Source of the DNA: a virus | Length of the DNA: 64,000 bases | Virus record (IMG/VR): IMGVR_UViG_3300045592_000030 | Strand: one strand, 5' to 3' | Part shown: positions 1 through 64,000 of the stretch, piece after piece | How the letters are laid out: each line of letters begins with the position of its first letter | Numbering within the stretch: the stretch's first letter is position 1 | Made by a program: the position numbers and the translations under genes | Notes under the pieces: model-generated | Database searches by the model: none | Told to the model about the DNA's origin: nothing | What the model saw: only the letters and a program-made list of their open reading frames with translations

Positions 1-1907
1 TCGTTGTGATAGTTCACATCGTTAAACTCCACGGGGGTAAAGCCTATCTTGCGCTCCTCGATAAAATCGTTGTTCAGTTCCGAGCAATCGCCTAATTCTA
101 CACCATGAAACTGCCCCACCTCAAACAATCGCGGCTGCAACTCACTGGCTTGCGTCGCGTCCTTATCCACCTTGATACGATAAACATTGCCAGTGCGCCG
201 GTCAATGTAACAATTGTGGTCGCCCGCACTAAGATTGCGGAAGAAATCAGTGTAGGTCTTATCCGTTACGGTATGATCCTGCGGATAATCGATATAATCG
301 TAGGTCGTATCGTAGTCGGGCTTACCATCCGTTATGTTCTTTTGCTGTTCACGGTCGCTGCTCTCCTTAGAATAAATCATACGGAAGCCCGTAATCTTCT
401 CGCTGATTTTATTCATCGAGATAATCTGTCCGACAAAATCAATCGGTGTTTCCTGTGAACGGAATATGTTGCGCACAAGATAAGCCGTTACCCGTTTCTT
501 CTCATAATCATAGCTGAAACGGATGCCAAAAGCGGCCTCCAATGCGTCGAGCACTTCCTGTACCGACGTATCAGGCAGACAATAGCTGTTGGCATACATA
601 CCCATTACATTGGCCGTAATGGTACTCGACTTAATCTTTGCGGTGATTTTAATCTCCTTTACCTTGTCAACGCCCACCTGAATATGCGATGTTTTCCACG
701 TCTTAGACGAAGTATCATACTGATACCAGTCGCACGAATCGACGCTTTTATTTTCGGTGTCCTCCAAGTAGAGCTTACCGCCACATCCTCGGCTGTCGAG
801 CCATGCCTGTATCTCATCGATATTCGAGAAATACGGCTGATAAGAAGAAATCTGCTTTCCTGTCTCGCCATCAGTGTAAACGGTCGCACCCTGACTGTCG
901 AGCGACACACTCGTACCATGAATGACCCGCTCATCATACTTACAGCGCGTCGTGAAGAAACAAAGGCGCGAGAAATCGCCAACGGCCAACAATGCCGACT
1001 TATCAAACGTTACACCTAAATATTCAAAGAGCTTATCAAGGAAGTGCAAGACATAGAAACACACGCCCGACTGCTGGCGGTCGGCATCGAGTACCCAATA
1101 CGGCGATTTGTCCTCCCACTGGTTTTTGCTGTCCTTTGCCGGAACAATATCAGAGGAAGTCTTACCATCGTCGTTTAAAGCATGATGACGATAACAGACA
1201 CGTGCATTGACATACTTTGCACCGTCGGAATAGGTCTTATCCGTATTGATGTAACTTGTATCGACTTTTGGAATGATGACTGAATGGCCGTTAGGATAAT
1301 CCCGCTGCGATGCTTTCACGGCTACCTGCTTGCCCGACACGACACATTTACCAGAAAAAGAAAAGCCTAAAGCCTGCGGATTACATGAAGCCGTGGTCTT
1401 GCGGTTGGTAGCCCAATAATCGGCATCTTTCTTTTTGCCCTTGTACTTCACATACACATGATAGTCGTAAGTGATTTCGGCCTTCACGTCGCCTATCTTC
1501 TCACCAATGAGAATATCATCTCCCATCGGCACATCTCGGCATTTCAACTGTCCGATAAGGTCAGAGAAACTATGCTCGTTGGCATCGATATTCATACTGA
1601 GCTTATCATCCACTTCCTCGTCGTCCTGCATCACAAGCGTACCACTGCGAAACGGCATACCGTCCACAAGAATACGCGCCGGAAGATGCTCTAATGATAC
1701 CGGCCGCAAATCGCTGTAAGCATCCTCAATATTCTTCACCACGGCACGGTTGCCGTCGAGCGGCATCTCCACGGGATAAGTGAACATCTCACTCTCATGG
1801 AACAGCTGGTTCTGATCTTCTATAGAGATAGAGGCATCCTCCTTGAGCGTCAGGTCGTGCAACGCCCCGTCCTTGGTCTGTACCTGTATGTTAAGATGAC
1901 TGTGCAT
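1..1907 (-). CDS. Large virion (tail/baseplate-type) structural protein; N-terminus complete, C-terminus beyond left edge
   Basis: Absent from the ORF track because there is no stop in the window. I checked every in-frame minus-strand codon from ATG 1907-1905 (MHSHLNIQVQTKDGALHDL...) to position 3 and found no stop (~635 codons). Upstream in-frame stop at 1923-1925. Distal gene of the leftward virion operon. Confidence 0.7.
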   Translation of the reverse strand, partial: MHSHLNIQVQTKDGALHDLTLKEDASISIEDQNQLFHESEMFTYPVEMPLDGNRAVVKNIEDAYSDLRPVSLEHLPARILVDGMPFRSGTLVMQDDEEVDDKLSMNIDANEHSFSDLIGQLKCRDVPMGDDILIGEKIGDVKAEITYDYHVYVKYKGKKKDADYWATNRKTTASCNPQALGFSFSGKCVVSGKQVAVKASQRDYPNGHSVIIPKVDTSYINTDKTYSDGAKYVNARVCYRHHALNDDGKTSSDIVPAKDSKNQWEDKSPYWVLDADRQQSGVCFYVLHFLDKLFEYLGVTFDKSALLAVGDFSRLCFFTTRCKYDERVIHGTSVSLDSQGATVYTDGETGKQISSYQPYFSNIDEIQAWLDSRGCGGKLYLEDTENKSVDSCDWYQYDTSSKTWKTSHIQVGVDKVKEIKITAKIKSSTITANVMGMYANSYCLPDTSVQEVLDALEAAFGIRFSYDYEKKRVTAYLVRNIFRSQETPIDFVGQIISMNKISEKITGFRMIYSKESSDREQQKNITDGKPDYDTTYDYIDYPQDHTVTDKTYTDFFRNLSAGDHNCYIDRRTGNVYRIKVDKDATQASELQPRLFEVGQFHGVELGDCSELNNDFIEERKIGFTPVEFNDVNYHN

Positions 1908-1912
1908 AAATA

Positions 1913-2575
1913 CTATTTTTCCTTATTGTATTTTTCGTAATAGGATGATGACGGTGCCAGCAAACGGCTCTCATCATCGAGTTCTACATGATAGGACGTA
2001 GTGCCGAACACCATGCTATGATAGGCACGGATAGACTCGTGGCCAAAGTCGAAACAAATGCCATCTCGAATGATGACCGATGCATTGTTGTGAGTCTCAA
2101 AAGCATTCCACGACTCCGCCCTGCTGTAATCATAACCCTTGCCATAGCCCTTTTTGAGCAATCCGTAGCTACTGCCGTATAAGTGGACATGCGAGAAGTC
2201 AGCCCGACAATGTATCTCTGCCTTATCGTAGGCATCGACATCCGACGGAGCAAGAATAAAAACCTTTGGCTTACCATGAAGAACAAGCGTTTGTCCCGGA
2301 TTATCGACGAATACGAAACCATGCTCAGAAGGCTCGTTGTAGAATACGTCGGCAGCATGGAAATCAGCCTCGTGCCCATTGAACCACTGCCCGAAATAAC
2401 GGCAAAAGAGATGATAGAAACCACCGTCGTACACCCAATCCCAATTGTTGTACATCACGCGCAACATCTGGGTATAGCTCTCCGAGGCCATCATCTGCCG
2501 GTAGCCATCAACACACGCATGGTTCTCGTGTGCTGCCTTGCGTATCTGTTTTTTGAAAGTATCAAAGTCTATCAT
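1913..2575 (-). CDS. Hypothetical protein, virion module
   Basis: 220-aa ORF packed 5 nt from the next gene in the same operon. No motif recognised. Confidence 0.6.
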   Translation of the reverse strand: MIDFDTFKKQIRKAAHENHACVDGYRQMMASESYTQMLRVMYNNWDWVYDGGFYHLFCRYFGQWFNGHEADFHAADVFYNEPSEHGFVFVDNPGQTLVLHGKPKVFILAPSDVDAYDKAEIHCRADFSHVHLYGSSYGLLKKGYGKGYDYSRAESWNAFETHNNASVIIRDGICFDFGHESIRAYHSMVFGTTSYHVELDDESRLLAPSSSYYEKYNKEK

Positions 2576-2577
2576 TG

Positions 2578-3591
2578 TTACTTGCTCCTTATCTTTTCCA
2601 TTTCCTCATTCTGCTGTGCCATATACTCCATGTGCTGCAAGACAATGTGGAAGTTCTGCTGATTGACCGACTGCTCGTCGAGTCCCAAATATTTCTCCAT
2701 CGTGGCCACGGTGCGCGTATAGAGTTCAAGCGGGGTGGAGCGGTGCCCGTCGTCGGTACTCTGCCGTTTGAAGCACCTCGGATAACGCTGCCCAAGATAG
2801 TGCATCATGCCCGACCACCAAAGCAAGACAACCTGCCACCGCACGGGGCTGAAATGGGAGAAGTCTTTCCAGTTCGTTATCGGTTGGTCGGGACGGAAAG
2901 CGAAATCGTGCTCCTTGATACCGCTCTGCTCGTTGACATAGCGCACACGACGGTTATAGATAGTGGCTAAAAACTGTGCCATTGCCTTTCTTACGAGCTT
3001 CTCCTGCGCTGCAATTGCTTTCACGTCATAGGTGCGACGATGCTTCATCATACGCACCAGCTCATTGCTGCAATGCACATACCACTCCATGAAGTCCTGT
3101 GCAAAACGATACCGCTGCCATGTGAAATCCTGCATCAGTGTGGCGGGTCCATCGTAGATATGGCGGTGGGGAAATGGATATAACGTCCACTTCTTGTAAG
3201 TTGGATAGACAAAATTTGTCAATCCATTGCCTTTCTCATCATCTATCCATTTAAGATTATCCTCGACGAATGAATGTAATTGCCACAAGTATAAAGAAAA
3301 TGTTTGTTCGTCGCCGTGTATCTTACAGACATAATATTTATGTAATAAGGCATCATCGGACGTATCATCCGCTTTTTCGTCTTGCTTAGTGGATAAAACA
3401 TCTATATTGGCCAATGCAAGAAAGATATTACATTTAGTCTCGAACATGGTAGACACATTCGCGGTCGCAAAGATCAACGACTGCCCGACAAAAACGGCAG
3501 CAATCGTTTCCAGTTGTTCACGGCTGCAAAAGTTCCATGCCCGTGGTATCTGAATATCTATCTTTCTCGGCGGTGTAAACATAACGTCCAA
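2578..3591 (-). CDS. Hypothetical protein, virion module
   Basis: 337-aa ORF, 2-nt gap to the downstream gene. No motif recognised. Confidence 0.6.
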   Translation of the reverse strand: MDVMFTPPRKIDIQIPRAWNFCSREQLETIAAVFVGQSLIFATANVSTMFETKCNIFLALANIDVLSTKQDEKADDTSDDALLHKYYVCKIHGDEQTFSLYLWQLHSFVEDNLKWIDDEKGNGLTNFVYPTYKKWTLYPFPHRHIYDGPATLMQDFTWQRYRFAQDFMEWYVHCSNELVRMMKHRRTYDVKAIAAQEKLVRKAMAQFLATIYNRRVRYVNEQSGIKEHDFAFRPDQPITNWKDFSHFSPVRWQVVLLWWSGMMHYLGQRYPRCFKRQSTDDGHRSTPLELYTRTVATMEKYLGLDEQSVNQQNFHIVLQHMEYMAQQNEEMEKIRSK

Positions 3592-3598
3592 CTAATTG

Positions 3599-4639
3599 TT
3601 AATTCATGCCCGGTAAAACGAACATAACATTTCCCGGATCGTTGTTTCTGAACTCTGGCTGCGCGTCGCAATCGCACGTATCGGATTTCTCGTACCAAGG
3701 TGCGAGCTTGACCGATGCAGATATAACGTCCATCTTTTCGAGTTCGTCCTGATGGATGCGGCAATACTCCACGGCGGCATTGATGTGCCGCTCGCCCTCG
3801 GTATGGGCAATGATTTTTCTGTCCTTGCTGACAGTGATAATACTCGTGCGTTCCTCAAGGTATGCGGCAAGACAGCGACTCAAACGGCTTATCAGCGTGC
3901 ATAACGTCTTATCGTCGGTACCCTTCACGGCTATGCGGCAAAGATCGTTGCAGAAGTCCTCTCCTATCAGGGGAGCTATCTGCTCGTCCTGTATATACCG
4001 TATGTCGGGAAGCATGGAAATGAACTTTTCACGGTTGCCGTAGATGTCAAGATACTGCTGCAATACGGTTGCCGACGGTATCAGCACGTCGGCTGCAAGA
4101 AAGTAGTAACGGCTCTCCTGCCATGCCTCGCAAATGTCGGATGCTTCCTTCTGTGCGTCGGTCATTGCCGTGGGGTCTGTAATAGCAGCATGATCGCGGC
4201 AAAGTTCCTCGAGGTATTCAAGTATCTGGTTGATGCAGATGCGTGTCTCCTTTAAGCACGTATTCTTGAAAAGGTCGAGCATGTCTTTTGTTGGCGTGCC
4301 GTAGTCGTCGGCTGTTGCCACGTTCACTCCCATGTTGCTCAGACTGACTGCCTGAACGCCGATGGCCCGCGACATGGCATCGAAGGCCACGGTGCGCTGG
4401 CAAAGGGCAATGAGATGTGTCATCGGATTCTGCTCGTTGTTGTTGGCCATGTCGGAAAGATAGGTTTTCACATCGAGCGACTTGTAGGCTTTCACGAGCT
4501 GCGTGTAAAGCTTACGTCCTAACTTATCAACCAAAAGTTCATGCTCACTGTTGTTGATGAACCCGGCCAACGGTCTTACGTCGTCAAGGGCATGTGCCGG
4601 AAAAGCCAGTTTTAATTCGTCTATCGTTGTTATGATCAT
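3599..4639 (-). CDS. Hypothetical protein, virion module (follows portal candidate)
   Basis: 346-aa ORF directly downstream of the portal candidate. Positional call only. Confidence 0.6.
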   Translation of the reverse strand: MIITTIDELKLAFPAHALDDVRPLAGFINNSEHELLVDKLGRKLYTQLVKAYKSLDVKTYLSDMANNNEQNPMTHLIALCQRTVAFDAMSRAIGVQAVSLSNMGVNVATADDYGTPTKDMLDLFKNTCLKETRICINQILEYLEELCRDHAAITDPTAMTDAQKEASDICEAWQESRYYFLAADVLIPSATVLQQYLDIYGNREKFISMLPDIRYIQDEQIAPLIGEDFCNDLCRIAVKGTDDKTLCTLISRLSRCLAAYLEERTSIITVSKDRKIIAHTEGERHINAAVEYCRIHQDELEKMDVISASVKLAPWYEKSDTCDCDAQPEFRNNDPGNVMFVLPGMN

Positions 4640-4657
4640 CGTCGTAGGTGTTAATGG

Positions 4658-6493
4658 TTATTCCTGTGTAGCATCGGCAATGCCGGTCTTGCTGTTGTCA
4701 AGTGTGGTGATAGCCTCTCGCTTGATGACCCAACGGAGGTGCGGGTCCCAGTCGTTGAACTGCGAGGCCACCTGCCAGGGTCTTAGCACCAGCTGCTGGG
4801 TAGGCATCATCTGTAACTGCTTCATCAGATAGCGCGTGCGCATGTCGGTGCCACTGTTCTTTCCCGCCGCGCCGGGGGTGTTGCCGATAAGGGTAGAGTC
4901 CAGTCCCATAGCAAAGAAGATGATGCTTGATATTTCCAACAGTTCGGTCTGCTGTGCATCGGCATTGTTCTTACTGCTGCTTTCTATCTCCACTACCTTG
5001 AAGCTGTCGTGGTCTTTGCCGTCGCTGCCCGAGAAGGTGAAGGCGATAAGGCTCTGTCCGGCATTGGTGCGATGGTTGAGCCAGTTATTGATTTGCGTGA
5101 AAAGCTCATCACGGAGCTGTGGTTTTGTCTTGATGGCTACTTCCTTGCCCTTTGCACGTTTCTGCTGTGCGTAGAGCGTCTGCTCGTTATAAAGCGAGTT
5201 GAGATAATCGTTGTGAATGTAAATCACGCGGCCAATGACATTAGCATTGCGCTTGCGCGTGTATCGGTCAGAGATGATCGTGGCGGCATATTCATAGACA
5301 TCACCCGTGAAGATGCTGTGCCACGGCTGCACGGGATAGTAAGGCCGTCCGCTGGTAGGGTAGGAGCAAGGGAGGATGAAGTGTGTGCGTCGCTGCTCCG
5401 GGCTCTTATCCCTGTCCTCGCGCACATAGCGTTTCATGTCGGCCAGTGGTGTTTGCCAGGTCAGTGCGGGCAAAGCGACGATTTCCTCGTCCTTGATGTT
5501 TTTCAATGTCGTGGGGTCATCATAGAAGCGGTTGGAGAGATACACGTAGTTGATACGTCCGTCGTCGTCCATGCGCTCCAGTCGGCAGAGATGTGCCGGA
5601 CGGTAGCGTATGGCCTGTACCTTCGGCTTCCATACGGGTTCGAGTTTGTGGGTACTATCGTTATAGCTCTGCTGATTGATGTCGAGTTCGGGGAAACATA
5701 TACCGAGCAAGTCAATATCACTGCCCAGTTGCAAGGCGGTCAGTCCGTTGCAGGTGTTGTCGCAAAGCTGCTGTATCTCCGGCGCGTCGAGCTGCCAGCG
5801 TTCCAAATCATTATTATACTGATCTATCTGATTGTCGATGCTGGCAATAAGCGTATCGGTGCTGTTGCCGTTCTGCTCTTCTCTGTTGTCGCCATCGATA
5901 GGAAACATCGCGGCAGAATCGGGATCGTCGGCAACGCCCTGCATTTGCAACTGTACCTTCTCGCGCTGTAAGTCACGGATAAAGCCCTTGAGCAAGACGT
6001 TGGCAAAGGCGTATGGCACATCACCCTCTATCATCGTACCTCCGTTCTGATAGCGCACATAGTGGTACATGGGCTGCGGGCCTTGTCCGGCGAGCAAGTC
6101 GGTATTGAACTTATGTCCTGCCGCGGTATAGGGAAGCATCGACGTGAGCAAGGCCACCACGTTAGGGATTTTGTTCTGTGCACCCCACGTGATATAGCCT
6201 CTGTCCTTTGTCCCCGCGTTGGCCACCAACTGCTCCGAGCCGCTGGTCTGCATCAGCAAGGGGAGCATACGGCGTTGGCCGGTGCCATCGTCCTGTCCGT
6301 TGCTACAACCGAGTTGTGCGTTGATATACTGTCCGTAGTCGCCACCCGGCATATTATTGTCGTCGTGAGTGTAGTGGTTAGGTGCCACGGCATAACCGGC
6401 TTCCAACAGATGCTGCTGCACACGGGCAAACTGACTGGTGCCCTTGGCGGTGATCACGCGCCGGTCGGCTAATGTATTCTTTGTGCGTACCAT
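4658..6493 (-). CDS. Portal protein candidate
   Basis: 611 aa. Size and placement in the packaging/head region with its own late promoter fit a portal. No signature verified by eye. Confidence 0.5.
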   Translation of the reverse strand: MVRTKNTLADRRVITAKGTSQFARVQQHLLEAGYAVAPNHYTHDDNNMPGGDYGQYINAQLGCSNGQDDGTGQRRMLPLLMQTSGSEQLVANAGTKDRGYITWGAQNKIPNVVALLTSMLPYTAAGHKFNTDLLAGQGPQPMYHYVRYQNGGTMIEGDVPYAFANVLLKGFIRDLQREKVQLQMQGVADDPDSAAMFPIDGDNREEQNGNSTDTLIASIDNQIDQYNNDLERWQLDAPEIQQLCDNTCNGLTALQLGSDIDLLGICFPELDINQQSYNDSTHKLEPVWKPKVQAIRYRPAHLCRLERMDDDGRINYVYLSNRFYDDPTTLKNIKDEEIVALPALTWQTPLADMKRYVREDRDKSPEQRRTHFILPCSYPTSGRPYYPVQPWHSIFTGDVYEYAATIISDRYTRKRNANVIGRVIYIHNDYLNSLYNEQTLYAQQKRAKGKEVAIKTKPQLRDELFTQINNWLNHRTNAGQSLIAFTFSGSDGKDHDSFKVVEIESSSKNNADAQQTELLEISSIIFFAMGLDSTLIGNTPGAAGKNSGTDMRTRYLMKQLQMMPTQQLVLRPWQVASQFNDWDPHLRWVIKREAITTLDNSKTGIADATQE

Positions 6494-6515
6494 ATCTTTC
6501 TCGTTATTTCTAAGG

Positions 6516-6549
6516 TAAAGATAGTGTTTCGGGATAGGATATTAGGGAC
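6516..6549 (-). promoter_or_regulatory. Late-type promoter TGTCCCTAA-N18-TATCTTTA
   Basis: Minus strand reads GTCCCTAA + 18 nt + TATCTTTA, 22 nt before portal ATG 6493. One of five copies with identical geometry. Confidence 0.6.
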
Positions 6550-6589
6550 ACGAAAAAGCTCATCAGTGCTTTACTTCATACGCACAACC

Positions 6590-6633
6590 GCAATACTCCT
6601 TACTTTCAACTGCAATACTCCTTACTTTCAACT
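6590..6633. repeat. Perfect 22-bp tandem duplication GCAATACTCCTTACTTTCAACT x2
   Basis: Read directly: 6590-6611 equals 6612-6633. Intergenic, just upstream of the portal promoter. Confidence 0.85.
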
Positions 6634-6640
6634 GCTAAAG

Positions 6641-6695
6641 AGAAAGCTCACAACCGCTAAACTTTGTGTATTGCGGTGGTGAGCTTTCTGTTTTT
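6641..6695. terminator. 17-bp-stem hairpin, terminator-like, after the methyltransferase gene
   Basis: AGAAAGCTCACAACCGC (6641-6657) pairs with GCGGTGGTGAGCTTTCT (6673-6689), with one G-T/A-C mismatch. T-run on the + side and CTTTAG on the minus side, so orientation is ambiguous. Confidence 0.5.
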
Positions 6696-6763
6696 CTAAG
6701 AAATTGAAGTTGTTTTTCTAAGAAAAGTTCATCGTTTTTCTTAGAAAAGTAAGTTTCTAAGAA
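6694..6763. repeat. Four phased TTCTAAGAA / TTCTTAGAA palindromic boxes
   Basis: Boxes at 6694, 6716, 6738 and 6755, giving spacings of 22, 22 and 17 bp. Intergenic between the MTase stop and the portal promoter. Confidence 0.75.
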
Positions 6764-7116
6764 ATGGCGAGCGATAATGATTAAACTACAAAGCTAATAG
6801 TGGATTGATATAGCGGTCAGCGAAACGGGATTGAACAAAGATTTTCTCCACACGCTTCACGGGTCTGTCGCTGTTCATAATGTTGCTGATGCCCGTGGCC
6901 GCAATGGGTGTAAAGCCTTCGGGCATGGCATACTCACTTACAAAGACGGGCTGTGGTTTGTCCAGACACCAGCCATAGAAAGCGTCGAAATCAAACGAGG
7001 AAAGATATTTCTTCGTATTCTGATAAGGTGGATCGCAATAGATAACACTATGCGGTGGAACAGCTACATTTCTGTAGTCAGCTTGCGAGACGTGCAAAGA
7101 GACGGAATGGCTGATA

Positions 7117-7123
7117 CCCCCCC
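7117..7123 (-). repeat. Homopolymer G7 (C7 on +) at the MTase frame break
   Basis: Read directly: ctgataCCCCCCCaag. Confidence 0.9.
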
Positions 7124-7125
7124 AA

Positions 7126-7260
7126 GTCTTTCTAAGCTCTGCAACCTTTCAAGGCTTTCTAAGCTCTCCAACCTTTCGAGTCTTTCTAAGCTCTGCAATC
7201 TTTCAAGGCTTTCTAAGCTCTGCAACCTTTCAAGGCTTTCTAAGCTCTGCAAACTTTGTA
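7126..7260 (-). repeat. Five 27-bp tandem units (three 9-bp subunits each) inside the MTase ORF
   Basis: Units start at 7126, 7153, 7180, 7207 and 7234. They are in frame and encode LERLQSLES-type triplets with Leu every third residue. Confidence 0.85.
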
Positions 7261-7932
7261 AAGACTCCAACCGCTGTAAGCGTTCCAGCCGCTCGATATT
7301 CGGGTTGCATTCAAATTCGCGGATGTCGCTTGTAGATTTCTTTTTATCTTTCTTGAAATGACAGGAAGCGTAGAGCGGATTGGTCTGCAACACGCGCTCA
7401 TCGCCATTGCGCTGCAAAGCTTCTACAACGGAGCCTTGAAAACGTATGCGACGGACATGGATATGGTTGTTGGTATCAGGATGACCGCAAAGCGATACTT
7501 TATCCTTAACATAGTCGCATATTTCCGGACAGAGCTGCTCCATCATCTGCCATCGGTCAAAGACGACGGCCTCGTGGCACGCACGCTTGTATGGTTCAAG
7601 CTGTTGGGAATACATATAACTGCGTTGGTCGTTACCAAAAGAAAAGCACAGCCGGGCATACGAATCATGGTCTTTCAGCGAGAAAAAATCCTTGCACGAA
7701 ATCCACCTGCGCTCATTGTGAAACTTACCCCGAATGGCATCTGGGAACACCAGTGCGGAGTCGGTGATGTCGTTGGCGATGACCTGCTTGTATCTGCCCG
7801 ATACCATCGCGGCATGGCTCGCGGCACAGCCACCGGCAAACAAATCAACAAAGGTATCTGCACCCGGCAATGAACTCATCAGCCAACCAATGACACGGTT
7901 CTTACTGCCCTGATAAGGTAATCCGTAATTTT

Positions 7933-8250
7933 TCATGCTGAATAAAATCTTGTGCCATCAACCTCTATCACCAGATAGTCGTTGATGCGTCGTATCTCGC
8001 CACTATTGACAAACTTAATCATGTGCTGGCGCACACGGGGAAAGGCTTTCAGACAGATGCAATAACCTTCCTCCAAAACGCCCTGCTGAGTAACATACTT
8101 GATATGGAACGGCACCTGCTGCTTGTGTCGTGCATCGGCAGGAGCGTTGTAACCTACGGTGTGATGACCCGTCAGCGGATCATCCCATTCCCATTTCTCG
8201 ATATAGTTGCGTAGATACTCGAAACTGACTGTTGGATTATTCTTTGGCAT
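7933..8250 (-). CDS. Hypothetical protein
   Basis: 105-aa ORF between terL and the MTase. Its stop overlaps the MTase start by 4 nt. Confidence 0.55.
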   Translation of the reverse strand: MPKNNPTVSFEYLRNYIEKWEWDDPLTGHHTVGYNAPADARHKQQVPFHIKYVTQQGVLEEGYCICLKAFPRVRQHMIKFVNSGEIRRINDYLVIEVDGTRFYSA

Positions 8251-8261
8251 AATGATAATGA

Positions 8262-10259
8262 TTAGAAACCGCCCGGCATACAGAGGCCGGTAAGGTTGTT
8301 ACGATAGAAACGACAACCGATGTAAAGGTCATCGAAAGCGTCGGTACCATCGGTACGCAACTCTGCGGGAACAGACGATCCATCCACATTGTCGGTACTC
8401 AGTTTCTCACCCGTCTTGTCTTTCTTGAAAGTGCCCATGACCTGGCGGATGCCGCAATTCTCCATCGCTATCAAGAGACTTTCGTTGTTCTCACGGTTGA
8501 AACGAATGACCGGATAGACATACCCTGCCAATCCCTCGTTGATGTTCTTATACTTCATGTCGTGTTCCATTGCCTGACCCATATAGATAGGGTTGACCGC
8601 CCAGCCATGTTTACGGAGCTCGGCAATCACGGTGTCCTTGATGTCGGCATTACCGCTGATGGAATAGACTTTCATCTTGGCCGTATGGTTGTAATAGTAA
8701 AAGACGTTGTTGTTCTTAGCCTTGTGAGGTGCATAATATTTATCCCACAGAGCGATCAAGTCCTGCAACATCTGACCGTCCTTGACGAACATACTGCTCA
8801 GCACGTTCATGGCCTCTACGCTATCACGGCGATACATCTGCGCCGTTACTATCCAGTTGATTTTCGCGTTGTAGTCAAGGGCAATGTGCAAGGGTAGTCC
8901 GTCGATGCAATCGCCATCCAACAAACAGTCGTTCTTTAAGCCTAAGTAGTGGAAGTTAGGCGTTTCATATTCCTGCTGCTGTAAGGCACCATTATACACC
9001 GTGCTGGCGGTCTTGACACAATAAGCGTTGTCGATGGCCGGGCAATCCTCACAGATATAACCATGCACATTCTCAATGTCAAGGTTGCAATAAAAGCCGT
9101 CGCTCAGTCGCTTGGGCTTTTGGTTAAGCACCGATATTTGGAACACGAGCGGGCTAAGGTCCCGCTTCATGCGTGCAATATATTCCTTGCCGAGAAGGTC
9201 AACGTTGTCAAGCGTGGATCCGCGATAGACGATGAATGCCGCACAACGCAAATCGTTGATGTGGCGTGCGTACTTCTTGCTGCCACGTATAGCCATCATC
9301 TCAAAATGCTGCTCCTGGGTAATGAGGAACTCGTAATCAAAGATAAGGTCGGCATCGTCAGCATCTATCAGATGATAGGAAAGACAATAGTCCACCATGC
9401 CCTTAGTCATGTTGACATATTGCCGCGGCAAAGCCTTGAACGGTCCCTCGTGGCGCATCATGGAAACGGCAATCTGCTGGATGCGGTCTTTCGTCTCCTT
9501 ATCGACTTCGTGAATGCGGTGTTTGCTATCCTCTGCACGGCGCATAAGCTCGTTCCAGAAGTCCACTTTGTCGGCATAGTCAAACAACTCCTGCTGAATA
9601 TCGCGGTAGGTCTTTCCGGCAAACTCACCGGACGGGATTTTCAGGTCGAGTTTCTTTTCCTCCTTTTCAAGCCAGTTGTTTTTATTCGACAAAGATGCAT
9701 CCGACGTGAAACATGTACTCTTGTAGAACGGATTGTTGTTGTTGAAACCATTGATAGGAGACGGGGGGACAATACCCGACAGAGCGGGCATCACTTCCTG
9801 GTTAAGCTTGGTGTAAGGAATGAACTTACACTCATCGATAATCAGCGAGTTCAGGGTCATGGAGTTCACGGATCCGAACACCGCAAGGGAGGCTGAATAC
9901 CATAGCCAGCCGTTAGCCATCCACAACATGTTGTCGTAAGATTTTGGTTTCATCACCGGCTTTGGCACCCATTTTGGCGGAATGCCCCAACCGAAATGCA
10001 CGCCCTCTTTGAAACCATAGAAACTTTCCATAGCAAAGAGCATGGCGGGAATGGTGCGAGCCCACAGCTGCTTGCGCGACGAACCGCAAATGGCACCCAG
10101 ACCGCGGGGCATGGTCTGCGCTACCTGCCATAGACGTGCGCCCTGGAACTGCGACTTTCCCCAACGGCGACCACATATCGCACGCAAATCACGAGCCTGC
10201 GAATAATAGAGCTTTCGCTGGCCACGGTGCATATAGACATCTCTACGCTTCTGTGCCAT
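8262..10259 (-). CDS. terL: Terminase large subunit
   Basis: 665 aa with a Walker A-like CGRRWGKSQ and a Walker B-like SLIIDECKF. Overlaps the upstream ORF by 17 nt. Confidence 0.85.
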   Translation of the reverse strand: MAQKRRDVYMHRGQRKLYYSQARDLRAICGRRWGKSQFQGARLWQVAQTMPRGLGAICGSSRKQLWARTIPAMLFAMESFYGFKEGVHFGWGIPPKWVPKPVMKPKSYDNMLWMANGWLWYSASLAVFGSVNSMTLNSLIIDECKFIPYTKLNQEVMPALSGIVPPSPINGFNNNNPFYKSTCFTSDASLSNKNNWLEKEEKKLDLKIPSGEFAGKTYRDIQQELFDYADKVDFWNELMRRAEDSKHRIHEVDKETKDRIQQIAVSMMRHEGPFKALPRQYVNMTKGMVDYCLSYHLIDADDADLIFDYEFLITQEQHFEMMAIRGSKKYARHINDLRCAAFIVYRGSTLDNVDLLGKEYIARMKRDLSPLVFQISVLNQKPKRLSDGFYCNLDIENVHGYICEDCPAIDNAYCVKTASTVYNGALQQQEYETPNFHYLGLKNDCLLDGDCIDGLPLHIALDYNAKINWIVTAQMYRRDSVEAMNVLSSMFVKDGQMLQDLIALWDKYYAPHKAKNNNVFYYYNHTAKMKVYSISGNADIKDTVIAELRKHGWAVNPIYMGQAMEHDMKYKNINEGLAGYVYPVIRFNRENNESLLIAMENCGIRQVMGTFKKDKTGEKLSTDNVDGSSVPAELRTDGTDAFDDLYIGCRFYRNNLTGLCMPGGF

Positions 10260-11007
10260 TGTCGTTGTCTCCTATGTTTTCATCATCGGGCATGGGCATT
10301 TCCATCTCCTTCTTGTTTTCCTCCTCGTCATCGTCGTCATCAGCGGAAAAGGTGCCGTCCTCCTGTTCTTTCAGTTCCTTCACCTCGGTAGGCGTGAGGC
10401 CGTAATGCCGTTCAAGACTCTTACGATCCTTTTCAGAAAGGTTACTGCGGCTGTTGTCAATGATGCTGACATCACCCGTAACGTTAAGGTTAGGATTGGC
10501 CATACTCTCCTGCGGATTGTCCTTCTCGTTGAAGTTCTGATATATATCCATATAGATTTTTGCTCCCGACGTAACGCTGCGGTCATTACCCATTTTCATG
10601 CCGTGCGACATCAGCCAGTCGGCACTGGCCGTTACCTTGATGCGGTCCATCGCACGCGTGGAAACAGTAAGGGTGTTGACAATATAGTTGAGCGTATACA
10701 CGTCGCTGCTTATCTCGCTCGGCGTGCGTGGCACACCTTCACGGATATTCAGTGCATCGACATATTCCTGTGCCTCACTGTTGCCCTCTTTGGCCTTGTG
10801 AAGAAGCATGGCATATTCGCGTTTCGCCAATCGACGAAGCGTATCAGACGGGTCTATGAAATGGTCTTGAAGCCACTCCCAATATGCCTCGTAAACAATA
10901 CGGGCACGAAAACGCTGTACGGTGGAGAAGTTGATGCGCTGCAAGTCGGCACCCCCGCGGATCCACTGCTCCACACGATGAAGATAGTTGGATGATGGTT
11001 GACTCAT
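10243..11007 (-). CDS. Possible terminase small subunit
   Basis: 254 aa immediately upstream of and overlapping terL, with a strongly acidic C-terminal tail. Positional call only. Confidence 0.4.
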   Translation of the reverse strand: MSQPSSNYLHRVEQWIRGGADLQRINFSTVQRFRARIVYEAYWEWLQDHFIDPSDTLRRLAKREYAMLLHKAKEGNSEAQEYVDALNIREGVPRTPSEISSDVYTLNYIVNTLTVSTRAMDRIKVTASADWLMSHGMKMGNDRSVTSGAKIYMDIYQNFNEKDNPQESMANPNLNVTGDVSIIDNSRSNLSEKDRKSLERHYGLTPTEVKELKEQEDGTFSADDDDDEEENKKEMEMPMPDDENIGDNDNGTEA

Positions 11008-11016
11008 GGATAAAGA

Positions 11017-12414
11017 TTACTTCTTTTGTTTCTTTGCTGCCTTTTTCTGTTCGTAGGCTTTGTTGTCCTCGATGGTCTTGTCAATAAATGGCTGATAGGC
11101 TTTTGCCTCTTCGTCGCCTATCAGTGCGGCTAACTCCTTTAGATTTTCCTGCATACCGGCAATACGCGTCTTGGTGGGCTGTTTGTCGGTACGGCGAAGA
11201 TACTTGATGATAGCATCGGCTTTTGCTTTTCGCTCAGCTGCTGCCTGGCGACGTGCCACGGCTTCGGGATTATTATCATCAATCCACTGGCGTACACTCA
11301 GCTCAAAAGCGGGGTCGGCCTCCGTTACCTTGCGATGATAAGACTTCAAGAGCGACAAAAGACGGACTTTTCCGTTTTCGTCTATCTTGAAGCGGTCTTT
11401 CATCTCTTTCTGATACTGCTCGTCATAGCGCAAACGAAGCCATACCTTTGCCAGTTCCCTATCTACATGCTCATAGACAGTCTCGTATTGCTTGGTGGCA
11501 TCAGCGGCTTGCTGAGCATAGACAGCCACTTCCTCAGGCTTACCGCCCTGCTGTGCCATCAGCTTTGCTCGCTCGGCGGCAGCGGTGGCGGTGGCACGCA
11601 TATTGCGCACGTTATCGACATCGGCTTGCAATGATGCCGGCAGCAGCCATTTCACCTGATCAAGATGCAAAGAAGAGGATAACGACATAGCATCAAGAGC
11701 GGATGCGCCACCATTTATGGAAACATCAGCATCGTTGCTAACATGCTCGGTAGATTGCTTGTTTACTTCATTCGTTGATGTTCCCTTTTTGTCGTTGGCG
11801 GTATCAGCGGATAGGGTAGGGGCTTTTGTCTGTGTGGGGGATGCCGGCGTGGCAGCATCAAACAAAGATGGTGCAATCTTTGCCTCTTCTGCCTCTCGCT
11901 CGGCTCTTTCGGCTGCAAGTTCATCATTGTTTTTCTCACGCGCCTCTTTGTCGGTGATAATTGTCATGCCCAACAATGCGGCTATCTTCTCTTGTGTCCG
12001 CGTGTCGGCTGACTGCAATTCTTTCTTGCATTGTTCGCGCTGCATGGCTTCCTCCTTGGTAGGACGACCACGGCGTTTCCTGCGCTGCAAGGCTGTGATA
12101 TAGGCATAGGTCTCGCCATTCACGCCCTGCACAGTCATACCCTTGCTGATTTCATCTTTTATCTGCTCGACATAATATCGCAAACGACTTACCCGGCGAC
12201 TGTAATCACCGAGCATTAATGAAGTCTTGGCAAACTTGTAGGCAAACTGAAAAGCGGTAATAAGCTTTAATCCGGTCTCAATATCCTTACGGTCGGATAA
12301 TTCCCATACATCCCCCAATCGCTCCAAACGGGGGAGCGTGTCAGTAGTAAAATTAGAAAAATCCGTTACCCATTTTAATTTTTCATCATCTGTCATATCC
12401 TTGTATAGCTCCAT
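11017..12414 (-). CDS. Hypothetical coiled-coil / low-complexity protein
   Basis: Start moved to ATG 12414 (MELYKDM) because the track start at 12468 lies inside the promoter at 12458-12491. Confidence 0.6.
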   Translation of the reverse strand: MELYKDMTDDEKLKWVTDFSNFTTDTLPRLERLGDVWELSDRKDIETGLKLITAFQFAYKFAKTSLMLGDYSRRVSRLRYYVEQIKDEISKGMTVQGVNGETYAYITALQRRKRRGRPTKEEAMQREQCKKELQSADTRTQEKIAALLGMTIITDKEAREKNNDELAAERAEREAEEAKIAPSLFDAATPASPTQTKAPTLSADTANDKKGTSTNEVNKQSTEHVSNDADVSINGGASALDAMSLSSSLHLDQVKWLLPASLQADVDNVRNMRATATAAAERAKLMAQQGGKPEEVAVYAQQAADATKQYETVYEHVDRELAKVWLRLRYDEQYQKEMKDRFKIDENGKVRLLSLLKSYHRKVTEADPAFELSVRQWIDDNNPEAVARRQAAAERKAKADAIIKYLRRTDKQPTKTRIAGMQENLKELAALIGDEEAKAYQPFIDKTIEDNKAYEQKKAAKKQKK

Positions 12415-12457
12415 AATCGCTGTATTTTTGATTCCACACAAAACTTTTCTTTCTACA

Positions 12458-12491
12458 CAAAGATACAAAACGGGGGAATTGACTAAGGGAC
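12458..12491 (-). promoter_or_regulatory. Late-type promoter AGTCCCTTA-N18-TATCTTTG
   Basis: Minus strand reads GTCCCTTA + 18 nt + TATCTTTG, 43 nt before ATG 12414. Confidence 0.6.
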
Positions 12492-12570
12492 TGAAAGTAA
12501 AGGTATTCTTCCCCTATTCTTAACGCCTTTGCCCATCATCCCGTGCGTCGAATTATAATTCGACAACTAT

Positions 12571-12611
12571 AAACAAAAAAAACCGCACCGAAGAAAAATC
12601 TCCGGTGCGGT
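12571..12611 (-). terminator. Rho-independent terminator after the 196-aa head-region gene
   Basis: Minus strand: ACCGCACCGG stem, loop, CGGTGCGGT stem, followed by TTTTTTTTGTTT. Confidence 0.7.
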
Positions 12612-12708
12612 ACCCTCTATGCGAGGTATATGCGGGCCTATGAAGCATCTCATTTATGAAACCTTAATGGCTAAGTAATAGTCGGTGCCCGCCTTGGTGA
12701 TACGTGGT

Positions 12709-13299
12709 TTAAGCTTTACTTGGGTCTTTTGCTGTCGGTGCTGCTGCCTTTGCGCTTGCGAGCAAGCTGTCCCAACCTTCGGTAGGCTCTTCGACGAACA
12801 GATGCGGATAGACTACTCCGTTGAGCTTTAAGTCCATCTTCATCTGTCGGTCAGAGCTTGCGCTGTCGCCGGTATCGGAGTTGATGCCTCCTGAATCGGC
12901 CTTCACCTTACGCACCTTATCGTAGAGGATCTGCGAGTTACCGTCAGAGTCGGGGATGATGACAAACACATCGTTGTTGTTCACGGCACGCGCAAACTTA
13001 CTGGTGGTTGCATCGACGACCTCGGAAACGACGGTAGCGGTCAAGTTAAAGCCCTTGCGATAGCCGGCGGAATCGCCGACAATCTTCTGCTTCTCATCAG
13101 CGGCCTCGAACTTATACAGTCCCTTACCTGAATTAAAGATAGGGGTGCTGTATGTATTATCGGTACGGGTCAGCGGAGCTGTAAGGTCAGACTTCAAACC
13201 GAAGTAGGCCACAGAGCCCATTCCGGCAAAGTTCTCCATACAACTGTTGGCGTTGGTAACGTCCATCATTGTAGGGCATGTTTCTTTAATTGCTGCCAT
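12709..13299 (-). CDS. Hypothetical head-associated protein (follows capsid gene)
   Basis: 196-aa ORF between the capsid gene and a strong terminator. Positional call only. Confidence 0.6.
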   Translation of the reverse strand: MAAIKETCPTMMDVTNANSCMENFAGMGSVAYFGLKSDLTAPLTRTDNTYSTPIFNSGKGLYKFEAADEKQKIVGDSAGYRKGFNLTATVVSEVVDATTSKFARAVNNNDVFVIIPDSDGNSQILYDKVRKVKADSGGINSDTGDSASSDRQMKMDLKLNGVVYPHLFVEEPTEGWDSLLASAKAAAPTAKDPSKA

Positions 13300-13412
13300 A
13301 ATTATATGTTTTTATTTGTTGTTACTAAGAATATGTTCTCTTATCAAGAAGCAAGATAGAAGAGAGTAGGAAGGCAAATGCCTGTCCTTGCTCTCTTTAT
13401 CTGGGGGCTTGT

Positions 13413-14702
13413 TTACTCCTTAGCGAAGATAGCGGTGATTGCGTCAGGCTGATTCTTCGTGATGTAGGTCAGAGCTGCGTTGGTAGAACCGTTGCTCCAA
13501 CGGACGAACTTATAACCAGTCTCGGCTGTTGCGGTCAGCGTCAGCGTTGTACCTGGAACGTATGCGCCATTGGCATCAGCACTGCCACCTGTAACGACTA
13601 CCTTACCACCCCCGGCAGGAGTGGCGGTAACAGCGAGCGTGTTATCGTGATAGTCGCCGCTAATCAACGATGTAGGAGCAACGACAGCTGCGTCAGTCAT
13701 CGCGAACTTAGAAGGCATGAGCTGCACGATACGCGTACCGATAGTGGTCTGAATCTGGAACTGGATGTCGGTAAGGTCGTCATCGGTGCCCTCCTTGATG
13801 CCAACGTAGTTGTCAACGGGATCGCCGTTGTTGACACCAATCTCAAAGTTATTAGGAACAGTGAACACGATGCGGTCGCCAACGCCCCAGTCCTCAACAG
13901 GAACAACAGTTAGTCGTGGCATCTCGATAAACTTGAAGTTGACAGTATTGCCCTGCATGATGACCTCACGGTTGTTGCGGCGAGCATTGCCGTAAGCATC
14001 AGAGATAGCAACAGATGTGTCAACATTCATGTAAGCAAAGGTTTCCTGACGTTTCAGGGCATCAGGCAGAGCGTTGTAAGCTGCGCGGAAATTCTTCCAT
14101 GCGGCTGTATCGCTGTCGTCCTTCGGCGCATCGAGCACATCGCAATGGATAAGGTTTTTATTCTCCTTAGAGATAAGGCCGTTCTCAACCTCGTGTGCTA
14201 TAACGGTCTGGAAACCGTCAAAGAGGCCAAGAGCTTTCTTGTCATCCTCATTAGCGTCGGCGTTGTCCTTATCACCCCACCACAGGTTAGACATACAGTC
14301 GTCAGAGAAGGCTGTTGCAATCTGGGTCAGTGCTAACTCAGAAAGCGGATAGCTGACAGTAGCATCGCCATTGACATTAGCAACAGGCAGCTCGCGATAG
14401 TTACCCTTATTGTCTGTGTAATGGTTCCAAACGGTGTAAGTAACCAGCGGACGCTCCTGTAAAAAGCCCATCTGCGAGTTAATCTTATCACCGGCATTCT
14501 TGCGACGTGTGGTGCCACCCTTACGATAGAACACATATTTTGTGTTCATGAGCTGAATGCCGGTAAGAACGTTGATGCCTAAGCGGGCAATCTCATCCTT
14601 GGCATAGTAAGCAGGACCCATAAGGATGTTTTGCTCAATCTGATTGGCCAAAGTCTTTAAGGTCTGAATTCCGATAAACGGAACAGTGTTAATTGTATTC
14701 AT
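13413..14702 (-). CDS. Major capsid protein candidate with C-terminal Ig/InlB-B-repeat-like extension
   Basis: 429 aa directly after the protease-scaffold gene. The C-terminal segment TLTLTATAETGYKFVRWSNGS resembles the Listeria-Bacteroides repeat (from memory). Confidence 0.6.
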   Translation of the reverse strand: MNTINTVPFIGIQTLKTLANQIEQNILMGPAYYAKDEIARLGINVLTGIQLMNTKYVFYRKGGTTRRKNAGDKINSQMGFLQERPLVTYTVWNHYTDNKGNYRELPVANVNGDATVSYPLSELALTQIATAFSDDCMSNLWWGDKDNADANEDDKKALGLFDGFQTVIAHEVENGLISKENKNLIHCDVLDAPKDDSDTAAWKNFRAAYNALPDALKRQETFAYMNVDTSVAISDAYGNARRNNREVIMQGNTVNFKFIEMPRLTVVPVEDWGVGDRIVFTVPNNFEIGVNNGDPVDNYVGIKEGTDDDLTDIQFQIQTTIGTRIVQLMPSKFAMTDAAVVAPTSLISGDYHDNTLAVTATPAGGGKVVVTGGSADANGAYVPGTTLTLTATAETGYKFVRWSNGSTNAALTYITKNQPDAITAIFAKE

Positions 14703-14748
14703 AGTGCTATGAGTTTATATGAATTAATATCTGATGATTTGTCGTTGA

Positions 14749-16440
14749 TTACTTCTTGCCGTTGTCGAACATCTGTGCGGCATAAGGCTTCGACGGGTCG
14801 TAAACCTGCTGCACAGCGGCAATGCGAACCTGCTTTGCACCTGCGCCATTATCGACGGGAGCGTTTCCGGCTTCGACATTCTTACCGGCACTCTGGCCCA
14901 TTTCCTTCATCTGCTCGTCGCGGTCTTTCAGGTTCTGCTCCAGTTCGGCGATGCGAGCGGTCTTTGCGTCGATGTCTTTCTGTATCTCGGCCATCTTCGC
15001 GTTGAGCTCAGAAACCTGTTTATCGCTTGCGGCCTTTGCGTCGGCAGTAGCCTTCTCGTTTGCAGCTTTCTCATCTGCAAGAGCTTTGTCGCTTGCGGCT
15101 TTTGCGTCGGCAGTGGCTTTCTCGTTTGCAGACTTCAACTCGGCAATCTGAGCCTCGTAGTTAGCCTTTGCGTCGGCCAGCTTCTTCTCGTAGTCCTCCT
15201 GGGCTTTCTGAGCGGCTGCGGCATTGTCTGCTTTCTGTTTCTCACTTTCCGCCTTGATGTTGCCAATAGCGGACTCAAGCGTATCAAGCTGTGCGATGTT
15301 GAGGAACGAACCGTTCTCAATCTCTTTCTCGCTACCAGTCTTTACGGCCAACTGCTCCACGTTGAGCAATGCGGCCACATTCTGATATTTCTTATCCATG
15401 TTGCTGTTATTTTGTTGATTAGAATGAGCATTGATTTGTACTGTTGCAGGGGCTTGTGCCTGTGCTGCAATCTGCGTTGGTGCGGACATAGCCACATGCG
15501 CTGTTGCGGAAGAAGCGGTAGTGCGTGCGGATGCGGCATCCTGTGCGGCTGGAATACCGGCAGCTTTTGCCAAAGCTATCACACGGTCGAAAGCCTGGCC
15601 ATAATCACACTGGCCATTCGTCCAGATGCCTTTGGTCTTTTCAGCGTCGTACAAGTTGCCATGTATCATTTCATCCTTGCTCTTCGGGAAACTTTTCATA
15701 ATGGCCGCGCGGAACTCCACGCCCGACTGAGCCAAATCATCGAGGATGATCTTATCGCCATCACTACCATCAGCCTTGCGGTACCATTCATTCTTATTGT
15801 AGCTATCCGGATCGTAAAGCTCGCGATAGGTTTCACCGGTGTAAAGCTTATCCATATCACCCATCTTGTAGAACATGGCCATCACACCAATAGAGCCAAA
15901 CTGGTCTTTCGGGTGCATGTACCATATTTCATCGCACATGCTGGCTAAGTACATAGCAGCCGACGCACACATACCATCGACCCACATCACTACCGGCTGC
16001 TTCTTGCTATGAGCATAATCGATAGCTTGCTGGTAATCGTTGTGCGTCCATGCGGCTCCGCCTGGAGAGTTCACAACAAAGAGATGACCGACGCACTTAG
16101 GGTTGTCGGCATTGCTCATAATCATATCGCGGTGGTCGGCACTTCCATAGGAACACAAGTCTCCGGCACGTGTCATTGGACCGTCGATAGTCATCACGTT
16201 TATGAATGGATCGTTGATATTGTCTTGATAAGAAGAAATGCTCAACCCCGTTTCCGTAGAGATGTTCACATCCTGAATGACCTCCATTGTCGCGGCGTTG
16301 ACCAACTGTCCAATCGTCTTTTCCATCGAAATGGGATAATGGCCGTTGAGATTTTGCTCCACCACATTGCGATAAGCTGCGGCGGCACTGGGCTCAATGG
16401 CAAATATCTTTGCGGTAAGTAATTCGTGTAATCCTCGCAT
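14749..16440 (-). CDS. Prohead protease (S49/SppA-like) fused to coiled-coil scaffold domain
   Basis: Contains GHLFVVNSPGGAAW and VDGMCASAAMYLAS, then an Ala/Lys/Glu-rich tail. Start set to ATG 16440 (MRGLHELL) because the 69-codon upstream extension looks non-coding. Confidence 0.7.
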   Translation of the reverse strand: MRGLHELLTAKIFAIEPSAAAAYRNVVEQNLNGHYPISMEKTIGQLVNAATMEVIQDVNISTETGLSISSYQDNINDPFINVMTIDGPMTRAGDLCSYGSADHRDMIMSNADNPKCVGHLFVVNSPGGAAWTHNDYQQAIDYAHSKKQPVVMWVDGMCASAAMYLASMCDEIWYMHPKDQFGSIGVMAMFYKMGDMDKLYTGETYRELYDPDSYNKNEWYRKADGSDGDKIILDDLAQSGVEFRAAIMKSFPKSKDEMIHGNLYDAEKTKGIWTNGQCDYGQAFDRVIALAKAAGIPAAQDAASARTTASSATAHVAMSAPTQIAAQAQAPATVQINAHSNQQNNSNMDKKYQNVAALLNVEQLAVKTGSEKEIENGSFLNIAQLDTLESAIGNIKAESEKQKADNAAAAQKAQEDYEKKLADAKANYEAQIAELKSANEKATADAKAASDKALADEKAANEKATADAKAASDKQVSELNAKMAEIQKDIDAKTARIAELEQNLKDRDEQMKEMGQSAGKNVEAGNAPVDNGAGAKQVRIAAVQQVYDPSKPYAAQMFDNGKK

Positions 16441-16620
16441 AATAGATATATTGTTTATTTCGATTTTGATTTCTACACCAAAAGTAAACAATACATTTTT
16501 CGTCAGGACGCAAAAATTAGGGGGAAAACCTTTGTTTTCGGGAAAGAGCAAAAAAAAAGTGAAAACAAAAAATCCGCATATCCTCACGGACAGCGGATCA
16601 ACCATTGAATTTATGAAATA

Positions 16621-16655
16621 CAAAAAAATCAGCAAATGAAAGCGCATCCCTGCGC
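16621..16655 (-). terminator. Rho-independent terminator after the 160-aa gene
   Basis: Minus strand: GCGCAGGGATGCGC hairpin followed by TTTCATTTGCTGATTTTTTTG. Confidence 0.6.
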
Positions 16656-16764
16656 CATCATTTGCAATGCCTATAGATATGAATGAAACAATCTATTTTC
16701 TAACATACAAAACATTTCCGACATTTTTAACCTTTTCAATATACAATCTTACTATTCAATCTTA

Positions 16765-17247
16765 CTATTCAATACTAACAATCCTTGACCTTGACTGCAT
16801 CACCAGTTCCACGTTCATGGTGTGCGTTAGGTCTGCATAGCTCTCTGATACAGCAAACGAACAGGTGTTTGGCAGTGGGACGAGTGCTTTCTGCTCGCCA
16901 TTGCGTATTGTCAATAAGACCAAAACGTCCATATTTTCGACGTTATCTGCCTTTTCGCGCACCGTATCGAAGCCACCTGTAACAACACACTGCAAAGTGT
17001 GCTGGTGAATACGTCCATAGACAGCATCCTTATCCTCCGTAGCCAGCGATGGTGAAGTGTCCATATCGCCGTCGCCGGTACCATCCATTGCTAACGACAA
17101 TACCGACGCGCCCAACGTAATATTCGATTTCTCCATGATCACAAGCTTAGGCACCAAATAAAGAATACCCTTACAAGCTTCAAGAGGAATGAAATCAACC
17201 TTGACCACATCATCTAATATCTGTTCCAAACAACTGTTATCTGCCAT
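16765..17247 (-). CDS. Hypothetical protein
   Basis: 160-aa ORF followed by a terminator. No motif recognised. Confidence 0.6.
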   Translation of the reverse strand: MADNSCLEQILDDVVKVDFIPLEACKGILYLVPKLVIMEKSNITLGASVLSLAMDGTGDGDMDTSPSLATEDKDAVYGRIHQHTLQCVVTGGFDTVREKADNVENMDVLVLLTIRNGEQKALVPLPNTCSFAVSESYADLTHTMNVELVMQSRSRIVSIE

Positions 17248-17376
17248 CGTTATTTATATATGCGCTGACAACGCAAAAAAACATCAGAAAAATCAATTCT
17301 GTTGTATGGTTGCCAAAAATACATTATTAATTATTTCTTTAACGTTTGTTTATAATTAACTTAACATCGTTTTTGC

Positions 17377-18141
17377 TTATACTTCTGTTTTTACCTTTTC
17401 GTCTTTCATTCCGTTGCTGATTTGCTCAGCCTCTTTTGCAGTGATATGCTCGAAGAATCGGTCAGAAAAATCTATGCGGTCGTTAGGCAAAATATTCGCG
17501 CGGTCAAGCCATCGGTTTGTCATCCGTCGCAACGACTCGCGTTCTTTCTTGTCTGCTGACACGGGAATACCATACACCATGAAGAAGCGTTCCAACGTCT
17601 CCAGCCGTGGCCGGTCTATGCCACGTTGGTTACAGAAACGACGGTCTTGTATCATCCAGTCGAGCAAACACAAGACAAATTCATGTCTGAGCATTCCTTC
17701 CAGTCTGGTAACACTGCTGCGGTCGAGCGAATAGCTGTTGTTGACGCGGATAAAACGTCCACCATCGCAAATCTCCTTTGGTGTGGCAATACAAAGATAG
17801 TCATAACATTCGTTGAGGAAGTTACCACTTTCCTTTGCCATTGTGCTTATTTCCTGCGCCGACGGCCATTCCTTTGCGTCCCGTTTGATGATTTTGTCCT
17901 TACCGTCGGGCGTGCGGCCACGAAGCATATTCTTCCATGCCATCTGCGAATAGCAATGATTGCGTGCCATGTCGCTCTCGCTCATCACGCGCAAGCCCAT
18001 CGACAACACGACATATTCCTGCGAGAAAGCACAGAACTGCAATGGCTGCTCCGGCGATAAGGGATGATCCGTATCGCGGTTGCGGTAGAACGCGCAAATG
18101 TACTGCGGCAATCTAAGATAGATGTTAGCCATAATCAGCAC
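17377..18141 (-). CDS. Hypothetical protein
   Basis: 254-aa ORF. No motif recognised. Confidence 0.6.
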   Translation of the reverse strand: MLIMANIYLRLPQYICAFYRNRDTDHPLSPEQPLQFCAFSQEYVVLSMGLRVMSESDMARNHCYSQMAWKNMLRGRTPDGKDKIIKRDAKEWPSAQEISTMAKESGNFLNECYDYLCIATPKEICDGGRFIRVNNSYSLDRSSVTRLEGMLRHEFVLCLLDWMIQDRRFCNQRGIDRPRLETLERFFMVYGIPVSADKKERESLRRMTNRWLDRANILPNDRIDFSDRFFEHITAKEAEQISNGMKDEKVKTEV

Positions 18142-18443
18142 TCCTCCTCGTGAAAGACTATCGGCCCCTGCACCTTGTCAGTGTCCGTATCGTTGTCGGG
18201 TTTATCCTCCTTTGTAAACTCTAAACGAAATACACTCAGCACAAAGAACAGCCAATTGAATGTTATGCCATAAACATAACGAAGTCCTGGCTTACCAATG
18301 GATTTTTCTTCGTGTGCCAATATAGGCATACAATTACGGTATATATATAGCGAAGGAATAACAAAGAAAGTGGCGAATGATCGACGCTGTGCTTTATTAC
18401 ACCAATAACAACGATCCAAAATCTTGAATTTTATCTTCTTCAT
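18135..18443 (-). CDS. Small membrane protein
   Basis: 102 aa with two hydrophobic segments (FATFFVIPSLYIY, WLFFVLSVF). Confidence 0.5.
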   Translation of the reverse strand: MKKIKFKILDRCYWCNKAQRRSFATFFVIPSLYIYRNCMPILAHEEKSIGKPGLRYVYGITFNWLFFVLSVFRLEFTKEDKPDNDTDTDKVQGPIVFHEEEC

Positions 18444-18454
18444 ATAATTAAAGG

Positions 18455-18691
18455 TTATATTGCCTGACTGATGTCCTTACCCACATGCCAACATCCACAA
18501 ATGGAACAGCGGTAAATAGTATATCCATCGTGCTTGAGCCACCAGTGGCGGCATAGCCAGTGTTTGGCCTTGTGCTCCGTAGAGAATGGCTGTTTGGGTT
18601 TCCATCGTCCTTGTTTCTTACTGTAATGCTCACGTGGCTGCTTACCTTTCGGATGCATCCGCCGGTCGTGGTAGGGTGTATAATCTTTCAT
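18455..18691 (-). CDS. Small Cys/His-rich (zinc-ribbon-like) protein
   Basis: 78 aa containing CRHWW...CSICGCWH. Confidence 0.5.
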   Translation of the reverse strand: MKDYTPYHDRRMHPKGKQPREHYSKKQGRWKPKQPFSTEHKAKHWLCRHWWLKHDGYTIYRCSICGCWHVGKDISQAI

Positions 18692-18750
18692 ACGCTGCCG
18701 GGATTGTTCCTTACCCTAAAGATAGAACAAAATGCTAACAGTAAAAGACG

Positions 18751-19437
18751 TTATTTCTTCCCTTTCTCACGTTTTGCGGCATCTGCTTTTTTACGCAACT
18801 GCGCACTCTTAGCAATGAATGTTTTCATGCGCTTGTCAAAGTAGTTTTCCATGCTGTCTGCATAGTCAGCAAAGAGAGCCTGCTGCTCTTCGGAGCCCGT
18901 ACTGCGCGTATGGCGGAAAGCGGAGGAAAGCTGATGCAAGGCAGTAGCCACACCCTCAAACTGCGTGAAGTCGTATTCTTCCTGCGGAAAGAGCTCTTTC
19001 AGTTCCTGTTGAATGTCTATCAACTTACTTTCGACAATATCAGAGAGGAAAGTAACCATATTGAGATGGTAGCTGCACAGCTGCTTCACATTCTGCTTGT
19101 GTTCATCGTCAGCCGGTATCTTCTTCCACAAGTCGTTAATCTTGATGTCCTGCTTTTCGGTGTGGTGCAAGGTTTTTCGTTGCATGGCGGTCAGGATCAT
19201 CATGGCAATGCGCTGGTCGTCTTGCTCCACTCCTTTACGAATGGCAAGAGGATTAGAACCGGGCCGCTCGGCCACCTTGAACATCTTGTTTCGATGCTCT
19301 ACAAGTCGCTCGAATTTCTCATCATGGAACACCAGTTCCAGTACGGACATGTATTCCGACGTGCGGCACACATCAAGCTCCATCGGCATGGTGAACGATG
19401 GCAGCTTTTCATAATTGATATATTCCTTCTGTTTCAT
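18751..19437 (-). CDS. Hypothetical protein
   Basis: 228-aa ORF. No motif recognised. Confidence 0.6.
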   Translation of the reverse strand: MKQKEYINYEKLPSFTMPMELDVCRTSEYMSVLELVFHDEKFERLVEHRNKMFKVAERPGSNPLAIRKGVEQDDQRIAMMILTAMQRKTLHHTEKQDIKINDLWKKIPADDEHKQNVKQLCSYHLNMVTFLSDIVESKLIDIQQELKELFPQEEYDFTQFEGVATALHQLSSAFRHTRSTGSEEQQALFADYADSMENYFDKRMKTFIAKSAQLRKKADAAKREKGKK

Positions 19438-19504
19438 AATTGTTATCTATTAAAATCGTAAATTTCAACATCGAAAGGTTTTTCCATTTTTTGAATTTTA
19501 TTTG

Positions 19505-20026
19505 TCAAACTAATAGATAATCTTGCCAAATTTCGGCAAATTGTTGGCCGAAATAGATTGCGATTTCATCGCTTTCGGAAGCAAGAGCACCACCGTTATG
19601 CGCGGACGCGCTCAAAACATCGTAGTACGAGTACAAACACGACGAACCGACATCGGAACCGCTGTTCGCACTACCGACGCAAAGCGAGGCGTCTTTCTTT
19701 ATGATTTTGAACCAAGGAAAATACTTATATTGACCAAAATCTGCCCAGTCAGGTTTCCAACTGCCCCGCAATGCCTTTGCTATTATACAAAGTTTAGCGT
19801 ATGCCTTTAGATGCTTAGGTGTAATTCCTTCAACATAAGAAGGATCATCTCCTGTTACCTTGCAGGCATCCTCGAAGGTCCTTATTTTTTCATAGTCATT
19901 CAGAAACATTTCTTCTCCGTATAGATTGCGGAGCATTTTCTTACCGTTTTCATCTGCATCTTTATATGCAGTCTGTAATTTTGAAACAGGCACGAATGCC
20001 ATGTTTATGTTTTCTTCTTTTTCCAT
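19505..20026 (-). CDS. Hypothetical protein
   Basis: 173-aa ORF. First gene of the AT-rich island. Confidence 0.6.
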   Translation of the reverse strand: MEKEENINMAFVPVSKLQTAYKDADENGKKMLRNLYGEEMFLNDYEKIRTFEDACKVTGDDPSYVEGITPKHLKAYAKLCIIAKALRGSWKPDWADFGQYKYFPWFKIIKKDASLCVGSANSGSDVGSSCLYSYYDVLSASAHNGGALASESDEIAIYFGQQFAEIWQDYLLV

Positions 20027-20032
20027 AATTAT

Positions 20033-20218
20033 TTATTTGAATTGTTCCTTACTCCAATTTACGCCTTTCTTAAATCCTTCTACAAATGCATTAGTGCATA
20101 TATCATGAATTTCCATATTACATATAGACTTTGGAAATGTCCATAAAAGGCATTTACCACATCTCTGACTTCTACCATCATATAAATTAGCTGCTTTTTT
20201 TATTCCTACCATAATCAA
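20033..20218 (-). CDS. Hypothetical small protein
   Basis: 61-aa ORF abutting its neighbours. Confidence 0.45.
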   Translation of the reverse strand: MIMVGIKKAANLYDGRSQRCGKCLLWTFPKSICNMEIHDICTNAFVEGFKKGVNWSKEQFK

Positions 20219-20452
20219 TTATTTTAAATGTTTCATATACCAATCAAATTTAGCACTTATCCTTCCGTAATAAGAGTCATAAATCCTCCTATTATATTCA
20301 GCCCTTTCATATCCTACAAAGAAACTATTACATTTACATGTATAAAAATCATTCAGATTCTCTAACTCGTTTGAAAAGTGTTCGGCTCTTTCTTTATAAT
20401 ATCCCTTAGAAAGTATCTTTTCCCGTAGCTTTTTTATTGTTCTTGCTTTCAT
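20219..20452 (-). CDS. Hypothetical small protein
   Basis: 77-aa ORF abutting the downstream gene. Confidence 0.5.
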   Translation of the reverse strand: MKARTIKKLREKILSKGYYKERAEHFSNELENLNDFYTCKCNSFFVGYERAEYNRRIYDSYYGRISAKFDWYMKHLK

Positions 20453-20699
20453 ATCTATTTTCCTGTATTAAATTATGATGCTTTGCGAAAAGACATGGAG
20501 TCTTACCATCAGAACGTAGATCATTACAATCATCAGTGCAATCAACTCCACAATCATACTTTTTTAAGCATGTACCCCAAAGAGAAGTTGCGCATCCGTC
20601 TTCATCTTTTCCATATCAAGGGCAATCTTTGAAAGTTTTCTTCTTGTATTTTTTCCTATGGTGCATGACTGCATCAGGGAATAGTTCCTGCTGCTTCAT
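20406..20699 (-). other. Cys-rich reading frame interrupted by one in-frame TGA (20616-20618)
   Basis: Hand translation: MKQQELFPDAVMHHRKKYKKKTFKDCP-TGA-YGKDEDGCATSLWGTCLKKYDCGVDCTDDCNDLRSDGKTPCLFAKHH... It fills an otherwise ORF-less gap. Confidence 0.3.
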
Positions 20700-20703
20700 T
20701 TCT

Positions 20704-20934
20704 TTACCTTCTCTTTTGCGTGATTTTTTTATAGATTTCATCTGCATGGTCAAACATCCATGTCATTCCCATACCAAACCCTTTCATGAAGAGCTGCTTT
20801 TCGTTATGCGTCATCTGATAAAGATGATGTTTCAGCAAAGAATCTTCCGCCTTGTCACCTTGGCGCATAGCCTCTTCGGTAATCAATTTTTCCTTTTCTT
20901 CCGGTGTCATTTCTTTACCTCCTTTTTCTTCCAT
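20704..20934 (-). CDS. Hypothetical small protein
   Basis: 76-aa ORF. Confidence 0.5.
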   Translation of the reverse strand: MEEKGGKEMTPEEKEKLITEEAMRQGDKAEDSLLKHHLYQMTHNEKQLFMKGFGMGMTWMFDHADEIYKKITQKRR

Positions 20935-21113
20935 GTTTGGTAAGAAACATTTACTTCACGAAATGCGTAAAAAGTCTTACCGCAATTTTCGCATTGGACC
21001 TCTTCTCGTTCAAAATCGTCGTCTCCTTCAAAGGCTGTACCTACCTCTTGATGATGTCCGCAATAGGGGCAGATTAATTCATAACTGCTCCATGTATCAA
21101 TATCTTCCATCAT
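20907..21113 (-). CDS. Small zinc-ribbon protein
   Basis: 68 aa with CPYCG...CENCG. Confidence 0.5.
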   Translation of the reverse strand: MMEDIDTWSSYELICPYCGHHQEVGTAFEGDDDFEREEVQCENCGKTFYAFREVNVSYQTWKKKEVKK

Positions 21114-21115
21114 AA

Positions 21116-21403
21116 TTATTTCTCCTTTCTAAAAACCTTTGATGATATTCTTTTATATTTCACATCAGGGTTAAAATTCTTTGCTAAAAAATTTAAGCTG
21201 CTGTCCTTAAGTTCTTTAACATCTTCAGCAAATTCTTTTGCATCGGATTGTCGGTCCCCAAAATTCCGTAGGCTGTGCCATCTTTTATGTGCCTCAGGAG
21301 GCAAAATAAACCATTCTTTAACAATATAACCATAATCAGTATTGCTAACTTGCGCCATATCTAATCTCCAATTATTTATTATTTTCGGTAAAATGTAATT
21401 CAA
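21116..21403 (-). CDS. Hypothetical small protein
   Basis: 95-aa ORF. Confidence 0.5.
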   Translation of the reverse strand: MNYILPKIINNWRLDMAQVSNTDYGYIVKEWFILPPEAHKRWHSLRNFGDRQSDAKEFAEDVKELKDSSLNFLAKNFNPDVKYKRISSKVFRKEK

Positions 21404-21629
21404 CCTCTACCGGATTATCCCCATAATTCATTTTATACCCCAATATTGATTTAATAGTCCCTTTCGGCAAGACCAGCCAGTCACCGTCAAACGACATGAA
21501 GTAATCTAAATGTGGCTTTTTCATTGATAGTATTTCTTCCTTTAAAGGATTCACCGAAAGATAAAATCTGTTCATCTTGCTCTTAATGCTGATACCTTCT
21601 TGGTATCTTTCAAAATCTGAATCCGTCAT
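21372..21629 (-). CDS. Hypothetical small protein
   Basis: 85-aa ORF overlapping its neighbours. Confidence 0.5.
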   Translation of the reverse strand: MTDSDFERYQEGISIKSKMNRFYLSVNPLKEEILSMKKPHLDYFMSFDGDWLVLPKGTIKSILGYKMNYGDNPVEVELHFTENNK

Positions 21630-21826
21630 ATCTGTTCCTCCTCTCCCAGATGGTTAGTGTTAACTTTTTTGCTTTTAGCTTTATCTCTCTCATCGGCATC
21701 GTCATCTCGAGCCATTAGAACAAGGCAAGCAAATATTGTCATCATCGCCATTATTATAATTAATCCTAATACTATAGCTCGTATGTTATCAAGTCTTGTG
21801 ATCCAATAAAATGTTTCCATAATCAT
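21626..21826 (-). CDS. Small single-pass membrane protein
   Basis: 66 aa with a hydrophobic core AIVLGLIIIMAMMTIFACLVLMA. Confidence 0.5.
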   Translation of the reverse strand: MIMETFYWITRLDNIRAIVLGLIIIMAMMTIFACLVLMARDDDADERDKAKSKKVNTNHLGEEEQI

Positions 21827-21840
21827 CTAATTTTTAGTTC

Positions 21841-22014
21841 TTATCCATGAAATTTAATTAATAACTTTGTAATATCTTCTTTAATATCAAGCACCATTTT
21901 TTGATTTTCTTCTGAATAACACATTGACTCTACATAATCACATAGATCATATAAGTCTACAATAGCATCTTTTTTGTCTTTTTCAAAAATTTGACGATCT
22001 AAATCCGTTTCCAT
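21841..22014 (-). CDS. Hypothetical small protein (57 aa, below track cutoff)
   Basis: Hand translation: METDLDRQIFEKDKKDAIVDLYDLCDYVESMCYSEENQKMVLDIKEDITKLLIKFHG. Fills a gap in the gene array. Confidence 0.4.
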   Translation of the reverse strand: METDLDRQIFEKDKKDAIVDLYDLCDYVESMCYSEENQKMVLDIKEDITKLLIKFHG

Positions 22015-22190
22015 ACATATACCTTTTCTATGTCTTTTTCTGTGGCGTAATTCTTAATTCCTTTAACCTTGTAAAGGTAAACTCCTCTACTGTCTTTAAG
22101 CACTTCGGTAATGATAGAGATCTTACCGATCATCTCTTTGTTTTTGTGACTTACAACCTTTACGGTGTCACCTAATTTAAATTTATTCAT
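21999..22190 (-). CDS. Hypothetical small protein
   Basis: 63-aa ORF. Confidence 0.5.
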   Translation of the reverse strand: MNKFKLGDTVKVVSHKNKEMIGKISIITEVLKDSRGVYLYKVKGIKNYATEKDIEKVYVWKRI

Positions 22191-22213
22191 AGTCTTTATG
22201 TTTAAATCATTTT

Positions 22214-22639
22214 TTACTTATCAGTGCACTTGTTTCTTACCAGTTCGTTATATTCTGCTATCCAATCTGCTGGTATAGCCTTATTTGCATCGATATAACG
22301 CTTAATCCCATCTTTTATCATGTCTATCCGTTTCCTGTCCCAGATAAATTTAGGCATTACTCCCAACGGTGGTCTATCTGTATTATCTTTTTTCGGATAT
22401 TTGGCAAAAAACACATCAAAATTAAGGTTTCCAATTATATCTCTCCAAAATGCGGGTCCTTCTTTAGTCCTCGACCACTCGAATCCACCATTATCAACAC
22501 AAGAAGATGGGTCTATTTGAAATACGCCCACGTCAGCCTTGTTTCCTTGGTGAACTTGATTGCTAACCATTTTCTGAACTATTTCTATAGGGAAATCCTT
22601 GATTTGCCCTTTTAAATCTGACTCTTTAACTTTGTACAT
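22214..22639 (-). CDS. Hypothetical protein
   Basis: 141-aa ORF. Confidence 0.55.
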   Translation of the reverse strand: MYKVKESDLKGQIKDFPIEIVQKMVSNQVHQGNKADVGVFQIDPSSCVDNGGFEWSRTKEGPAFWRDIIGNLNFDVFFAKYPKKDNTDRPPLGVMPKFIWDRKRIDMIKDGIKRYIDANKAIPADWIAEYNELVRNKCTDK

Positions 22640-22641
22640 AA

Positions 22642-22893
22642 TTACTTATTTAATAAGGGAGGTATTGGCATCCAATAGTCAACGTCATCTAATTCTGCAC
22701 TATCACATAAAAAATCACCTGTGTCACTCCATATAAATTCACCTTCATCAATAAACAAATATAACGTTGTATATTCATTATTTCCTTTTATATGACAAAG
22801 AACTTGTTTGGAACGCGACATTCCATCTTCTGATTCTTCTTTTGTTTCAGGAAGTCTTACTTTAGCATCTATCCATGTTTCTTGTTCTATCAT
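22642..22893 (-). CDS. Hypothetical small protein
   Basis: 83-aa ORF. Confidence 0.5.
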   Translation of the reverse strand: MIEQETWIDAKVRLPETKEESEDGMSRSKQVLCHIKGNNEYTTLYLFIDEGEFIWSDTGDFLCDSAELDDVDYWMPIPPLLNK

Positions 22894-23245
22894 AATTAAT
22901 ATTTTTTAAAATAAGCCTTCCTAAGAAAGAACTTATATCTTTAATCCGTAGGCAATCATATCTTTCCATAATTGGCTCTACTACATTATCTTTTTTAACT
23001 AAAATACATTTATCTGTTACTACTATGTTAGCTTCATCATCATCATCACGAAATAATTTAGCATCTAATCTACCCCACGGGCGTATATTGATATGGCCCA
23101 TTCTGATATATTCTAAACCCGCACTATTTAGATTTTCAACTATAAGATCAGCGGGAGAATACCATTCTCCGAATATATCCCTAAAACCCATATCAACACG
23201 TACATCGCTCGGTATAGGTATCATTATTCTATTTTCTTGTCTCAT
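22862..23245 (-). CDS. Hypothetical protein
   Basis: 127-aa ORF. Confidence 0.5.
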   Translation of the reverse strand: MRQENRIMIPIPSDVRVDMGFRDIFGEWYSPADLIVENLNSAGLEYIRMGHINIRPWGRLDAKLFRDDDDEANIVVTDKCILVKKDNVVEPIMERYDCLRIKDISSFLGRLILKNINYDRTRNMDRC

Positions 23246-23252
23246 AATCTAC

Positions 23253-23594
23253 TTATATTAATATTTTAAACATTTCACATGATTTATCATCATTTGATTT
23301 GTATGTTATAAATCCTATCCTTTTATACCAGTCTGCTATCCAACTGGTACTATCATTTACATGTAAGTACAGATATTTGCACCCTTTTTGTTTTGCAATA
23401 TCCTCAACTATGGATATAAGTTCTGTGGCCATTCCTTTTCTCCTCTCATGCTCTGAAACATTAAGATTTGACAGGAACATGTTATGGCGTTCATTCTCAT
23501 AATAGGTTAACTCACAGAAAGCATTTCCGTGTTCCTCCATAATGTATATTGATACATCATCATTATCTGAATTTATGTTAGTAATTGTTTTCAT
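23253..23594 (-). CDS. GNAT-family acetyltransferase (short)
   Basis: 113 aa. RRKGMATELISIVEDIAKQKG fits the acetyl-CoA-binding motif A (R/QxxGxG/A). Confidence 0.6.
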   Translation of the reverse strand: MKTITNINSDNDDVSIYIMEEHGNAFCELTYYENERHNMFLSNLNVSEHERRKGMATELISIVEDIAKQKGCKYLYLHVNDSTSWIADWYKRIGFITYKSNDDKSCEMFKILI

Positions 23595-23596
23595 AA

Positions 23597-23777
23597 TTAA
23601 TATTTTTTACCGTTCTTATAGGGGCGCAGTTCATTGTACTTCATCTTTAGGTCAATGAATTTGAACAAGTCAATATTGCATCTTTTAGCAAGTGGGAACA
23701 CATTCCTTTTCATGAAATCCGTGCGCCTTTGCGATTGAATAAGCACGGTCACGAAGTGCATTTAAATCTTGTTCCAT
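23597..23777 (-). pseudogene. Remnant of a MazG-like NTP pyrophosphohydrolase gene (internal deletion plus frameshift)
   Basis: MEQDLNALRDRAYSIAKAHGFHEKECVPTC-stop. The +1 frame continues ...CNIDLFKFIDLKMKYNELRPYKNGKKY. The N- and C-terminal ends look MazG-like (from memory) and the middle is missing. Confidence 0.3.
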
Positions 23778-23792
23778 AACTACTTTTATTAA

Positions 23793-23960
23793 TTATATAT
23801 TGTTATCTTTTTTTAATAGTTCATTTATTAAAACATCTGTATCTGAAATAGCTGTTCTTGCAATAATCTTTTTATCTGCATTAGCATTACTTGCCATTAA
23901 ATATTTAGCATATAGTTCCGTGGAAATGTACACTCTTACCAAATTAAAATTTTGTCCCAT
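23793..23960 (-). CDS. Small protein, paralog B (55 aa)
   Basis: Hand translation: MGQNFNLVRVYISTELYAKYLMASNANADKKIIARTAISDTDVLINELLKKDNNI. Paralog of 24704..24856. Confidence 0.45.
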   Translation of the reverse strand: MGQNFNLVRVYISTELYAKYLMASNANADKKIIARTAISDTDVLINELLKKDNNI

Positions 23961-23962
23961 AA

Positions 23963-24697
23963 TCATTCAATCATTAAATAGTCTTTTACCAGTTGCTCGT
24001 TGTACTTCAAAAATGAATCTCGTTGCTCTGCTGTATGGAAAGCAAGAAAATAATATCTATTTAGGCAATTGATTTCCATTATGATATTGTTAATCCTACT
24101 TATTACATATTTAGTAAGGTGTATATCATCCCATTCTTCATCAGTGATAGCACCCCCGTAATAGGGCATGAGCTGGCTAATCATTGCCATTGCAAGTGCT
24201 GACTTGGCATGCTTTTCATCATAGAAAACATTGCGATAATTATCACAAAAAACTTCGTATTCACTTATATCTTTTATTTCTGAATGTGTATCTATTTGAA
24301 CACAATCCCAAGGAATATCTTTTCCATGTAAATCATCCCAAGTTTTTATAGTTTGTTCATTGTCTTTTATTAACTCAAAAATTACATCATTATGATCTTT
24401 TCTGAAAATGCCATTACATTGATAAGGACCGCAACCTTTTATTTTTTCATAATAACATCCTGCACACCTACAATCAGAAGAGCGACATACCGATGACACA
24501 ACTCTTAATTTAGGGCCATTATATCCTAAAGGCCTAAGAATAGAATCTTCTTTTGGGTCTATTTCTTTTTTATGTCTGTTTTTAAATTCCTCATAACTGT
24601 CATTTTCGGCTTGTATTCTCTTATCTCTTTCTTCTTCTTCATGAAACTCTCCGTATTCATCATAATATCCTTGATTAGTCTGATATTTTACTGCCAT
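23963..24697 (-). CDS. Hypothetical Cys-rich protein
   Basis: 244-aa ORF flanked by the two paralogous small genes. Confidence 0.6.
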   Translation of the reverse strand: MAVKYQTNQGYYDEYGEFHEEEERDKRIQAENDSYEEFKNRHKKEIDPKEDSILRPLGYNGPKLRVVSSVCRSSDCRCAGCYYEKIKGCGPYQCNGIFRKDHNDVIFELIKDNEQTIKTWDDLHGKDIPWDCVQIDTHSEIKDISEYEVFCDNYRNVFYDEKHAKSALAMAMISQLMPYYGGAITDEEWDDIHLTKYVISRINNIIMEINCLNRYYFLAFHTAEQRDSFLKYNEQLVKDYLMIE

Positions 24698-24703
24698 AAT
24701 TTT

Positions 24704-24856
24704 TTATTTTAAAAGTTCATTAATTAAACAGTCTGTATCTTTTACAGCCGTTTTAGCGATTATAATCCTATCAGAATCCGGACAGCTTGCCATTAAATAT
24801 TTAGCATATAGTTCAGTGGCTATATATACTCTTACCATGTTTAAATCTTGTTCCAT
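24704..24856 (-). CDS. Small protein, paralog A (50 aa)
   Basis: Hand translation: MEQDLNMVRVYIATELYAKYLMASCPDSDRIIIAKTAVKDTDCLINELLK. Confidence 0.45.
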   Translation of the reverse strand: MEQDLNMVRVYIATELYAKYLMASCPDSDRIIIAKTAVKDTDCLINELLK

Positions 24857-24858
24857 AA

Positions 24859-25332
24859 CTATCTGTAATTATAAATTTTATTTTTAACTCCTTCACGTCT
24901 TGCAATAGATGCAAGCATACATAGATCGCCTGAGTTATTGCATTCAACAAACCTCGGTCTCTTTGTGACATCTATATTCTTTCCGTCATATTCGAGTAGT
25001 CCCCAATTTTCTGGTATTTCTTCTGGAGATAATAGACCTTTCGGAATAAGATAGTATCTAAAATTACCACAGGCATTTTCTTTTTTACGACATTTCTTTT
25101 TGCTATCTCTCAAAAAATCACTCCTACTTGTTTTAATTTCTATCACATAAGATAGAAATCCATTCGTCCCCCATACATCAGGATTCTCAATCCCAATCGT
25201 AATGAGCTCTATGGCTACGATTTTACAAGAGTCTATCATGGTTCCGTCGGAAGTGTATTTTATTCTTCCATTATGTAACCATCTTGCTCCTTCCTGGCAT
25301 AATCTATAATGTAATGAATCGGTAGCACTCAT
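24859..25332 (-). CDS. PD-(D/E)xK nuclease-like protein (MmcB-like)
   Basis: 157 aa. The D...E-x-K pattern (DVWG...VIEIKTSRSDF) is typical of restriction-endonuclease-fold proteins. Family assignment is from memory. Confidence 0.45.
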   Translation of the reverse strand: MSATDSLHYRLCQEGARWLHNGRIKYTSDGTMIDSCKIVAIELITIGIENPDVWGTNGFLSYVIEIKTSRSDFLRDSKKKCRKKENACGNFRYYLIPKGLLSPEEIPENWGLLEYDGKNIDVTKRPRFVECNNSGDLCMLASIARREGVKNKIYNYR

Positions 25333-25334
25333 AA

Positions 25335-25526
25335 TTATTTCTTTAAAAAGTCCTTACACTTTAAATTCTCTCCCCTGTGGTCTATCATATAGTACAGTCC
25401 TACCGTACCTTCTTTCAAATACCTTTTGCAGTTTTCTTTCCTCACGCATTTTCCATTCGTGCACATTGCTATGTCAGAATTTGGTGAGATAAATTGTACA
25501 GGATTTTTCTTTAAATCTGTTTCCAT
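25335..25526 (-). CDS. Small Cys-rich protein
   Basis: 63-aa ORF. Confidence 0.5.
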   Translation of the reverse strand: METDLKKNPVQFISPNSDIAMCTNGKCVRKENCKRYLKEGTVGLYYMIDHRGENLKCKDFLKK

Positions 25527-25528
25527 AA

Positions 25529-25771
25529 TCAGTTATTTTTATTTACCTTAAACTTATCACAAAACTCAAGAATCCGTAGAATATCTTCTGCAAGGTCAAT
25601 AACCTGCTTATCCAGCGTATTCTTCTTCATTTCTGAAACTACAAACTTTTGATACATAATGATATTATCAAGAGTATTTATCGTTTCCAATTTTAACTGC
25701 TTCATAACTTTCATAGTTAGTCCTTTCCATTTCCGAATATCGCACAGAAAAAGAACAGCGCTACGATCCAA
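25529..25771 (-). CDS. Hypothetical small protein
   Basis: 80-aa ORF. The start may be an internal Met. Confidence 0.45.
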   Translation of the reverse strand: MDRSAVLFLCDIRKWKGLTMKVMKQLKLETINTLDNIIMYQKFVVSEMKKNTLDKQVIDLAEDILRILEFCDKFKVNKNN

Positions 25772-25793
25772 ATTACTATAATCAATATTGCTT

Positions 25794-26327
25794 TCATTTG
25801 TCGGTGAATATTTGTTTCAAGTAATCCTCGAGATTGATAATACGATAGGGTAGGGCATTCTTCTTACAGTCGTTGACAAAGGTAACATCCACATCATCCA
25901 GTGTCAACGGTGTGCGTTCCTTGTCTCTGTCTTTGCGTGCGGCATCTATCTTCGTGCGGTCGGGTCGGCGGATATATATCACTCGGATGTTGCACTCGTG
26001 CGAGAAATGCTCACGAAGATAGGACAAACCTTTTTCGTCGATGACATACACGTTGATGCGTGTTGTGGAAAGGTCTTTGAAGTTGGCCCAATATTCATAT
26101 CCGCCATACTGCGTATAGGCGAACATATCCATCTTGTCATAGCCGATGTTCTTTGTCGGGTCGTGGAAGATATGCTCGCGGCGATTTTGCTCTCCCGGTC
26201 GCATCGGGCGTGTGGTGTGGCTGACCAGCACCTTGAAGCCTACGTCGGTCTTTTCCAACAACCGTGCGATGGTGTCCTTGCCGCTACCACTGGCACCAAC
26301 GATACATAATACTTTTCTGCGTGCCAT
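25794..26327 (-). CDS. Guanylate-kinase-like nucleoside monophosphate kinase
   Basis: P-loop GASGSGKDT followed by SHTTRPMRPGEQNRREHIF (GK signature S-x-TTR-x-x-R-x-GE). Confidence 0.65.
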   Translation of the reverse strand: MARRKVLCIVGASGSGKDTIARLLEKTDVGFKVLVSHTTRPMRPGEQNRREHIFHDPTKNIGYDKMDMFAYTQYGGYEYWANFKDLSTTRINVYVIDEKGLSYLREHFSHECNIRVIYIRRPDRTKIDAARKDRDKERTPLTLDDVDVTFVNDCKKNALPYRIINLEDYLKQIFTDK

Positions 26328-26548
26328 CAGCCTTCTATCTCCTTTAGGTTTTCCTCGACGAACCGATATTCCTCTGTTGTTTCGTCGAAATTGTACAAAG
26401 TCAGTTCCCGAAGCAATCCACGTATAGCCTCCGTTGTGGAATGCGCCTGCTCAACACTGCTCACACTGCCTTTCGGCAATGTAGCCGATACAAGCTCTGC
26501 GGACTTAAAACCGTCCTCGTCTGAATGAATTTTCAGTTCCATAATCAA
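26327..26548 (-). CDS. Hypothetical small protein
   Basis: 73-aa ORF abutting the kinase gene. Confidence 0.5.
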   Translation of the reverse strand: MIMELKIHSDEDGFKSAELVSATLPKGSVSSVEQAHSTTEAIRGLLRELTLYNFDETTEEYRFVEENLKEIEG

Positions 26549-26550
26549 TC

Positions 26551-27015
26551 TTATTTTATTTCAACTACAATTGCATCCGATGTAAGCGGGTACACCCACA
26601 TACGACGAAACATTTTAGATTTATTCGATGTAATCATCAGTTGCTCATTTTCCAAGCCCTCCACGCGATCAATACAGACAATCCCATTTTTCATAGGTAT
26701 TTCAATCTTGGTATCGCTATTTACCGTCAGGCGGTCAGCCGCAAGCGACACACCATCCAACACCTGAACGGCCTGCTGCTGCGCATTGTCAACTGTCGCA
26801 CTCTGCTGCGATTGATACTTATACTGTCGCTTAATCGACTCGAAAAAGAAGATATAAGCTCCAAGACAAAAGAAGCTTCCGGCAGCACAAGTGCACATCT
26901 GCACAAACTCCTTCCACAACCCGAAAAGACCTGCTGCGGAAAGAAACACAAATATGCAACAATATGCCAATGCACAAAGAAATGGCATCAGTTTACTTTT
27001 TACGTTTTTCTTCAT
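26551..27015 (-). CDS. Membrane protein (two TM segments)
   Basis: 154 aa. Hydrophobic segments LMPFLCALAYCCIFVFLSAAGLFGLW and AAGSFFCLGAYIFFF. Confidence 0.55.
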   Translation of the reverse strand: MKKNVKSKLMPFLCALAYCCIFVFLSAAGLFGLWKEFVQMCTCAAGSFFCLGAYIFFFESIKRQYKYQSQQSATVDNAQQQAVQVLDGVSLAADRLTVNSDTKIEIPMKNGIVCIDRVEGLENEQLMITSNKSKMFRRMWVYPLTSDAIVVEIK

Positions 27016-27502
27016 CTTTATAATGTTTTAGTTGCCAATATAACTGTTTACGTATCGTTTCCGCCTCGCTCGGTGATAACTGAATGGGGCAATGGAGATA
27101 ACTCCTTATGCAACGAGGATCAGCGAGCGAGGATAATGTTGGCGGTCCATACACGCGAACGGGGCTGCTGCTAAGACAGGAGGCATGAAGCTTGCCATCA
27201 GAAGGTAGCCAGTAGTAGCCATCACCGTTAATGATTTTGTCACGAGAAAATCTTAGCTCTGGGATGTCAAGGTGGTCTCGCACCTTTGACGATAACATAT
27301 CCGATATATCGTCCTGCTTTTTTGTATGCTGTAATGGCCCTTGCCATAGAAGCAATAAATCTGCAAATTGACAAAACCATTTCTTGCTGCGTCTTACGAA
27401 ACGACTGTAATGCCTCACTTTGCTATGTGTGTGCATCTCGTACAACTGCACCAACAGTTTTACATTATTCTTCTTTGTCTTTCTTATGCTTGTCATTTGC
27501 AT
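26993..27502 (-). CDS. Hypothetical protein
   Basis: 169-aa ORF. Confidence 0.5.
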   Translation of the reverse strand: MQMTSIRKTKKNNVKLLVQLYEMHTHSKVRHYSRFVRRSKKWFCQFADLLLLWQGPLQHTKKQDDISDMLSSKVRDHLDIPELRFSRDKIINGDGYYWLPSDGKLHASCLSSSPVRVYGPPTLSSLADPRCIRSYLHCPIQLSPSEAETIRKQLYWQLKHYKDEEKRKK

Positions 27503-27579
27503 CTATTTTATCAACCAGTCTTATAAAACTATCAAATATGCTTTCATTATCAATTATTTATTGAAATTCATCTTACTTT

Positions 27580-28224
27580 TTACTTTGTAAACGCTTCCCG
27601 TGTCTTGTCATCCGCCTCTTTCTTCTTTGCAAGGATATATGCTATACGCTCATTCACGGATTGCAGTTCTGTAAGATCGCATTCATGAATGGGCGTATCT
27701 TTCAACCCGACTTCATCGCCTTTATGATTCAGCTGTAAAAAGGATTTCCGCTTTTGATACTGCGCAAACATGTTGCCAGTCATCATCGACATAAACTGCG
27801 TATTCTGAACCTGCTGCAAGGTAACAATTCCAGAATTAGGGAGAAGACCAAGACATACATAGAACGCATAAGCGCGGAAAGAATCAAGCGAATAGATTTT
27901 GGTGCATATTTCCTTTATCTCTCGCTTTTTCGTCATCGGCTCTTTAAGTCGATAGTCTGGGTAGCGACCGACACACGGCTGAAATTCAGGCGCAATCTTA
28001 TTAGTCTCTGGCAGTGTGTCAGCCTCCAACAGATACTGCATATCTGCAACACCTTTCAACCACCGCGATGCTTCCACGGCATCGTGGCTTGTGCCAAGTC
28101 CGAAAGTGAATCCCTTGCTTGTAGAGTCGTAGCCTAAGCCGTGCCAGTCATTTCCCTGTAAAAGGGTATGGTCAGTACATAGCCGCATGGCTTCGTCGGC
28201 TCCCATAAATCGATATACTCTCAT
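27580..28224 (-). CDS. Hypothetical protein
   Basis: 214-aa ORF. Confidence 0.6.
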   Translation of the reverse strand: MRVYRFMGADEAMRLCTDHTLLQGNDWHGLGYDSTSKGFTFGLGTSHDAVEASRWLKGVADMQYLLEADTLPETNKIAPEFQPCVGRYPDYRLKEPMTKKREIKEICTKIYSLDSFRAYAFYVCLGLLPNSGIVTLQQVQNTQFMSMMTGNMFAQYQKRKSFLQLNHKGDEVGLKDTPIHECDLTELQSVNERIAYILAKKKEADDKTREAFTK

Positions 28225-28280
28225 TATCGTAAAATGTTTAAATCAGTTATTTATCATAATCAGTATTATGATTACTTTGC

Positions 28281-28661
28281 TTATCGCTCGTCGCCATTTC
28301 CGTCGATAACTCCACGTTGCTGTCGGCTGGCGAGCTTTTCAAGGTTCTCACGTGCCACGTCATCAAGTTTCCAGCCCATAACCGAACACAAGCCTGACAA
28401 CTGCCAAAGCACATCACCGGCCTCTTTGCGGATTAAGGCGATCTGCTCGTCAGTGAGATAATACGATTGTGATAACGGATGCTGGCCCTGCTCGGTGAGC
28501 GGCTGTGTTACCACGTGAAGATGTTCTTTGCGCACGGCTTTAGCGAACTTACCCAACAGTTCGCCACATTCAGCCGCAAGATTGAAGCCCATATAGACAA
28601 TGTTGTTGCATGTAGGCAAACAGGTCATCATGGCTTTCTTTTGATACTCGTTGATTTCCAT
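28281..28661 (-). CDS. MazG-like all-alpha NTP pyrophosphohydrolase
   Basis: 126 aa. AAECGELLGK and KEAGDVLW fit the ExxE...ExxD metal-binding helices. Confidence 0.6.
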   Translation of the reverse strand: MEINEYQKKAMMTCLPTCNNIVYMGFNLAAECGELLGKFAKAVRKEHLHVVTQPLTEQGQHPLSQSYYLTDEQIALIRKEAGDVLWQLSGLCSVMGWKLDDVARENLEKLASRQQRGVIDGNGDER

Positions 28662-28680
28662 TTTGATGAATATGTTTTGA

Positions 28681-29565
28681 TTAAACGTTAATTTTCATGC
28701 CATCCAGCGTTAGCTGATACTGAATAGCATTCTGTATTTTCTGTGCGATGATCACCGCATCGGGATGTGCCGGACCCGTTACCTGCCGCAAGCGCAAGTC
28801 GAGCAATGCTTTCCACTCGAAGCCGTTGTAGGTATAGACAGCACGGCTTGCGGTCTCCAGTGGCAGACAAGAGCGTGCATCCTGCGGCTTTACACCCAAC
28901 CGCAAAGCAAGACGATAAGCCCAATCGCTGACGTGCCAGGAAAGCTTTATCGGCCACGTGCGCCACCAGCGATGCCGCATCTCATCGCAATGTCCGGCCA
29001 ACTGAAACCATGATCGGCAAATGGTGATGCCACCATACTTCTTACCGAAGTTGACGTAGCGCGTGCTCTGTTCGGCAATGCTGTTAGGCGATTTGCGGTT
29101 GAGCTCACGCGTGATGGCAATGCTCGTCGTTACGCACAACGTATGGCGCACCAGCATCATCACAACTTTTACCTTCGTGGCCTTGGCCTTAGCGATAAAC
29201 TCTTTTGGCGACACCTCATTGTTGCCTAAGATTCCGTTGAAAATATCGTCATGGTCGCGGACAAACTGACCGTTGGTAGAGATGAAGGCGGTCTGCTTTT
29301 TCAGAACATAACAGCCCACATACGGCTCATTCTGCAAGAAGTGAAGCAACCAGTTATTCTTCATCTTCTGCACGTTGTTGATAATATAATACCGGCTCTC
29401 ATGGCGGAACATCGACGTATGGCCGTTAGCCTCCAGTCGTGCCACCATCTTTTCATTGTCGGTAGTCTTGTCAGAAGCATAGCACACACGGGCACAACGT
29501 GCCACATGCGCGGCGCGGTCGCTGCCCTGCTGCCAGTATTCTACTAAAGGATTGACGTAATTCAT
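28681..29565 (-). CDS. ThyX-like (flavin-dependent thymidylate synthase fold) protein with degenerate signature
   Basis: Contains ...ARVCYAS...GHTSMFRH... and ...RKSPNSIAEQSTRY, which aligns to the ThyX motif RHR-X7-S-x-RY but reads RKS-X7-S. Confidence 0.55.
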   Translation of the reverse strand: MNYVNPLVEYWQQGSDRAAHVARCARVCYASDKTTDNEKMVARLEANGHTSMFRHESRYYIINNVQKMKNNWLLHFLQNEPYVGCYVLKKQTAFISTNGQFVRDHDDIFNGILGNNEVSPKEFIAKAKATKVKVVMMLVRHTLCVTTSIAITRELNRKSPNSIAEQSTRYVNFGKKYGGITICRSWFQLAGHCDEMRHRWWRTWPIKLSWHVSDWAYRLALRLGVKPQDARSCLPLETASRAVYTYNGFEWKALLDLRLRQVTGPAHPDAVIIAQKIQNAIQYQLTLDGMKINV

Positions 29566-29628
29566 TTCTCAAAATTTATGTTGTACTTAATGTTATATAC
29601 ATCACCGATCATCGTGCGGACGGGGCCA

Positions 29629-29907
29629 TTATACAAAATCTATCAAACCCTCCACCTTCGAATTGTCCATCTGCTTCTCCGGCATAGGGGCATCAGTGAT
29701 AGCGTCCCACTCGTCGATAGCTTTTTGGATGAACAGCTGCTGTTTCTTCACCAGCCGGTGCAAATCCTCGCGTGCCAGGTCTGCCGTTCGGCATTGGTCG
29801 CTGATGAGCCGCAAGTCCTGATAAGTGAGGAAACTCTGAAATTTCAGCGGTTTGCCGTCGCTCCATGCCACGGGCCGCGTTTCCATCTTTGGTAATCGTT
29901 TATTCAT
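29629..29907 (-). CDS. Hypothetical small protein
   Basis: 92-aa ORF. Confidence 0.5.
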   Translation of the reverse strand: MNKRLPKMETRPVAWSDGKPLKFQSFLTYQDLRLISDQCRTADLAREDLHRLVKKQQLFIQKAIDEWDAITDAPMPEKQMDNSKVEGLIDFV

Positions 29908-29998
29908 CTACTCAAATAGTTTTGATTGTTTCACTTTCATCTTCTGCTGATACCGCACATTCGCCGGAACGTTGAACATCATCCGACGGTTCGTAAAA

Positions 29999-30976
29999 TC
30001 ATTCTCCATTGATAACCCGATGCCAAAAGCATTTTCGGTCGTAGTCGGTGGGGAAGTGCAAAGCGTCCCACGATACCGTACCACTATAATAGAGATTGCC
30101 CACAAGGGCGATGAAACCGGCGATGGTGCTTTTGCTCACCGACCGCAACAGCTCATCAAACTTCTTATCACACTCGGCGGCATTGTAATTGCCCGACAAC
30201 GCCGATACGCGGTGGAAGAAACCACGGCCTACGCCCTCACCCATCGACGCGAAACAGAAACCTATCTTATACCACGTGTCGTAGTCGTCGGCGATGTTGG
30301 CATGGTCACGCTCCAGCCTCGTTACAAGCTTATCGATAAATGCCGTCTGGTCGCGCTCCTGCGGCTGCAAGTCGTAGCGCATCGGACGGATGGCCCGTTT
30401 CGGCACATACAAGCCACGGTAGGCCACACATCGCTCGTTGATATAAGGCTGGTCATCATACGAGGCAAAGCGAATGCGAGTGATGTCGCTGCAAGCCTTG
30501 TCAAGGGTGATGCCAAGGGCCTTGTATTCATCATAGAGAGCCTGAAACTGCTCCTTATGTTTTTCGGGATAGGCGAGACGCACGAGAGCAAACAATCCGG
30601 TGCCACTGCAACTGTGCATGAACATCGCCACCTCCGGACGGAACCGCAACACCATCGCGATGTTGTCGGGATTGCTGATGCCCTCGTTGTCGCCTTTGTC
30701 AATGTCAAGCGCAATATATCCCGTGTGCCTGACAAGGGCATCGCCACGGCGCACACGAAACTCACCGCTCAGTGTGGCCCCTGGCAATTGCCGTTTGAGA
30801 GCCTGATACTCCGGCATGGCTTTGGCCGCTGCCGCACCATGATCGGCTATCAGTTGGCGAAGCTTACTGACCTGCGGCTTCCAACGGTCAGTGAACAGAA
30901 ACTCGCGCATCTCCACGGTCCCTATTCCCTGCCGGTCTTTGGCGTTGGCATATAAGCTGCATCTCTCGGTAAACAT
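29999..30976 (-). CDS. BT4734/VirE-N-like plus PriCT-like primase-associated protein
   Basis: DITRIRFASYDDQPYIN and DYDTWYKIGFCFASMGEG resemble Bacteroides mobile-element primase-associated domains (from memory). Confidence 0.5.
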   Translation of the reverse strand: MFTERCSLYANAKDRQGIGTVEMREFLFTDRWKPQVSKLRQLIADHGAAAAKAMPEYQALKRQLPGATLSGEFRVRRGDALVRHTGYIALDIDKGDNEGISNPDNIAMVLRFRPEVAMFMHSCSGTGLFALVRLAYPEKHKEQFQALYDEYKALGITLDKACSDITRIRFASYDDQPYINERCVAYRGLYVPKRAIRPMRYDLQPQERDQTAFIDKLVTRLERDHANIADDYDTWYKIGFCFASMGEGVGRGFFHRVSALSGNYNAAECDKKFDELLRSVSKSTIAGFIALVGNLYYSGTVSWDALHFPTDYDRKCFWHRVINGE

Positions 30977-31044
30977 TGTTGTTTAATATTAAAGTTTAAC
31001 GTTCAAAACAACCATCTCCAGTCATGGATAGGTCATTACATTTG

Positions 31045-31075
31045 CAAAGGTAAACATTATGTCCATATTTACAAA
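31045..31075 (-). promoter_or_regulatory. Host-type promoter TTTG-N19-TACCTTTG
   Basis: Minus strand matches the Bacteroides -33/-7 consensus. Lies upstream of ATG 30976. Confidence 0.55.
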
Positions 31076-31434
31076 ATAAATCAAGAGAAAATTTATAGAA
31101 AAAGTCGATTTTAGCCAAGATTTAACATTTCGTGGACGTTTCTACCTTCATAATAATAAATAATATATCCACATGCGCGTAAAGAAAACATTCATCAGCC
31201 AACATCGGCCGGGAAGATTGTTTCACACAGAAACTGAAAAGTAAACAACATCTCTACTGCAAGTATTGCTATGCTAAGGATGAAGTATTCAACTGCAATA
31301 CTCAATGTTCCACAATAGGGAGTTTCCAACTTACCACTGCTAAACTTCCAACTCACCACTGCTATAATAAGAAAAAGTATTAAAACCATGTAGAAATATT
31401 TTATTATTTGAATTATTCTTCTTATCTTTGCGAT

Positions 31435-32037
31435 ATGAAGAGTGCTAAAGTGTTAAAGATATTGCATGTATCGCGTCAAACGCTCGTGCAGTACGTGAAG
31501 AAGAAAGAGATAAGGGTCGTATCATTGCCAAACGGCACGTACGACTACAACGATGATGATGTATATCGCAAGGCTGGGCTTGCTTCAGAAAGAATGAACA
31601 TTGTCTATTCACGTGTATCTACGGCAAAACAAAAAAACGACCTTGATAATCAAGAAAAGACTTTGATTGACTATTGTAACAAGAATGGTGTTAAGGTAAG
31701 CAAGTCTTATAAGGATATTGCAAGCGGAATGAATTTTGACCGTAAGCAGTTCAAGCAACTACTTGGCGAGATACTGAATTTCAAAGTTGGCAGGTTATAC
31801 ATTACGTACAAAGATAGGCTTTCTCGCATCTCGTTCGATATGTTCAAGCGACTGTTCAGTGAATTTGGATGCGAGATAATAGCCATCAATGATACGGACG
31901 ATAAGGCAAACGAGACAGAGATATTCGAAGAAATCATTTCAATGCTTCATTGCTTCGCTATGCGGATGTATTCACGAAGGAGAAAAAGGAAACTCGAAAT
32001 AATGGAAGAGGATTTGAAAAATGAGATTAGTCTATAA
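31435..32037 (+). CDS. tnpA: IS607-type serine recombinase TnpA (MerR-like HTH + resolvase catalytic domain)
   Basis: MKSAKVLKILHVSRQTLVQYVKK... then VYSRVSTAKQKNDLDNQ. Start taken at ATG 31435, just after a TATCTTTG -7 box (31423-31430). The track start at 31408 is a TTG. Confidence 0.8.
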   Translation: MKSAKVLKILHVSRQTLVQYVKKKEIRVVSLPNGTYDYNDDDVYRKAGLASERMNIVYSRVSTAKQKNDLDNQEKTLIDYCNKNGVKVSKSYKDIASGMNFDRKQFKQLLGEILNFKVGRLYITYKDRLSRISFDMFKRLFSEFGCEIIAINDTDDKANETEIFEEIISMLHCFAMRMYSRRRKRKLEIMEEDLKNEISL

Positions 32038-33262
32038 GTTCTACATACGGCACGCAGAAGATCTTGACAGGTTGTTTAGTATTTCAAACAATCTGTACAA
32101 TCAGGCGTTGTATCTGTTCCGTCAGCAGCTGAATGCCGACGGTACGTGGCTGTGGTATAACGACATGGATAAACTCATGAAAAAGACCACTAACCTCGAA
32201 GGCGAATGTAACTACAAGTTGCTGAAATCTCAATGCTCTCAGCAGATACTCCGTGTTCTTGATAAGAACATCAAGGCTTATTGCAAGAGTATCAAGGATT
32301 GGAAGAAGCACCCCGAGAAATACAATGGAATGCCTAAGATGCCTTGTTACCGAAAACGAGGCGGTATGTTTAACCTGTATTATACCAATCAGTCATGCAG
32401 TATTAAAGATGGAAGAATCCGACTTGCTAAGGATTTATTTGTCTCTATTCCTCAATGGGAAAAATATGGCGAAAGTCTAAAGTCGATACACCAGGTACGT
32501 TTAATACCAAACTTCCGTAACATCAAGGTTGAAATTGTCTATGATAAGGAGACAGAGCAAGCTGATGTGGATAAGGCAAAATACGCTGCTATTGACCTTG
32601 GACTCGATAATCTCGCCACGATGGTTACTTCTGAAGGCTGCACGATTTATAGCGGCAAATATCTCAAATCTTACAATAATCACTTTAACAAGACACTTTC
32701 TCACTTGCAGTCTATCAAGAGTCTGCAAGGCATAAAGCGAACGACAAGAAGAATCACTCGTATTTACGACAAACGAGACCGCTATTTTGAGGACGCATTC
32801 CAGAAGGTTAGCCGTCAGATTGTCGATACACTTGTACGGAACCGTATAGGAACGTTAGTTGTAGGCTACAATGCCGGATGGAAACAAAAATCCGACATGG
32901 GCAAAAAGAACAATCAAAAGTTTGTTCAGATGCCTTTTGCGAGACTGGCAGACTATCTCCGCTATAAGTGCGAGATGATTGGAATTAAGTTCATTATGCA
33001 CGAGGAAAGTTATACAAGCAAGTGCGATGCTCTTGCTCTTGAACCTATTGAGAAGCATGAAACATATCTTGGGCGCAGGGTTAAGCGCGGATTATTCCGC
33101 TCCTCGACCGGGAAGATGATTAATGCTGACCAAAACGGAGCCTTTAACATTCTTAGAAAAGTAGTCGGCGATTCTGAGTTTTCTCGGATAGTCGGTAGCG
33201 GGCACTCGTTATGTCCGATACGATACCGCAATCCGTTTCAAACGGTTGCAGGAAGTATGTAA
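32021..33262 (+). CDS. tnpB: TnpB (RuvC-like RNA-guided nuclease family), atypical RuvC-II/zinc-finger region
   Basis: 413 aa with AIDLGLDN (RuvC-I), EESYTSK and NADQNGAFNILRK (RuvC-III). Overlaps tnpA by 17 nt. Confidence 0.8.
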   Translation: MRLVYKFYIRHAEDLDRLFSISNNLYNQALYLFRQQLNADGTWLWYNDMDKLMKKTTNLEGECNYKLLKSQCSQQILRVLDKNIKAYCKSIKDWKKHPEKYNGMPKMPCYRKRGGMFNLYYTNQSCSIKDGRIRLAKDLFVSIPQWEKYGESLKSIHQVRLIPNFRNIKVEIVYDKETEQADVDKAKYAAIDLGLDNLATMVTSEGCTIYSGKYLKSYNNHFNKTLSHLQSIKSLQGIKRTTRRITRIYDKRDRYFEDAFQKVSRQIVDTLVRNRIGTLVVGYNAGWKQKSDMGKKNNQKFVQMPFARLADYLRYKCEMIGIKFIMHEESYTSKCDALALEPIEKHETYLGRRVKRGLFRSSTGKMINADQNGAFNILRKVVGDSEFSRIVGSGHSLCPIRYRNPFQTVAGSM

Positions 33263-34114
33263 AAAGTAGAATAATTATTAATACATTTAATACTTTTAAT
33301 AACGTACTACAACCGCAACAATGCTTCACTTTCACTACACCACCGTTTCACTTCCACCGCGCCACGGGATCCGCCTTCATCATCCACACAAATCATGCTG
33401 TTTCAGCCACAATGTTTCACGGCTGGCGACCGCAAAATCAAGCGAAAAATCGTCATCGGGAGAAAAATATACGTTTTGTACGAGAAAGATATATTTTGTA
33501 TAAAAACGAGGGCGTTTGTACGAAATCAAGGGCGTTTTTGCAGTTGTTAACAATGTAAAATTATATTTTTCGTGTTAAATTATACACTCCATATATCTTT
33601 TTAGTACGAAAATTATACGTTTTTTTTTGCCTAACTCGCTGATTTCCTTTTACTTCCTATATAAAATATACATTTTAACACTATTTTTAGATATTACGTG
33701 TACGCAGGAGGAGTAAAATAAGGGTATAGAAAATAAGGTTTTACTTGAATAAATACGGACATTCGCGATCTCTCGCTTGCCTACCTTTCCTATCTGCAAC
33801 CAACTGATTTACAATATACAAGCGGAGCTTGTATATGCTGCTTACATTAATTTTACGGGTGAGGGTATTTTTACAAAATAGGGGTAATAGAGGTTGGGGA
33901 TTTTTTTTATTAGTTATAGAGAGATTTTCGACCAATTTGTATAATTTTGGGGACATTTTCGGGTTTAGTGGCTGATTATTAGTTAGTTAGCGTGTATAAT
34001 TTTTGTACGAAAAGTGTATGTGAGTGTATAATTTCCGAGACACGCCCACCTTCGGGAAGGGAGTAACGGAGCCTCTCGAAAGTGAGCGTGAAACATTTTT
34101 TGATATGTCTTGCG

Positions 34115-35068
34115 TCAGTAGGTTACATTTGGTTTGTCCTTCCATTCCACTTCCTCGAAGCCGACTTGAAAGCCGCCACCTTGTGCTGCCGTGGTACCAC
34201 CAAAGAAGTTGCCGGTATAGACGGTGCGGTAGCCGCGCTCAATGTCAGCGTCGGAGAATAGTTTTTCGTAGACAACATTTCCAGATTTGTCAAAAGCCTG
34301 AACTTGAACAACGAGTTTTCCGGTGCCGTCCGTGGATTTCGGGAAGGTGAACACGTCCCACTGCCCTACCCTGCCGTGCTGGTCTTGTGAGATGTTGAAT
34401 ACTTCCGTCTGCTTACTGTTTTCCGTGCCCTGGAGTGTTACGGGATTGAGCGTCGATGAGCCCTGAAGATAATAGAACTTCATCTGCGCCACCGTATCGG
34501 GTATCGCGTCGGTCGTCTTTAAGCGGAAACAAGCCACGGTGCGACGGAGCGTGAGATTGTGGCCGGTGTCGTTGTCGGTAACGGTAACATTGCCGCCATA
34601 AGCGAATGTGTCGCTCAGATGATTGCCGTTGAAGGTTATCTTTGTCGGTGTGGATATAATAGCTTCCTGTTGGCCGTTGTGCGCCACAGCGACGATAGAA
34701 TAATCGCCCGGCGTAAGATTGGCGGTCAGCGTGCCAAAATCAGCGTCATCGTTGGTCTGATGCGCTTGAAAGGCCACCTCACTGCCATAGAACACGATGA
34801 AGTCGATACGCTTCACCACGTCCTTTACGGCGGCGGCTTCCGCCCGCGTGACAGGGGTGCGGGGTGAGGATAAATGTTTGGCGGACGATGGTTCATGGGA
34901 TTGTGTGAAACCGTCGATTGTGAAGATTACCTTTGCGGGTGTGCCTTGCGGCATGGTGGGTGTGGAGGATAAGTCCTCGTCGATAGCTTTCTGACAGGCG
35001 GAAAGCGAGAACAGCATAGCGAGTGAAAGAGCGCACAATGCTGCGGAACAGAAATAAAAGTGCTTCAT
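34115..35068 (-). CDS. Secreted lipoprotein (moron)
   Basis: Signal peptide plus lipobox: MKHFYFCSAALCALSLAMLFSLSAC-QK. Isolated from the tail operon by a terminator. Confidence 0.7.
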   Translation of the reverse strand: MKHFYFCSAALCALSLAMLFSLSACQKAIDEDLSSTPTMPQGTPAKVIFTIDGFTQSHEPSSAKHLSSPRTPVTRAEAAAVKDVVKRIDFIVFYGSEVAFQAHQTNDDADFGTLTANLTPGDYSIVAVAHNGQQEAIISTPTKITFNGNHLSDTFAYGGNVTVTDNDTGHNLTLRRTVACFRLKTTDAIPDTVAQMKFYYLQGSSTLNPVTLQGTENSKQTEVFNISQDQHGRVGQWDVFTFPKSTDGTGKLVVQVQAFDKSGNVVYEKLFSDADIERGYRTVYTGNFFGGTTAAQGGGFQVGFEEVEWKDKPNVTY

Positions 35069-35140
35069 AAGTTTTTAGATTAGATGATCGGATTGTATGT
35101 TTGAACGTTACTCAACAGGATAACGGATTTCCTTTGTTTT

Positions 35141-35186
35141 TATTACAAAAAAGAGTGGCTATTTCCATCACGGAAACAACCACTCT
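35141..35186 (-). terminator. Rho-independent terminator after the tail operon
   Basis: Minus strand: AGAGTGG...CCACTCT stem (with inner TTTCC/GGAAA) followed by TTTTTTGT. Confidence 0.65.
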
Positions 35187-35256
35187 GAGCATCGAATGAA
35201 AACCAATCGCAATGACGTGGCTTGCGGCCACGCTGGTGCGTTATATTGTGTCCAGC

Positions 35257-35841
35257 TTAATGCCAGTACACAACCGACGTTACAAGCGCGTGTGTGGCTT
35301 TTATCGTAGGTCGGGTGTGGAGTTTGGCCATCATTGCCTCGGTAGCATTGCGCCAGGGGTTTATCTTTGCGCTGTCAGTTCCGGGAATGGAATAACCATA
35401 ATAGCCGGTGTATAGAGAAAGCGAGAAGTCTTTTTTATCCAACATGGCTCCTTGCAGGATAACCGACTTGATTTTGTCGCCCGTCAACGATGCGAAAGCA
35501 ATTTGCCCGTCAATCACAAGGGGGTCGTAGGCGTATTGCACGCGGTCGATGACATCACCTAAAGCGGCTCTGACCTGTTCGGTCCGGTCGTCGTGGGTGA
35601 GCAACAAAAGTCCGCCCTGCCATTCCCGCTGAAAATAATAGCGGATGGTGTTAAGCGTATCGCTGTCAACGGTTGGTACTTGCAGCAACATCACAAAAGG
35701 CGCGTCCACCATACAAGAAACTGCTTGCATGAAGCGAGCTATGGTAATGTCGCCGCTGGTCTGAAAGAATACCGGCTGACCGACATTGCTCTGTAAAAGA
35801 TTGGGCAACTGACGGTCAACACAACAGGGTTCTATATACAT
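35257..35841 (-). CDS. Hypothetical tail-module protein
   Basis: 194-aa ORF directly after the tape measure gene. Confidence 0.6.
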   Translation of the reverse strand: MYIEPCCVDRQLPNLLQSNVGQPVFFQTSGDITIARFMQAVSCMVDAPFVMLLQVPTVDSDTLNTIRYYFQREWQGGLLLLTHDDRTEQVRAALGDVIDRVQYAYDPLVIDGQIAFASLTGDKIKSVILQGAMLDKKDFSLSLYTGYYGYSIPGTDSAKINPWRNATEAMMAKLHTRPTIKATHALVTSVVYWH

Positions 35842-35865
35842 GGTCTATTCATTTAAATGAAATCG

Positions 35866-38800
35866 TTACTTATGTTTATTCATAAATTGCTGGGCTTTGT
35901 TCAATGCGTCCAGTGCTCCACCGCGTCCGTATGGATCCATACGAGCTTCAAAGGGCTGATTAAGACGATCAACGAGCGACGTGATAGCCACCGACAGCGC
36001 ACCCATAATGGCTTTCGTGTCGTTATCCACACCCGTAGCACCACTCGCCGCGGCCACCTGCTGCACGTTACCGGCATCGTAGGTGCGGTAAGGCATCGAA
36101 CTGCGGTTCTTATCGTACATGATGATTTCCCTCAGTAAGTCGGGTCGGTTCATCATCATGGCTGCTGTGGTCTCACGGCCTATCACCATTTCCGGACCGC
36201 GCTCGGCAACCAATGACGGTTGGCCGTTAATCATCGTAGCAATCGGTGAGCGCACAATACCCGTAACGGCTTGTGATATGCTTGTAGCAGCATAGACGCG
36301 GCCATCATCACCGACAACGGGATAGCTCTGACCGTCCAAAAGTCCACGGTATTTCTGCACGTTACCTTCATCATAGGTGAGCATTCCCGTCTTGAGCTTC
36401 GTATTCGTAGATGCCGAAGAAGTGTTGCTCTTGCCTAACTTGGAGAGGAAGGCAGAAAGCAAACCATTCAACAATGCTGTGATAACAGCCACCAAAGGAA
36501 TACCCCACCAACCTAATTTGCCAATAATATTAGCGGCACCGCTGACAATACCTCCCTCAGTATCAGTTGTGGCTTTCTTCACAGTGCTATGCGTGTTCGA
36601 TGCGTCCTGATCTTGCTGAGCCTTGTCAAGAGCAGCGTTCATCGTCGTGGTGATAGTCTGCTGACCGGCTGACTTGGCTGTTTCAGCCGCAAGAATATTC
36701 TTATTGCTCTCCTTGTGTTCCTGAACGCGTATCTTACTGCTTTCCTTTTCTGACTTGCTGATGGTTTTGGAGGAATTCTTATTCTCCTTTGCCATCTTGT
36801 CATTGTGCTTTTGGTTCTCTTTCTCAATGGCTTTATCATCGGCCACTTTTTGTTTCACTTTCGAAGATAACCCGCCCAAAGCATCACCAGCCACACTACT
36901 AATGGCACCACCGACAACACTTGTGGCATCGGTATTGCCCTGTCCAATACTCTGTGCTGCACCCGTGGCCGCGTTCTGCGCTGCCGTTACGTCAGTAGCA
37001 CCAGCCGAGGAAGTTCCTGTCATTGTTGCCGCACCATTGCCCTTACCCATATCCGTAGCTCCAGCCGCACCGCTTGCTGCACCGGTTGTCTCCGTGGGTG
37101 CGGGAGTTGACAAGTTGCTGTTACCAATAATAATATTCGCGTTCTCAATGGTTCCGGTCGGTATGCCGTTGTCATTGAAAAGCTCAGTTTCAAAACCGCT
37201 CTTCTTGCCTTTCTTCGCGGCTTTACGGATAAGCTCTTCCTTGACCTTGCGCATCATGAGCTCGTTGATGATCTTCACCGTCGATTGCGCATAGGCACGC
37301 ACCATGTCGGCCAATGCTTCCTTGACGGCATCACGGCCAGCCTTGGCACTATCCGACATCATCGCGAAAGCCTTACCCATTGCCGTGCCCAACTGCTCAA
37401 TAGGATCCGTCCACTGCTTCAACTCACTCATACGGTCGGTAACGCGTGTGGCTACGGTCTTTTCAAGTTCATTCTGCGCCTTATCTATCTTGTCAAGGTA
37501 ATCGTTTAATACCTTCGGGTCGGTAGTCTTTAGTTTGGCCATCTGGTATTGCGCCTGTGCCGCCCATAGATTATTGCGCTTTTCGGCCATTTCCACATCA
37601 TCGCCGCGGACGGTCTTGGAAAAACCGAATGGTTGCCAGTCGTTCTGCCGACGACCATAAAGACTTTCCTTATCTGACATTCGCGACAACGCCCTGTCAG
37701 CATTGCTGTACTGACGATACTCATTACTACGCTGCCACATCGTATCAATGATTTTCTTGAGTTCATCAGAACGTTTCTTCTGCTCTTCCCAAAAATCATC
37801 ACCATACTTCATAAGAAGATTATAGAGATAATAAATATTATCTCTCAATTCTCCTTTGTTAGCGTCGAGTATCTTCTTCAAGTCGTCAAGGTCGGGAATG
37901 CCATTACCGTCAAGTTTGACATCATATAAACCTTTTATATGATTACCCTTGTCATCCTCGTAGCCGTTCATCATCTTACCGGTGGTTTCCCAGTTGTTCG
38001 CCCATTTCACCATTTTAGGCGTACCATCCGGATTAAGAACACCGCTAAAATTAGAAACGAGTCCTGTTATCCATTTCCAAAGTCCTTTATCTGTGCTTAT
38101 ATCGCTCTCATAAGGATGATAACCATTACGCGGGAACTGCATAAGCATCTCATAAAACGGCGACATAAAGCGTTTGGGAGCCGTGCCATTAACAATTACC
38201 TCGTCAAGTGTATTACCGCTTCCCTTTGCCCCCTCTGTATTCTTTAACGGATTTGCTCCACCGGCATAACGACGGACATCGACAGGATTTAAGCCCACAT
38301 CGATAGCTTGCTGAGTATATTTCTTGATAACATTACCCAGTATATCAAACGACTCTACAACCTTTTCGGTTGCATCTGCCTGTTTTTCGTGAATATCAGC
38401 ATTAGACTTTAGATTTTCCGTTCCATTCTTATATATCTCATCAAGAACAGCACCGGCGTTTATGCCATAAACAGCATCGGAACCGTTGAACTTAGCGAGA
38501 TTTCTATAAGCCTTGTCAAGGTCAACATTCTGCATACGAGCCATGAGAGCCTTACTTGCGGTTCCGCCATTTTCCGTATCAAGTTGTAAATAGCCAGTAG
38601 AAAGCTCCTGAAGCATCTTAGAAAAGTCTAATTCAGGATGCTCGTTTTGGTGTCCTGACAAGCGGAAACGTGCTGCCGCAAGGAAACGGTTCTCGTAATC
38701 TTTCAACTGTGCTGTCAGTGCTACACCAACATCAGGCGTTAGGTCTTTTCCTATACGGTCTTTCAATCCTGTCAACTGTAAATTGAAATACGCCTCAATG

Positions 38801-41499
38801 TCAGATATAATAGCAGTAGCATCTGTCTTTGCGAGTTTCAATTCCTCATTAGCTGCTTTTCTTGCCTTAGCCCTTGCCTCACGTTCCTTCTTTAATCGAT
38901 CTCTTTCTGCTTTTGCTGCTGCCTTTGCCGCAAGTTTATCCTCGGTCTTATCATTATTGAATGTACCTGCGTCGGAATCGTCGGCGGAAAGATCCTCGTT
39001 AGAGATGAATGGCCCAAAAGCTGCATTTACCTTACCAGTCCATTTATCCGTGGATTTCTGTTGAGCGTAATAAGCCACTGCGTTCCAAAAAGCATTAGCT
39101 TCTCTCGCGTTCTTAGATGGATGCCACTTAAAACCGCTTGTTATACTATTCGCCTTAAATCGTCCATCAGGATCATCGAAGAATTTACCTGACCGTTGAT
39201 TTATAGCTGCGGCAAACTGAGCATCGGAAATGTTATACCCGGCATGGCGACGCAAAAAATTAGCGAACCCCCAAGGGCCTAAATGACTATGATCTTGATA
39301 AAAGCCATACAGCCACGAACTACCCTGCGCACTATGTTTTGTACCCTTTATACTTTCATCATAACTTTCAAGTCTGTTTGCCGACCACTGAATACGCGGC
39401 TGCACTACGCGTTTCATTTCTTTATCACGAGCCTCTAACGCATACTTGTTTTGCAGTTGTTTGACAACAGCGCGATAGGCATTTGACAAATCTTTAGCGG
39501 ACGAAGTCTCCGTTAATAGATTATTAAGATAGCCTCCGTAAATCTTATTAAATTCCTTAATAGCTGCCGTGCGCTCTTGCGTGCCCTTCTTTGCTTTAAG
39601 AATAGCCTGATAATGCCGATAAACTTCTATTTCCGCCGCTTTCGCTTGCACCTTGTACTCATGTACGGCATCATTCAGACTATTTTGTTTTTCAGTAGCT
39701 TCTTTTGTTGCCGACGCATACGCATAAATAGTGCCGATGACAGTAACGACGAGAGCCGCGATTGCACCAAAGACATTCGACTTCATCGCAATGTTCAAGC
39801 CCTCTTGCGCTGTCCTGGCCGCAAGCATAGAGGCACGAAGTTCTGTAAGAGCTGTTACCGCTCCCTGTATGCCACGGATGATGCCATAGGTACTAAAGAA
39901 CATGATGATTTGCGGCAAAAAGCGGATGATGGTCTTTGCGTCGAAAATGAGCAACTCAAAAGTCAGGCGCAAAGAGTTCATCACACCCTGCGAGCCGGTC
40001 ATCTCTTTGCTCAGATTGTACCACTGCAAAGCCAGTTCCTTCACAGAGTCAACTCCATCTTTGTTGACGAAAGCTTTAGACCAAAGATTATTGGCCCGCT
40101 CCATCAATCCGTTGGCAGTCTCCTGACGAAGATTGTACTCCTTAGTAACATCCTGGCCATCGATGAATGCTTCATTAGCTGTTTTGACATGCTCACGAAG
40201 CATATCAACGTTCTTTGCCATTGACACAGCCACGGCATTCAGTCGCGCACCTTCTGAACCTAACGGCTTAAAAATATTCCACATGGCATTCATGTTACCC
40301 ATGTCGTGCATGCGCTGGAAGATAAGCAAGAGCGCGTCCATCGTCTTACCTGCCGAAAGCATGTCTTTCAACGTGTCCTTCGGTAACTTTAATGCTTTAG
40401 CAAGAGTTTGCGGCTGCGTCTGCAACGCCGTGATCATCTTATTGAATGCCGTTGACGCGACTTCCGGCATCAGCATCATGGAGTCGGATGCCGAGCCTAA
40501 TGCCAACAGCTGCGGTGTGGTAATTTTACTTACCGATGCAAGGCCGGCCAATCGTTTAGCAAACTCCATGATGTTGTTTGCCGATGACGTACTGCTGGAA
40601 GCCAGTCGGAACATGGCCGAGCCGGTGGATAACAGTGCCTTCTCAATTCCCATCTTTTTGATGAGCCCCATGTTTTCCACCATCTTAGACATCATCGGCA
40701 ACGTGTCCTCACCCATCTGCTCTTTCAGCGCGACGTTTACCTGGTTGGCTGCTTCCGTGAAACCAGCCAAACCCTCTACGCCGTACTTACCAAAGCCGAG
40801 CTTACTGCCCTCGTAGGCAATCTGCTGTAAATCGGTCAGTGTAGAACGTGTGTCAACCTGCCGCAACCGCTCGCTCAGCTTATCCACCATACGCATCGAC
40901 AATCCCGACACCATGCGGATTTGCGAAAGCTGGTCGCTCATGTCAAGGTTCTTTCGGAACATGTCGCCCAACTTCGATATAGCTGTGCTGACAAGGGCAA
41001 ACATTCCAAGGTAAGTACCGATATTGCGGATAGACGTTTTCCACGCATTGCCATGTTTGCTCACGGCACCCGTGTTTTTGTCTATCTGCTTTTGCACGGC
41101 TTTCATCTGCATCTGCAACTGCTTCTGCCGTTGTATCTCACTGCCGGATGTATTCTCCAGCTCTTTTCTCAGCGTAGAGAGAGCCGAGCGAAGCTGCCGT
41201 GTGGTAGCCCCACCAAGGTTTTTCAGAATTTTATTGATGTCGCCAAGTTCCTGCAAGTTGTGCTTCTCGGCACTGTCGAGCGTCTTGAACTGCCGTTCCA
41301 GCGCATTGATTTCCTTGCGCAACTGTCGTGTTTTGTCAGTCTCCTTACCCGACTGTGCAAGGAGCTTCTTGTATTCCTCCACGCGCTTTGCATAGGTCCG
41401 ACGGAGCTGCTCAGCTTTTGCTCTGAGCATTTCTATCATCTGCTTTGCCTGTGAAGCGTTACAGGTGATGACAACCTCTGCCTTTTGTGATCTTGCCAT
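35866..41499 (-). CDS. Tail tape measure protein
   Basis: 1877 aa with a coiled-coil N-terminal third, internal hydrophobic segments and a Gly/Ala/Thr low-complexity region. Largest gene in the tail module. Confidence 0.8.
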   Translation of the reverse strand: MARSQKAEVVITCNASQAKQMIEMLRAKAEQLRRTYAKRVEEYKKLLAQSGKETDKTRQLRKEINALERQFKTLDSAEKHNLQELGDINKILKNLGGATTRQLRSALSTLRKELENTSGSEIQRQKQLQMQMKAVQKQIDKNTGAVSKHGNAWKTSIRNIGTYLGMFALVSTAISKLGDMFRKNLDMSDQLSQIRMVSGLSMRMVDKLSERLRQVDTRSTLTDLQQIAYEGSKLGFGKYGVEGLAGFTEAANQVNVALKEQMGEDTLPMMSKMVENMGLIKKMGIEKALLSTGSAMFRLASSSTSSANNIMEFAKRLAGLASVSKITTPQLLALGSASDSMMLMPEVASTAFNKMITALQTQPQTLAKALKLPKDTLKDMLSAGKTMDALLLIFQRMHDMGNMNAMWNIFKPLGSEGARLNAVAVSMAKNVDMLREHVKTANEAFIDGQDVTKEYNLRQETANGLMERANNLWSKAFVNKDGVDSVKELALQWYNLSKEMTGSQGVMNSLRLTFELLIFDAKTIIRFLPQIIMFFSTYGIIRGIQGAVTALTELRASMLAARTAQEGLNIAMKSNVFGAIAALVVTVIGTIYAYASATKEATEKQNSLNDAVHEYKVQAKAAEIEVYRHYQAILKAKKGTQERTAAIKEFNKIYGGYLNNLLTETSSAKDLSNAYRAVVKQLQNKYALEARDKEMKRVVQPRIQWSANRLESYDESIKGTKHSAQGSSWLYGFYQDHSHLGPWGFANFLRRHAGYNISDAQFAAAINQRSGKFFDDPDGRFKANSITSGFKWHPSKNAREANAFWNAVAYYAQQKSTDKWTGKVNAAFGPFISNEDLSADDSDAGTFNNDKTEDKLAAKAAAKAERDRLKKEREARAKARKAANEELKLAKTDATAIISDIEAYFNLQLTGLKDRIGKDLTPDVGVALTAQLKDYENRFLAAARFRLSGHQNEHPELDFSKMLQELSTGYLQLDTENGGTASKALMARMQNVDLDKAYRNLAKFNGSDAVYGINAGAVLDEIYKNGTENLKSNADIHEKQADATEKVVESFDILGNVIKKYTQQAIDVGLNPVDVRRYAGGANPLKNTEGAKGSGNTLDEVIVNGTAPKRFMSPFYEMLMQFPRNGYHPYESDISTDKGLWKWITGLVSNFSGVLNPDGTPKMVKWANNWETTGKMMNGYEDDKGNHIKGLYDVKLDGNGIPDLDDLKKILDANKGELRDNIYYLYNLLMKYGDDFWEEQKKRSDELKKIIDTMWQRSNEYRQYSNADRALSRMSDKESLYGRRQNDWQPFGFSKTVRGDDVEMAEKRNNLWAAQAQYQMAKLKTTDPKVLNDYLDKIDKAQNELEKTVATRVTDRMSELKQWTDPIEQLGTAMGKAFAMMSDSAKAGRDAVKEALADMVRAYAQSTVKIINELMMRKVKEELIRKAAKKGKKSGFETELFNDNGIPTGTIENANIIIGNSNLSTPAPTETTGAASGAAGATDMGKGNGAATMTGTSSAGATDVTAAQNAATGAAQSIGQGNTDATSVVGGAISSVAGDALGGLSSKVKQKVADDKAIEKENQKHNDKMAKENKNSSKTISKSEKESSKIRVQEHKESNKNILAAETAKSAGQQTITTTMNAALDKAQQDQDASNTHSTVKKATTDTEGGIVSGAANIIGKLGWWGIPLVAVITALLNGLLSAFLSKLGKSNTSSASTNTKLKTGMLTYDEGNVQKYRGLLDGQSYPVVGDDGRVYAATSISQAVTGIVRSPIATMINGQPSLVAERGPEMVIGRETTAAMMMNRPDLLREIIMYDKNRSSMPYRTYDAGNVQQVAAASGATGVDNDTKAIMGALSVAITSLVDRLNQPFEARMDPYGRGGALDALNKAQQFMNKHK

Positions 41500-41525
41500 A
41501 TCTCAATCCTTTAATTTTTCTTAGG

Positions 41526-41559
41526 TAAAAATACGAAATACAAAGAGGCCGTTAGGGAC
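41526..41559 (-). promoter_or_regulatory. Late-type promoter TGTCCCTAA-N18-TATTTTTA
   Basis: Minus strand reads GTCCCTAA + 18 nt + TATTTTTA, 26 nt before tape-measure ATG 41499. Confidence 0.55.
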
Positions 41560-41686
41560 AATACCCAACGAAACAGCCCCGCCATTATCACAACGACGGG
41601 GCCGTAAAGACAGAAAAAAACACATCCTTTCTGTTTACTGATCGTAAACCTAAAAAAATACTATGATAAAAAAAGAGTTCCTGAAG

Positions 41687-42208
41687 TTATATCTGCATGG
41701 CCATACCCTCGATACCCTCTGCAAGGTAGGTCTGACCTTTCAACCCGTAATAATCCTGCACATAACCGCACACACGACTCTGCACATGTCGCATCTCCAT
41801 CATAATAGCCGGTCGCTGCGAGCGTCCTGTACGACGGTTCCACTTCTGTGTATAGGTTGTTTTGTATCGTGCCTTGCGCGAACTATCAACACCGCCTAAC
41901 TTCGTGCCATCACCAACACCCATATCCACAAATCGCAAATAGTCGTTGAAAGAGAACACCATCGCAATGTCTGCCGGATTGTTGGCATTGATGATACGCG
42001 CTTCGACGCTTCTTTCTCCTTCACCGGTGGAATACCACTGACCACGCACACGGCGGTACTCGTTGATGGCATCATAGCCAGGATAGACAAGCGTAGGCCA
42101 TACATGTTGTGTAAACATATTAGCATGCAACTGATACATCGCATCGGTCATAAACTCATAGATGACGCGGTTCAGCGGTCGGGTGCGTTTCTTGTATTTT
42201 ACTGCCAT
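41687..42208 (-). CDS. Hypothetical tail-module protein
   Basis: 173-aa ORF upstream of the tape measure gene. Confidence 0.6.
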   Translation of the reverse strand: MAVKYKKRTRPLNRVIYEFMTDAMYQLHANMFTQHVWPTLVYPGYDAINEYRRVRGQWYSTGEGERSVEARIINANNPADIAMVFSFNDYLRFVDMGVGDGTKLGGVDSSRKARYKTTYTQKWNRRTGRSQRPAIMMEMRHVQSRVCGYVQDYYGLKGQTYLAEGIEGMAMQI

Positions 42209-42228
42209 GATGGTTCCTCCTCTGATGA

Positions 42229-42795
42229 TTATTCCTTTGCATCCAACAGTTTCTTCACCGTCTGCCAGTCGGTAGTCTGAAAGTTCTCGCTGTCATAGTC
42301 GTAGGTTCCCACAAGAATGATGACTCCTGCGGGCTTTTCGTGTTTTGTCTCATCATTCGGTTTCTCGCTCTGCTCGCGCACCACATAGAACTCAAACGGC
42401 TCTACCTTTGGCATAGCCACATCGTCCTGCTTGATTTCATCGCGCCGTGCATGACGGATGCGCATCACGTCGGCATGGGTCAGCACAGCATATTTGCGCT
42501 GAGCACGATGAACGGATTTTATTTCTTCCTGCTGAAAATACTTTTCGTAAGCCTCCTGACACTGATGATAGTAAAGCCAGTAGAAAGCATTTTCAAGAAA
42601 AGCCATCCACTTCTCCGCACTGACCATCATCGTGCGAGCAATCGGCTCCTCGATGAACAGCCGTCGGGTCTTGACATCAAAGGACAACAGCCCTTCTTTC
42701 TGCACGGCATCGAAGGTGGCAAAGAGGCGGATGGTACGCGTCGCGACATCTTCCTCCTGCTTGTGCTTACGTTTGAATAAGGATAAATTTTTCAT
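42229..42795 (-). CDS. Hypothetical tail-module protein
   Basis: 188-aa ORF. Confidence 0.6.
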   Translation of the reverse strand: MKNLSLFKRKHKQEEDVATRTIRLFATFDAVQKEGLLSFDVKTRRLFIEEPIARTMMVSAEKWMAFLENAFYWLYYHQCQEAYEKYFQQEEIKSVHRAQRKYAVLTHADVMRIRHARRDEIKQDDVAMPKVEPFEFYVVREQSEKPNDETKHEKPAGVIILVGTYDYDSENFQTTDWQTVKKLLDAKE

Positions 42796-42798
42796 CGC

Positions 42799-43380
42799 TC
42801 AAAGATTATATTTGGCATTAACGACACAAAGCGGTCGCTGCACCAGTTGAATAACATTCAGTTCACACACCCACCAGGCGTTGTACATCTTCGGTATCGT
42901 AGCCCAATTAGCGTTTTCCACCTGCAAGCCAGCGCAAGGCGCAATGTCGAACTGCTCACGAAACGGCTTCACCATCGCAAGCTGTTCCTCGCTGAGCCCA
43001 TTGAGATGATTCGACGCGGCTTTCTTCAACAACGAGAGGAAAGCCAAACAATCCAGTGCCATATCGTTACCTAATATCTTGCAGTCGGACGCATCCATAT
43101 CGCGCTGCGCCTGTGTGGTAGCCATGCCGCCAAGGTTTTGCTTCACCATAAATAAGATGCGGTGCTGATAACTGATGACAGAACCCTGCACCATACCATC
43201 TATCTGCGTGCAATAGCCCACGGAAGGCGACGAAACCAGCGGCAAACTTTTTATCCACTCATCGCTGCGGTAGTCCACCTCGGTACGAAAGAAAGTCCTA
43301 CGCTTTCCTCCCGCTCCGCCGTTATTGGTCAGCTTATACAGCTCCGTCCACCGCTCTAACATGTTATCAAGTCTGAACAT
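42799..43380 (-). CDS. Hypothetical tail-module protein (first gene of the operon)
   Basis: 193-aa ORF with its own late promoter. Confidence 0.6.
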   Translation of the reverse strand: MFRLDNMLERWTELYKLTNNGGAGGKRRTFFRTEVDYRSDEWIKSLPLVSSPSVGYCTQIDGMVQGSVISYQHRILFMVKQNLGGMATTQAQRDMDASDCKILGNDMALDCLAFLSLLKKAASNHLNGLSEEQLAMVKPFREQFDIAPCAGLQVENANWATIPKMYNAWWVCELNVIQLVQRPLCVVNAKYNL

Positions 43381-43404
43381 AATACTAATGTTTTGTTGCT
43401 ATAA

Positions 43405-43438
43405 CAAAGATAGAATATAGACTAACAGATATAGGGAC
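43405..43438 (-). promoter_or_regulatory. Late-type promoter TGTCCCTAT-N18-TATCTTTG
   Basis: Minus strand reads GTCCCTAT + 18 nt + TATCTTTG, 24 nt before ATG 43380. The leader also carries GTTATAG..CAAAACAT. Confidence 0.6.
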
Positions 43439-43624
43439 AGCTTCGACTATTCAAAAGAAAATTGCGGAGCACAGATTTTATAGGTGTTTTTAGTAATCAT
43501 AACATTGTTTATTTTTCTATGAAAAACGAGTAAGAAAAACAAAATAAAATTCTAAGAAAAGTACGAAGCTTATAATAAGAGAGCACAATGCTCAGATATT
43601 GCGAGCTCCGTACTTTTCACTGCG

Positions 43625-43786
43625 CTACTCCTCGATACGCGGTGTAGTCTGCGTGCCGTCCTTAAAGAACGACACCACACTGACGATAATCAGGAACAGA
43701 CACAAAAGGCCAACGATGGCAAGGGGCAACCCGAAGAGGATAGTCACAGTCCAGGCGAGCCACGTAGGAACGATAATTGTTGTCAT
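43625..43786 (-). CDS. Small membrane protein (53 aa, below track cutoff)
   Basis: Hand translation: MTTIIVPTWLAWTVTILFGLPLAIVGLLCLFLIIVSVVSFFKDGTQTTPRIEE. Confidence 0.35.
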   Translation of the reverse strand: MTTIIVPTWLAWTVTILFGLPLAIVGLLCLFLIIVSVVSFFKDGTQTTPRIEE

Positions 43787-43815
43787 AGCTATAAAGTGTT
43801 TGGTGAGACAAATGG

Positions 43816-44967
43816 TTAGGCGTTCTCGGCCAGCAAGAGTGGCATCTGCAAGAGCGACAACGACGATTTCGGATCTTCCTCTTTCATGGTGATGGCCTTC
43901 GACGGGTCGGACATCATCAGTCGCACGTTGTCGGTGGTGGTCAGTGAAAGCATGCTGATGAAGTCAACACCTTTCAAGCCTATCTGGAAACCGACAGGCA
44001 GCGTACACTCCACACACTGCAAGGTCTCCTTGCTGGAACGTGCGAAGTCAAGGTCCTGCGAGAATAAAGATAACTCACCGTCTTTCTCGCATTTCAGGCA
44101 GATAAGCGATGTCTGTATAGAAGAAAACATCACGATACGCTTCAAGGCAGAAACGAGCATCTTTACATCGACGACAACATGGTAGTCCTGCTGTTGTGGG
44201 AACACGACGTTGTAGTTAGGATAACGGCCTTCGATGGTAGTAATGTACATACTGGTGCCACCGGCATAGAAATGCACGGCGCGGTTGTCAGCCTCGATAT
44301 GTACGGTCTCGACACCACAAAAGGCTTTAATCAATGGACGGATGGCAGACTGCAGAAGAAGTAACTGCATGGGTGATCCAGCCGTGAGGAACGGTACTCC
44401 GGGCAGTGTGCTGCGCTTATAGAGCTTGTGCCCGTCGGTGGCGACAATCACATAGCCGTCATTGGTCGCATCGATAAGTACAGCCGACATCACGGGTCGG
44501 ATGGTATCACCTTTCACAGCGCACGAAGATGCTTTATTGATAGTGGGGAAAAGGTCAATGGCGTCAGCGTCGAAAGCAACAAAACGTCCGTCAACCTTGA
44601 TGGTCTGCATACGAGGGTAGTCCTCACTGCCTTCAACGGGCACATCGAATGATCCGTTCTGATATTCCATCTTGGCATTGTGGTCGTCGATGGTAACGGT
44701 GAGCGGCTGCACGCCTAATGTGCCTAACACTTTCGAGATGTCAGGGCTGATGCAGAAAGCCTCGAAGTCGCCCTTTGTTACCTGTAAAGAGGCAAATGGC
44801 ACGGTGAGCTCATTCTCCGAAGAAGAGCCGACGGCAAAGAAATCGTCGCCCTGCTTAGTGATAAGTACCTTGGAAAGGATGGGTAGCATATTCTTCGGTA
44901 TGATGACCGATGACGCAACATCCAACACATTTTTCAGTTCGTCGGAACTGATAACAAACTTGAACAT
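43816..44967 (-). CDS. dnaN: DNA polymerase III beta sliding clamp homolog
   Basis: 383 aa. The N-terminus MFKFVISSDELKNVLDVASSVIIPKNMLPILSKVLI and the overall length are typical of DnaN. Confidence 0.7.
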   Translation of the reverse strand: MFKFVISSDELKNVLDVASSVIIPKNMLPILSKVLITKQGDDFFAVGSSSENELTVPFASLQVTKGDFEAFCISPDISKVLGTLGVQPLTVTIDDHNAKMEYQNGSFDVPVEGSEDYPRMQTIKVDGRFVAFDADAIDLFPTINKASSCAVKGDTIRPVMSAVLIDATNDGYVIVATDGHKLYKRSTLPGVPFLTAGSPMQLLLLQSAIRPLIKAFCGVETVHIEADNRAVHFYAGGTSMYITTIEGRYPNYNVVFPQQQDYHVVVDVKMLVSALKRIVMFSSIQTSLICLKCEKDGELSLFSQDLDFARSSKETLQCVECTLPVGFQIGLKGVDFISMLSLTTTDNVRLMMSDPSKAITMKEEDPKSSLSLLQMPLLLAENA

Positions 44968-45010
44968 AGTCTATAATTGTCTTTATGGTTTTACTTGATG
45001 GTTGAGAGAA

Positions 45011-45592
45011 TTAGAAGGGCAAATCGTCGTCGTCCACGGGCAGTTCTAATGGGTCGGAATTGCCTTCTGCATCAACCGTTGGCGGTTGCCATCCGGTGGC
45101 CTGCGGCATGACGGGCTGCTGGGTATAGGTAGGCTGATGCGGTTGAGCGACATGCGCATAGATGTTGCCGAGCTTGATGCGCACGGCGTTGTATATCTCG
45201 TTTTTCAGTTCGCGCTCATGCTCCGGCGCGTCCTTCCAGTCAGGGTGCTCGGTGAGGATGCGTTTCTTTGCGGCCTCCATAGCCTTCTCGCGAAAGTCTG
45301 AATCGTAGTTGACATCCGCCCCGTGCGATGGCGGATTGAAGTTAGTTACGTCCTCGCCACGGCTGGCACGAGAGGCAATGGCTTTCTGCCGGTACGACTC
45401 CGGCAATGGCCAAAGGTTGATAGGGAGCGTAGCGCGGTAGGTGCCGTTGTCGCCACTCTTTAGCTCCACACCCGAATAGTTCACGCACGGGATGCACACG
45501 TAGTTCATCTTCGGGTGCTTTTCGTCAAGTCCTGACAGAACTTTAGCCCCTTTGATTTTCATTAAATCGATGGTTCCATAAAATGATGCCAT
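45011..45592 (-). CDS. SSB-like protein (called from C-terminal acidic tip)
   Basis: 193 aa with a Pro/Gln-rich linker, ending in VDDDDLPF (SSB tip consensus D-D-D-I/L-P-F). The OB fold was not verified. Confidence 0.5.
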   Translation of the reverse strand: MASFYGTIDLMKIKGAKVLSGLDEKHPKMNYVCIPCVNYSGVELKSGDNGTYRATLPINLWPLPESYRQKAIASRASRGEDVTNFNPPSHGADVNYDSDFREKAMEAAKKRILTEHPDWKDAPEHERELKNEIYNAVRIKLGNIYAHVAQPHQPTYTQQPVMPQATGWQPPTVDAEGNSDPLELPVDDDDLPF

Positions 45593-45660
45593 AATTGTAA
45601 CGTTTTAGAATGTGAATATTATATTTACTTCATAGAATATTATGTTTACCATTCCTTAGA

Positions 45661-48600
45661 TTAGAATGGTAAGTCCTCGTCCTGCTGTTTCACCGCTGCT
45701 GTTTCCTGTTGTGGTGCCGCATAACGTTTCTTGCCCTGCTTGCGGTCTTGATAGTCCTGCAAGCGTTGCTTCTCATCATCGGTGAGTGCAACCACATTGC
45801 CGTTCTCATCGCGGAAGGGTGCGGGGTCAGGCTGACGGATGAAGTCCTTATAGTGCTGCATCAGTTCGTCACGTCCTGCAGGTATCTTGTCTTTGTCGGT
45901 GCGATAGAAAAAGACGACGTACTGCGATTGTTCCAACTGACGGATGGCCTTCGGTTCAACCGTGGTATCGCCTTTCCACTCATTGCCCGCAAAATAGATT
46001 TCCGTTACCCATGCCTTTAAAGATAAGTAACGACGACGCTCCTCGCGGCTGTCCTTCTTGTAGAGACGTGGCGGATTGCACACGACATTGATAGTCTGGC
46101 AATAGTCGAGGATGCGCTGATAGAACGCCTTGCGCGAATATTTGTCAGCCTTAGAGTCGCTGGCATCGGTGTAGTCGCGGATGTATTCTTGCATGGCTGA
46201 GTCCAAATCCACAGGATTGCCATATATCCATTCCTGCTCAAAGAAGCTCTGAGCAAAGCGGACAAAGCTATCACTGAGCGAGCGAACCAACGTGCGGTAG
46301 CGCAAATCATCCTGCGGTGCATCTACCTTTTCGTCGTACTTCATCACGAACTGCACGGCCAGCGCACAGATATAAGCAATCTGATTGCGCGTCTCCAATT
46401 TCATGTTATCGACATTGCCAGTCGTGAAGTCAGGCATGATGTCGGAAATCTGACGTGCCGCCCGGTTCTGTATGCTGTTCTCGCCACAGAAGCGGTGAGA
46501 GAAACCACCGATACACAAACGGCGCATACTGGAGTCATCCATATCGGACGGCGGATAGTTGCTGCTGACGATCATACCAGGCGAACCGTCAAGTTCTATC
46601 TGTTTGGCGTTGTCGAACATCTTACGCACACTGATACCGCTCGTAATGAAGTTGTAGAGCATCTTGATACTGTCGCGGCTCTCCCAATCTTCCCAGTGGA
46701 TGACACGGTGATGGTGCAAGCGGAAAGTAGCCAACGACTTGGCAAGGTTGTTCTTATCCTCAAGGTTCTTACAGTCCACGTTATAGACGTAACCGGCACA
46801 CGCGGCAAAGACTTTTACGAAAGAGCTCTTACCACTACCGCCCTGTGCCTTGCGCTCGTTATCGACGGTATTCTCCATGAGATAGGGAAGGCAGTTGCTC
46901 TTGCTGTCGCGGTACCGCCAAAGGATGCGCCCAAGGCAAAAGATAAGATTGGCAAAGTGGCCGTTAAGTTCCGCCATCTGGTCATCGTCGAAGTCGCTGC
47001 CATTGCGCAACAGTTCCTCTTCAACATCCCAATGCTCGTTGGCAAAGCCGCGGAGCACACGTAGCGACGGCCACATGTCGCGGATATTAGATGTTGTAAA
47101 GTCTATCAGCCAGCGGTGCAAGCGTCCCCATACGCTAAGGTCGCTGCGCTGCTGGGCAATCTGCTGCAAGGTGTAAAGAGGATGCCCGTTGTCGTCGGTC
47201 TGATTGCGGTGTTCCTCTATGAGATCCTTGCGGCCTATGTATTCGGGGTTTTCATCAATTGTGAAAGGTACGTTGTCGTCCTTAAACGGTGTGGCATAAC
47301 GCCAGTGGAGCACCTCGCTGCGATCAACGTTGAAATCAAGCTGCGTATAGGGAATTAAACGGATGTCGGTCTTGGTGATCCGCAAAGCCCCATTCTCATA
47401 GAAGAAATGCTCCACGTCTTTGCCATATCCGCCAGTATAGTCCACCTTGAAAGGAGGAATGGCGGCAATCGACTTTTCGTTAATCTCCTTGCTGTGCGCT
47501 ACGGCTTGCTTCATCAGTACAAAGTCATCGGTGCCGGTACGCGCTACCGATTTAGCATATTCAACCAATGCGCTGTTGGCAGCTGCTACCATCGACGGTT
47601 TATCGAGCTCATCGACAAAAGGCCAGTCAAGATGAACAAAACGTCCTATCTTATCTGTGCTTTCATCATCGACATCACGCACATAGCCCTCACTTGCCAT
47701 GAACTCCCACACGGTTGCAGGATTGATGATGTAGTAAGTCTCTTTTAGATTGCCATTGCGGTCGCGGTTCTCCTTATATTCAAACGGATTGGTTGTAACA
47801 GCCGATGAGAAACACTTGCTGAACAGTTTGTTCAGGTCGCCATCGTAACGGTACCGCTCCTCATAGGGCATGTTGTAAGCGAGGAAGAAATCGCGCACCG
47901 TATGCACGGGACGATTGTAGAGCCGGGCATAACGCTGATAGACGACGCTATGGAAGGTATCGGGTAACTGCGCACGGTAAACATCACGATGACGACGGCA
48001 AATCATGCGCGAGATACGCAACGACTTCATATCGCCGGGAAAGAGAATATAAACGTTATCAGCAAAGCGAGCCAGCTGCCGATGGTGAACCGTAGAAAAG
48101 TCAACGCGCCCGTAAGTAAAGGCAACATGATAATATATCTTTGCGTCGCTGCCTTCGGTGTAGGTATGTCGAAGTGCTTGCAAGTGATAGAACGTAGCCA
48201 CGGCATCCTGTGGTGTGGTGCAATAGACTACCGCACGCGCCTTGATGTCCTTATCCTCAATCGGTACATCTACCTGGTCGCGCCCTTGCCATACGGTGTT
48301 TGTCTCTTTGACATCCTCCATCGTCGAGACTTCATCGATGGCACGGCGCACGCCAGTAGTGCGCTCGTCGGCATAGTTCTTTGCCAAAGCAAACACGCGG
48401 TCTCCGGTGAGCCAGCGACCAATCTTGCGAGGCGTATCCTCGTCGTTGTTGGAGAAGGGTATCGGTGCATCGTCGGTACCGGGACGGAACAGGCAACCAC
48501 ACTGCATACTGTCATCGGTGAAACAGACAAACAAAGGATTGAATGGTGTGCCGTGGATAACCTCGGACACTTCTTCTCCCTTGCGCATGACTGCTGGAAG

Positions 48601-49164
48601 GGTCGCGCTCTGTAAGGAGTAGATTCGGAAATCCTTGTTAATCATATCCGGCGTGAAATAGCTGCTGTTCTCGCGCCATGTGTCAAAGCCATAACGGATA
48701 ACGCCTTTGGCATCGAGCTTGACCGTACAGCCTAACGATTGCAACTCCTGCGGCGTAAAATCAGCCGTAGGCATAAACGTAAAAGTCTGTTGCGGTCGCT
48801 CGGCAATGGTACGCAAGTCGCGCTGATAAAGTTCGGGGTAGTCGATACCCTGCAACTTAGCCAATTCCAAGCACACCTGGCGTAGGTCATCGCCATCCAT
48901 CGGCAACTCCCTCACTGCTGCCAACAGCTCGACGGCTCCATAGCCGGTGCGCTTGGTTTCGGTACACATCCATTTCATCACGGGGGTACCATAGAGTCCA
49001 CCCTTGATATTCTTGTATATGATAAAATGCGGTGTCGTGCTCTTCCCCTTGCAGAACGGACAGAAGCACGCAATGCGGTCGGCATCGTGCTGCGTGTCCG
49101 ACGGCTTCACCAACAGCGTGAGCGGTAATGCCGCCAGTGTGTCTATAATAGGGGAATATCTCAT
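45661..49164 (-). CDS. Primase-helicase fusion (zinc-ribbon N-terminus, P-loop NTPase)
   Basis: 1167 aa with CFCPFCKGKS...C near the N-terminus and Walker A AQGGSGKSS. The C-terminus ends in QQDEDLPF. Confidence 0.7.
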   Translation of the reverse strand: MRYSPIIDTLAALPLTLLVKPSDTQHDADRIACFCPFCKGKSTTPHFIIYKNIKGGLYGTPVMKWMCTETKRTGYGAVELLAAVRELPMDGDDLRQVCLELAKLQGIDYPELYQRDLRTIAERPQQTFTFMPTADFTPQELQSLGCTVKLDAKGVIRYGFDTWRENSSYFTPDMINKDFRIYSLQSATLPAVMRKGEEVSEVIHGTPFNPLFVCFTDDSMQCGCLFRPGTDDAPIPFSNNDEDTPRKIGRWLTGDRVFALAKNYADERTTGVRRAIDEVSTMEDVKETNTVWQGRDQVDVPIEDKDIKARAVVYCTTPQDAVATFYHLQALRHTYTEGSDAKIYYHVAFTYGRVDFSTVHHRQLARFADNVYILFPGDMKSLRISRMICRRHRDVYRAQLPDTFHSVVYQRYARLYNRPVHTVRDFFLAYNMPYEERYRYDGDLNKLFSKCFSSAVTTNPFEYKENRDRNGNLKETYYIINPATVWEFMASEGYVRDVDDESTDKIGRFVHLDWPFVDELDKPSMVAAANSALVEYAKSVARTGTDDFVLMKQAVAHSKEINEKSIAAIPPFKVDYTGGYGKDVEHFFYENGALRITKTDIRLIPYTQLDFNVDRSEVLHWRYATPFKDDNVPFTIDENPEYIGRKDLIEEHRNQTDDNGHPLYTLQQIAQQRSDLSVWGRLHRWLIDFTTSNIRDMWPSLRVLRGFANEHWDVEEELLRNGSDFDDDQMAELNGHFANLIFCLGRILWRYRDSKSNCLPYLMENTVDNERKAQGGSGKSSFVKVFAACAGYVYNVDCKNLEDKNNLAKSLATFRLHHHRVIHWEDWESRDSIKMLYNFITSGISVRKMFDNAKQIELDGSPGMIVSSNYPPSDMDDSSMRRLCIGGFSHRFCGENSIQNRAARQISDIMPDFTTGNVDNMKLETRNQIAYICALAVQFVMKYDEKVDAPQDDLRYRTLVRSLSDSFVRFAQSFFEQEWIYGNPVDLDSAMQEYIRDYTDASDSKADKYSRKAFYQRILDYCQTINVVCNPPRLYKKDSREERRRYLSLKAWVTEIYFAGNEWKGDTTVEPKAIRQLEQSQYVVFFYRTDKDKIPAGRDELMQHYKDFIRQPDPAPFRDENGNVVALTDDEKQRLQDYQDRKQGKKRYAAPQQETAAVKQQDEDLPF

Positions 49165-49190
49165 TTGTTGTTTTGAATAAAAGGGAAGAG

Positions 49191-49955
49191 TCAGTCTTTG
49201 TCAGTTGGGATGTACTGGTTCATAATGCACCAGACGTTCCATGTGCTGCGGATGGCATCGCAAAGGGCATTGTGAGTGCCACCACTAACAAGACTGTTTA
49301 AGATGTCGGTTGTTTCTTTGGGTATCTCCGGGATATACTTATAAACCATATTCGGATTCTTCACCCATTCGTTTTTTATAGCGCACCACTCATTTTTAGG
49401 AACACCAAAGAGATAACCACCAGTTCTACCAGTTCTATTTCTACGCGCACACACTATTGCATAAGCCAAGCCGCCTTCGAGAACAAAAGTGCGGGCATCA
49501 CGAAAACGAGTGTGCTCAATTGGGAAATCATGTAGCTTCACTCCCATAAAGCGCGACATGGCCGATTTCAAGATAGCAATATCGGTATCGGGACCTTGGC
49601 ACCAAAGATTAACTTCATCGGCATTCGTCGATTTCTTCAATCTGTCGATATAACCGAAGAAGTCACCAATAGATTTCTCAACCGTATCACTTTTGCCGTT
49701 AAGCGTCTGTTTTACTTTTTCGTCTTGCTCTTGCCACCATTCCTGCGTATCTCTGTCGAAGTCGCAACCACCAACAAACTGACCGTTCAACGCTACATTG
49801 TACAAGAAAAAGGTATCTCCTTCATCTTTCTTACTTACAATAAACGGAGTATTGCGATTTTCTCTATCCCACGCCACGGCACCTATCTGCAAGATTGCTG
49901 CATTGGCGCTAAGGGATGTGGTTTCTAAGTCGAAGGTAATATCAAGTAACTTCAT
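49191..49955 (-). CDS. DEDDh 3'-5' exonuclease (DnaQ/epsilon-like)
   Basis: ExoI FDLETTS, ExoII QGPDTDIAIL, ExoIII HNALCDA. Confidence 0.7.
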   Translation of the reverse strand: MKLLDITFDLETTSLSANAAILQIGAVAWDRENRNTPFIVSKKDEGDTFFLYNVALNGQFVGGCDFDRDTQEWWQEQDEKVKQTLNGKSDTVEKSIGDFFGYIDRLKKSTNADEVNLWCQGPDTDIAILKSAMSRFMGVKLHDFPIEHTRFRDARTFVLEGGLAYAIVCARRNRTGRTGGYLFGVPKNEWCAIKNEWVKNPNMVYKYIPEIPKETTDILNSLVSGGTHNALCDAIRSTWNVWCIMNQYIPTDKD

Positions 49956-50416
49956 ATATTTTGTTTTATCTTTAGTTTTCTAATTTTTGTTCTACAATCA
50001 AAGTTCCATCGTCCGGCATCTGTAGTATTCAGGAAGTCATCAACCGGCATTTGCTGTATAGTGCCTATCGCGGAAGCTTTGAAACGGCTCTCGACGAGTA
50101 ATATCAAATCTTCCAACGAGCAGAAACGATCATGCAAGTTTACGATGCTTACCTGCCAACGCCAATAGCCGTGCCCGTTGAGATAACGGAAATCATGCTC
50201 ACGCGACATCACAAAGTCGTCGGCTGCACCCTTGCCGTTGGATGGGATAAGAAACGTGAAGATATTGCAGAGCGTGCGAAAGGAGATACCGCGAAAATGG
50301 AACGTTATCACGCCATCCTCCACCATCACACAATAGGCCACACGCTGCGGAATGAACCACGCCGTGCCATACCGCGCAAAATAGCGAAAGCCATACCCTG
50401 CTATCCTCCAGTTCAT
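49952..50416 (-). CDS. Hypothetical protein
   Basis: 154-aa ORF with 4-nt overlaps on both sides. Confidence 0.5.
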   Translation of the reverse strand: MNWRIAGYGFRYFARYGTAWFIPQRVAYCVMVEDGVITFHFRGISFRTLCNIFTFLIPSNGKGAADDFVMSREHDFRYLNGHGYWRWQVSIVNLHDRFCSLEDLILLVESRFKASAIGTIQQMPVDDFLNTTDAGRWNFDCRTKIRKLKIKQNI

Positions 50417-50898
50417 GCCGCGCCTTTCTGTGCTTGCACGTAGTCGCTGATGATCTTGCTAACACCACAACGCTCGTAAGGTTTCCAATCATCAGCGTTG
50501 AAACGCTTGATGATTGTTACATCGCTCATCATACCTTTTTCGTGCATGATGTTCTTAAAGGCTGTTATCAAGCCGGGCACCTGACCAATGGCACGCCAGA
50601 AACCGCCATCGCTATTGTCAAGCGACAAAGCGAAAGCATAACCTTTGGTTCCGTCGGCATCCTCGCTTTCCATCATTTCTTTCTCATGCGCCTTGAGGAA
50701 GTCCGACTTAATGGCATCTACACCATCAAGCTCCCAGGGATGAAAACCCTTCTGAAAGAAACGGTCATAAGCAAAACCATTGCTGGCGCCATGCTGCACC
50801 AACAACGCAAACAAAGCCTTCTTTTCGTCAGGAGATAAATCGTCTACCCCTAATGGACTTTTTGTTTGCAAGATTTTGTCAAAAACAGACATTTTCAT
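50413..50898 (-). CDS. Hypothetical protein (first gene of the replication operon)
   Basis: 161-aa ORF downstream of a host-type promoter. Confidence 0.55.
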   Translation of the reverse strand: MKMSVFDKILQTKSPLGVDDLSPDEKKALFALLVQHGASNGFAYDRFFQKGFHPWELDGVDAIKSDFLKAHEKEMMESEDADGTKGYAFALSLDNSDGGFWRAIGQVPGLITAFKNIMHEKGMMSDVTIIKRFNADDWKPYERCGVSKIISDYVQAQKGAA

Positions 50899-50933
50899 TT
50901 CTTAGTCTAATATATATATTGTAAATTTGTATG

Positions 50934-50963
50934 CAAAGGTAAACAAAATATTGTTATCACAAA
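50934..50963 (-). promoter_or_regulatory. Host-type promoter TTTG-N18-TACCTTTG
   Basis: Minus strand match. Divergent from the + strand HTH gene. Confidence 0.5.
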
Positions 50964-51064
50964 TGTATTATCCATTTTATTTTTGGATTTTAACATTTTG
51001 AAAGAAACAATACATAAATAAAACGTTCAAAATCAACTATCGTATAACTCTAAATTCTGTTATT

Positions 51065-51835
51065 ATGGAGTATCGTTATAATTACAAGTTCTTGCAGTCA
51101 TGGATGACCGAGAACAACATCAGCAACCGCCGTATACTGAACTGCATCGGTACACAGGACAACAAAAGTATGAACGCATGGAAGAATGGGGAACGGCCTA
51201 TGCCCGTTGAGACTATCCTGCGCGTGTGCAACACCTTTTCTATTCCGCTTGCTTGTTTCTTCTTCGATATGGACGATGACGCACCGCAACAGATCCGCCG
51301 TCCGCAATCGGAAGAGGAATACGAACCCATCGGTGGCTATCCCAAGGACAGCGAGCGGGGCAACCGGCAGAACGTGAACCCGGCACCACGTTTTCATCAG
51401 AAAACACACATGCCAGCGGAATATCCGTCAATGCCGGTTTCTTCAAAGGAAACGCCTGCGAAAGATGAAAAGTCGGACGATAACAACGCGCCCGACAATA
51501 GCAGTCAGACTTCTGCACCTACACCTATTCCTACACCGACCATCAATGAGAACGATACCGACAATATCGCTCTATTGAAAATGGAACTGAAATGTCAACA
51601 GGGAATCATGCGCATCAAGGACGAGGCGCGTGCCCACGAAACAGCCATGCGCACGGAGTTCATCAAGCGCAACGAAAGACTGCGCGATAAGCTCTACGAC
51701 ATTATCAACAGTCAGAACGAGACGATCAAGATGCTCAACGCACAACTGGCTCAAATAGAAAAGAACAAAGGGGGCTACCTTTCATTCGACAGCGACCTGG
51801 TATCGGACAACAAAGGGGAAAGCGCACAACGCTGA
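51065..51835 (+). CDS. XRE/CI-like HTH regulator with coiled-coil C-terminus
   Basis: N-terminal LQSWMTENNISNRRILNCIGTQDNKSMNAWKNGERPMPVETILRV is HTH_3-like. Divergent from the replication operon. Confidence 0.6.
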   Translation: MEYRYNYKFLQSWMTENNISNRRILNCIGTQDNKSMNAWKNGERPMPVETILRVCNTFSIPLACFFFDMDDDAPQQIRRPQSEEEYEPIGGYPKDSERGNRQNVNPAPRFHQKTHMPAEYPSMPVSSKETPAKDEKSDDNNAPDNSSQTSAPTPIPTPTINENDTDNIALLKMELKCQQGIMRIKDEARAHETAMRTEFIKRNERLRDKLYDIINSQNETIKMLNAQLAQIEKNKGGYLSFDSDLVSDNKGESAQR

Positions 51836-51889
51836 TAGTGCCCTTTACGCCTAAACAGATTTAAGACTGCTTAGGCGGACACAACAGAA

Positions 51890-51919
51890 AATGCCGGTGT
51901 GCTCACGCATACCGGCATT
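51890..51919. terminator. Bidirectional hairpin terminator between convergent genes
   Basis: AATGCCGGT (51890-51898) pairs with ACCGGCATT (51911-51919). Confidence 0.55.
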
Positions 51920-52070
51920 CTAATCTTCTCAAAAATAATAACGTTCAAAATCAATACTCCTATCGATTTCTGTTACCTAATAACAATCATTTACCTTGAA
52001 CTAAAAACTAATACTAAAAACTAATCTACTAATCGTATGATAAAACCTGTAAAAAACCTTGCTAACCTTT

Positions 52071-52922
52071 CTATTTTGTTTCTTTCTTTTCATTGCAGAA
52101 CTTCTCAAAATCGCGCTGCGCCTGCATATATTCAGCAACTGACAGAGGCTTCATATCCTCGCTATTGCAAGGATAGTCAAGCGAAATATAGAAGTTGTGG
52201 AAGTAATGGAAGAAGGTAGGTGTATTTCCTATACCTTTCTTCTTTCCTTTCTGATTGGCATCACTGCGTAAGTCTGCGCCCACGACTTCATAGAACCGCG
52301 ACGTTGGCACCACGGGCAAAGAAAGACGCATACGCTCGGCAGACAAAGCCTTCATCTGATTTTGCGTATATCGCTTTTTGCCATTGGGTTTTTCTACGAT
52401 CATTCCTGATGGCACAAGGCGCATCAGCGAATAGAACTTCTTACCAGAGACGACGGAGTGAATGGCTGAAGTAATTTCCTCGTCAGTGAGTCCTTTCACA
52501 TCAAGGCGCAACCACTTTGCCCAGCCCTGCAAGTCGAACTTACCTTTTATTTCATCGAAAGTCTTTCCGATACCACTATAAATCCTATCACGGGTATTGC
52601 TCGGATGCATCTTGTCAGACATAAAAGCCATGCCATCATAGACGCAAACATTAGGTACATAACAACCATTGCCATCATCGGTCATGTCCTTACGCCAAAC
52701 GCTGGTATTCACCTTGCGCTCGTCGGCAAAGATAAGATAGGACACGCCACCGGCAAAGAAGTTAGGGTCGCTGATCCACTCGGAAGCTCCCATCTTCTTG
52801 CAGTATTTCTGCGCCTCCAGTTCTGCACGATAGGCACTGTGATGGAACCGCATCATCTTAAAACCGCGTGTGCCACGATGCAAATCACCATCATGGAATT
52901 TATAATAATACCGCTGTTGCAT
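52071..52922 (-). CDS. Hypothetical protein
   Basis: Start moved to ATG 52922 (MQQRYYYKF) because the track start at 52949 lies inside the -7 box at 52947-52954. Confidence 0.6.
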   Translation of the reverse strand: MQQRYYYKFHDGDLHRGTRGFKMMRFHHSAYRAELEAQKYCKKMGASEWISDPNFFAGGVSYLIFADERKVNTSVWRKDMTDDGNGCYVPNVCVYDGMAFMSDKMHPSNTRDRIYSGIGKTFDEIKGKFDLQGWAKWLRLDVKGLTDEEITSAIHSVVSGKKFYSLMRLVPSGMIVEKPNGKKRYTQNQMKALSAERMRLSLPVVPTSRFYEVVGADLRSDANQKGKKKGIGNTPTFFHYFHNFYISLDYPCNSEDMKPLSVAEYMQAQRDFEKFCNEKKETK

Positions 52923-52946
52923 AGACTTAATAATCAATTTTCGGTG

Positions 52947-52977
52947 CAAAGATAAGCAAAAAAGTTAAATTGACAAA
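52947..52977 (-). promoter_or_regulatory. Host-type promoter TTTG-N19-TATCTTTG
   Basis: Minus strand match to the -33/-7 consensus. Confidence 0.5.
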
Positions 52978-53050
52978 TTGAATGGACATAATATCCAAAA
53001 AATTTTCGTACTTTTGCCAAAACATAACATTCAATATCTTAATCTTACGT

Positions 53051-53368
53051 ATGAGTAAAAAGAAAGACGAGGATAAAGCCCCTAAGTTAATGGATTTCGT
53101 TGCAGTACAAAAGGTGGATGCCTTTTGTCGGCAATATCAGCCGGTCAGCAAACAGGACTACAATACAGAAGTCTATAATGAGATACGGCTCCGCAACTTC
53201 TTCAAGGCGGATGTTTGCCCTTGCGGTGATCCGCTTACCATATATCTGTCTTTATTAGAGAAAGAAGGATTTGAAATGTCAGTCAGCTTACAGGACGAGC
53301 CTGTATTGCTCGTTAAAGAAAGATATGACCCATCCTCATGGCATCCGTCCTACCGCGACTGCGACTAA
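53051..53368 (+). CDS. Hypothetical small protein
   Basis: Start taken at ATG 53051 (MSKKKDEDK), downstream of a TACTTTTG -7 box at 53009-53016. Confidence 0.45.
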   Translation: MSKKKDEDKAPKLMDFVAVQKVDAFCRQYQPVSKQDYNTEVYNEIRLRNFFKADVCPCGDPLTIYLSLLEKEGFEMSVSLQDEPVLLVKERYDPSSWHPSYRDCD

Positions 53369-54006
53369 AGTTTCCTGATATATCGCTGCCATAGCTTGCA
53401 AACGAGGCACACAATGACCACAACGACAAAGAAAACAATTTCAATCATACCTATCCACCAAAAAAAATCATGCTTCTGCCTTTGTTTCTGCATTACTTTG
53501 CTCGCTGATATGGAGTCGGTCTTTGCCAGGATGCTATCAATATTCAAAGCTGCTACCGATACTTGACTGTCGTTTCGTTGCTGTTGATTGGCCGATGAGT
53601 GATTTTTCTGCGTGCTGTTAACTGCAAATCTGTCTTTCTTGTGCGTGCTGGTCTTATCTATCGTGCGCTTTATAATCTTACCGTTGCCATCAAGTTCTGT
53701 TACTTCATGGATATAGACACTATCCTGATCATGTATACTATCACGCAACTGCTCCCCTACCCTATTGCTGTCAGCACTGGCAACAACAACAGCCACATTG
53801 CCACTGTCCTTCACTGATACGGATTGCTTTGTCTGCTGCTGTAAGACATTCACGCTGCGCGTATTCTCCACCATCTTGCTACTCTTGCAACTTACAAACA
53901 AAGGAACTAACAAAACAAGTAAACAAGCAATGTTGTTTACTTTAATATTTGCAAACCTACTTGCAACCTTGCTCGCAAGGTAAATAAAAACATTATTAGC
54001 TTTCAT
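53365..54006 (-). CDS. Envelope protein with N-terminal lipoprotein-type signal and C-terminal TM anchor
   Basis: N-terminus ...IACLLVLLVPLFVSC-KSS and C-terminus FFWWIGMIEIVFFVVVVIVCLVC. Driven by a late-type promoter. Confidence 0.6.
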   Translation of the reverse strand: MKANNVFIYLASKVASRFANIKVNNIACLLVLLVPLFVSCKSSKMVENTRSVNVLQQQTKQSVSVKDSGNVAVVVASADSNRVGEQLRDSIHDQDSVYIHEVTELDGNGKIIKRTIDKTSTHKKDRFAVNSTQKNHSSANQQQRNDSQVSVAALNIDSILAKTDSISASKVMQKQRQKHDFFWWIGMIEIVFFVVVVIVCLVCKLWQRYIRKL

Positions 54007-54038
54007 AATTCTATACTTTGATAATTGTTTATTTACTC

Positions 54039-54072
54039 CAAAGATAAGAATGAAGAAAGATAACTTAGGGAC
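54039..54072 (-). promoter_or_regulatory. Late-type promoter TGTCCCTAA-N18-TATCTTTG
   Basis: Minus strand reads GTCCCTAA + 18 nt + TATCTTTG, 32 nt before ATG 54006. Confidence 0.6.
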
Positions 54073-54104
54073 AAACTTTCACACAAGCAAGCATAATATC
54101 AATA

Positions 54105-55412
54105 TTATTTGGACTTGAATATATAGAGAGCCGGATAATACTTCGTACCGAACATCTCCTTTATTTTCTTTAAGAACTTCTCATAGTCGGCCATGACCTT
54201 TGGCTCACTCATCTTCGCATGATCCTCCTGGCACATGCTGATGGCAAAGAGATGCCGCACCACACCCCTGTCATCTTTCACATTCCTTGCATCAACAAAT
54301 GTTGCACGACGAAATAACGGCTTCAATCCGCCACGACCATTGAAAGCTTTCACGACCGCCAGCCAATTGCGTCTATCCTGCTCATTCATTGTCAACGGCT
54401 CATTCTCAAACAAACTTTGCATGATGACACCTTGCGACTTCCCTTTGTTTTGCTTGTGCGCAATACCCAGGCGCGAGGCATGAAGCGTGAACTCTACATA
54501 GTCAGGAACTCCCCTACCCCGTCCGTTATTATACACGCAATGGTATTCAAAAGAAAACTCGCTGTTGTTTTCTAAGCATAGCCGGTCTAAGTCTTTCTTT
54601 GCCGGTTCAATCACCCTACGTACATAATCATTCCACCGAGGATAATCCTCTTTCGCAAGTTGATCGGTCTTTAAATCAAAAATAATATGTCCGGTAGTTT
54701 TTTTTAAGTCCACTGGTGTTACCTTAAAAGTCCTGGTATTCAACTGATACGATCGCATTTTTAGATAAACATAAAGTTTAGACGTTGCATCGTTATTACT
54801 ATATTTTGCAATACGGGCAAGATGCTCGACAAAGCCGTGATTCATGTCAAACACAGTAGAAACAACAGAACTGTTAATTTCCATCTCAATATAACCAGCC
54901 TTGCGCCCATCATTGCCCTCTATCGACGTATCATTACCATTATTATTACTATCAGGAAAAGAAATACGTGAAAACATCGGCATGATGTCATTATAGTGCA
55001 TGTACTTCGGATTTCCATGCCGGTCGTACATCAACTCTCCATCCCGGTTTTTCTTTTGTTCAAAGTGCTCAGTACGCACGTGAAGTTTATAAAGGTCTTT
55101 CAATGCAGCCTCTAAGCGACTATAAGCATAGACATCTACCAAATCACTCATCTTTAGACGTACCAACAACATGCCATTTTTCTGAAACGCGTCGTTTGGT
55201 ATTGCAGAATGCTGCGGGAACGTATCATCATGCGACTTACCCAAGAAATCGTTGACATAGCTTTGCATTTGCTTGCTTACCATAAACATTACGTCCTGCT
55301 GCATTTTGTTAAGAGTAACGCCCTGCTGCACATACGGAACGGGAGTCTTAATCCACCTCTCCTTATCAAGATCAGATACGGTAATCGGTAACTGCTTTTT
55401 ATCTTTATCCAT
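54105..55412 (-). CDS. Replication initiator-like protein (Rep), called from context
   Basis: 435-aa ORF whose start abuts four phased iterons. The N-terminal region is loosely Rep_3-like by eye. Confidence 0.5.
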   Translation of the reverse strand: MDKDKKQLPITVSDLDKERWIKTPVPYVQQGVTLNKMQQDVMFMVSKQMQSYVNDFLGKSHDDTFPQHSAIPNDAFQKNGMLLVRLKMSDLVDVYAYSRLEAALKDLYKLHVRTEHFEQKKNRDGELMYDRHGNPKYMHYNDIMPMFSRISFPDSNNNGNDTSIEGNDGRKAGYIEMEINSSVVSTVFDMNHGFVEHLARIAKYSNNDATSKLYVYLKMRSYQLNTRTFKVTPVDLKKTTGHIIFDLKTDQLAKEDYPRWNDYVRRVIEPAKKDLDRLCLENNSEFSFEYHCVYNNGRGRGVPDYVEFTLHASRLGIAHKQNKGKSQGVIMQSLFENEPLTMNEQDRRNWLAVVKAFNGRGGLKPLFRRATFVDARNVKDDRGVVRHLFAISMCQEDHAKMSEPKVMADYEKFLKKIKEMFGTKYYPALYIFKSK

Positions 55413-55430
55413 AGTCTTATTATATTAACG

Positions 55431-55515
55431 ACATAGCAATCTGTCGTAATCGACATAGCATGTTGTCGCAAAACACATAGCAACTTGTCGTAAACAACAT
55501 AGCACATTGTCGTAA
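55431..55515 (+). repeat. Iteron array L: 4 x ACATAGCA-N3-TGTCG(T/C)AA, 22-bp phasing
   Basis: Copies at 55431, 55453, 55475 and 55497, read directly. Confidence 0.9.
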
Positions 55516-55523
55516 AATATTTG

Positions 55524-55689
55524 CGTAACTTATTGATAATCAATAGAAACATCTCCAGTAATTATAACTATAATAATAATTCTATTATTTATCAAGTTTA
55601 CTTGGAAACTTGTAATTAATAGTATAGTATTTACTATACCAATTATAATTAAGCGGTTTTTGCGGATCGTAACTTATTGATAATCAATA
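55524..55689. promoter_or_regulatory. AT-rich origin core (putative DUE) bounded by two copies of CGTAACTTATTGATAATCAATA
   Basis: 22-mers at 55524-55545 and 55668-55689, each containing the palindrome TATTGATAATCAATA. The interval between them is very AT-rich. Confidence 0.55.
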
Positions 55690-55705
55690 CTAATCCTTTT
55701 TTCTT

Positions 55706-55790
55706 TTACGACAACCTGCTATGTTCTTTACGACAACCTGCTATGTTCTTTACGACAACCTGCTATGTTCTTTACGACAACCTGCATGTC
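55706..55790 (-). repeat. Iteron array R: 4 x reverse-complement iterons (TTACGACAACCTGCTATGT), 22-bp phasing
   Basis: Copies at 55706, 55728, 55750 and 55772. The last is degenerate. Confidence 0.9.
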
Positions 55791-55792
55791 AG

Positions 55793-56266
55793 TTAACCTT
55801 TTCTTTGCCGCTTCTCTTTCTTCTCCATTGCGTCGAGCCAATAGCGCGTTGCCTCGACGAGCATATCCTTTAGCGATACGTTGTTGCGAAGCTTGTACAT
55901 CATCATGCGCATGTAGATACTTTCCGGCATAGGCACCTGCACACCCTTCGTCGGTTCCGCCATCACCTTACGACTGGTAAGTATCTCTCCGCCATCAAAG
56001 GAACTGCCTAAGAACTCGCCCTTTTCTTCTTCCTTTTCAGGCGCATTGTGGGCATTCTCTTTTTCAGGTGCATTGTGGGCATTGCTGTTGTCGGCACCAT
56101 TGTTACCAGTGTTCCCTTTGCCATTGTTGGCATTGCTGCCAGAAATATTCTTTGCGGTTTCATCCACTGCTGGCTCATTAGCCACGCTTTCTAAACCGTT
56201 CTCCACCTGCTGCTCGGTCTTGCTGACAAGAGCCATTGCCTGAGCATCCTTGAAATTCTTTGCCAT
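55793..56266 (-). CDS. Putative ParG-like ribbon-helix-helix partition/centromere-binding protein
   Basis: 157 aa downstream of parA. C-terminus VQVPMPESIYMRMMMYKLRNNVSLKDMLVEATRYWL fits a strand-helix-helix. The N-terminus is low-complexity with an NAHNAPEKE duplication. Confidence 0.45.
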   Translation of the reverse strand: MAKNFKDAQAMALVSKTEQQVENGLESVANEPAVDETAKNISGSNANNGKGNTGNNGADNSNAHNAPEKENAHNAPEKEEEKGEFLGSSFDGGEILTSRKVMAEPTKGVQVPMPESIYMRMMMYKLRNNVSLKDMLVEATRYWLDAMEKKEKRQRKG

Positions 56267-56407
56267 ACTGATTGATTTTGAATTGTTATTTTCTAGTTTT
56301 TGAACGTTCCTATAATGATAGGTATGATGATAATTATCTTGCTTGAAGCGAAGCTAACAACGAAACAAACTTGCTTGCAAACAAGTAATCAAGTTTATTC
56401 CGGAGCG

Positions 56408-57226
56408 TTATTTGAAGATTTCTTTCTCCAAAGCCGCATAGTCAACAGCCGCGGGACTTTTCTGCGCGTAGTCGAAGATGTCCTGGCACTGGCTCTGCGC
56501 CTCGTTAACCTTTAAGGATCTATGAATAAAAGTCTTGGTAACATAATCACCATACTGCTGCGGAAGATAGTCGAGAAAGCCCTTAGTAATATTGCCTCGC
56601 ATATCCACCATGACCGGTACAATGCCTTTTATCTCCAAATCCTTGTTAACCGTCTTTTTGACGCGTGTCATCTCTACAAGGATAGAACCGAGTCCGTTAA
56701 CTGACAGGCCCTCCATTTGCACTGGAATGAGCAAACTGTCGGCCACGGCCATTGCATTGTACGTTGTACGGGACAGGGAAGGGGGGCAGTCGATCAAGAC
56801 ATATTCAAAGCTATCATTCACATAGCTCAGTCCGGCATCGGTGTGATCGTCGATGGAAGCACCGAAACAACCATACAACACCTGCATGGGCTGCATCTGA
56901 TGATTGATAACATTGTCAGCCTCTTGTAACAGCGGTGAAGCCGGAGCGTAGTAGATACCCTCCTGACCTCGATAGACAGGCACGCGACCCGTATTCTCTT
57001 CCAGTGGGGAATATTCCTTTAGCGCGTCCATCATCGTGCGCCCGTTACCGTCGAACCCGAACAGCGTAGAGAGATTACCCTGCGGGTCGAGGTCAATGCA
57101 AAGCACACGATACTTAGGATGGCGGAGCACAATCGCCTTGGCGAGGCTCTGCACGGTAGTAGTCTTACCGACACCACCTTTGTTGTTGACTACCGCAACA
57201 ACTTCCTTCAACTCATCATGTTTCAT
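56408..57226 (-). CDS. parA: ParA-family partition ATPase
   Basis: Deviant Walker A NNKGGVGKTTT. Start taken at ATG 57226 (MKHDELKEV). Confidence 0.8.
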   Translation of the reverse strand: MKHDELKEVVAVVNNKGGVGKTTTVQSLAKAIVLRHPKYRVLCIDLDPQGNLSTLFGFDGNGRTMMDALKEYSPLEENTGRVPVYRGQEGIYYAPASPLLQEADNVINHQMQPMQVLYGCFGASIDDHTDAGLSYVNDSFEYVLIDCPPSLSRTTYNAMAVADSLLIPVQMEGLSVNGLGSILVEMTRVKKTVNKDLEIKGIVPVMVDMRGNITKGFLDYLPQQYGDYVTKTFIHRSLKVNEAQSQCQDIFDYAQKSPAAVDYAALEKEIFK

Positions 57227-57632
57227 ATATTGAATGATTTTAACGTTATTATTTCTGTTGGCAAATATAATACATATTTTCAAAATAAACAAAACTTTCC
57301 GCGTTTATTTCTTGTTTTTATTGTTATTTTCTTTTTTTCATCTTTCTTTTATCCAAAGATACCATAATAAAAACATTGCTTGCTTGATAACTTGAAAACT
57401 TGTAACGTTGTAATATTGATATATTGAAAGAAAAAAAGGAATGAAAACAGAAATGAAAATTGGTAGAAATGGACGTAGAAATCAGTGAATTTTCAGCGGC
57501 CTATAATAAGGAACTTAGAAAAAAACGAAAATCGAAAATCGAAAAATAGGATAGGGGAGCGAGGAAACAAGCAAGAGGTTAAGAGCCTTTTTTGCCGCTC
57601 ATTGCTCCCCAAACAAGATATTCAAACCATCA

Positions 57633-58544
57633 TCATCGCCGGCTGTTCTCACTTTCCTCGTCCATCTTGCGGAGCATCTTGCGTGCCGCGACATTGGCCG
57701 CTGCCTGTCGGCGAAGTTCATTCAGGGGTGCGGGGTTCGCACTATTCGCCTGTTGTTCTTTCAACCGGGCATATTCTTCCTTTTCTTCCTCGTCGAAGGG
57801 GTGCATGACATCACGCGGAGCGCGGCGCGACGGGTCTATGTGATCCACACCGATACCACATGCACGCGGCAAAAAAATGCTGACATTCTCGCGGTCGTAG
57901 GCACCATGCCAGTCGAGCAATGGTTGCCAGTCGTCGGCATCCGTGGCAAACTCCGAGCGTTCGCGGATAGGAGTAAACCCGACGATATACTGCGCCATCC
58001 ATTGCATATAATAGTAGAGTCCTTGCAGGTCGATAAGGTTGCCATCACGCGCCGGACCGATAGGCTCCTTGCTAATCTCCACATCTTCCATACAACCGTA
58101 CAGCTCGAGATAAATGTTCAGTCCGGGACACTTTGCCACCAGGCGCGGCTCATCAAATTCTTCATCGTAAGTCTCGCCGATACTCTCCAGATATTCGCGC
58201 ACTGAAAGATGTTCGTATTCAGCGCGTGAAAGATTGCGCCATGCCACTAACCGCTCGCGGAGCCATTCCTCGCGCTTTTCACGGTTGCTTTCGCGCTTCA
58301 TTTTCTGCGTACTGGATGTTGCGAAACGATGCAACTTGCAAACAATATAAGGCCACTGTGTCATCACGCACACCTGTGCCATGTCCGTGCGTAGCGAGGC
58401 ACCGGCGACAACGATAAACGGCTGGTGCATCTTCATATTCGTGCGAAATGCCGGGATGTCCTGACGCGTGCACCCTCCCATAACATGAAGCTTTGAATTA
58501 TCATTCTTTCGATTATTGCTTGCGTTAATTCTTGAATTATCCAT
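57633..58544 (-). CDS. Hypothetical protein
   Basis: 303-aa ORF. Last gene of the early operon. Confidence 0.6.
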   Translation of the reverse strand: MDNSRINASNNRKNDNSKLHVMGGCTRQDIPAFRTNMKMHQPFIVVAGASLRTDMAQVCVMTQWPYIVCKLHRFATSSTQKMKRESNREKREEWLRERLVAWRNLSRAEYEHLSVREYLESIGETYDEEFDEPRLVAKCPGLNIYLELYGCMEDVEISKEPIGPARDGNLIDLQGLYYYMQWMAQYIVGFTPIRERSEFATDADDWQPLLDWHGAYDRENVSIFLPRACGIGVDHIDPSRRAPRDVMHPFDEEEKEEYARLKEQQANSANPAPLNELRRQAAANVAARKMLRKMDEESENSRR

Positions 58545-58588
58545 AGTTATCTAATTTTATTGTTTACTTGTTTACTTTGTTCGTTGCT

Positions 58589-58843
58589 TTATTTATTTGT
58601 AGTTTCCTTCTTCGCTTGCTCGATGATGCGCTCATAGTCACACACCCAGCGCAATGCCCGATTGAGTCGGGCATTGTCGTTGTCAAGTTCTGCAAGGATG
58701 CGCGGATTCGTTGTCATGCCCTTTATCTCATTGTTGCGTTTCATAGCCTGAATGAGGCTATCTGCCATGATTTCGAGTTGATCCAATGGCAGCACGGGCA
58801 ATGCTGCAATAGCTGCTATAACTTTCTCTGAAATGGTTTCCAT
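58589..58843 (-). CDS. Hypothetical small protein
   Basis: Start moved to ATG 58843 (METISEK), 8 nt after the leader element. The track start at 58933 overlaps the upstream gene. Confidence 0.5.
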   Translation of the reverse strand: METISEKVIAAIAALPVLPLDQLEIMADSLIQAMKRNNEIKGMTTNPRILAELDNDNARLNRALRWVCDYERIIEQAKKETTNK

Positions 58844-58851
58844 AATCTGTA

Positions 58852-58874
58852 ATTTTTGTGATGTTCTATAACAT
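58852..58874 (-). promoter_or_regulatory. Leader hairpin element copy a (GTTATAG + CAAAAAT box)
   Basis: Minus strand: ATGTTATAGAACATCACAAAAAT, then 8 nt, then ATG 58843. Confidence 0.6.
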
Positions 58875-58892
58875 ATTGAATACTGAAAATGA

Positions 58893-59366
58893 TTAATAAT
58901 CTTCTGCTCTGGCAATGGCTCCACCGGTGCCAAATATGGCAGCGATGACCATTATGCCAGGGAAGAAAACAATCGTACCGATGACAATTGCCGCAACAAT
59001 GAGGATAAAAAGCAAAGAGAATAAGCTATTATCCGGCTGCTGTTCCTGTTCGTCGGTTGTCCGGCTGACTGGTTTTTCTTTTCGCTTTCGCGGTTTTCGT
59101 GGCCGTGGCTGCGTTGTTTCCGTTGCCGCGGCTGATTGTTTGTCCGGCGTTGTTGGCGTGTCTGTTGCTTGATTATCGTCATCGTCGAACCATTCTATTT
59201 CCTCCGGATCATCAAAAAACATCGAGTAGATATGATCATCATCGCCATCTTTCTTAAAAGTCGTCCAGCCCTTACAGCCGCCTTCCGTTTCCACACAAAT
59301 AAACGTTGCGGTAAAGGAAGGACAGCCGGGATATTTTGGTGTGTATCTAAATCTTTTCTGTGCCAT
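58893..59366 (-). CDS. Acidic protein with C-terminal TM anchor
   Basis: 157 aa with DDPEEIEWFDDDDNQ and a C-terminal LFSLLFILIVAAIVIGTIVFFPGIMVIAAIF. Confidence 0.55.
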   Translation of the reverse strand: MAQKRFRYTPKYPGCPSFTATFICVETEGGCKGWTTFKKDGDDDHIYSMFFDDPEEIEWFDDDDNQATDTPTTPDKQSAAATETTQPRPRKPRKRKEKPVSRTTDEQEQQPDNSLFSLLFILIVAAIVIGTIVFFPGIMVIAAIFGTGGAIARAEDY

Positions 59367-59373
59367 TTCTCTG

Positions 59374-59405
59374 ATTTTTGCGAGCCTCTATAACGTAGGC
59401 CGTCG
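59374..59405 (-). promoter_or_regulatory. Leader hairpin element copy b
   Basis: Minus strand: CGACGGCCTACGTTATAGAGGCTCGCAAAAAT, then 7 nt, then ATG 59366. Confidence 0.6.
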
Positions 59406-59421
59406 GCGGTTAAACATGTGA

Positions 59422-60054
59422 TTAGTCGTTGTCGTTATCATTAACGAGCCCTATTGCCCAGATGGTAACGTCGTTGTCGTGGTACATCATAGAGTATTTG
59501 TTGTGTATTTCAATGCTGCTCTCATCGCCCTCGCTGCCAATGCACACGGTAACGAATTGTTCCGGCGTGCAAGACTTGACAGCATTCAGAAGCTTATCAC
59601 GCCATGCGGCTACACCTTCCAAAGCCTCCTGCAAGTCATCGTCTCCTTCATGGTCGCTACGGACACAATCAACAAGGTCGTTATACTCGTCGTTCACCTG
59701 CTCCTCGTCGGCTATCATGTAATAGTTAGGATCATCTTCGTAATCTTCCAACACGGACAGCCCGTTATCGTCCGGGTAATAACTGAAAACATTCCAGCTC
59801 TGCCATCCGTCGCGCCGCTTGAGTATTACCGTTGTAAGATTAAACTTACTTGCAAGTTCACGCACAGCTGCCATATTATCAAAGTTAATAACAGCGGGTA
59901 CAGAGGCACCACATGGAAATCCGCTGTTATCCGCCGACGCGTCCACCATTTCAGTACCAGGCATGCAGTCAGCAATAGCCTGCAATGTGTCCCAACCTTG
60001 AGCAATGTTGCTCTTGATATTCTCTAAAGTCTGATTATCTATAACGTTTGTCAT
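59422..60054 (-). CDS. Highly acidic protein
   Basis: 210 aa with long Asp/Glu runs (EDYEDDPNYYMIADEEQVNDEYNDLVD..., C-terminal NDNDND). Confidence 0.6.
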   Translation of the reverse strand: MTNVIDNQTLENIKSNIAQGWDTLQAIADCMPGTEMVDASADNSGFPCGASVPAVINFDNMAAVRELASKFNLTTVILKRRDGWQSWNVFSYYPDDNGLSVLEDYEDDPNYYMIADEEQVNDEYNDLVDCVRSDHEGDDDLQEALEGVAAWRDKLLNAVKSCTPEQFVTVCIGSEGDESSIEIHNKYSMMYHDNDVTIWAIGLVNDNDND

Positions 60055-60065
60055 ATTCGTATGTG

Positions 60066-60093
60066 ATTTTTGCGAGCCCCTATAACGGGGCTC
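60066..60093 (-). promoter_or_regulatory. Leader hairpin element copy c
   Basis: Minus strand: GAGCCCC-GTTATA-GGGGCTC-GCAAAAAT, then 11 nt, then ATG 60054. Confidence 0.65.
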
Positions 60094-60128
60094 TATGTGA
60101 ATAATATGTGAATGAATTAAGAATGAAT

Positions 60129-60560
60129 TTATTTTTTATAGAAATCTGCTCTCGTATATGAGCCGCATGTACAGCCCTTAATTCCACAAAAGTAATTTTC
60201 TAATCTTTTTTTCTGATTATCAGATAGATAATTTTCTATCCATTCCGATGAGCTTATCAGACCTCTTTCTACATCATCGAAGGCGTTATAAGCTTTTTGA
60301 GATACAATTACGTAAGTTTCTTTCGAATTATGGAACCCCCCACTTGCAAAAATCTTGTAAGTCTTCTTCTCTTTTAAATTTGAAAATGCGTCGTTACCGA
60401 TGAAGACGGCATCTTCTAATGTACCTCCACTTTCGTCACAATCAGAAATTATCTGGTCAATAAACTCGTCAAATGTTGCATTGGCATCTTTTTTATTGTA
60501 TTCGCTCTCTGTAAAGTCAATTGAGTTAATCAATTGTTCTTTTCTAATAATAGTTTTCAT
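60129..60560 (-). CDS. Hypothetical protein
   Basis: 143-aa ORF. Confidence 0.55.
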   Translation of the reverse strand: MKTIIRKEQLINSIDFTESEYNKKDANATFDEFIDQIISDCDESGGTLEDAVFIGNDAFSNLKEKKTYKIFASGGFHNSKETYVIVSQKAYNAFDDVERGLISSSEWIENYLSDNQKKRLENYFCGIKGCTCGSYTRADFYKK

Positions 60561-60586
60561 AATGATATGATTTTGAATGTTATTAT

Positions 60587-60874
60587 TTACTTGTTATGAA
60601 CTTCAATGAAGTTAATATCGCTTGCATTGATGATAGTCGTCACGAAATGAACATCCGAGGGGAATATCTGGATAAATCTAAAAGGCTCGTTAATGATATA
60701 CTGGAATGTCCCGTTAACGCGGTCAATCTTAATATCACGCGGCTCACCCCGTAAAGAAATGCGGACGAAATCGACATCCGGTTTTGTTGCCATCTTATCG
60801 AAAACGTACTTAATTGCTTCTATTGTCATAGTGTTATTTGTTTTGTGCCAACCTTGCGGTGGCGGGTTCAACAT
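60587..60874 (-). CDS. Hypothetical small protein
   Basis: 95-aa ORF. An internal Met at 60829 is an alternative start. Confidence 0.5.
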   Translation of the reverse strand: MLNPPPQGWHKTNNTMTIEAIKYVFDKMATKPDVDFVRISLRGEPRDIKIDRVNGTFQYIINEPFRFIQIFPSDVHFVTTIINASDINFIEVHNK

Positions 60875-60902
60875 GTAAATTATCTCTTACTTAATTACAC
60901 TG

Positions 60903-60934
60903 CAAAGATACGAAGATTATTTGAAAATACCAAA
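60903..60934 (-). promoter_or_regulatory. Host-type promoter TTTG-N20-TATCTTTG
   Basis: Minus strand match. Divergent partner of the + promoter at 60972. Confidence 0.5.
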
Positions 60935-60971
60935 TATTTTAGCGATTATTTTTGAGAAAAACCAAAAATAT

Positions 60972-61002
60972 TTTGTTATCCAACAAAAACACATTATCTT
61001 TG
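60972..61002 (+). promoter_or_regulatory. Host-type promoter TTTG-N19-TATCTTTG
   Basis: Plus strand match upstream of the HTH gene at 61048. Confidence 0.5.
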
Positions 61003-61047
61003 CAGCCGTAAACAATACATCCACATTAATATATATAATATATAGAC

Positions 61048-61419
61048 ATGCAAAAAGTCGATTTAGCAACGTTGTGCGCCCGGTATGGGTACAACAATCA
61101 AACGGAGGTAGCAAAGGCCGTAGGCATCACGCAACAGGCCGTAAACTATCTATTTAACAACAGTGATAAAATAGGATTGCAGAAGTTGCGCGAGCTTTGC
61201 GACGGCATCGGCTGCAAAGATATGCGGGAAGCATTTACCGACGCGGAAGGCGTGCCCTATACCGGTGCACCTGGTGAGTTAAGCAACAACCGCACATCCG
61301 CCGATCCGGACGAAGTATCAGCAAAACAACTGCTCACCATCAAAGATGATGAAGTTCTTTGTCCTCATTGCGGACAAAAAATGAAGCTGGCTCGCCGGTG
61401 GATTGCAACGGTAGAATAA
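61048..61419 (+). CDS. Cro/XRE-like HTH regulator with C-terminal CxxC element
   Basis: LATLCARYGYNNQTEVAKAVGITQQAVNYLFN is HTH-like. CPHCGQKM near the C-terminus. Confidence 0.6.
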   Translation: MQKVDLATLCARYGYNNQTEVAKAVGITQQAVNYLFNNSDKIGLQKLRELCDGIGCKDMREAFTDAEGVPYTGAPGELSNNRTSADPDEVSAKQLLTIKDDEVLCPHCGQKMKLARRWIATVE

Positions 61420-61433
61420 TAATCAGGACACGC

Positions 61434-61477
61434 ACTAAAAAAGCGGAGGCAAACAATTTGCCTCCGCTTTTTTAGTG
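61434..61477. terminator. Bidirectional rho-independent terminator
   Basis: CACTAAAAAAGCGGAGGC-loop-GCCTCCGCTTTTTTAGTG. Perfect palindromic arms with A/T runs on both sides. Confidence 0.8.
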
Positions 61478-61528
61478 CCCCGTGGACGAACAAAAAGCAA
61501 AACACGTCCACGGCTGCATGATCGTTAT

Positions 61529-61672
61529 TTATGCATACATAAACACAAAATACGCGGTGTATATAGACACGATGAAGATAACGCCCTGCACAAACTTTTC
61601 ATGTTGCCGGATGAAGTTCTCTATCTTACGCGCCGTGCGCATCTGGGTGAGGTACATTGCATTTACTTTCAT
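61529..61672 (-). CDS. Possible tail-anchored small membrane peptide (47 aa)
   Basis: Hand translation: MKVNAMYLTQMRTARKIENFIRQHEKFVQGVIFIVSIYTAYFVFMYA. Confidence 0.3.
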   Translation of the reverse strand: MKVNAMYLTQMRTARKIENFIRQHEKFVQGVIFIVSIYTAYFVFMYA

Positions 61673-61745
61673 AGCTACAAAGATTTAATGAGTGAAACGA
61701 TATTCAGGAAATGATAGGGTAGGGGATAGCCCTACCCCGAAATGC

Positions 61746-62693
61746 TTACAACTGAATGCCCAACTCCAAATAACGAAGTGAGTAAATAGCATTATGAGTG
61801 AGTTGCCGCTGCCATGCCCCGGCGGACGGACTCCAGCGGAATCCGTTATGCTTTAACCGGTCGCGGACATCGGGCGCGGGTTTATCATCAAACAACAGGC
61901 GGAGCCGGTTGTCGACATAGTCCTGCACCACTTTTCCACCGGCAAACGTCGTTACCTTTGGCTCACTTTGCGCGGTTTCTTCCATCTTTACCGAGTATTT
62001 TAGTGCAAGTTCAGGAAGTCGGTACCACTTATGGCGGCGAGTAAAAACGGGCTTCTTATGCTTACTGTTATATTCCTCCACAAGGGCCATTGCTTTTTCC
62101 ACAATCGACATCTTGCCATTGCGAGCTTTGCGCTCCACGAATCCATACAGATTACTCACGAAAAGCGAACGATAGCCCCATCCGTTCTTTTCGTCGATGT
62201 CGCAGATAGCTGCCACTTCATCGAATATTTTCTTACGTGCCTCCTGCCATTCTTCATCGTCGCGCTGCTCCTGGCTTTTGCCATTCTCCACACATCGCAA
62301 GATTGCACCGACAGCCTTTTTGCGCCACTCGGCAAAGTCCCGACACGCACCATCGTAACTGGCAATCGCTTTTTTATTACGTGCCACGGGGAAACGCGCC
62401 GGACCCGTAACAGCGGCGGATGCAATACGCGACTCACGAGCAAACAGGTCGCGCACCTTCGCGCGGAACTGCTCACGATAGCGGTCTTTATCCTCGTCGG
62501 TAGCTGTCTGTATCTCGCACAGATCATCAGCGAGTGAATGTGTGTATGAATCAAGTTCCACACGTCCGGCGCGTTCAGGGTCGAAGCTGCTCCAGTAGTG
62601 TGCATCTTGTGAGTCTTTCTTCAACGATGATAATGTTTCCTCTGCTTTGCCAGTGGCAACAACATAATCCAAATGCTTACTAAGTCTTTCCAT
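61746..62693 (-). CDS. Hypothetical protein, DUF3560-like C-terminus
   Basis: 315 aa. C-terminal LKHNGFRWSPSAGAWQRQL resembles a motif I associate with DUF3560 proteins of plasmids and phages (from memory, unverified). Confidence 0.55.
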   Translation of the reverse strand: MERLSKHLDYVVATGKAEETLSSLKKDSQDAHYWSSFDPERAGRVELDSYTHSLADDLCEIQTATDEDKDRYREQFRAKVRDLFARESRIASAAVTGPARFPVARNKKAIASYDGACRDFAEWRKKAVGAILRCVENGKSQEQRDDEEWQEARKKIFDEVAAICDIDEKNGWGYRSLFVSNLYGFVERKARNGKMSIVEKAMALVEEYNSKHKKPVFTRRHKWYRLPELALKYSVKMEETAQSEPKVTTFAGGKVVQDYVDNRLRLLFDDKPAPDVRDRLKHNGFRWSPSAGAWQRQLTHNAIYSLRYLELGIQL

Positions 62694-62701
62694 AATTTGT
62701 A

Positions 62702-62731
62702 ATTTTTGCGCGGCCCTATAATAGGGGCCGC
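62702..62731 (-). promoter_or_regulatory. Leader hairpin element copy d (loop variant TATTATAG)
   Basis: Minus strand: GCGGCCCCTATTATAGGGCCGC-GCAAAAAT, then 8 nt, then ATG 62693. Confidence 0.6.
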
Positions 62732-62755
62732 TGGTGAAACATATTCTTTGCTTGT

Positions 62756-63310
62756 TTATTTATCGAGTGTATGATAGGATAAATCCTCGACGACAACCGG
62801 TTTGCCGTTGCTCACGAGCGGCGGCATACCTTGTGCCACGGTTGCGGCGTTTGCCCGCTGGAGGTATTCGTCATCCGTCCACGACGGATCACGCTCTACA
62901 AAGCTATCTATCACTTCGCCGAGCTGGTCGCAATAGACATCATCGGACTGGTGGATAACTTCTCCATCTTTGCCCGTAGTAACGACGATATACGTATCAT
63001 TGCCCTCGTTATAGATAACGTGTACATGACCATCCGGCAAAAGCAATCCGGCCACGTGGAACCGCAACACGGGAATGAGTGCCCGCTGCTCGCCATCGCT
63101 ATTCAGTGCCTCGTAGCACAGGCCCTTTAATTGCGACGCGCCCCAGGACCAAACCGTATTATTACGGCCAACGCCATCGACGATCTGCTCGAGCATTTGC
63201 TGAGTGATAAGCTTTGTATATTCGAGCGCGTATTGTGCGCTATCTTTGCGGAGGTCTATCTGATTAATAACAGCGTCCACACCGAATGAGTCTAAATGTA
63301 TTGTTTTCAT
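62756..63310 (-). CDS. Hypothetical protein
   Basis: 184-aa ORF. Confidence 0.6.
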   Translation of the reverse strand: MKTIHLDSFGVDAVINQIDLRKDSAQYALEYTKLITQQMLEQIVDGVGRNNTVWSWGASQLKGLCYEALNSDGEQRALIPVLRFHVAGLLLPDGHVHVIYNEGNDTYIVVTTGKDGEVIHQSDDVYCDQLGEVIDSFVERDPSWTDDEYLQRANAATVAQGMPPLVSNGKPVVVEDLSYHTLDK

Positions 63311-63447
63311 ATCTTTCTTTTTGTTGTGTCCGGCGGACGAACCGCCGGACGGGTTAAACTTAATCTTTACTTAGTGCCACGATTGCAGCAAGACAGGCAA
63401 AGCACAGCAGGCAGAGGCCTAACTGGATAACGACGGGTGCAAGCATA

Positions 63448-63630
63448 TCAAGCGCAATAGAAATCATCGGGGCTGAATGAGAAATCTTTGAATGCTGAGT
63501 AAACTTCATCATCGCTTACGAATGCATCCGGGTTAGCAATCTCGCTCCACGTCGGCTCCATAGAGCTCTGGCAGAGGATAGCTTGTTTCAACTCGCAAAT
63601 CTGATCGTGATTTAATTCTTTTACTGACAT
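63448..63630 (-). CDS. Hypothetical small acidic protein (first gene of the early operon)
   Basis: 60-aa ORF preceded by a promoter and a leader element. Confidence 0.5.
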   Translation of the reverse strand: MSVKELNHDQICELKQAILCQSSMEPTWSEIANPDAFVSDDEVYSAFKDFSFSPDDFYCA

Positions 63631-63638
63631 AATCCAAA

Positions 63639-63667
63639 ATTTTTGTGACCGTCTATAACGTGCGGTC
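63639..63667 (-). promoter_or_regulatory. Leader hairpin element copy e
   Basis: Minus strand: GACCGCACGTTATAGACGGTC-ACAAAAAT, then 8 nt, then ATG 63630. Lies downstream of the promoter at 63697, so it is transcribed. Confidence 0.6.
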
Positions 63668-63696
63668 TGGTTTAACTTACTTTCTTAATTCTGTTG

Positions 63697-63727
63697 CAAA
63701 GGTACAAAGAATATTTTATATAACAAA
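63697..63727 (-). promoter_or_regulatory. Host-type promoter TTTG-N19-TACCTTTG (early operon)
   Basis: Minus strand match to the Bacteroides -33/-7 consensus. Confidence 0.55.
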
Positions 63728-63789
63728 ATATTTTGTGTTAAAATTTGAGTGGAACATCATTTTTGTTTATTCGCAACTGTAAACCGGTG

Positions 63790-63823
63790 ATTTTTGCGGG
63801 GGCCTATAACGTATATATACCCC
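63790..63823 (-). promoter_or_regulatory. Leader-hairpin-like element copy f (orphan, upstream of the early promoter)
   Basis: Minus strand: GGGGTATATATACGTTATAGGCCCCCGCAAAAAT. No ATG follows at the usual distance. Confidence 0.45.
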
Positions 63824-63864
63824 TATATACCCTGCGAAAACGGGCGCGGGTGGAGTGTTATTCA

Positions 63865-63999
63865 CGGGGCGCAATACGGGGCGCGTGGCTGCACCTTTGT
63901 GCCCTTTGCGGATAATCTCCCACCAGGGGCGCAATACGGGGCGCGTGGCTGCATTGATACGCCCTTTGCGGATAATCTCCCACGGGGCGCAATACGGGG
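63865..63999. repeat. GC-rich tandem repeat, 58-60 bp period, at least 2.3 copies, running off the right edge
   Basis: Unit: GGGGCGCAATACGGGGCGCGTGGCTGCA + variable heptamer (CCTTTGT or TTGATAC) + GCCCTTTGCGGATAATCTCCCAC. Copies start at 63865, 63925 and 63983. Confidence 0.85.
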
Positions 64000-64000
64000 C

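What the first reader, a model, noticed from the sequence alone, without database searches (positions are those of the whole stretch)
6516..6549. Five-copy late-promoter family TGTCCCTAA-N18-TATCTTTG replacing the host -33 element
On the minus strand the same 34-bp architecture occurs five times:
- 6549..6516 (portal operon): GTCCCTAA-N18-TATCTTTA.
- 12491..12458 (packaging operon): GTCCCTTA-N18-TATCTTTG.
- 41559..41526 (tape measure): GTCCCTAA-N18-TATTTTTA.
- 43438..43405 (tail operon): GTCCCTAT-N18-TATCTTTG.
- 54072..54039 (envelope protein 53365..54006): GTCCCTAA-N18-TATCTTTG.

The spacer is exactly 18 nt in all five copies, and each lies 22-43 nt upstream of an ATG. The downstream box matches the Bacteroides -7 consensus TAnnTTTG, but GTCCCTAA sits where the -33 TTTG should be.

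The early and replication genes instead use canonical TTTG-N18-20-TAnnTTTG promoters at 31045, 50934, 52947, 60903, 60972 and 63697. This looks like a temporal promoter class read either by a phage-encoded activator or sigma-appropriating factor, or by an alternative sigma. I could not identify that factor. I found no further copies by eye. The protease-scaffold gene has a related CCCCCTAA box, but with 30-nt spacing.
Basis: partly seen in the sequence, partly recalled or inferred. Interest (0 to 1): 0.65.

Follow-up and report, generated by a model that had tools for sequence, protein, structure and literature searches.

The report
Late-gene promoter class of Prevotella phages
An uncultured 83.5-kb phage of Prevotella-type gut and wastewater bacteria starts its virion, packaging and lysis operons from promoters that keep the host's normal -7 box but replace the host's -33 box with a phage-specific TGTCC box at a rigid distance. 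This marks a separately controlled late gene class whose reader protein is still unknown.

Summary
GTCCCTWW-N18-TATYTTTR occurs five times, all on the minus strand and all intergenic, 22-43 nt before an ATG; shuffles give none.

- **Family-wide element:** the conserved core is TGTCC, exactly 22 nt upstream of TAnnTTTG. In 115 related loci (2.09 Mb) it occurs 204 times on the gene strand and 4 times on the other. Spacings of N20, N21 and N23 occur 4, 1 and 2 times. The spacer sequence is not conserved.
- **Copies outside the window:** the same 83.5-kb genome has two more, one before the holin gene and one before a 648-aa tail gene.
- **Regulon:** in relatives the first gene downstream is nearly always portal, tail, protease-scaffold or packaging. 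Early and replication genes use canonical TTTG-N19/20-TAnnTTTG promoters.
- **Reader not found:** no sigma, MotA, AsiA or Ogr homologue appears in about 97% of the genome.

Best reading: host sigma-A reads the -7 box, and a phage-encoded factor reads TGTCC in place of sigma region 4. No transcription start or timing data exist. This is a new variant of a known kind.

The parts
6516..6550 (-). Late promoter 1: TGTCCCTAA-N18-TATCTTTA, 22 nt before the ATG of the portal gene (4658-6493).
   Evidence: matrix score 26.1. An orthologous promoter stands before the portal gene in relatives at 77%, 60% and 48% protein identity, with different spacers. The portal is the commonest first gene behind such promoters in the family, 70 of 228.
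12458..12492 (-). Late promoter 2: AGTCCCTTA-N18-TATCTTTG, 43 nt before the ATG of the 465-aa first gene of the packaging operon (11017-12414, then 10243-11007, large terminase 8262-10259, 7933-8250, methyltransferase 7064-7936).
   Evidence: score 15.9. An orthologous promoter occurs in L001, L003 and L006. The large terminase is identified by PHROG 2. A strong terminator about 90 nt upstream separates it from the head operon.
41526..41560 (-). Late promoter 3: TGTCCCTAA-N18-TATTTTTA, 26 nt before the ATG of the 1877-aa tape measure gene (35866-41499).
   Evidence: score 24.8. The tape measure is identified by PHROGs.
43405..43439 (-). Late promoter 4: TGTCCCTAT-N18-TATCTTTG, 24 nt before the ATG of a three-gene tail-region operon (42799-43380, 42229-42795, 41687-42208).
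   Evidence: score 19.7. Homologues of these genes carry TGTCC promoters in relatives, including divergent promoter pairs in L121, L167, L187 and L198.
54039..54073 (-). Late promoter 5: TGTCCCTAA-N18-TATCTTTG, 32 nt before the ATG of a 213-aa lipoprotein with a C-terminal membrane anchor (53365-54006). It is embedded in the replication and partition region.
   Evidence: score 31.6, the best in the window. The same arrangement next to Rep and ParA homologues is seen in L168 and L183.
63697..63727 (-). Canonical host-type promoter TTTG-N19-TACCTTTG of an early operon. It stands as the example of the contrasting class; the others are at 60903, 52947, 50934 and 31045 on the minus strand and 60972-61002 on the plus strand.
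12582..12611 (-). Intrinsic-terminator-like hairpin (13-bp stem followed by T8) that ends the head operon just upstream of late promoter 2.
17377..19437 (-). Candidate reader genes only, by inference. This is a conserved module of two genes of unknown function (18751-19437, 228 aa; 17377-18132, 251 aa) at the 3' end of the operon driven by a canonical promoter. In this window two small genes (18135-18443 and 18455-18691) lie between them; in relatives the two are adjacent.
   Evidence: Homologues are adjacent in relatives, and the first TGTCC promoter follows 600-700 nt after them. The 251-aa protein folds confidently (pLDDT 85.6) but matches no solved or viral predicted structure. There is no direct evidence of DNA or RNA polymerase binding.

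Best explanation
**What it is.** These are the late promoters of an uncultured, roughly 83.5-kb phage of Prevotella or other Bacteroidales. The phage resembles a phage-plasmid: it carries a Rep3-like initiator with iterons and a ParA gene.

**Anatomy.** Each promoter keeps the host sigma-A '-7' element TAnnTTTG. It lacks the '-33' TTTG and instead has an asymmetric box, W-TGTCC-(C/G/T). In this genome the box reads TGTCCCTAA. The T of TGTCC lies exactly 27 nt upstream of the T of the -7 box.

**Proposed mechanism.**
1. Host RNA polymerase with sigma-A recognises the -7 box through sigma region 2.
2. Without a -33 element these promoters are poor on their own.
3. A factor made from the canonical (early or middle) promoters, most probably phage-encoded, binds TGTCC at the -33 position. 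It replaces or remodels the contact normally made by sigma region 4. This could be class-II activation or T4 MotA/AsiA-style sigma appropriation.
4. That switches on the portal, packaging, tape-measure, tail and lysis operons together.

**Shown here.** The motif, its rigid geometry, its conservation across a large phage family, its restriction to morphogenesis and lysis operons, and the co-evolving base next to the core.

**Inferred.** That transcription starts there, that it is late, and the identity and mode of action of the factor.
For: - **Motif in the window:** five exact copies in the window against none in shuffles. Two more lie in the rest of the same genome, before the holin gene and before a 648-aa tail gene.
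- **Family-wide count:** in 115 portal-anchored related loci (2.09 Mb), TGTCC-N22-TAnnTTTG occurs 204 times on the gene strand and 4 times on the other strand. N20, N21 and N23 occur 4, 1 and 2 times. The reversed cores GGACA and CCTGT give nothing.
- **Chance and position:** first-order Markov simulations give 1-6 matches in total. Of 224 sites, 217 are followed within 200 nt by an ORF of at least 50 codons, at a median of 35 nt.
- **Footprint:** there are 224 distinct promoter sequences. Spacer columns carry about 0-0.3 bits, while columns not fixed by the search pattern, -23 (C in 206 of 224) and -28 (A or T), are conserved.
- **Orthologous positions:** sites before the portal and packaging genes are kept at 77%, 60% and 48% protein identity although the spacers differ.
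- **Regulon:** first downstream genes are portal 70, 648-aa tail protein 33, protease-scaffold 16, plus other virion and packaging genes; 54 have no match to a reference gene, and 4 are a GNAT-like gene. Tape measure, terminase and holin are identified.
- **Contrasting class:** early, replication and partition genes use TTTG-N19/20-TAnnTTTG.
- **Host:** related contigs come from Prevotella, Prevotellaceae and Bacteroidales assemblies. Their sigma-A uses TAnnTTTG and TTTG (PMC7366714, read).
- **Co-evolving base:** the base after TGTCC is 72% identical within a genome and 27% identical between genomes. Spacer columns show no such difference.
Against: - **No direct transcription data:** there is no evidence for start sites or timing. 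The runs that hold the phage show flat, DNA-like coverage.
- **No candidate factor by homology:** no sigma, MotA, AsiA, Ogr or Mor family hit was found in Pfam or PHROGs. My Pfam scans covered nearly all window genes and most genes of the flank that carries the lysis and first early genes. For the other flank (the tail genes) I relied on Pfam hits precomputed by the source. Together this covers about 97% of the genome.
- **Best positional candidate uninformative:** the 251-aa protein (17377-18132) has an orphan fold.
- **Head operon:** in this genome the head operon (protease-scaffold, capsid) has no such promoter, so 'all late genes' is too strong here.
- **-33 may be dispensable:** the -33 element is weak in some Bacteroidota. 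It was not recovered in Flavobacterium johnsoniae according to PMC7366714. The -7 box alone might therefore give activity without any factor.
Confidence: 0.55

Rival explanations
1. The promoters are read by an alternative sigma factor, phage-encoded and too divergent to detect, or a host one. Its region 2 recognises a TAnnTTTG-like -10 and its region 4 recognises TGTCC.
For: - The two-box architecture has very rigid spacing.
- The box is asymmetric.
- The base next to the core is genome-specific.
- Phage sigmas such as T4 gp55 are known to escape sequence searches (established knowledge).
- The genome contains many conserved proteins of unknown function, including an all-helical 228-aa one.
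Against: - The -7 box of the late class is indistinguishable from that of the canonical promoters in the same genome (TATCTTTG or TACCTTTG). This points to the host sigma-A region 2.
- No Sigma70_r2 or Sigma70_r4 hit was found in about 97% of the genome.
- Known phage sigmas use their own -10 sequences.
Confidence: 0.2
2. TGTCC is an operator for a phage repressor, for example one of the two Cro/CI-type proteins at 51065-51835 and 61048-61419. The repressor keeps constitutive -33-less promoters silent while the phage is carried as a plasmid. This would resemble the asymmetric, genome-specific repressor sites (stoperators) of cluster A mycobacteriophages.
For: - The site is asymmetric, oriented, multi-copy and genome-specific.
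- The phage has ParA, a Rep3-like initiator with iterons, and two helix-turn-helix genes divergent from early operons.
- A site over the -33 position would block polymerase.
Against: - The early promoters, which a maintenance repressor would have to silence first, carry no TGTCC box.
- Occlusion does not require single-base precision, yet about 97% of sites have exactly N22.
- No copies occur away from a -7 box or inside operons, unlike stoperators.
Confidence: 0.1
3. A host protein, such as a global regulator or sigma-A itself with an alternative upstream contact, reads TGTCC. The phage merely exploits an existing host promoter type.
For: - No phage factor could be found.
- The core TGTCC is conserved across phages whose portal proteins are only about 30-40% identical.
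Against: - The variable base after the core is uniform within each phage genome and differs between phages assigned to the same host group.
- Papers on Bacteroides promoter maps describe only the canonical motif and a different, near-palindromic -10/-30 motif.
- TTTG embedded in tTTTGTCC would be 25 nt from the -7 box, 5-6 nt too far for region 4.
- Host genomes themselves could not be scanned here.
Confidence: 0.1

Closest known systems
Phage T4 middle promoters read by sigma appropriation (MotA activator plus AsiA co-activator with E. coli sigma-70)
   Same: - The host-type downstream element (-10 there, -7 here) is retained.
- The upstream sigma region 4 element is replaced by a phage-specific asymmetric box at a fixed position.
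- The class is separate from early promoters that use the full host consensus.
   Different: - No MotA or AsiA homologue was found.
- The host sigma is the Bacteroidota sigma-A, with its own -33/-7 grammar.
- The genes controlled here are late (virion and lysis), not middle.
- The mechanism is inferred, not shown.
Canonical Bacteroidota sigma-A promoter (TTTG at -33, TAnnTTTG at -7)
   Same: The -7 box is identical and is followed by an A-rich leader without a Shine-Dalgarno sequence. The same genome uses this type for its early genes.
   Different: The -33 TTTG is absent. TGTCC sits about 3 nt further upstream, with no tolerance in spacing (N22 only). Canonical promoters in this genome show N19-N20.
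Late-gene activators of temperate phages (P2 Ogr / P4 Delta, Mu C and Mor)
   Same: A small set of late operons is switched on together through a short upstream DNA element that substitutes for a poor -35.
   Different: - Those sites are dyad-symmetric and lie further upstream (around -55 for Ogr, -30 to -55 for Mu C).
- Here the site is a 5-9 nt asymmetric box at the -33 position.
- No Ogr_Delta or Mor-type domain was found.
Cluster A mycobacteriophage repressor sites (stoperators)
   Same: Asymmetric, oriented, multi-copy sites whose sequence is specific to each genome and co-evolves with a phage protein.
   Different: Stoperators are scattered within operons and act on elongation. Every copy here is locked to a -7 box at N22, and none occurs at early promoters.

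Membership tests
Bacteroidota sigma-A promoter | -7 element TAnnTTTG | tested here: met
   Three of the five copies match fully (TATCTTTG). Two end in A (TATCTTTA, TATTTTTA). Family-wide, G occupies the last position in 200 of 224 sequences.
Bacteroidota sigma-A promoter | -33 element TTTG about 19 nt upstream of the -7 box | tested here: not met
   No TTTG occurs at N18-20 in the five copies. In the late regions of relatives, TTTG-N19 and N20 are rare (7 and 14) against 204 TGTCC-N22.
Bacteroidota sigma-A promoter | Transcription start a few nt downstream of the -7 box | not testable with these tools
   No true RNA data were available. The runs that hold the phage are total-nucleic-acid libraries with flat coverage.
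T4-type sigma appropriation (MotA/AsiA) | Host downstream element kept, and the upstream element replaced by an activator box at a fixed position | tested here: met
T4-type sigma appropriation (MotA/AsiA) | MotA-like DNA-binding activator encoded by the phage | tested here: not met
   No Pfam or PHROGs hit in about 97% of the genome. Homology could be beyond detection.
T4-type sigma appropriation (MotA/AsiA) | AsiA-like protein that binds sigma region 4 | tested here: not met
   Same searches. Binding itself is not testable here.
Phage-encoded sigma factor promoters (T4 gp55, SPO1 gp28 and gp33-34) | A sigma-70-family gene in the phage genome | tested here: not met
   No Sigma70_r2, r3 or r4 hits (precomputed Pfam).
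Phage-encoded sigma factor promoters (T4 gp55, SPO1 gp28 and gp33-34) | A -10-type element different from the host's | tested here: not met
   The late -7 boxes equal the canonical ones of the same genome.
Ogr/Delta or Mu C/Mor late activation | Dyad-symmetric activator site upstream of -30 | tested here: not met
   No conservation upstream of -31 and no second half-site.
Mycobacteriophage stoperators | Copies inside operons and at the early lytic promoter | tested here: not met
   All copies lie at N22 from a -7 box in intergenic gaps, and none occurs at canonical promoters.

The most novel reading that the evidence does not exclude
A large, entirely uncultured family of Prevotella/Bacteroidales phages carries a sigma-appropriation system unrelated in sequence to T4 MotA/AsiA. 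In this reading one or two orphan-fold proteins re-target the Bacteroidota sigma-A holoenzyme from TTTG to TGTCC at the -33 position. The conserved pair at 18751-19437 and 17377-18132 would be the candidates; they sit immediately before the first late promoter in relatives. The DNA specificity would drift genome by genome, which would make late promoters private to each phage lineage.
Probability: 0.3. Interest if true: 0.75.

Novelty: new variant of a known kind. Interest (0 to 1): 0.6.

Why it matters
**Gap in knowledge.** Temporal control of transcription is essentially undescribed for Bacteroidota phages other than the crAss-like ones, which bring their own polymerase. My literature searches found no account of this motif.

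**What it offers.**
- It is a sharply defined, family-wide late promoter: TGTCC-N22-TAnnTTTG, with more than 200 independent examples.
- It gives a ready annotation mark for late operons in hundreds of gut, rumen and wastewater phage genomes.
- It gives a clean bait for finding the protein that reads it.
- It offers potential orthogonal, phage-inducible promoter parts for Prevotella and Bacteroides genetics.

Tried and rejected
- **Nucleotide similarity to known phages:** no nucleotide match in the phage collection. Translated searches found only 22-25% identity to portal proteins of Polaribacter and Microcystis phages and to a protein on a Fulvitalea plasmid. No annotated relative was available to borrow from.
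- **Relatives by terminase peptides in IMG/VR:** none found. The portal alignment worked instead.
- **RNA evidence:** all 'RNA' runs holding the phage are wastewater total-nucleic-acid libraries kept as contigs. Depth was flat across promoters and no molecule ends were reported. I abandoned this line.
- **Factor hunt:** Pfam and PHROGs on essentially all window genes, partly as concatenated queries, and on genes outside the window gave no transcription factor apart from two Cro/CI-type helix-turn-helix proteins.
- **The 251-aa conserved protein (17377-18132):** the AlphaFold2 model is good (pLDDT 85.6). Foldseek against the PDB and against viral models gave no match at E <= 0.001, and sequence and profile searches of the PDB found nothing meaningful (one sequence hit at E = 0.9).
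- **The 228-aa partner (18751-19437):** only 6 homologues were found. The model is poor (pLDDT 51), so I did not fold-search it.
- **Exact-pattern scan of IMG/VR for TTGTCCC-N21-TATCTTTG:** About two thirds of the matches look like true promoters in the same phage family; the rest look like chance matches in coding DNA. It therefore gives no clean census.
- **Rejected readings:**
  - E. coli-type sigma-70 promoters show no enrichment.
  - The near-palindromic second promoter motif (PM2) of Bacteroides thetaiotaomicron has different boxes.
  - A TTTG embedded in tTTTGTCC does not work as a shifted -33, because its spacing of 25 is too long.

Full report
**1. Observation**

The pattern GTCCCTWW-N18-TATYTTTR matches five times in the window. 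All matches are on the minus strand at the coordinates given, and 100 dinucleotide-preserving shuffles gave none. The octamer alone occurs only eight times, and five of those are these sites.

All five sit in intergenic gaps. They lie 22-43 nt upstream of an ATG, with A-rich leaders that lack a Shine-Dalgarno sequence. Relaxed patterns and a matrix built from relatives find no sixth site in the window. The five score 15.9-31.6; the next hit scores 13.5 and lies inside a gene.

**2. What the window is**

Nearly all genes are on the minus strand. The following were identified:

| Coordinates | Gene |
|---|---|
| 4658-6493 | portal (remote match to the Polaribacter phage Leef_1 portal) |
| 8262-10259 | large terminase |
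| 14749-16647 | S49-type protease-scaffold |
| 35866-41499 | tape measure protein |
| 43816-44967 | beta clamp |
| 49191-49955 | exonuclease |
| 45661-49164 | DUF5906-type primase-helicase |
| 54105-55412 | Rep3-like initiator |
| 56408-57226 | ParA |
| 28681-29565, 28281-28661 | ThyX and MazG |
| 51065-51835, 61048-61419 | two Cro/CI-type helix-turn-helix genes on the plus strand (the second by a Pfam HTH_3 hit, the first read from its sequence only) |

The same phage assembles as contigs of 83,530 and 83,716 bp. The window plus two flanking loci cover about 97% of it.

There is no close relative among deposited phages or plasmids. The portal nevertheless has more than 600 homologues in metagenomes, on contigs of up to about 107 kb. 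Related contigs in genome assemblies are labelled Prevotella, Prevotellaceae, Bacteroidaceae or Bacteroidales. One is a 90-kb contig of the isolate Prevotella sp. MGM1. The phage itself is found in wastewater and bioreactor sludge.

**3. The motif is a conserved, position-locked promoter element**

*Orthologous sites.* In relatives whose portal is 77%, 60% and 48% identical, the same box-spacer-box stands before the orthologous portal and packaging genes. The spacer sequences differ.

*De novo core.* A count of 5-mers upstream of every TAnnTTTG on the gene strand of 115 portal-anchored loci shows the true core. TGTCC occurs at offset -27 in 204 of 776 boxes.

*Spacing.* The spacing is strikingly rigid. 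N22 occurs 204 times on the gene strand and 4 times on the other strand. N20, N21 and N23 occur 4, 1 and 2 times. The control cores GGACA and CCTGT give nothing.

*Chance and position.* Markov simulations of the same loci give 1-6 matches in total. Of 224 sites, 217 are followed by an ORF, at a median of 35 nt.

*Footprint.* Among 224 distinct sequences the spacer carries almost no information. Two positions not fixed by the search are conserved: C at -23 in 206 of 224, and A or T at -28.

*Variants.* Some clades use TGTTCC, TGTCAC or TGTCTA, or N23.

**4. Which genes it controls**

Within this genome there are seven copies:

| Copy | Location | Downstream gene or operon |
|---|---|---|
| 1 | window 6516-6550 | portal operon |
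| 2 | window 12458-12492 | packaging operon |
| 3 | window 41526-41560 | tape measure |
| 4 | window 43405-43439 | three-gene tail-region operon |
| 5 | window 54039-54073 | lipoprotein with a C-terminal anchor |
| 6 | L225:2808 (outside the window) | holin gene (Phage_holin_4_1, E = 1.3e-8) |
| 7 | L228:9007 (outside the window) | 648-aa tail-module gene |

Across the family, the first gene behind such a promoter is the portal (70), the 648-aa protein (33), the protease-scaffold (16), or other virion and packaging genes. Of the 228 promoters, 54 have a first gene that matches no reference gene. The only non-structural match is a GNAT-like gene, in 4 cases.

Early, replication and partition operons of the same genome start at canonical promoters. 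A strong terminator at 12582-12611 separates the head operon from the packaging promoter. The functional split fits a late class, but timing was not measured.

**5. Geometry**

In canonical promoters of this genome, TTTG ends 19-20 nt before TAnnTTTG. TGTCC ends 22 nt before it. The genome-specific extension TGTCCCTAA covers positions -27 to -19, which is exactly where TTTG would be. A TTTG formed by upstream T's (tTTTGTCC in many relatives) would be 25 nt away, too far to act as a -33. The box therefore replaces the -33 element rather than adding to it.

**6. A co-evolving reader**

The base after TGTCC (position -22) is 72% identical between different promoters of one genome and 27% identical between genomes. 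Spacer columns show no such contrast. Whole genomes use TGTCCCT, TGTCCGC, TGTCCTT or TGTCACG throughout.

Promoters of different operons are not orthologous, so this homogeneity is best explained by a trans-acting reader whose specificity drifts with the genome. That favours a phage-encoded protein over a host one. Host-specific factors cannot be excluded, because host chromosomes could not be scanned.

**7.

Pfam and PHROGs scans of the window genes, and of genes outside the window, found no sigma-70 domains and no MotA, AsiA, Ogr/Delta or Mor families.

A positional lead is a conserved pair of unknown genes, 18751-19437 and 17377-18132. In relatives they are adjacent at the end of the nucleotide-metabolism operon, which has no TGTCC promoter. 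The first late promoter follows 600-700 nt later.

The 251-aa protein gives a confident model (pLDDT 85.6) but matches nothing in the PDB or in viral predicted structures, and nothing by sequence profile. The 228-aa protein could not be modelled reliably. These are candidates by position only.

**8. Mechanism and rivals**

| Reading | Probability | Main argument |
|---|---|---|
| Host sigma-A holoenzyme reads the unchanged -7 box; a phage factor supplies the upstream contact at TGTCC (class-II activation or MotA/AsiA-like appropriation) | about 0.55 | -7 box same as the host's; rigid spacing; co-evolving base |
| Divergent alternative sigma | 0.2 | Would explain the rigid two-box spacing, but not why the -7 box equals the host's |
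| Repressor operator | 0.1 | Fits the plasmid-like lifestyle and the asymmetric, genome-specific site. Fits poorly with the single-base spacing precision and with the absence of the box from early promoters |
| Host regulator | 0.1 | No phage factor found, but the box varies between phages of the same host group |

**9. Comparison with what is known, and novelty**

The logic matches T4 middle promoters: host -10 kept, -35 replaced by an activator box. None of the defining proteins is present, however, and the host promoter grammar differs. The held literature describes the canonical Bacteroides promoter and a different second motif (PMC7366714). Searches for this motif or for late promoters of Prevotella or Bacteroides phages found nothing.

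I rate it a new variant of a known kind. The cis element is solid and family-wide; the trans factor and the timing remain to be shown.

Noticed in passing
window 31435-33262 (+): An IS607-type unit, a serine recombinase (Resolvase domain) plus TnpB (OrfB_IS605 and Cas12f-like TNB domains). It is inserted on the opposite strand between the tape-measure region and the nucleotide-metabolism operon. TnpB has 90-94% identical copies in three otherwise unrelated loci.
   Followed up: partly
window 55427-55517 and 55705-55789: Two clusters of about four 22-bp iterons in opposite orientation, just upstream of the Rep3-like initiator gene (54105-55412). ParA lies at 56408-57226. Together they look like a plasmid-type origin and partition set, so the phage may be carried as a phage-plasmid.
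   Followed up: partly
window 56296-63809 (-), seven sites such as 59374-59393 and 63639-63658: A GC-rich hairpin with a TTATAG loop region, followed by (C)GCAAAAAT, recurs 10-15 nt before the ATG of early genes. TTATAG-N7-CAAAAAT occurs 7 times against 0.14 expected. It could be an RNA processing, stability or translation element of the early operons.
   Followed up: partly
window 6585-6754 and 7122-7261: 22-bp tandem repeats lie in the 570-nt gap upstream of the portal promoter. A 27-bp x5 repeat forms the 3' end of the D12-class methyltransferase gene and encodes ERLQSLESL-type repeats. One wastewater sample differs by a 22-nt deletion at 6721.
   Followed up: no
window 20000-26000: A block of about 33% G+C, against about 48% elsewhere, packed with small ORFs of 50-240 aa, including a GNAT acetyltransferase (23253-23594). 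It looks like an acquired accessory region inside the long operon driven by a canonical promoter.
   Followed up: no
window 45011-45592 (-): A 193-aa protein with no family match ends in DDDDLPF, and its homologues in relatives end in DLPF. This is the signature tail of single-stranded-DNA-binding proteins, so it is probably a non-canonical SSB. It sits between the primase-helicase and the clamp.
   Followed up: partly
window 53365-54006 (-): The gene behind late promoter 5 encodes a protein with an N-terminal lipoprotein signal (LFVSC) and a C-terminal transmembrane helix. This is the layout of a unimolecular spanin, although the gene lies far from the holin cassette.
   Followed up: no
window 12709-17247 (-): In this genome the head operon (160-aa gene, protease-scaffold, 429-aa protein with a Flg_new_2 domain, 196-aa gene) has no TGTCC promoter. 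In 16 related promoters the protease-scaffold gene is the first gene downstream. Only a -33-less TATTTTTG at 17314 precedes the operon here.
   Followed up: partly
window 17377-18132 (-): A 251-aa protein conserved across the family (61 homologues, no Pfam domain) gives a confident AlphaFold2 model (pLDDT 85.6, pTM 0.75). The model has no match in the PDB or in viral predicted structures, so the fold is an orphan.
   Followed up: yes
window 63863-64000: A 60-bp GC-rich tandem repeat (2.3 copies, 87% matches) runs into the end of the window, upstream of the first early operon seen in the window.
   Followed up: no

Follow-up and report, generated by a model that had tools for sequence, protein, structure and literature searches.

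A probable poly-G ON/OFF switch in a D12-class DNA methyltransferase gene of an uncultivated tailed phage

Introduction

The 64,000-nt stretch of viral DNA analysed here (IMG/VR record IMGVR_UViG_3300045592_000030; hereafter the window) carries a DNA methyltransferase gene that is divided into two open reading frames (ORFs) at a run of seven guanines (G7). Such a break raises the question of whether the gene is switched off, wrongly assembled or dying. A preliminary description, made from the sequence alone, proposed the first of these, a candidate ON/OFF phase-variable phage methylase, and named a homopolymer error and a decaying gene as the alternatives. Here we consider the reading frames of the gene, the identity of its product, its genomic setting, the length of the tract in public relatives and the selection acting on tract and gene. 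The occurrence of seven, eight and nine guanines (G7, G8 and G9) in near-clonal genomes supports the proposal of a phase-variable gene.

Results

The whole gene lies on the minus strand at 6786–7936, has 383 codons when the tract is G8, and is present in the window as two ORFs that overlap by 34 nt. The first (7064–7936, minus strand) encodes the putative OFF-state product of 290 aa, which starts MKNYGLPYQGSKNR, carries YQGSKNR at residues 8–14 and the motif I sequence DLFAGGCA at residues 31–38 (nt 7823–7846), and continues through a helical middle domain and a repeat linker into an out-of-frame tail. The second (6786–7097, minus strand; listed start TTG at 7097) encodes 103 aa of the downstream frame with the catalytic domain, including CDPPYQ (DPPY at nt 7023–7034), and this frame is open back to the tract. 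The tract itself (7117–7123, minus strand; C7 on the plus strand) supplies the codons of a Gly-Gly-Gly hinge, in frame at G8 and out of frame at G7 or G9. Directly upstream of it is an in-frame tandem repeat of 27 nt (7123–7257, minus strand; five copies, 90% match) that encodes (LERLQSLES)n.

At the break the coding strand reads CTT GGG GGG G|TA, and the 290-aa frame runs for 17 codons past the two Gly codons, as the tail VSAIPSLCTSRKLTTEM, to a TAG at 7064–7066. Insertion of one G in silico yields a fusion of 383 aa with the junction LERLGGGISHSVSLHVSQADYRNVAVPPHSVIYCDPPYQ, in which LERLGGGISHSVSLHVSQADYR is followed by CDPPYQ and DPPY occupies residues 302–305; removal of one G (G6) yields no fused protein. 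The frames and coordinates thus bear out the preliminary description in its details: a methylase split exactly at the G7 homopolymer within 6786–7936, YQGSKNR and DLFAGGCA upstream of the break and CDPPYQ in the ORF at 7097–6786, a stop 17 codons past the run, and a downstream frame open to the tract which one extra G would join to the upstream frame at the predicted junction, in a product whose predicted length of about 385 aa becomes 383 aa.

The G8-repaired protein matches the Pfam family PF02086 (MethyltransfD12) with 55.5 bits (cut-off 22, E 8.9e-15) and the DNA methyltransferase family phrog_56 (E 5.5e-23), and a family profile of 77 sequences matches T4 Dam in the PDB (E 1.7e-11, with FxGxG and DPPY aligned) as well as E. 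coli Dam. The order of motifs is of the alpha type, with the AdoMet-binding motif I (FxGxG) N-terminal and motif IV (DPPY) C-terminal. An AlphaFold (AF2) model of the fusion has a mean pLDDT of 79, with high values for residues 11–190, values mostly of 80–97 for residues 280–383 (block means mostly >80) and values below 50 at residues 198–242 and 260–274. The top Foldseek hits to this model are T4Dam (1yf3), EcoDam (4rtq) and Mcbe1 (7m6b), all with probability 1.0. The same three proteins make up the top 20 (probability 0.96–1.0), with a target-normalised TM of only 0.39–0.50 because the linker and an extra domain find no counterpart. By sequence and modelled fold, the predicted product is an orphan D12-class (alpha-type, Dam/T4Dam-fold) N6-adenine DNA methyltransferase.

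T4 Dam and E. coli Dam are the best matches in both sequence and fold and share with the phage protein the succession of motif I, middle domain and, last, DPPY. Unlike them, the phage protein is ~120 aa longer, has a much larger helical middle domain and contains a Leu-x-x repeat linker of 50–80 aa that Dam lacks. The Dam subfamily label (NCBIfam TIGR00571) was rejected, as the protein scores 37.3 bits, far below the cut-off of 114.85, with a match confined to residues 7–75. The term 'Dam-type' used previously therefore stands at the level of the Pfam D12 family and falls at that of the NCBIfam Dam model; GATC specificity is accordingly not implied, and 'D12-class' is the more accurate name. 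The truncated product retains the AdoMet-binding and middle domains and loses every catalytic-domain motif from DPPY onward, and from the known mechanism of the family it should be inactive.

Upstream of the methylase is an ORF of 105 aa (7933–8250, minus strand) whose stop overlaps the methylase start (ATGA), preceded in turn by the large terminase gene (8262–10259). Downstream, a repeat-rich spacer of 290 nt separates the methylase from an ORF of 611 aa, which we take as the portal gene from its size and its position near the terminase; no PHROG family matched it, and the precomputed annotations of the relatives list no Pfam family for it. The order terminase, 105-aa ORF, methylase and portal is kept in the longer related loci (L043, L050, L054–L057 and L064–L069), and its upstream part in shorter related contigs. 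The setting beside the terminase and the 105-aa ORF puts the methylase in a packaging/late gene block. None of its neighbours (terminase, 105-aa ORF, 611-aa ORF) is a nuclease gene, with the same synteny in the longer related loci, and the methylase is accordingly an orphan with no restriction partner nearby of the res/hsd kind that characterises phasevarions. A promoter and terminator scan of positions 6400–8400 returned nothing above shuffles.

The source is an uncultivated tailed phage of wastewater, and may be a phage-plasmid. GenBank phages and PLSDB plasmids, searched for near-identical DNA, gave no match and no cultured relative, and the best terminase match is ~30% identical (fecal 'Bacteriophage sp.' and Microcystis phages). 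IMG/VR scans by protein, alignment and a tract-spanning DNA pattern found no close relative, the one hit of a scan of GTDB genomes was a gene of Treponema ruminis at 37% identity, and a scan of JGI metagenomes contributed one useful locus (L058, LAHS01000618.1), which is without the run. The phage sequence is strongly depleted in palindromes, with one CTAG observed against 86 expected, an observed/expected ratio of 0.35 for GATC, and no GATATC, CCATGG, GCGCGC or CATATG; avoidance this extreme indicates that the phage is under strong restriction pressure.

Invariance of G7 across relatives, which the preliminary description had named as evidence against a switch, is not what genome comparison revealed, since G7, G8 and G9 all occur in near-identical genomes. 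The window and five contigs (L064–L068) are G7, and a sixth (L069; ERZ22666027, 32 kb) is G8. Over 5152 nt, L069 and the window share 99.825% identity, with eight substitutions and a single gap, the additional G of the tract, and no other indel separates the window from any of L064–L069. The L069 product (P0132) is an in-frame protein of 383 aa with the junction LGGGISHS and a C-terminal domain identical to that of the window, and it differs from the predicted fusion at a few N-terminal residues. Two further near-clonal groups mix tract states. In one of them, a second lineage, 99.8% identity links L048 (G7) to L050, L051 and L054, which are G8 and identical among themselves; the ERZ272981xx set contains L048 as well as L050 and L051. 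P0151 is the G9 form of this lineage: one G inserted into L050 reproduces the P0151 tail and also the C-terminal ORFs P0145 and P0159, with their TTG and ATG starts. In a second clade, at only ~62% DNA identity, L056 is G8 and P0163, P0166 and P0171 end in NGGGYS followed by a stop, the G9 reading, with matching C-terminal ORFs that begin at an ATG made by AAT and G9. P0147 is a further G9 form.

Across the two clades, 40 of the distinct public sequences crossing the tract are in frame, five are at −1 (G7, with GGV... tails) and six at +1 (G9, with GGGY... tails), so that ~22% are OFF; these alleles, like all those reported here, are calls from consensus assemblies, some of which may derive from error-prone data. 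All of the frame breaks in this count fall at the tract. Full-length, in-frame relatives at 90–97% identity include P0001, P0002 and P0125 in addition to P0132. Some lineages carry an interrupted run. Synonymous interruptions, always in frame, are GGAGGGGG (GGA GGG GGT) in the closest relatives of the window (L043–L046 and L049), with P0001 as a locked in-frame allele of this kind, and GGGGGTGG (GGG GGT GGT) in L057; non-synonymous ones that stay in frame are GGGGGGTGG (GGG GGG TGG) in L055 and GGGGAGGGT (GGG GAG GGT) in L058. The locus shows the features expected of a contingency locus, namely a homopolymer of at least seven within an ORF, a reading frame toggled by ±1, length polymorphism among near-identical genomes and a maintained repeat.

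Codon usage bears on the last of these. Of the 682 Gly codons in 28 long window ORFs, 45 (6.6%) are GGG, which makes it the least used Gly codon, GGG-GGG is found at none of the 42 other Gly-Gly pairs in the 28 other ORFs, and elsewhere in these methylase genes GGG accounts for 0–1 of 12–15 Gly codons. Synonymous sites between the two clades are saturated (pS 0.68–0.82, four-fold identity 32–38%), and both clades keep GGG-GGG-GGT (G8) despite this saturation. Retention of a rare codon, as G8, across saturated clades points to nucleotide-level selection on the run, and argues for a tract that is maintained against codon bias. The lineages with interrupted runs indicate that selection for mutability is not universal.

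The catalytic domain, in the 95 codons after the tract, has a dN/dS of 0.05–0.20, including in pairs with OFF alleles (the window and L047), and the repaired OFF alleles read through cleanly with no stops. Purifying selection together with clean read-through suggests that OFF states are evolutionarily recent or transient, and both observations count against the decaying gene that the preliminary description had allowed for.

Discussion

The run by itself says little. G7 is the only G or C run of at least seven in the 64-kb window (runs of six include those at 9763–9768, 56781–56786 and 60336–60341), and dinucleotide shuffles predict 1.7 ± 1.5 G7 runs for the one observed, so that chance cannot be rejected on composition and the argument rests on the position of the frame break and on the comparative data. 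These data bear most directly on the view that the true genome is G8, the gene constitutive and the G7 allele a homopolymer sequencing or assembly error, poly-G runs being the sequences on which both short and long reads are most prone to error. When this alternative was tested against public assemblies it failed: a database entry (P0121) matches the 290-aa product exactly and is present on nine contigs, and the 103-aa ORF is identical to P0122. The five of these nine contigs that were fetched (wastewater ERZ965292 and ERZ964756; JGI 3300043958, 3300044549 and 3300045593) represent five samples, at least three projects and two assembly pipelines; all are G7, and they are 99.87–100% identical to the window over 3.4–4.9 kb, with 0–6 SNPs. 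The share of OFF alleles at the tract is also far above consensus-level error, and the alignments of L064–L069 to the window hold no indel elsewhere. Error is thus very improbable and for practical purposes excluded, and G7 is, on the assembled sequences, a genuine, inherited majority state. It might instead be that the broken gene still works. The 290-aa and 103-aa chains could assemble into an active two-chain methyltransferase, as natural enzymes of this kind exist (for example M.AquI), the ORFs overlap, the second has a possible TTG start and, in G9 alleles, an ATG or TTG directly at the tract opens the C-terminal ORF. We give this hardly any credence, because the single-chain form is ancestral and the majority state, the TTG start drops the hinge and is not preceded by any recognisable ribosome-binding sequence, and the break point is not the same in G7 and G9 alleles. 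Improbable too, if a little less so, is a leaky G7 allele that makes some full-length enzyme by −1 ribosomal frameshifting or RNA-polymerase slippage. Its attraction is that the downstream frame is open right up to the tract and that RNA polymerases and ribosomes are known to slip on homopolymers (reviewed in PMC5009743 and PMC6260861). Most relatives, however, have G8 in a single frame, which shows that recoding is not a conserved requirement, and one recoding event could not restore both the −1 and the +1 OFF alleles that occur. In addition, T GGG GGG G as read in this frame does not fit the canonical X XXY YYZ heptamer, and the 97 nt downstream of the tract fold no better than shuffles (z = −1.1). 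An Rfam scan identified no family; its sub-threshold hits were miRNA-like, fell on an intergenic hairpin and are put down to chance.

The main rival is a neutral mutational hotspot in a dispensable accessory gene, where frameshifts are early and effectively irreversible losses. Relatives do carry inactivating lesions away from the tract, a T-run frameshift with an extra T near codon 64 in L054, P0004 and P0148 and a truncation at residue 122 in P0139, P0140 and P0142, from which it follows that the gene is dispensable and that outright loss also happens. The interruption or loss of the run in several lineages, its agreement with compositional expectation and the unchanged G7 of the five fetched samples fit this explanation as well. 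Constancy of G7 across samples that diverge by up to 0.13% implies that switching is too slow to scramble consensus calls, or that OFF is favoured in that lineage. Neutrality fits less well with a run of the rarest Gly codon kept in two clades with saturated synonymous sites, or with strong purifying selection on the downstream catalytic domain and the lack of secondary lesions in the OFF alleles examined. Moreover, −1 and +1 changes recur around G8 in near-clonal backgrounds, which speaks for repeated recent events and not for old dead lineages. We consider a neutral hotspot unlikely, and regard a genuine hypermutable ON/OFF tract, of which the window holds the OFF state, as the probable reading of the assembled alleles.

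In such an ON/OFF tract, G8 would be the in-frame ON length, at which the Gly-Gly-Gly hinge connects the catalytic domain, at its first strand, with the (LERLQSLES)n linker. Slipped-strand mispairing by the polymerase on G8 during replication of phage DNA would produce a heritable G7 or G9, and either would truncate the protein ahead of motif IV (DPPY) and abolish methylation. At the level of the population the tract would keep generating methylating and non-methylating phage genotypes. This could act as a bet-hedge against two opposed kinds of defence, one cutting at unmethylated sites and the other cutting DNA that is methylated, in that methylation would protect from classical enzymes and sensitise the DNA to methylation-dependent ones. 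Since the methylation of a virion would be set in the previous cell, by the genotype replicated there, phenotype would trail genotype by one infection cycle. We infer the slippage mechanism, its reversibility within a lineage, the inactivity of the truncated product and the adaptive trade-off, and find the bet-hedging interpretation plausible.

The closest functional analogue is agt of phage T2, an experimentally shown homopolymer contingency locus in a DNA-modification gene (Gomez, Barrick & Waters, bioRxiv 2025, PMC12633550). There, TgvAB restricts the glucosylated form and McrA/BC the unglucosylated form, and SSR mutants revert ~1000-fold more often than a point mutant (PMC12633550). The likeness lies in a phage DNA-modification enzyme toggled by ±1 slippage in a coding homopolymer. 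The T2 gene differs in that its product is a glucosyltransferase, its homopolymers are A-runs and its carrier is a T-even phage in culture, whereas here a predicted N6-adenine methyltransferase with a G-run belongs to an uncultivated phage; and whereas agt was established by experiment, the present locus is argued from natural allele polymorphism and sequence conservation.

A second parallel comes from bacteria: in Haemophilus, Neisseria, Helicobacter and Moraxella, restriction-modification systems of Type III (and Type I) have phase-variable mod genes, the 'phasevarions' (PMC13076061). In these too, slippage of a simple sequence repeat inside the methyltransferase reading frame switches expression ON or OFF and leads to alternative states of methylation (PMC13076061). 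Those genes are on the bacterial chromosome, have res/hsd partners and regulate the regulon of the cell, in contrast to an orphan D12-class gene in a virus. Among phages, hypermutable poly-G tracts are reported for Campylobacter Fletchervirus phages (Sorensen et al. 2021, as cited in PMC12633550), and a poly-G tract is noted in the methylase gene of Bordetella phage BPP-1 (Liu et al. 2004, as cited in PMC12633550). As cited there, these are poly-G runs of 7–11 in phage genes with ON/OFF subpopulations; the Fletchervirus tracts differ in lying in receptor-binding proteins, and BPP-1 is the direct precedent for poly-G in a phage methylase gene, a tract that in this account was noted only and not studied. 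No sequence relationship of the present phage to Fletchervirus or BPP-1 was found. With bacterial mod genes, phage poly-G tracts and T2 agt as precedents, the proposed poly-G methylase switch is of the same kind as known phase-variable loci.

The adjacent repeat linker varies as well. The copy number of the 27-nt repeat differs among near-identical relatives, the repeat region spans 16 to 53 residues, and it changes between genomes that are 99.8–100% identical. By analogy with the repeat number of EcoR124I/II HsdS, the methylase might be doubly hypervariable, with ON/OFF switching by poly-G and a repeat that perhaps tunes domain spacing and hence activity or specificity; if the phage were a ParA-partitioned plasmid prophage, the result would be a virus-borne phasevarion. 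We regard this extension as speculative and rather doubtful. Should the phage persist in its host as such a prophage, the switch would impose alternative methylomes on that host.

For the biology of phages more widely, contingency loci are a very recent proposal for a general strategy of bet-hedging, made from laboratory T-even phages. The present locus offers independent evidence from natural populations, in that many metagenomes between them hold one and the same DNA-modification gene in its ON, OFF (−1) and OFF (+1) states. When an assembled viral metagenome shows a methylase ORF split at a homopolymer, the split should not be automatically 'repaired' or the gene dismissed as a pseudogene. 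As the public samples that carry each allele are named, they provide a concrete system in which to test the toggling of phage self-methylation.

Sequence variation in and around the methylase gene

The poly-G run of the D12-class N6-adenine methylase gene is directly preceded on the coding (minus) strand by a 27-nt in-frame tandem repeat (7123-7257) encoding (LERLQSLES)n, which was compared with relatives L043-L058; the length of the segment ranges from 16 to 53 aa across the window clade. Genomes sharing 99.8-100% identity differ in repeat copy number, in steps of complete units; relative to L050, the near-clonal locus L048 has one unit fewer and L054 one unit more. A Leu-x-x periodicity is retained at the position of this linker across aligned homologues, including a protein of Alistipes onderdonkii, and the linker is modelled with low AlphaFold confidence.

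The same methylase is inactivated in relatives by further, different lesions, found in L054 (1398-1700) and in the related methylase proteins P0004, P0148, P0139, P0140 and P0142. In two sequences whose repeat numbers differ, a T-run near codon 64 (GTGTTTTCAAGAT) is longer by one T, and a truncation after residue 122 (…ACHEDFICIRKPTM*) is common to three sequences.

The spacer that separates the methylase from the putative portal, a 611-aa ORF, is non-coding and repeat-rich (6494-6785). It carries two groups of 22-nt direct repeats with three copies each (6572-6637 and 6689-6754), an inverted repeat whose arms measure 26 nt (6637-6662 / 6668-6693) and four half-palindromes of the TTTCTAAGAAA type. 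The spacer matched no Rfam family and no terminator was called in it by consensus; it may serve in regulation or protein binding.

A second difference in homopolymer length was observed at 16622-16628, where the window has A7 and the close relative L043 has eight. This tract is located at codons 7-9 of an annotated 632-aa head-protease-like ORF, the L043 counterpart of which is called 14 codons shorter, and an A9 run at 16550-16558 in the window is interrupted in L043. The difference at 16622-16628 may lie in a 5' leader, or else represent another variable tract.

Genome content and lifestyle

A ParA-like partition ATPase (56408-57292; phrog_164, E 6.5e-50) is encoded on the minus strand, as are two primase-like proteins (29999-30976 and 61746-62693), a sliding-clamp-like protein (43816-44967) and an exonuclease (49191-49955). 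No integrase was found among the 30 long ORFs scanned in the window, which covers 64 kb of the ~84-kb genome. Partition and replication proteins, together with no integrase among the scanned ORFs, would fit the lifestyle of a plasmid-prophage (phage-plasmid), as already suspected in the preliminary description. A transposase gene (32021-33262, plus strand; phrog_506, E 1e-42) runs opposite to the majority of the long ORFs around it and is probably an insertion sequence within the phage genome. GC content falls to 33-39% in a block at 20001-28000, compared with 44-50% elsewhere, and GC skew in this block is strongly negative.

Palindrome avoidance

Avoidance of palindromes in the window is extreme. 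CTAG occurs once in the whole window, at 56293, against 86 expected (O/E 0.01), and GATC 100 times against 287 expected (O/E 0.35). Among 6-mers, GATATC, CCATGG, GCGCGC, CATATG, GACGTC and AGTACT are absent, while GTCGAC is present once (18 expected) and CTGCAG twice (15 expected). The relatives L043, L055, L056 and L058 contain no CTAG at all. Depletion on this scale indicates that the phage is under heavy pressure from Type II restriction and follows a strategy of site avoidance.

What the first reader, a model, noticed from the sequence alone, without database searches (positions are those of the whole stretch)
54105..57292. Iteron-type plasmid origin with Rep-like initiator and ParA/RHH pair inside a phage genome (phage-plasmid lifestyle?)
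Seen in the sequence:
- Four 19-bp iterons, ACATAGCA-N3-TGTCG(T/C)AA, sit at 55431, 55453, 55475 and 55497. The phasing is exactly 22 bp, and they lie directly upstream of the 435-aa ORF start at 55412.
- Four reverse-complement copies (TTACGACAACCTGCTATGT) sit at 55706, 55728, 55750 and 55772, again at 22-bp phasing. The last copy is degenerate.
- Between the two arrays lie about 190 bp of very AT-rich DNA. It is bounded by two copies of CGTAACTTATTGATAATCAATA (55524 and 55668), each containing the palindrome TATTGATAATCAATA.
- Next door are a 157-aa protein with a ribbon-helix-helix-like C-terminus and a ParA with a deviant Walker A (KGGVGKTT).
- A near-identical 12-mer, G(G/A)AAACTTGTAA, occurs in the origin core (55604) and upstream of parA (57393).

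Established knowledge: phased iterons flanking an AT-rich unwinding element beside the initiator gene, together with a parA/small-RHH pair, is the layout of low-copy theta plasmids. P1/N15/SSU5-type phage-plasmids share it.

Inference: this phage may be maintained as an episomal plasmid prophage. No phage-type integrase or excisionase is visible in the window; the only recombinase is the IS607 TnpA.
Basis: partly seen in the sequence, partly recalled or inferred. Interest (0 to 1): 0.7.

Follow-up and report, generated by a model that had tools for sequence, protein, structure and literature searches.

The report
Plasmid-style maintenance cassette in gut phage
An 83.5-kb tailed phage of gut Prevotella-like bacteria (Segatella) has no integrase but carries the same replication-and-partition cassette as plasmids of Segatella copri, so it probably persists in cells as a plasmid, a lifestyle barely documented in this bacterial phylum.

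Summary
Four 19-bp iterons at 22-bp phase sit directly upstream of the 435-aa ORF. An inverted array (three identical copies plus one degenerate) lies 190 bp away, across DNA of 19-26% GC. That DNA is bounded by two copies of a 22-bp box.

- **Initiator:** the ORF is a tandem winged-helix protein of the Rep_3/RepE/pi class.
- **Comparative support:** in related phages the iteron sequence changes together with the Rep DNA-binding domains.
- **Partition genes:** next door are a deviant-Walker-A ParA and a small ParG-like protein. Its ribbon-helix-helix fold is consistent but not significant.
- **New here:** seven TTG boxes at exact 8-bp phase lie upstream of parA, a candidate centromere/operator.
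- **Plasmid homology:** ParA, small ORF, iteron origin and Rep are syntenic with the replicon of a Segatella copri DSM 18205 plasmid (ParA 45% identical, Rep about 23%).
- **Genome:** near-identical contigs of about 83.5 kb from other samples are circular permutations without host flanks. No integrase hit appears anywhere in the genome; the only recombinase is the IS607-type TnpA.

The phage-plasmid reading is the best explanation, but no lysogen was found. This is a new member of a known kind, in an under-represented phylum.

The parts
54105..55412 (-). rep: 435-aa iteron-binding initiator. It has tandem winged-helix domains (WH1 about residues 60-230, WH2 about 233-311) and a C-terminal domain of unknown family (about residues 325-435).
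   Evidence: Pfam Rep3_C scores 21.6 bits (cut-off 21.1) and Rep3_N 20.0 bits (cut-off 22.4). A 60-sequence family profile hits R6K pi 2nra_C at E=7.5e-8. Of those 60 relatives, 29 hit Rep3_C and 16 hit Rep3_N. The AF2 model has top Foldseek hits to RepE 2z9o (3.8e-4), RctB and RepE54. tblastn finds Segatella/Prevotella plasmid 'RepB family' initiators.
55431..55515 (.). Rep-proximal iteron array: 4 x 19 bp (ACATAGCA-N3-TGTCGYAA) at 22-bp phase, 19 bp upstream of the rep ATG. Probably also the rep operator.
   Evidence: The array is conserved in position, while its sequence changes with Rep in L006, L008, L002, L005 and L025.
55524..55545 (.). Conserved boundary box CGTAACTTATTGATAATCAATA. Candidate site for a host factor such as a DNA-bending protein.
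   Evidence: Direct repeat D3. The core GTAACYNWYTGA is present in every related phage origin examined and in one of the two Segatella plasmid origins examined (NZ_CP137558.1); the other, NZ_CP085934.1, has only a similar box read by eye. Shuffles of the 64-kb window give 0.19 matches. The fit to the IHF consensus is my own reading, not a test.
55546..55667 (.). AT-rich core, the presumed DNA-unwinding element. It holds three 8-bp-phased CAAG/CTTG boxes at 55594-55617.
   Evidence: GC is 19-26%. A similar core occurs in L006, L008 and L025.
55668..55689 (.). Second copy of the boundary box.
55706..55790 (.). Distal iteron array in inverted orientation: 3 identical copies plus 1 copy with a 1-nt deletion, at 22-bp phase.
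55793..56266 (-). 157-aa ParG-like partition adaptor. It has a conserved N-terminal helix (MAKNFK..AQ..LALV.KTEQQ), a disordered repeat linker, and a C-terminal strand-helix-helix (residues about 107-155).
   Evidence: Alignments. AF2 gives H5-29, a disordered stretch, then H115-128 and H132-155. The top two PDB profile hits are CopG-family RHH proteins, but at E=0.4 and 0.64. There is no Pfam hit. The position immediately after parA is conserved in all relatives and in the S. copri plasmid.
56408..57229 (-). parA: 273-aa partition ATPase with deviant Walker A (KGGVGKTT) and no N-terminal HTH domain (type Ib-like).
   Evidence: AAA_31 3.7e-36 and CbiA 1.4e-17. PHROG 164 'ParA-like partition protein' 2.3e-49. 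The best plasmid matches are the ParAs of Segatella plasmids and large extrachromosomal elements, at 41-46% identity.
57262..57293 (-). parA promoter of Bacteroidota type: -33 TTTG at 57293-57290, 20-nt spacer, -7 TAtaTTTG at 57269-57262.
   Evidence: Read from the sequence and conserved in L006 and L008. The consensus TTTG/TAnnTTTG comes from established knowledge of Bacteroides promoters. Function was not tested.
57376..57426 (.). Candidate centromere/operator: seven TTG boxes at exact 8-bp phase (CTTGATAA CTTGAAAA CTTGTAAC GTTGTAAT ATTGATAT ATTGAAAG ...).
   Evidence: This is the only array of at least 5 such boxes in the window; 300 shuffles gave none. A 7-box array occurs at the same place in L006, L008, L009 and L025. 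Phages with a different small protein (L002) have a different 8-bp-phased array there, 13 x TGATGAAA/TCATCAAA (L005 shows a comparable 6-box array).

Best explanation
The interval 54.1-57.4 kb is the plasmid-type maintenance cassette of an integrase-less tailed phage of about 83.5 kb, probably infecting Segatella (Prevotellaceae).

**Replication.** Rep monomers are tandem winged-helix proteins of the RepE/pi class. They bind the 19-bp iterons, with two 8-bp half-sites in successive major grooves. The 22-bp phasing puts them about two helical turns apart, so they sit on one face of the DNA. Two inverted four-copy arrays flank a 190-bp AT-rich element. Loading both arrays, helped by a factor bound at the conserved GTAACTTATTGA boxes, melts that element. 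A helicase then enters, either host DnaB or the phage's own 1167-aa DUF5906 NTPase. The conserved C-terminal domain of Rep probably recruits it. The Rep-proximal array ends 19 bp before the rep start codon, so occupancy should also auto-repress rep. Pairing between arrays could limit copy number.

**Partition.** The type Ib-like ParA and the small ParG-like adaptor segregate the copies, using the seven 8-bp-phased TTG boxes upstream of parA as centromere and operator.

**Consequence.** The phage can persist as a low-copy plasmid prophage.

**Shown:** the repeats, the protein families, the synteny with a real plasmid, the co-variation, and the absence of an integrase.

**Inferred:** all binding events, helicase recruitment, auto-repression, and the lifestyle itself.

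The confidence given (0.6) is for the whole statement including the plasmid-prophage lifestyle. For the narrower claim that this is a plasmid-type replicon and partition cassette, I would put it at about 0.9.
For: - **Origin anatomy:** confirmed, and far beyond chance.
- **Rep class:** Rep3_C is above the Pfam cut-off. The family profile hits pi protein at 7.5e-8. RepE, RctB and RepE54 are the top Foldseek hits.
- **Conserved architecture, changing sequence:**
  - The layout is 4+4 inverted arrays at 22-bp phase (about 5+4 in L008) around a central core that is AT-rich in most relatives.
  - It is kept in relatives whose Rep is 84%, 71% and 42% identical.
  - The iteron sequence differs in the 71% and 42% relatives.
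- **Cassette swap in L008:**
  - The flanks are 88-92% identical in DNA.
  - The iterons and Rep residues 1-270 are replaced (40-70% aa identity).
  - Residues 271-435 stay 97-100% identical.
  - This looks like a swap of specificity or incompatibility type.
- **Plasmid homology:**
  - S. copri DSM 18205 plasmid NZ_CP085934.1 has the same order as the phage cassette.
  - That order is ParA (45.5% identical), a 99-aa RHH-like ORF, a 372-bp origin, then Rep.
  - Its origin has seven 22-bp-phased iterons plus two inverted copies beyond an AT-rich stretch.
  - A second Segatella plasmid shares the phasing and the box.
- **Centromere-like array:** unique in the window, conserved in relatives, and different where the small protein differs.
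- **Phage identity:** terminase, head protease, tape measure and holin are present.
- **Genome:**
  - Two contigs of 83,530 and 83,716 bp are at least 99.9% identical to the window.
  - They start 32.6 kb apart on the same circle.
  - Window plus flanks sum to 81.4 kb, and the remaining ~2.1 kb fits the unseen parts of two partially seen genes.
  - There are no host flanks and no integrase Pfam hit.
- **IS mobility:** a 1943-bp IS607-type element occupies at least 4 sites in the phage population. This suggests long intracellular residence.
- **Regulators:** divergently transcribed HTH proteins are present.
Against: - No lysogen or plasmid-state record was found. Rep and TerL have no relatives in 185,579 GTDB species genomes. 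TerL has none in PLSDB.
- The circularly permuted contigs would also arise from virion DNA of a virulent phage.
- The phage encodes much of its own replisome (clamp, exonuclease, primase-like proteins, a DUF5906 NTPase). Rep and the iterons could therefore simply be its lytic origin, as the O protein and ori are for lambda.
- GC skew shows no polarity switch at the origin.
- The RHH fold of the adaptor is not significant.
- No addiction module was identified; this was not searched exhaustively.
- Rep3_N is just below its Pfam cut-off, and the Rep model is only moderate (pLDDT 64.7).
Confidence: 0.6

Rival explanations
1. The phage is virulent, or maintained only in a carrier state. Rep and the iterons are its only origin and serve lytic replication, having been captured from a Segatella plasmid. 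ParA and the small protein position or segregate replicating genomes during prolonged, non-lysogenic carriage, or are a recently acquired passenger.
For: - The phage has its own replisome genes.
- No lysogen was found in genomes or PLSDB.
- Permuted, host-free contigs are equally expected from virions.
- There is only one iteron origin in the genome.
Against: - A complete ParA, adaptor and centromere-like set is conserved across relatives down to 42% Rep identity, and the array differs where the adaptor differs. That is hard to explain without segregation of a stably inherited replicon.
- An IS element is mobile within the population.
- Divergent HTH regulators are present.
- The cassette is homologous to a real plasmid replicon.
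Confidence: 0.27
2. The phage is an integrative temperate phage. Its integrase is either unseen or is the IS607-type serine recombinase TnpA, and the ParA/Rep genes are accessory.
For: TnpA (31408..32037) has a Resolvase domain. About 2.1 kb of the genome was not read directly.
Against: - The unread 2.1 kb corresponds to the missing parts of two genes of 656 and 641 aa, seen only in part, that have no Pfam hit on record.
- No contig shows host flanks.
- TnpA overlaps TnpB in a 1943-bp unit that sits at different sites in different samples. This is IS behaviour, not that of a fixed phage integration module.
- No tyrosine or large serine recombinase was found in the ORFs scanned.
Confidence: 0.04
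3. The repeats are not an origin. They would instead be a regulatory or packaging (pac/cos-like) repeat region that happens to lie next to a winged-helix DNA-binding protein.
For: No experiment demonstrates initiation here, and GC skew is uninformative.
Against: - Rep belongs to the RepE/pi initiator class.
- The same layout with 22-bp-phased iterons lies next to the annotated replication initiators of two cultured Segatella plasmids.
- The terminase genes lie 45 kb away.
Confidence: 0.02

Closest known systems
Basic replicon of Segatella copri DSM 18205 plasmid unnamed2 (NZ_CP085934.1, 58.9 kb), and other Segatella plasmids and large extrachromosomal elements (NZ_CP137558.1, NZ_CP137560.1)
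   Same: - Same gene order: ParA, small RHH-like ORF, origin of about 370 bp, Rep.
- ParA is 41-46% identical and Rep 23-26% identical.
- Iterons are phased at 22 bp, with inverted copies on the far side of an AT-rich stretch.
- A GTAACTTATTGA-type box occurs in NZ_CP137558.1, and a similar one in NZ_CP085934.1.
   Different: - Those are plasmids without phage genes; TerL has no PLSDB hit.
- The iteron sequences differ.
- The plasmid has 7+2 (or 5 plus dispersed) iterons rather than a symmetric 4+4.
- The phage Rep has a different C-terminal domain. Some relatives carry DnaA_N there.
Phage-plasmids P1, SSU5 and N15 (Enterobacteria)
   Same: These are tailed temperate phages kept as low-copy extrachromosomal prophages by a plasmid-type replicon plus a ParA-based partition system. 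P1 RepA is an iteron-binding initiator. This rests on established knowledge.
   Different: - No sequence relationship was detected; Rep has no tblastn hit in 50,697 phage records.
- P1, SSU5 and N15 use type Ia ParA with large HTH ParB/SopB proteins.
- P1 has a separate lytic replicon (repL) and a control array (incA). Only one iteron locus exists here.
- N15 is linear and has a protelomerase; no such signature was detected in the ORFs scanned here.
- The host phylum differs.
F plasmid RepE / R6K pi / pPS10 RepA iteron initiators (Pfam Rep_3)
   Same: Tandem WH1-WH2 fold and 19-22-bp iterons at about 22-bp phase next to an AT-rich element. The initiator gene is adjacent, with iterons in its promoter region (plus established knowledge).
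   Different: - Sequence similarity is marginal for the single protein.
- There is an extra C-terminal domain of about 110 aa.
- Two full inverted arrays flank the AT-rich element symmetrically, instead of one direct array beside it.
- No canonical DnaA box (TTATCCACA) was noticed by eye.
Type Ib partition systems: ParF/ParG of TP228 and delta/omega of pSM19035
   Same: - A small Walker-type ParA without an HTH domain.
- A small adaptor with a flexible N-terminal tail and a C-terminal ribbon-helix-helix.
- A centromere/operator of short phased repeats upstream of parA. From memory, TP228 parH uses 4-bp boxes with 4-bp spacers, giving an 8-bp period.
   Different: - No detectable sequence homology of the adaptor to ParG or omega.
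- The RHH fold is not significant.
- Binding was not tested.
Mycobacteriophages with parABS in place of the integration cassette (e.g. RedRock; from memory, Dedrick et al. 2016)
   Same: Temperate siphoviruses that lack an integrase, carry a partition system, and are maintained extrachromosomally.
   Different: Those use ParA/ParB with parS and have no Rep_3/iteron replicon. The hosts and phages are unrelated.
crAssphage (Carjivirus communis), proposed as a phage-plasmid (PMC10983915)
   Same: It is the only phage-plasmid claim for a Bacteroidales phage that my two literature searches found.
   Different: It is a podovirus-like Crassvirales phage. The claim rests on two RepL genes and predicted origins. 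The paper has no occurrence of 'iteron', and it mentions ParA/partition only when describing P1. It is unrelated to this phage.

Membership tests
Rep_3 / RepE-pi class iteron-binding initiators | Tandem winged-helix domains WH1 + WH2 (Pfam PF01051 + PF21205) | tested here: met
   Rep3_C scores 21.6 bits, above its 21.1 cut-off. Rep3_N scores 20.0 bits, below its 22.4 cut-off. A 60-member family profile hits R6K pi at E=7.5e-8. 29/60 and 16/60 relatives hit the two domains. Foldseek top hits are RepE 2z9o (3.8e-4), RctB and RepE54. The model is only moderate (pLDDT 64.7).
Rep_3 / RepE-pi class iteron-binding initiators | Cognate directly repeated iterons of about 17-22 bp, phased at about 22 bp, next to the rep gene and an AT-rich element | tested here: met
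   The iteron sequence co-varies with the Rep DNA-binding region across relatives.
Rep_3 / RepE-pi class iteron-binding initiators | Rep binds the iterons and initiates theta replication | not testable with these tools
   This needs EMSA or footprinting and a replication assay.
Type Ib (ParF/ParG-like) plasmid partition system | Small ParA ATPase with deviant Walker A and no N-terminal DNA-binding domain | tested here: met
   KGGVGKTT lies at residues 17-24 of a 273-aa protein. AAA_31 3.7e-36. NCBIfam ParA_partition 1.4e-22, below that equivalog's cut-off.
Type Ib (ParF/ParG-like) plasmid partition system | Small centromere-binding adaptor with a ribbon-helix-helix fold, encoded just downstream of parA | tested here: inconclusive
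   Gene position and size fit. AF2 gives an extended segment followed by two helices at the C-terminus. The top two PDB profile hits are CopG-family RHH proteins, but only at E=0.4 and 0.64. There is no Pfam hit, and Foldseek is uninformative.
Type Ib (ParF/ParG-like) plasmid partition system | Centromere of short phased repeats upstream of parA, bound by the adaptor | tested here: inconclusive
   Seven TTG boxes at 8-bp phase are unique in the window, conserved in relatives, and different where the adaptor differs. Binding was not tested.
Phage-plasmids (sensu Pfeifer et al. 2021) | Complete phage structural, packaging and lysis gene set | tested here: met
   Terminase, head protease, virion protein and tape measure. 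Holin.
Phage-plasmids (sensu Pfeifer et al. 2021) | Plasmid-type replication and/or partition genes | tested here: met
Phage-plasmids (sensu Pfeifer et al. 2021) | No integration module in the complete genome | tested here: met
   Window ORFs were scanned. The 17.4 kb outside the window has no recombinase Pfam hit. The circle closes at about 83.5 kb. The only recombinase belongs to a mobile IS.
Phage-plasmids (sensu Pfeifer et al. 2021) | Observed as an autonomous replicon in a lysogenic host | tested here: not met
   No relative was found in GTDB species genomes with Rep or TerL or in PLSDB. This is absence of evidence in limited collections, not evidence against.

The most novel reading that the evidence does not exclude
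This would be the first well-supported family of long-tailed phage-plasmids in Bacteroidota. Its replicon and partition cassette belong to the same family as the plasmids and large extrachromosomal elements of the Segatella copri complex. Phage and resident plasmids or elements could then compete through iteron-based incompatibility. The observed swaps of iterons together with the Rep DNA-binding domains, with the C-terminal domain held constant, would be escape from that incompatibility. The symmetric 4+4 inverted-array origin would be a distinct geometry for bidirectional helicase loading.
Probability: 0.45. Interest if true: 0.7.

Novelty: new member of a known kind. Interest (0 to 1): 0.55.

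Why it matters
Phage-plasmids are well documented mainly in Enterobacteria and Firmicutes. For Bacteroidales, the dominant gut order, the only claim my literature searches found is the debated crAssphage case.

- **Lifestyle:** a gut Segatella phage found in many metagenome samples that shares a maintenance cassette with Segatella plasmids would show that episomal lysogeny exists in this phylum. It would also help explain persistent phage carriage without integration.
- **Host link:** the cassette ties the phage to a genus that is hard to study.
- **Tools:** it offers a compact, testable replicon and partition module (about 3.4 kb) for building Segatella/Prevotella vectors.
- **Evolution:** the natural swaps of iterons plus DNA-binding domains give a ready-made system for studying initiator specificity and incompatibility.

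Tried and rejected
- **Nucleotide similarity:** the 3.5-kb region has no match in the phage or plasmid collections.
- **Rep against phage records:** tblastn finds nothing.
- **Isolate or MAG genomes:**
  - Searches with Rep and with TerL found nothing.
  - Plasmid carriage could therefore not be shown.
- **TerL against PLSDB:** no match.
- **TerL against phages:** only 30% identity, to an uncultured faecal phage and to Microcystis phages.
- **Rep profile against PDB:**
  - A profile of 7 close Rep sequences found nothing.
  - Only the 60-sequence profile reached pi protein.
- **Rep C-terminal domain as a diverged DnaA_N domain:**
  - The idea arose because about 500-aa relatives carry DnaA_N there.
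  - hhalign gives 2% probability and a PDB profile search gives nothing meaningful.
  - I rejected this as a claim and keep it only as a positional analogy.
- **RHH assignment:** Pfam on C-terminal fragments and Foldseek gave no support.
- **RNA-based copy control:** Rfam gave no credible hit.
- **GC skew as origin evidence:** there is no switch at the origin.
- **Sigma-70 promoter scan:** not meaningful for a Bacteroidota host.
- **Origin-core TTG boxes as a second binding site for the adaptor:** not supported by co-variation, because the L002 core boxes do not resemble the L002 parA-upstream boxes.
- **NCBI assembly GCA_000987605.1:**
  - It holds a 66-kb relative.
  - I could not find what kind of assembly it is.

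Full report
**1. The observation**

- **Proximal array:** four copies of ACATAGCA-N3-TGTCG(T/C)AA start at 55431, 55453, 55475 and 55497, at exactly 22-bp spacing. The last ends at 55515, and the array begins 19 bp from the rep ATG at 55412.
- **Distal array:** three identical reverse-complement copies start at 55706, 55728 and 55750. A fourth at 55772 has lost one base.
- **Chance:** allowing three mismatches, the pattern hits eight times in 64 kb, seven of them here. Shuffles give a mean of 0.82 and never eight.
- **Uniqueness:** no other full iteron exists in the remaining 17.4 kb of the genome; only one 3-mismatch, chance-level match.
- **Core:** the 190 bp between the arrays is 19-26% GC. 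It is bounded by two direct copies of CGTAACTTATTGATAATCAATA at 55524 and 55668.
- **12-mer:** present at 55604 and at 57394, one base off the stated position.

**2. The proteins**

*Rep (54105..55412, minus strand)*
- Pfam Rep3_C (WH2) scores 21.6 bits, above its 21.1 cut-off. Rep3_N (WH1) scores 20.0 bits, just below 22.4.
- Close homologues are rare: seven clusters in 5.8 billion proteins.
- An exhaustive profile search finds a wider family of 299 representatives.
- Of 60 aligned members, 29 hit Rep3_C and 16 hit Rep3_N. Eight carry a C-terminal DnaA_N domain.
- The 60-member profile hits the R6K pi protein at E=7.5e-8 over WH2.
- An AlphaFold model (pLDDT 64.7) has RepE, RctB and RepE54 as its best PDB matches.
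- The C-terminal domain of about 110 aa in the window protein has no detectable relative.

*ParA (56408..57229)*
- It is a deviant-Walker-A ATPase without an HTH domain.

*The 157-aa protein*
- It has a conserved N-terminal helix, a disordered linker with a variable number of NAHNAPEKE repeats, and a conserved C-terminal extended-helix-helix segment.
- The top two PDB profile hits are CopG-family ribbon-helix-helix proteins, but only at E=0.4 and 0.64.
- Pfam and Foldseek give nothing.
- The ParG-like reading is therefore consistent with the data but not proven.

**3. Comparative evidence for the origin**

The cassette ParA, small ORF, intergenic region of about 370 bp, Rep is conserved in every relative recovered.

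| Locus | Rep identity to window | Iteron type | Arrays |
|---|---|---|---|
| L006 | 84% | same as window | 4+4 inverted |
| L025 | not measured (identified via its small adaptor protein, P0187) | same as window | 4+4 inverted |
| L008 | 71% | different (about AGTATAGYA-N3-TYCWCKAC) | about 5+4 |
| L002 / L005 | 42% | TGTTACCAAYCCTTCGTAAAA | 4+4 |

All arrays are at 22-bp phase and inverted around a central core.

L008 is the most informative case:
- Its flanks are 88-92% identical to the window in DNA.
- The origin and rep codons 1-270 are replaced. Protein identity there is 40-70%, against 97-100% for residues 271-435.
- One window-type iteron survives at the outer edge of its origin.

So the iterons and the DNA-binding domains travel together, while the C-terminal domain is held constant. 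This is the pattern expected of an initiator with its cognate sites and a conserved protein partner.

**4. Link to real plasmids**

- The only annotated relatives of Rep are replication initiators of Segatella/Prevotella plasmids, at 19-26% identity.
- The best ParA matches, at 41-46% identity, fall mostly in the same records.
- S. copri DSM 18205 plasmid NZ_CP085934.1 has this order:
  - ParA;
  - a 99-aa ORF with an RHH-like C-terminus;
  - a 372-bp origin, with seven 22-bp-phased iterons next to rep and two inverted copies beyond an AT-rich stretch;
  - Rep.
- Plasmid NZ_CP137558.1 has five 22-bp-phased iterons plus dispersed inverted copies.
- The core of the boundary box, GTAACYNWYTGA, occurs in every phage origin examined and in the NZ_CP137558.1 origin. 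NZ_CP085934.1 has only a similar box, read by eye.
  - Its conservation across Reps only about 25% identical points to a host factor rather than to Rep.
  - Its reverse complement, TATCAATAAGTTA, fits the E. coli IHF consensus. That is my reading only.
- These plasmids belong to the extrachromosomal elements described for the S. copri complex (PMC10635906).

**5. Candidate centromere**

- Upstream of parA, at 57376-57426, TTG recurs seven times at exact 8-bp spacing.
- This is the only array of at least five such boxes in the window, and none occurred in 300 shuffles.
- A seven-box array occupies the same position in L006, L008, L009 and L025.
- L002, whose small protein is only 23% identical, has instead thirteen 8-bp-phased TGATGAAA/TCATCAAA boxes there; L005 shows a comparable 6-box array.
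- A Bacteroidota-type promoter lies between the array and ATG 57229: TTTG, 20 nt, TAtaTTTG at 57293-57262 on the minus strand. This argues against the TTG start at 57292.
- The origin core also holds three similar 8-bp-phased boxes at 55594-55617. These do not co-vary with the adaptor in L002, so I do not assign them to it.

**6. Context and lifestyle**

- **Phage genes:** terminase, head protease, tape measure, sliding clamp, exonuclease, primase-like proteins, a DUF5906 NTPase, ThyX and a D12 methylase. An Mfa2/FimA-like ORF was also noted.
- **Distance from known phages:** best TerL identity is 30%.
- **Whole genome:**
  - Contigs of 83,530 and 83,716 bp from two JGI samples are at least 99.9% identical to window 52756-64000. 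They begin 32.6 kb apart on the same sequence, so they are circular permutations.
  - Another locus extends 8.1 kb beyond window position 1.
  - Window plus flanks total 81.4 kb. The missing 2.1 kb matches the unseen parts of two adjacent genes (656 and 641 aa) seen only in part.
  - The genome therefore closes at about 83.5 kb, without host DNA.
  - No integrase Pfam hit appears anywhere.
- **IS element:** the only recombinase is the TnpA of a 1943-bp IS607-type element. It occupies at least four different sites in this phage population, one within the last codons of rep.
- **Regulators:** two HTH proteins are transcribed divergently from the main gene direction.
- **What is missing:** no lysogen or isolate-borne copy was found. 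GC skew is uninformative.

**7. Verdict**

The region is a plasmid-type replicon and partition cassette, homologous to that of Segatella plasmids, inside a complete integrase-less phage. I hold that with high confidence.

That the phage lives as a plasmid prophage is the best explanation, at about 0.6. The main rival is a virulent or carrier-state phage that uses the same origin for lytic replication.

It works like P1 or SSU5-type phage-plasmids but is unrelated to them. My two literature searches turned up no comparable case in Bacteroidota apart from the RepL-based crAssphage proposal. I file it as a new member of a known kind, with an unusual symmetric two-array origin.

Noticed in passing
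window 31363-33305; L020-L024: A 1943-bp IS607-type element (TnpA plus TnpB) with an identical TnpB sits at four or more different sites in near-identical copies of this phage from other samples. One insertion lies within the last codons of rep, making Rep 442 aa.
   Followed up: partly
L008:6905-7919 versus window 54878-55800: The origin and the first 270 codons of rep are replaced by a different specificity type, while the flanks are 88-92% identical. A single window-type iteron remains at L008:6917.
   Followed up: yes
Rep family (P0047, P0049, P0059, P0063, P0066, P0067, P0082, P0083): Relatives of Rep of about 500 aa end in a Pfam DnaA_N domain, the helicase-binding domain I of DnaA. The window Rep has an unrelated domain at the same position; hhalign is negative.
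   Followed up: partly
window 20000-26000: A low-GC island (about 33% GC against 44-50% elsewhere) with small ORFs of unknown function.
   Followed up: no
window 55990-56130 (linker of the 157-aa protein): The copy number of an NAHNAPEKE peptide repeat and of Asn/Gly-rich tracts varies between strains. Proteins of 123-167 aa share the same N- and C-termini.
   Followed up: no
L006:3142-3258: Seven tandem 12-bp repeats (AAAGRTAACTAT) lie between the CAA/TTG-box array and the parA promoter in the 84%-Rep relative. They are absent from the window.
   Followed up: no
L002/L003 1-11311 versus window: In the 42%-Rep relatives the ParA-RHH-origin-Rep cassette lies shortly after the tape-measure gene, with one 384-aa gene between. 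In the window it lies about 14 kb from it, behind the replication genes. The cassette has moved between genome positions.
   Followed up: no
window 34115-35068 (minus strand): An ORF matching the Bacteroidales fimbrial families Mfa2 (above the Pfam cut-off) and FimA (weak, below cut-off) lies next to the tape-measure gene. It may be a tail-associated or host-mimicking lipoprotein.
   Followed up: no
window 61048-61419 (+) and 51065-51835 (+): Two HTH regulators are encoded opposite to the otherwise almost uniformly minus-strand genes. They are candidate lysogeny or early-switch regulators.
   Followed up: partly
window 45661-49164, 43816-44967, 49191-49955, 29999-30976, 61746-62693: The phage encodes a sliding clamp, an epsilon-like exonuclease, two primase-like proteins and an 1167-aa DUF5906 NTPase. 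No recognisable DNA polymerase was identified.
   Followed up: partly
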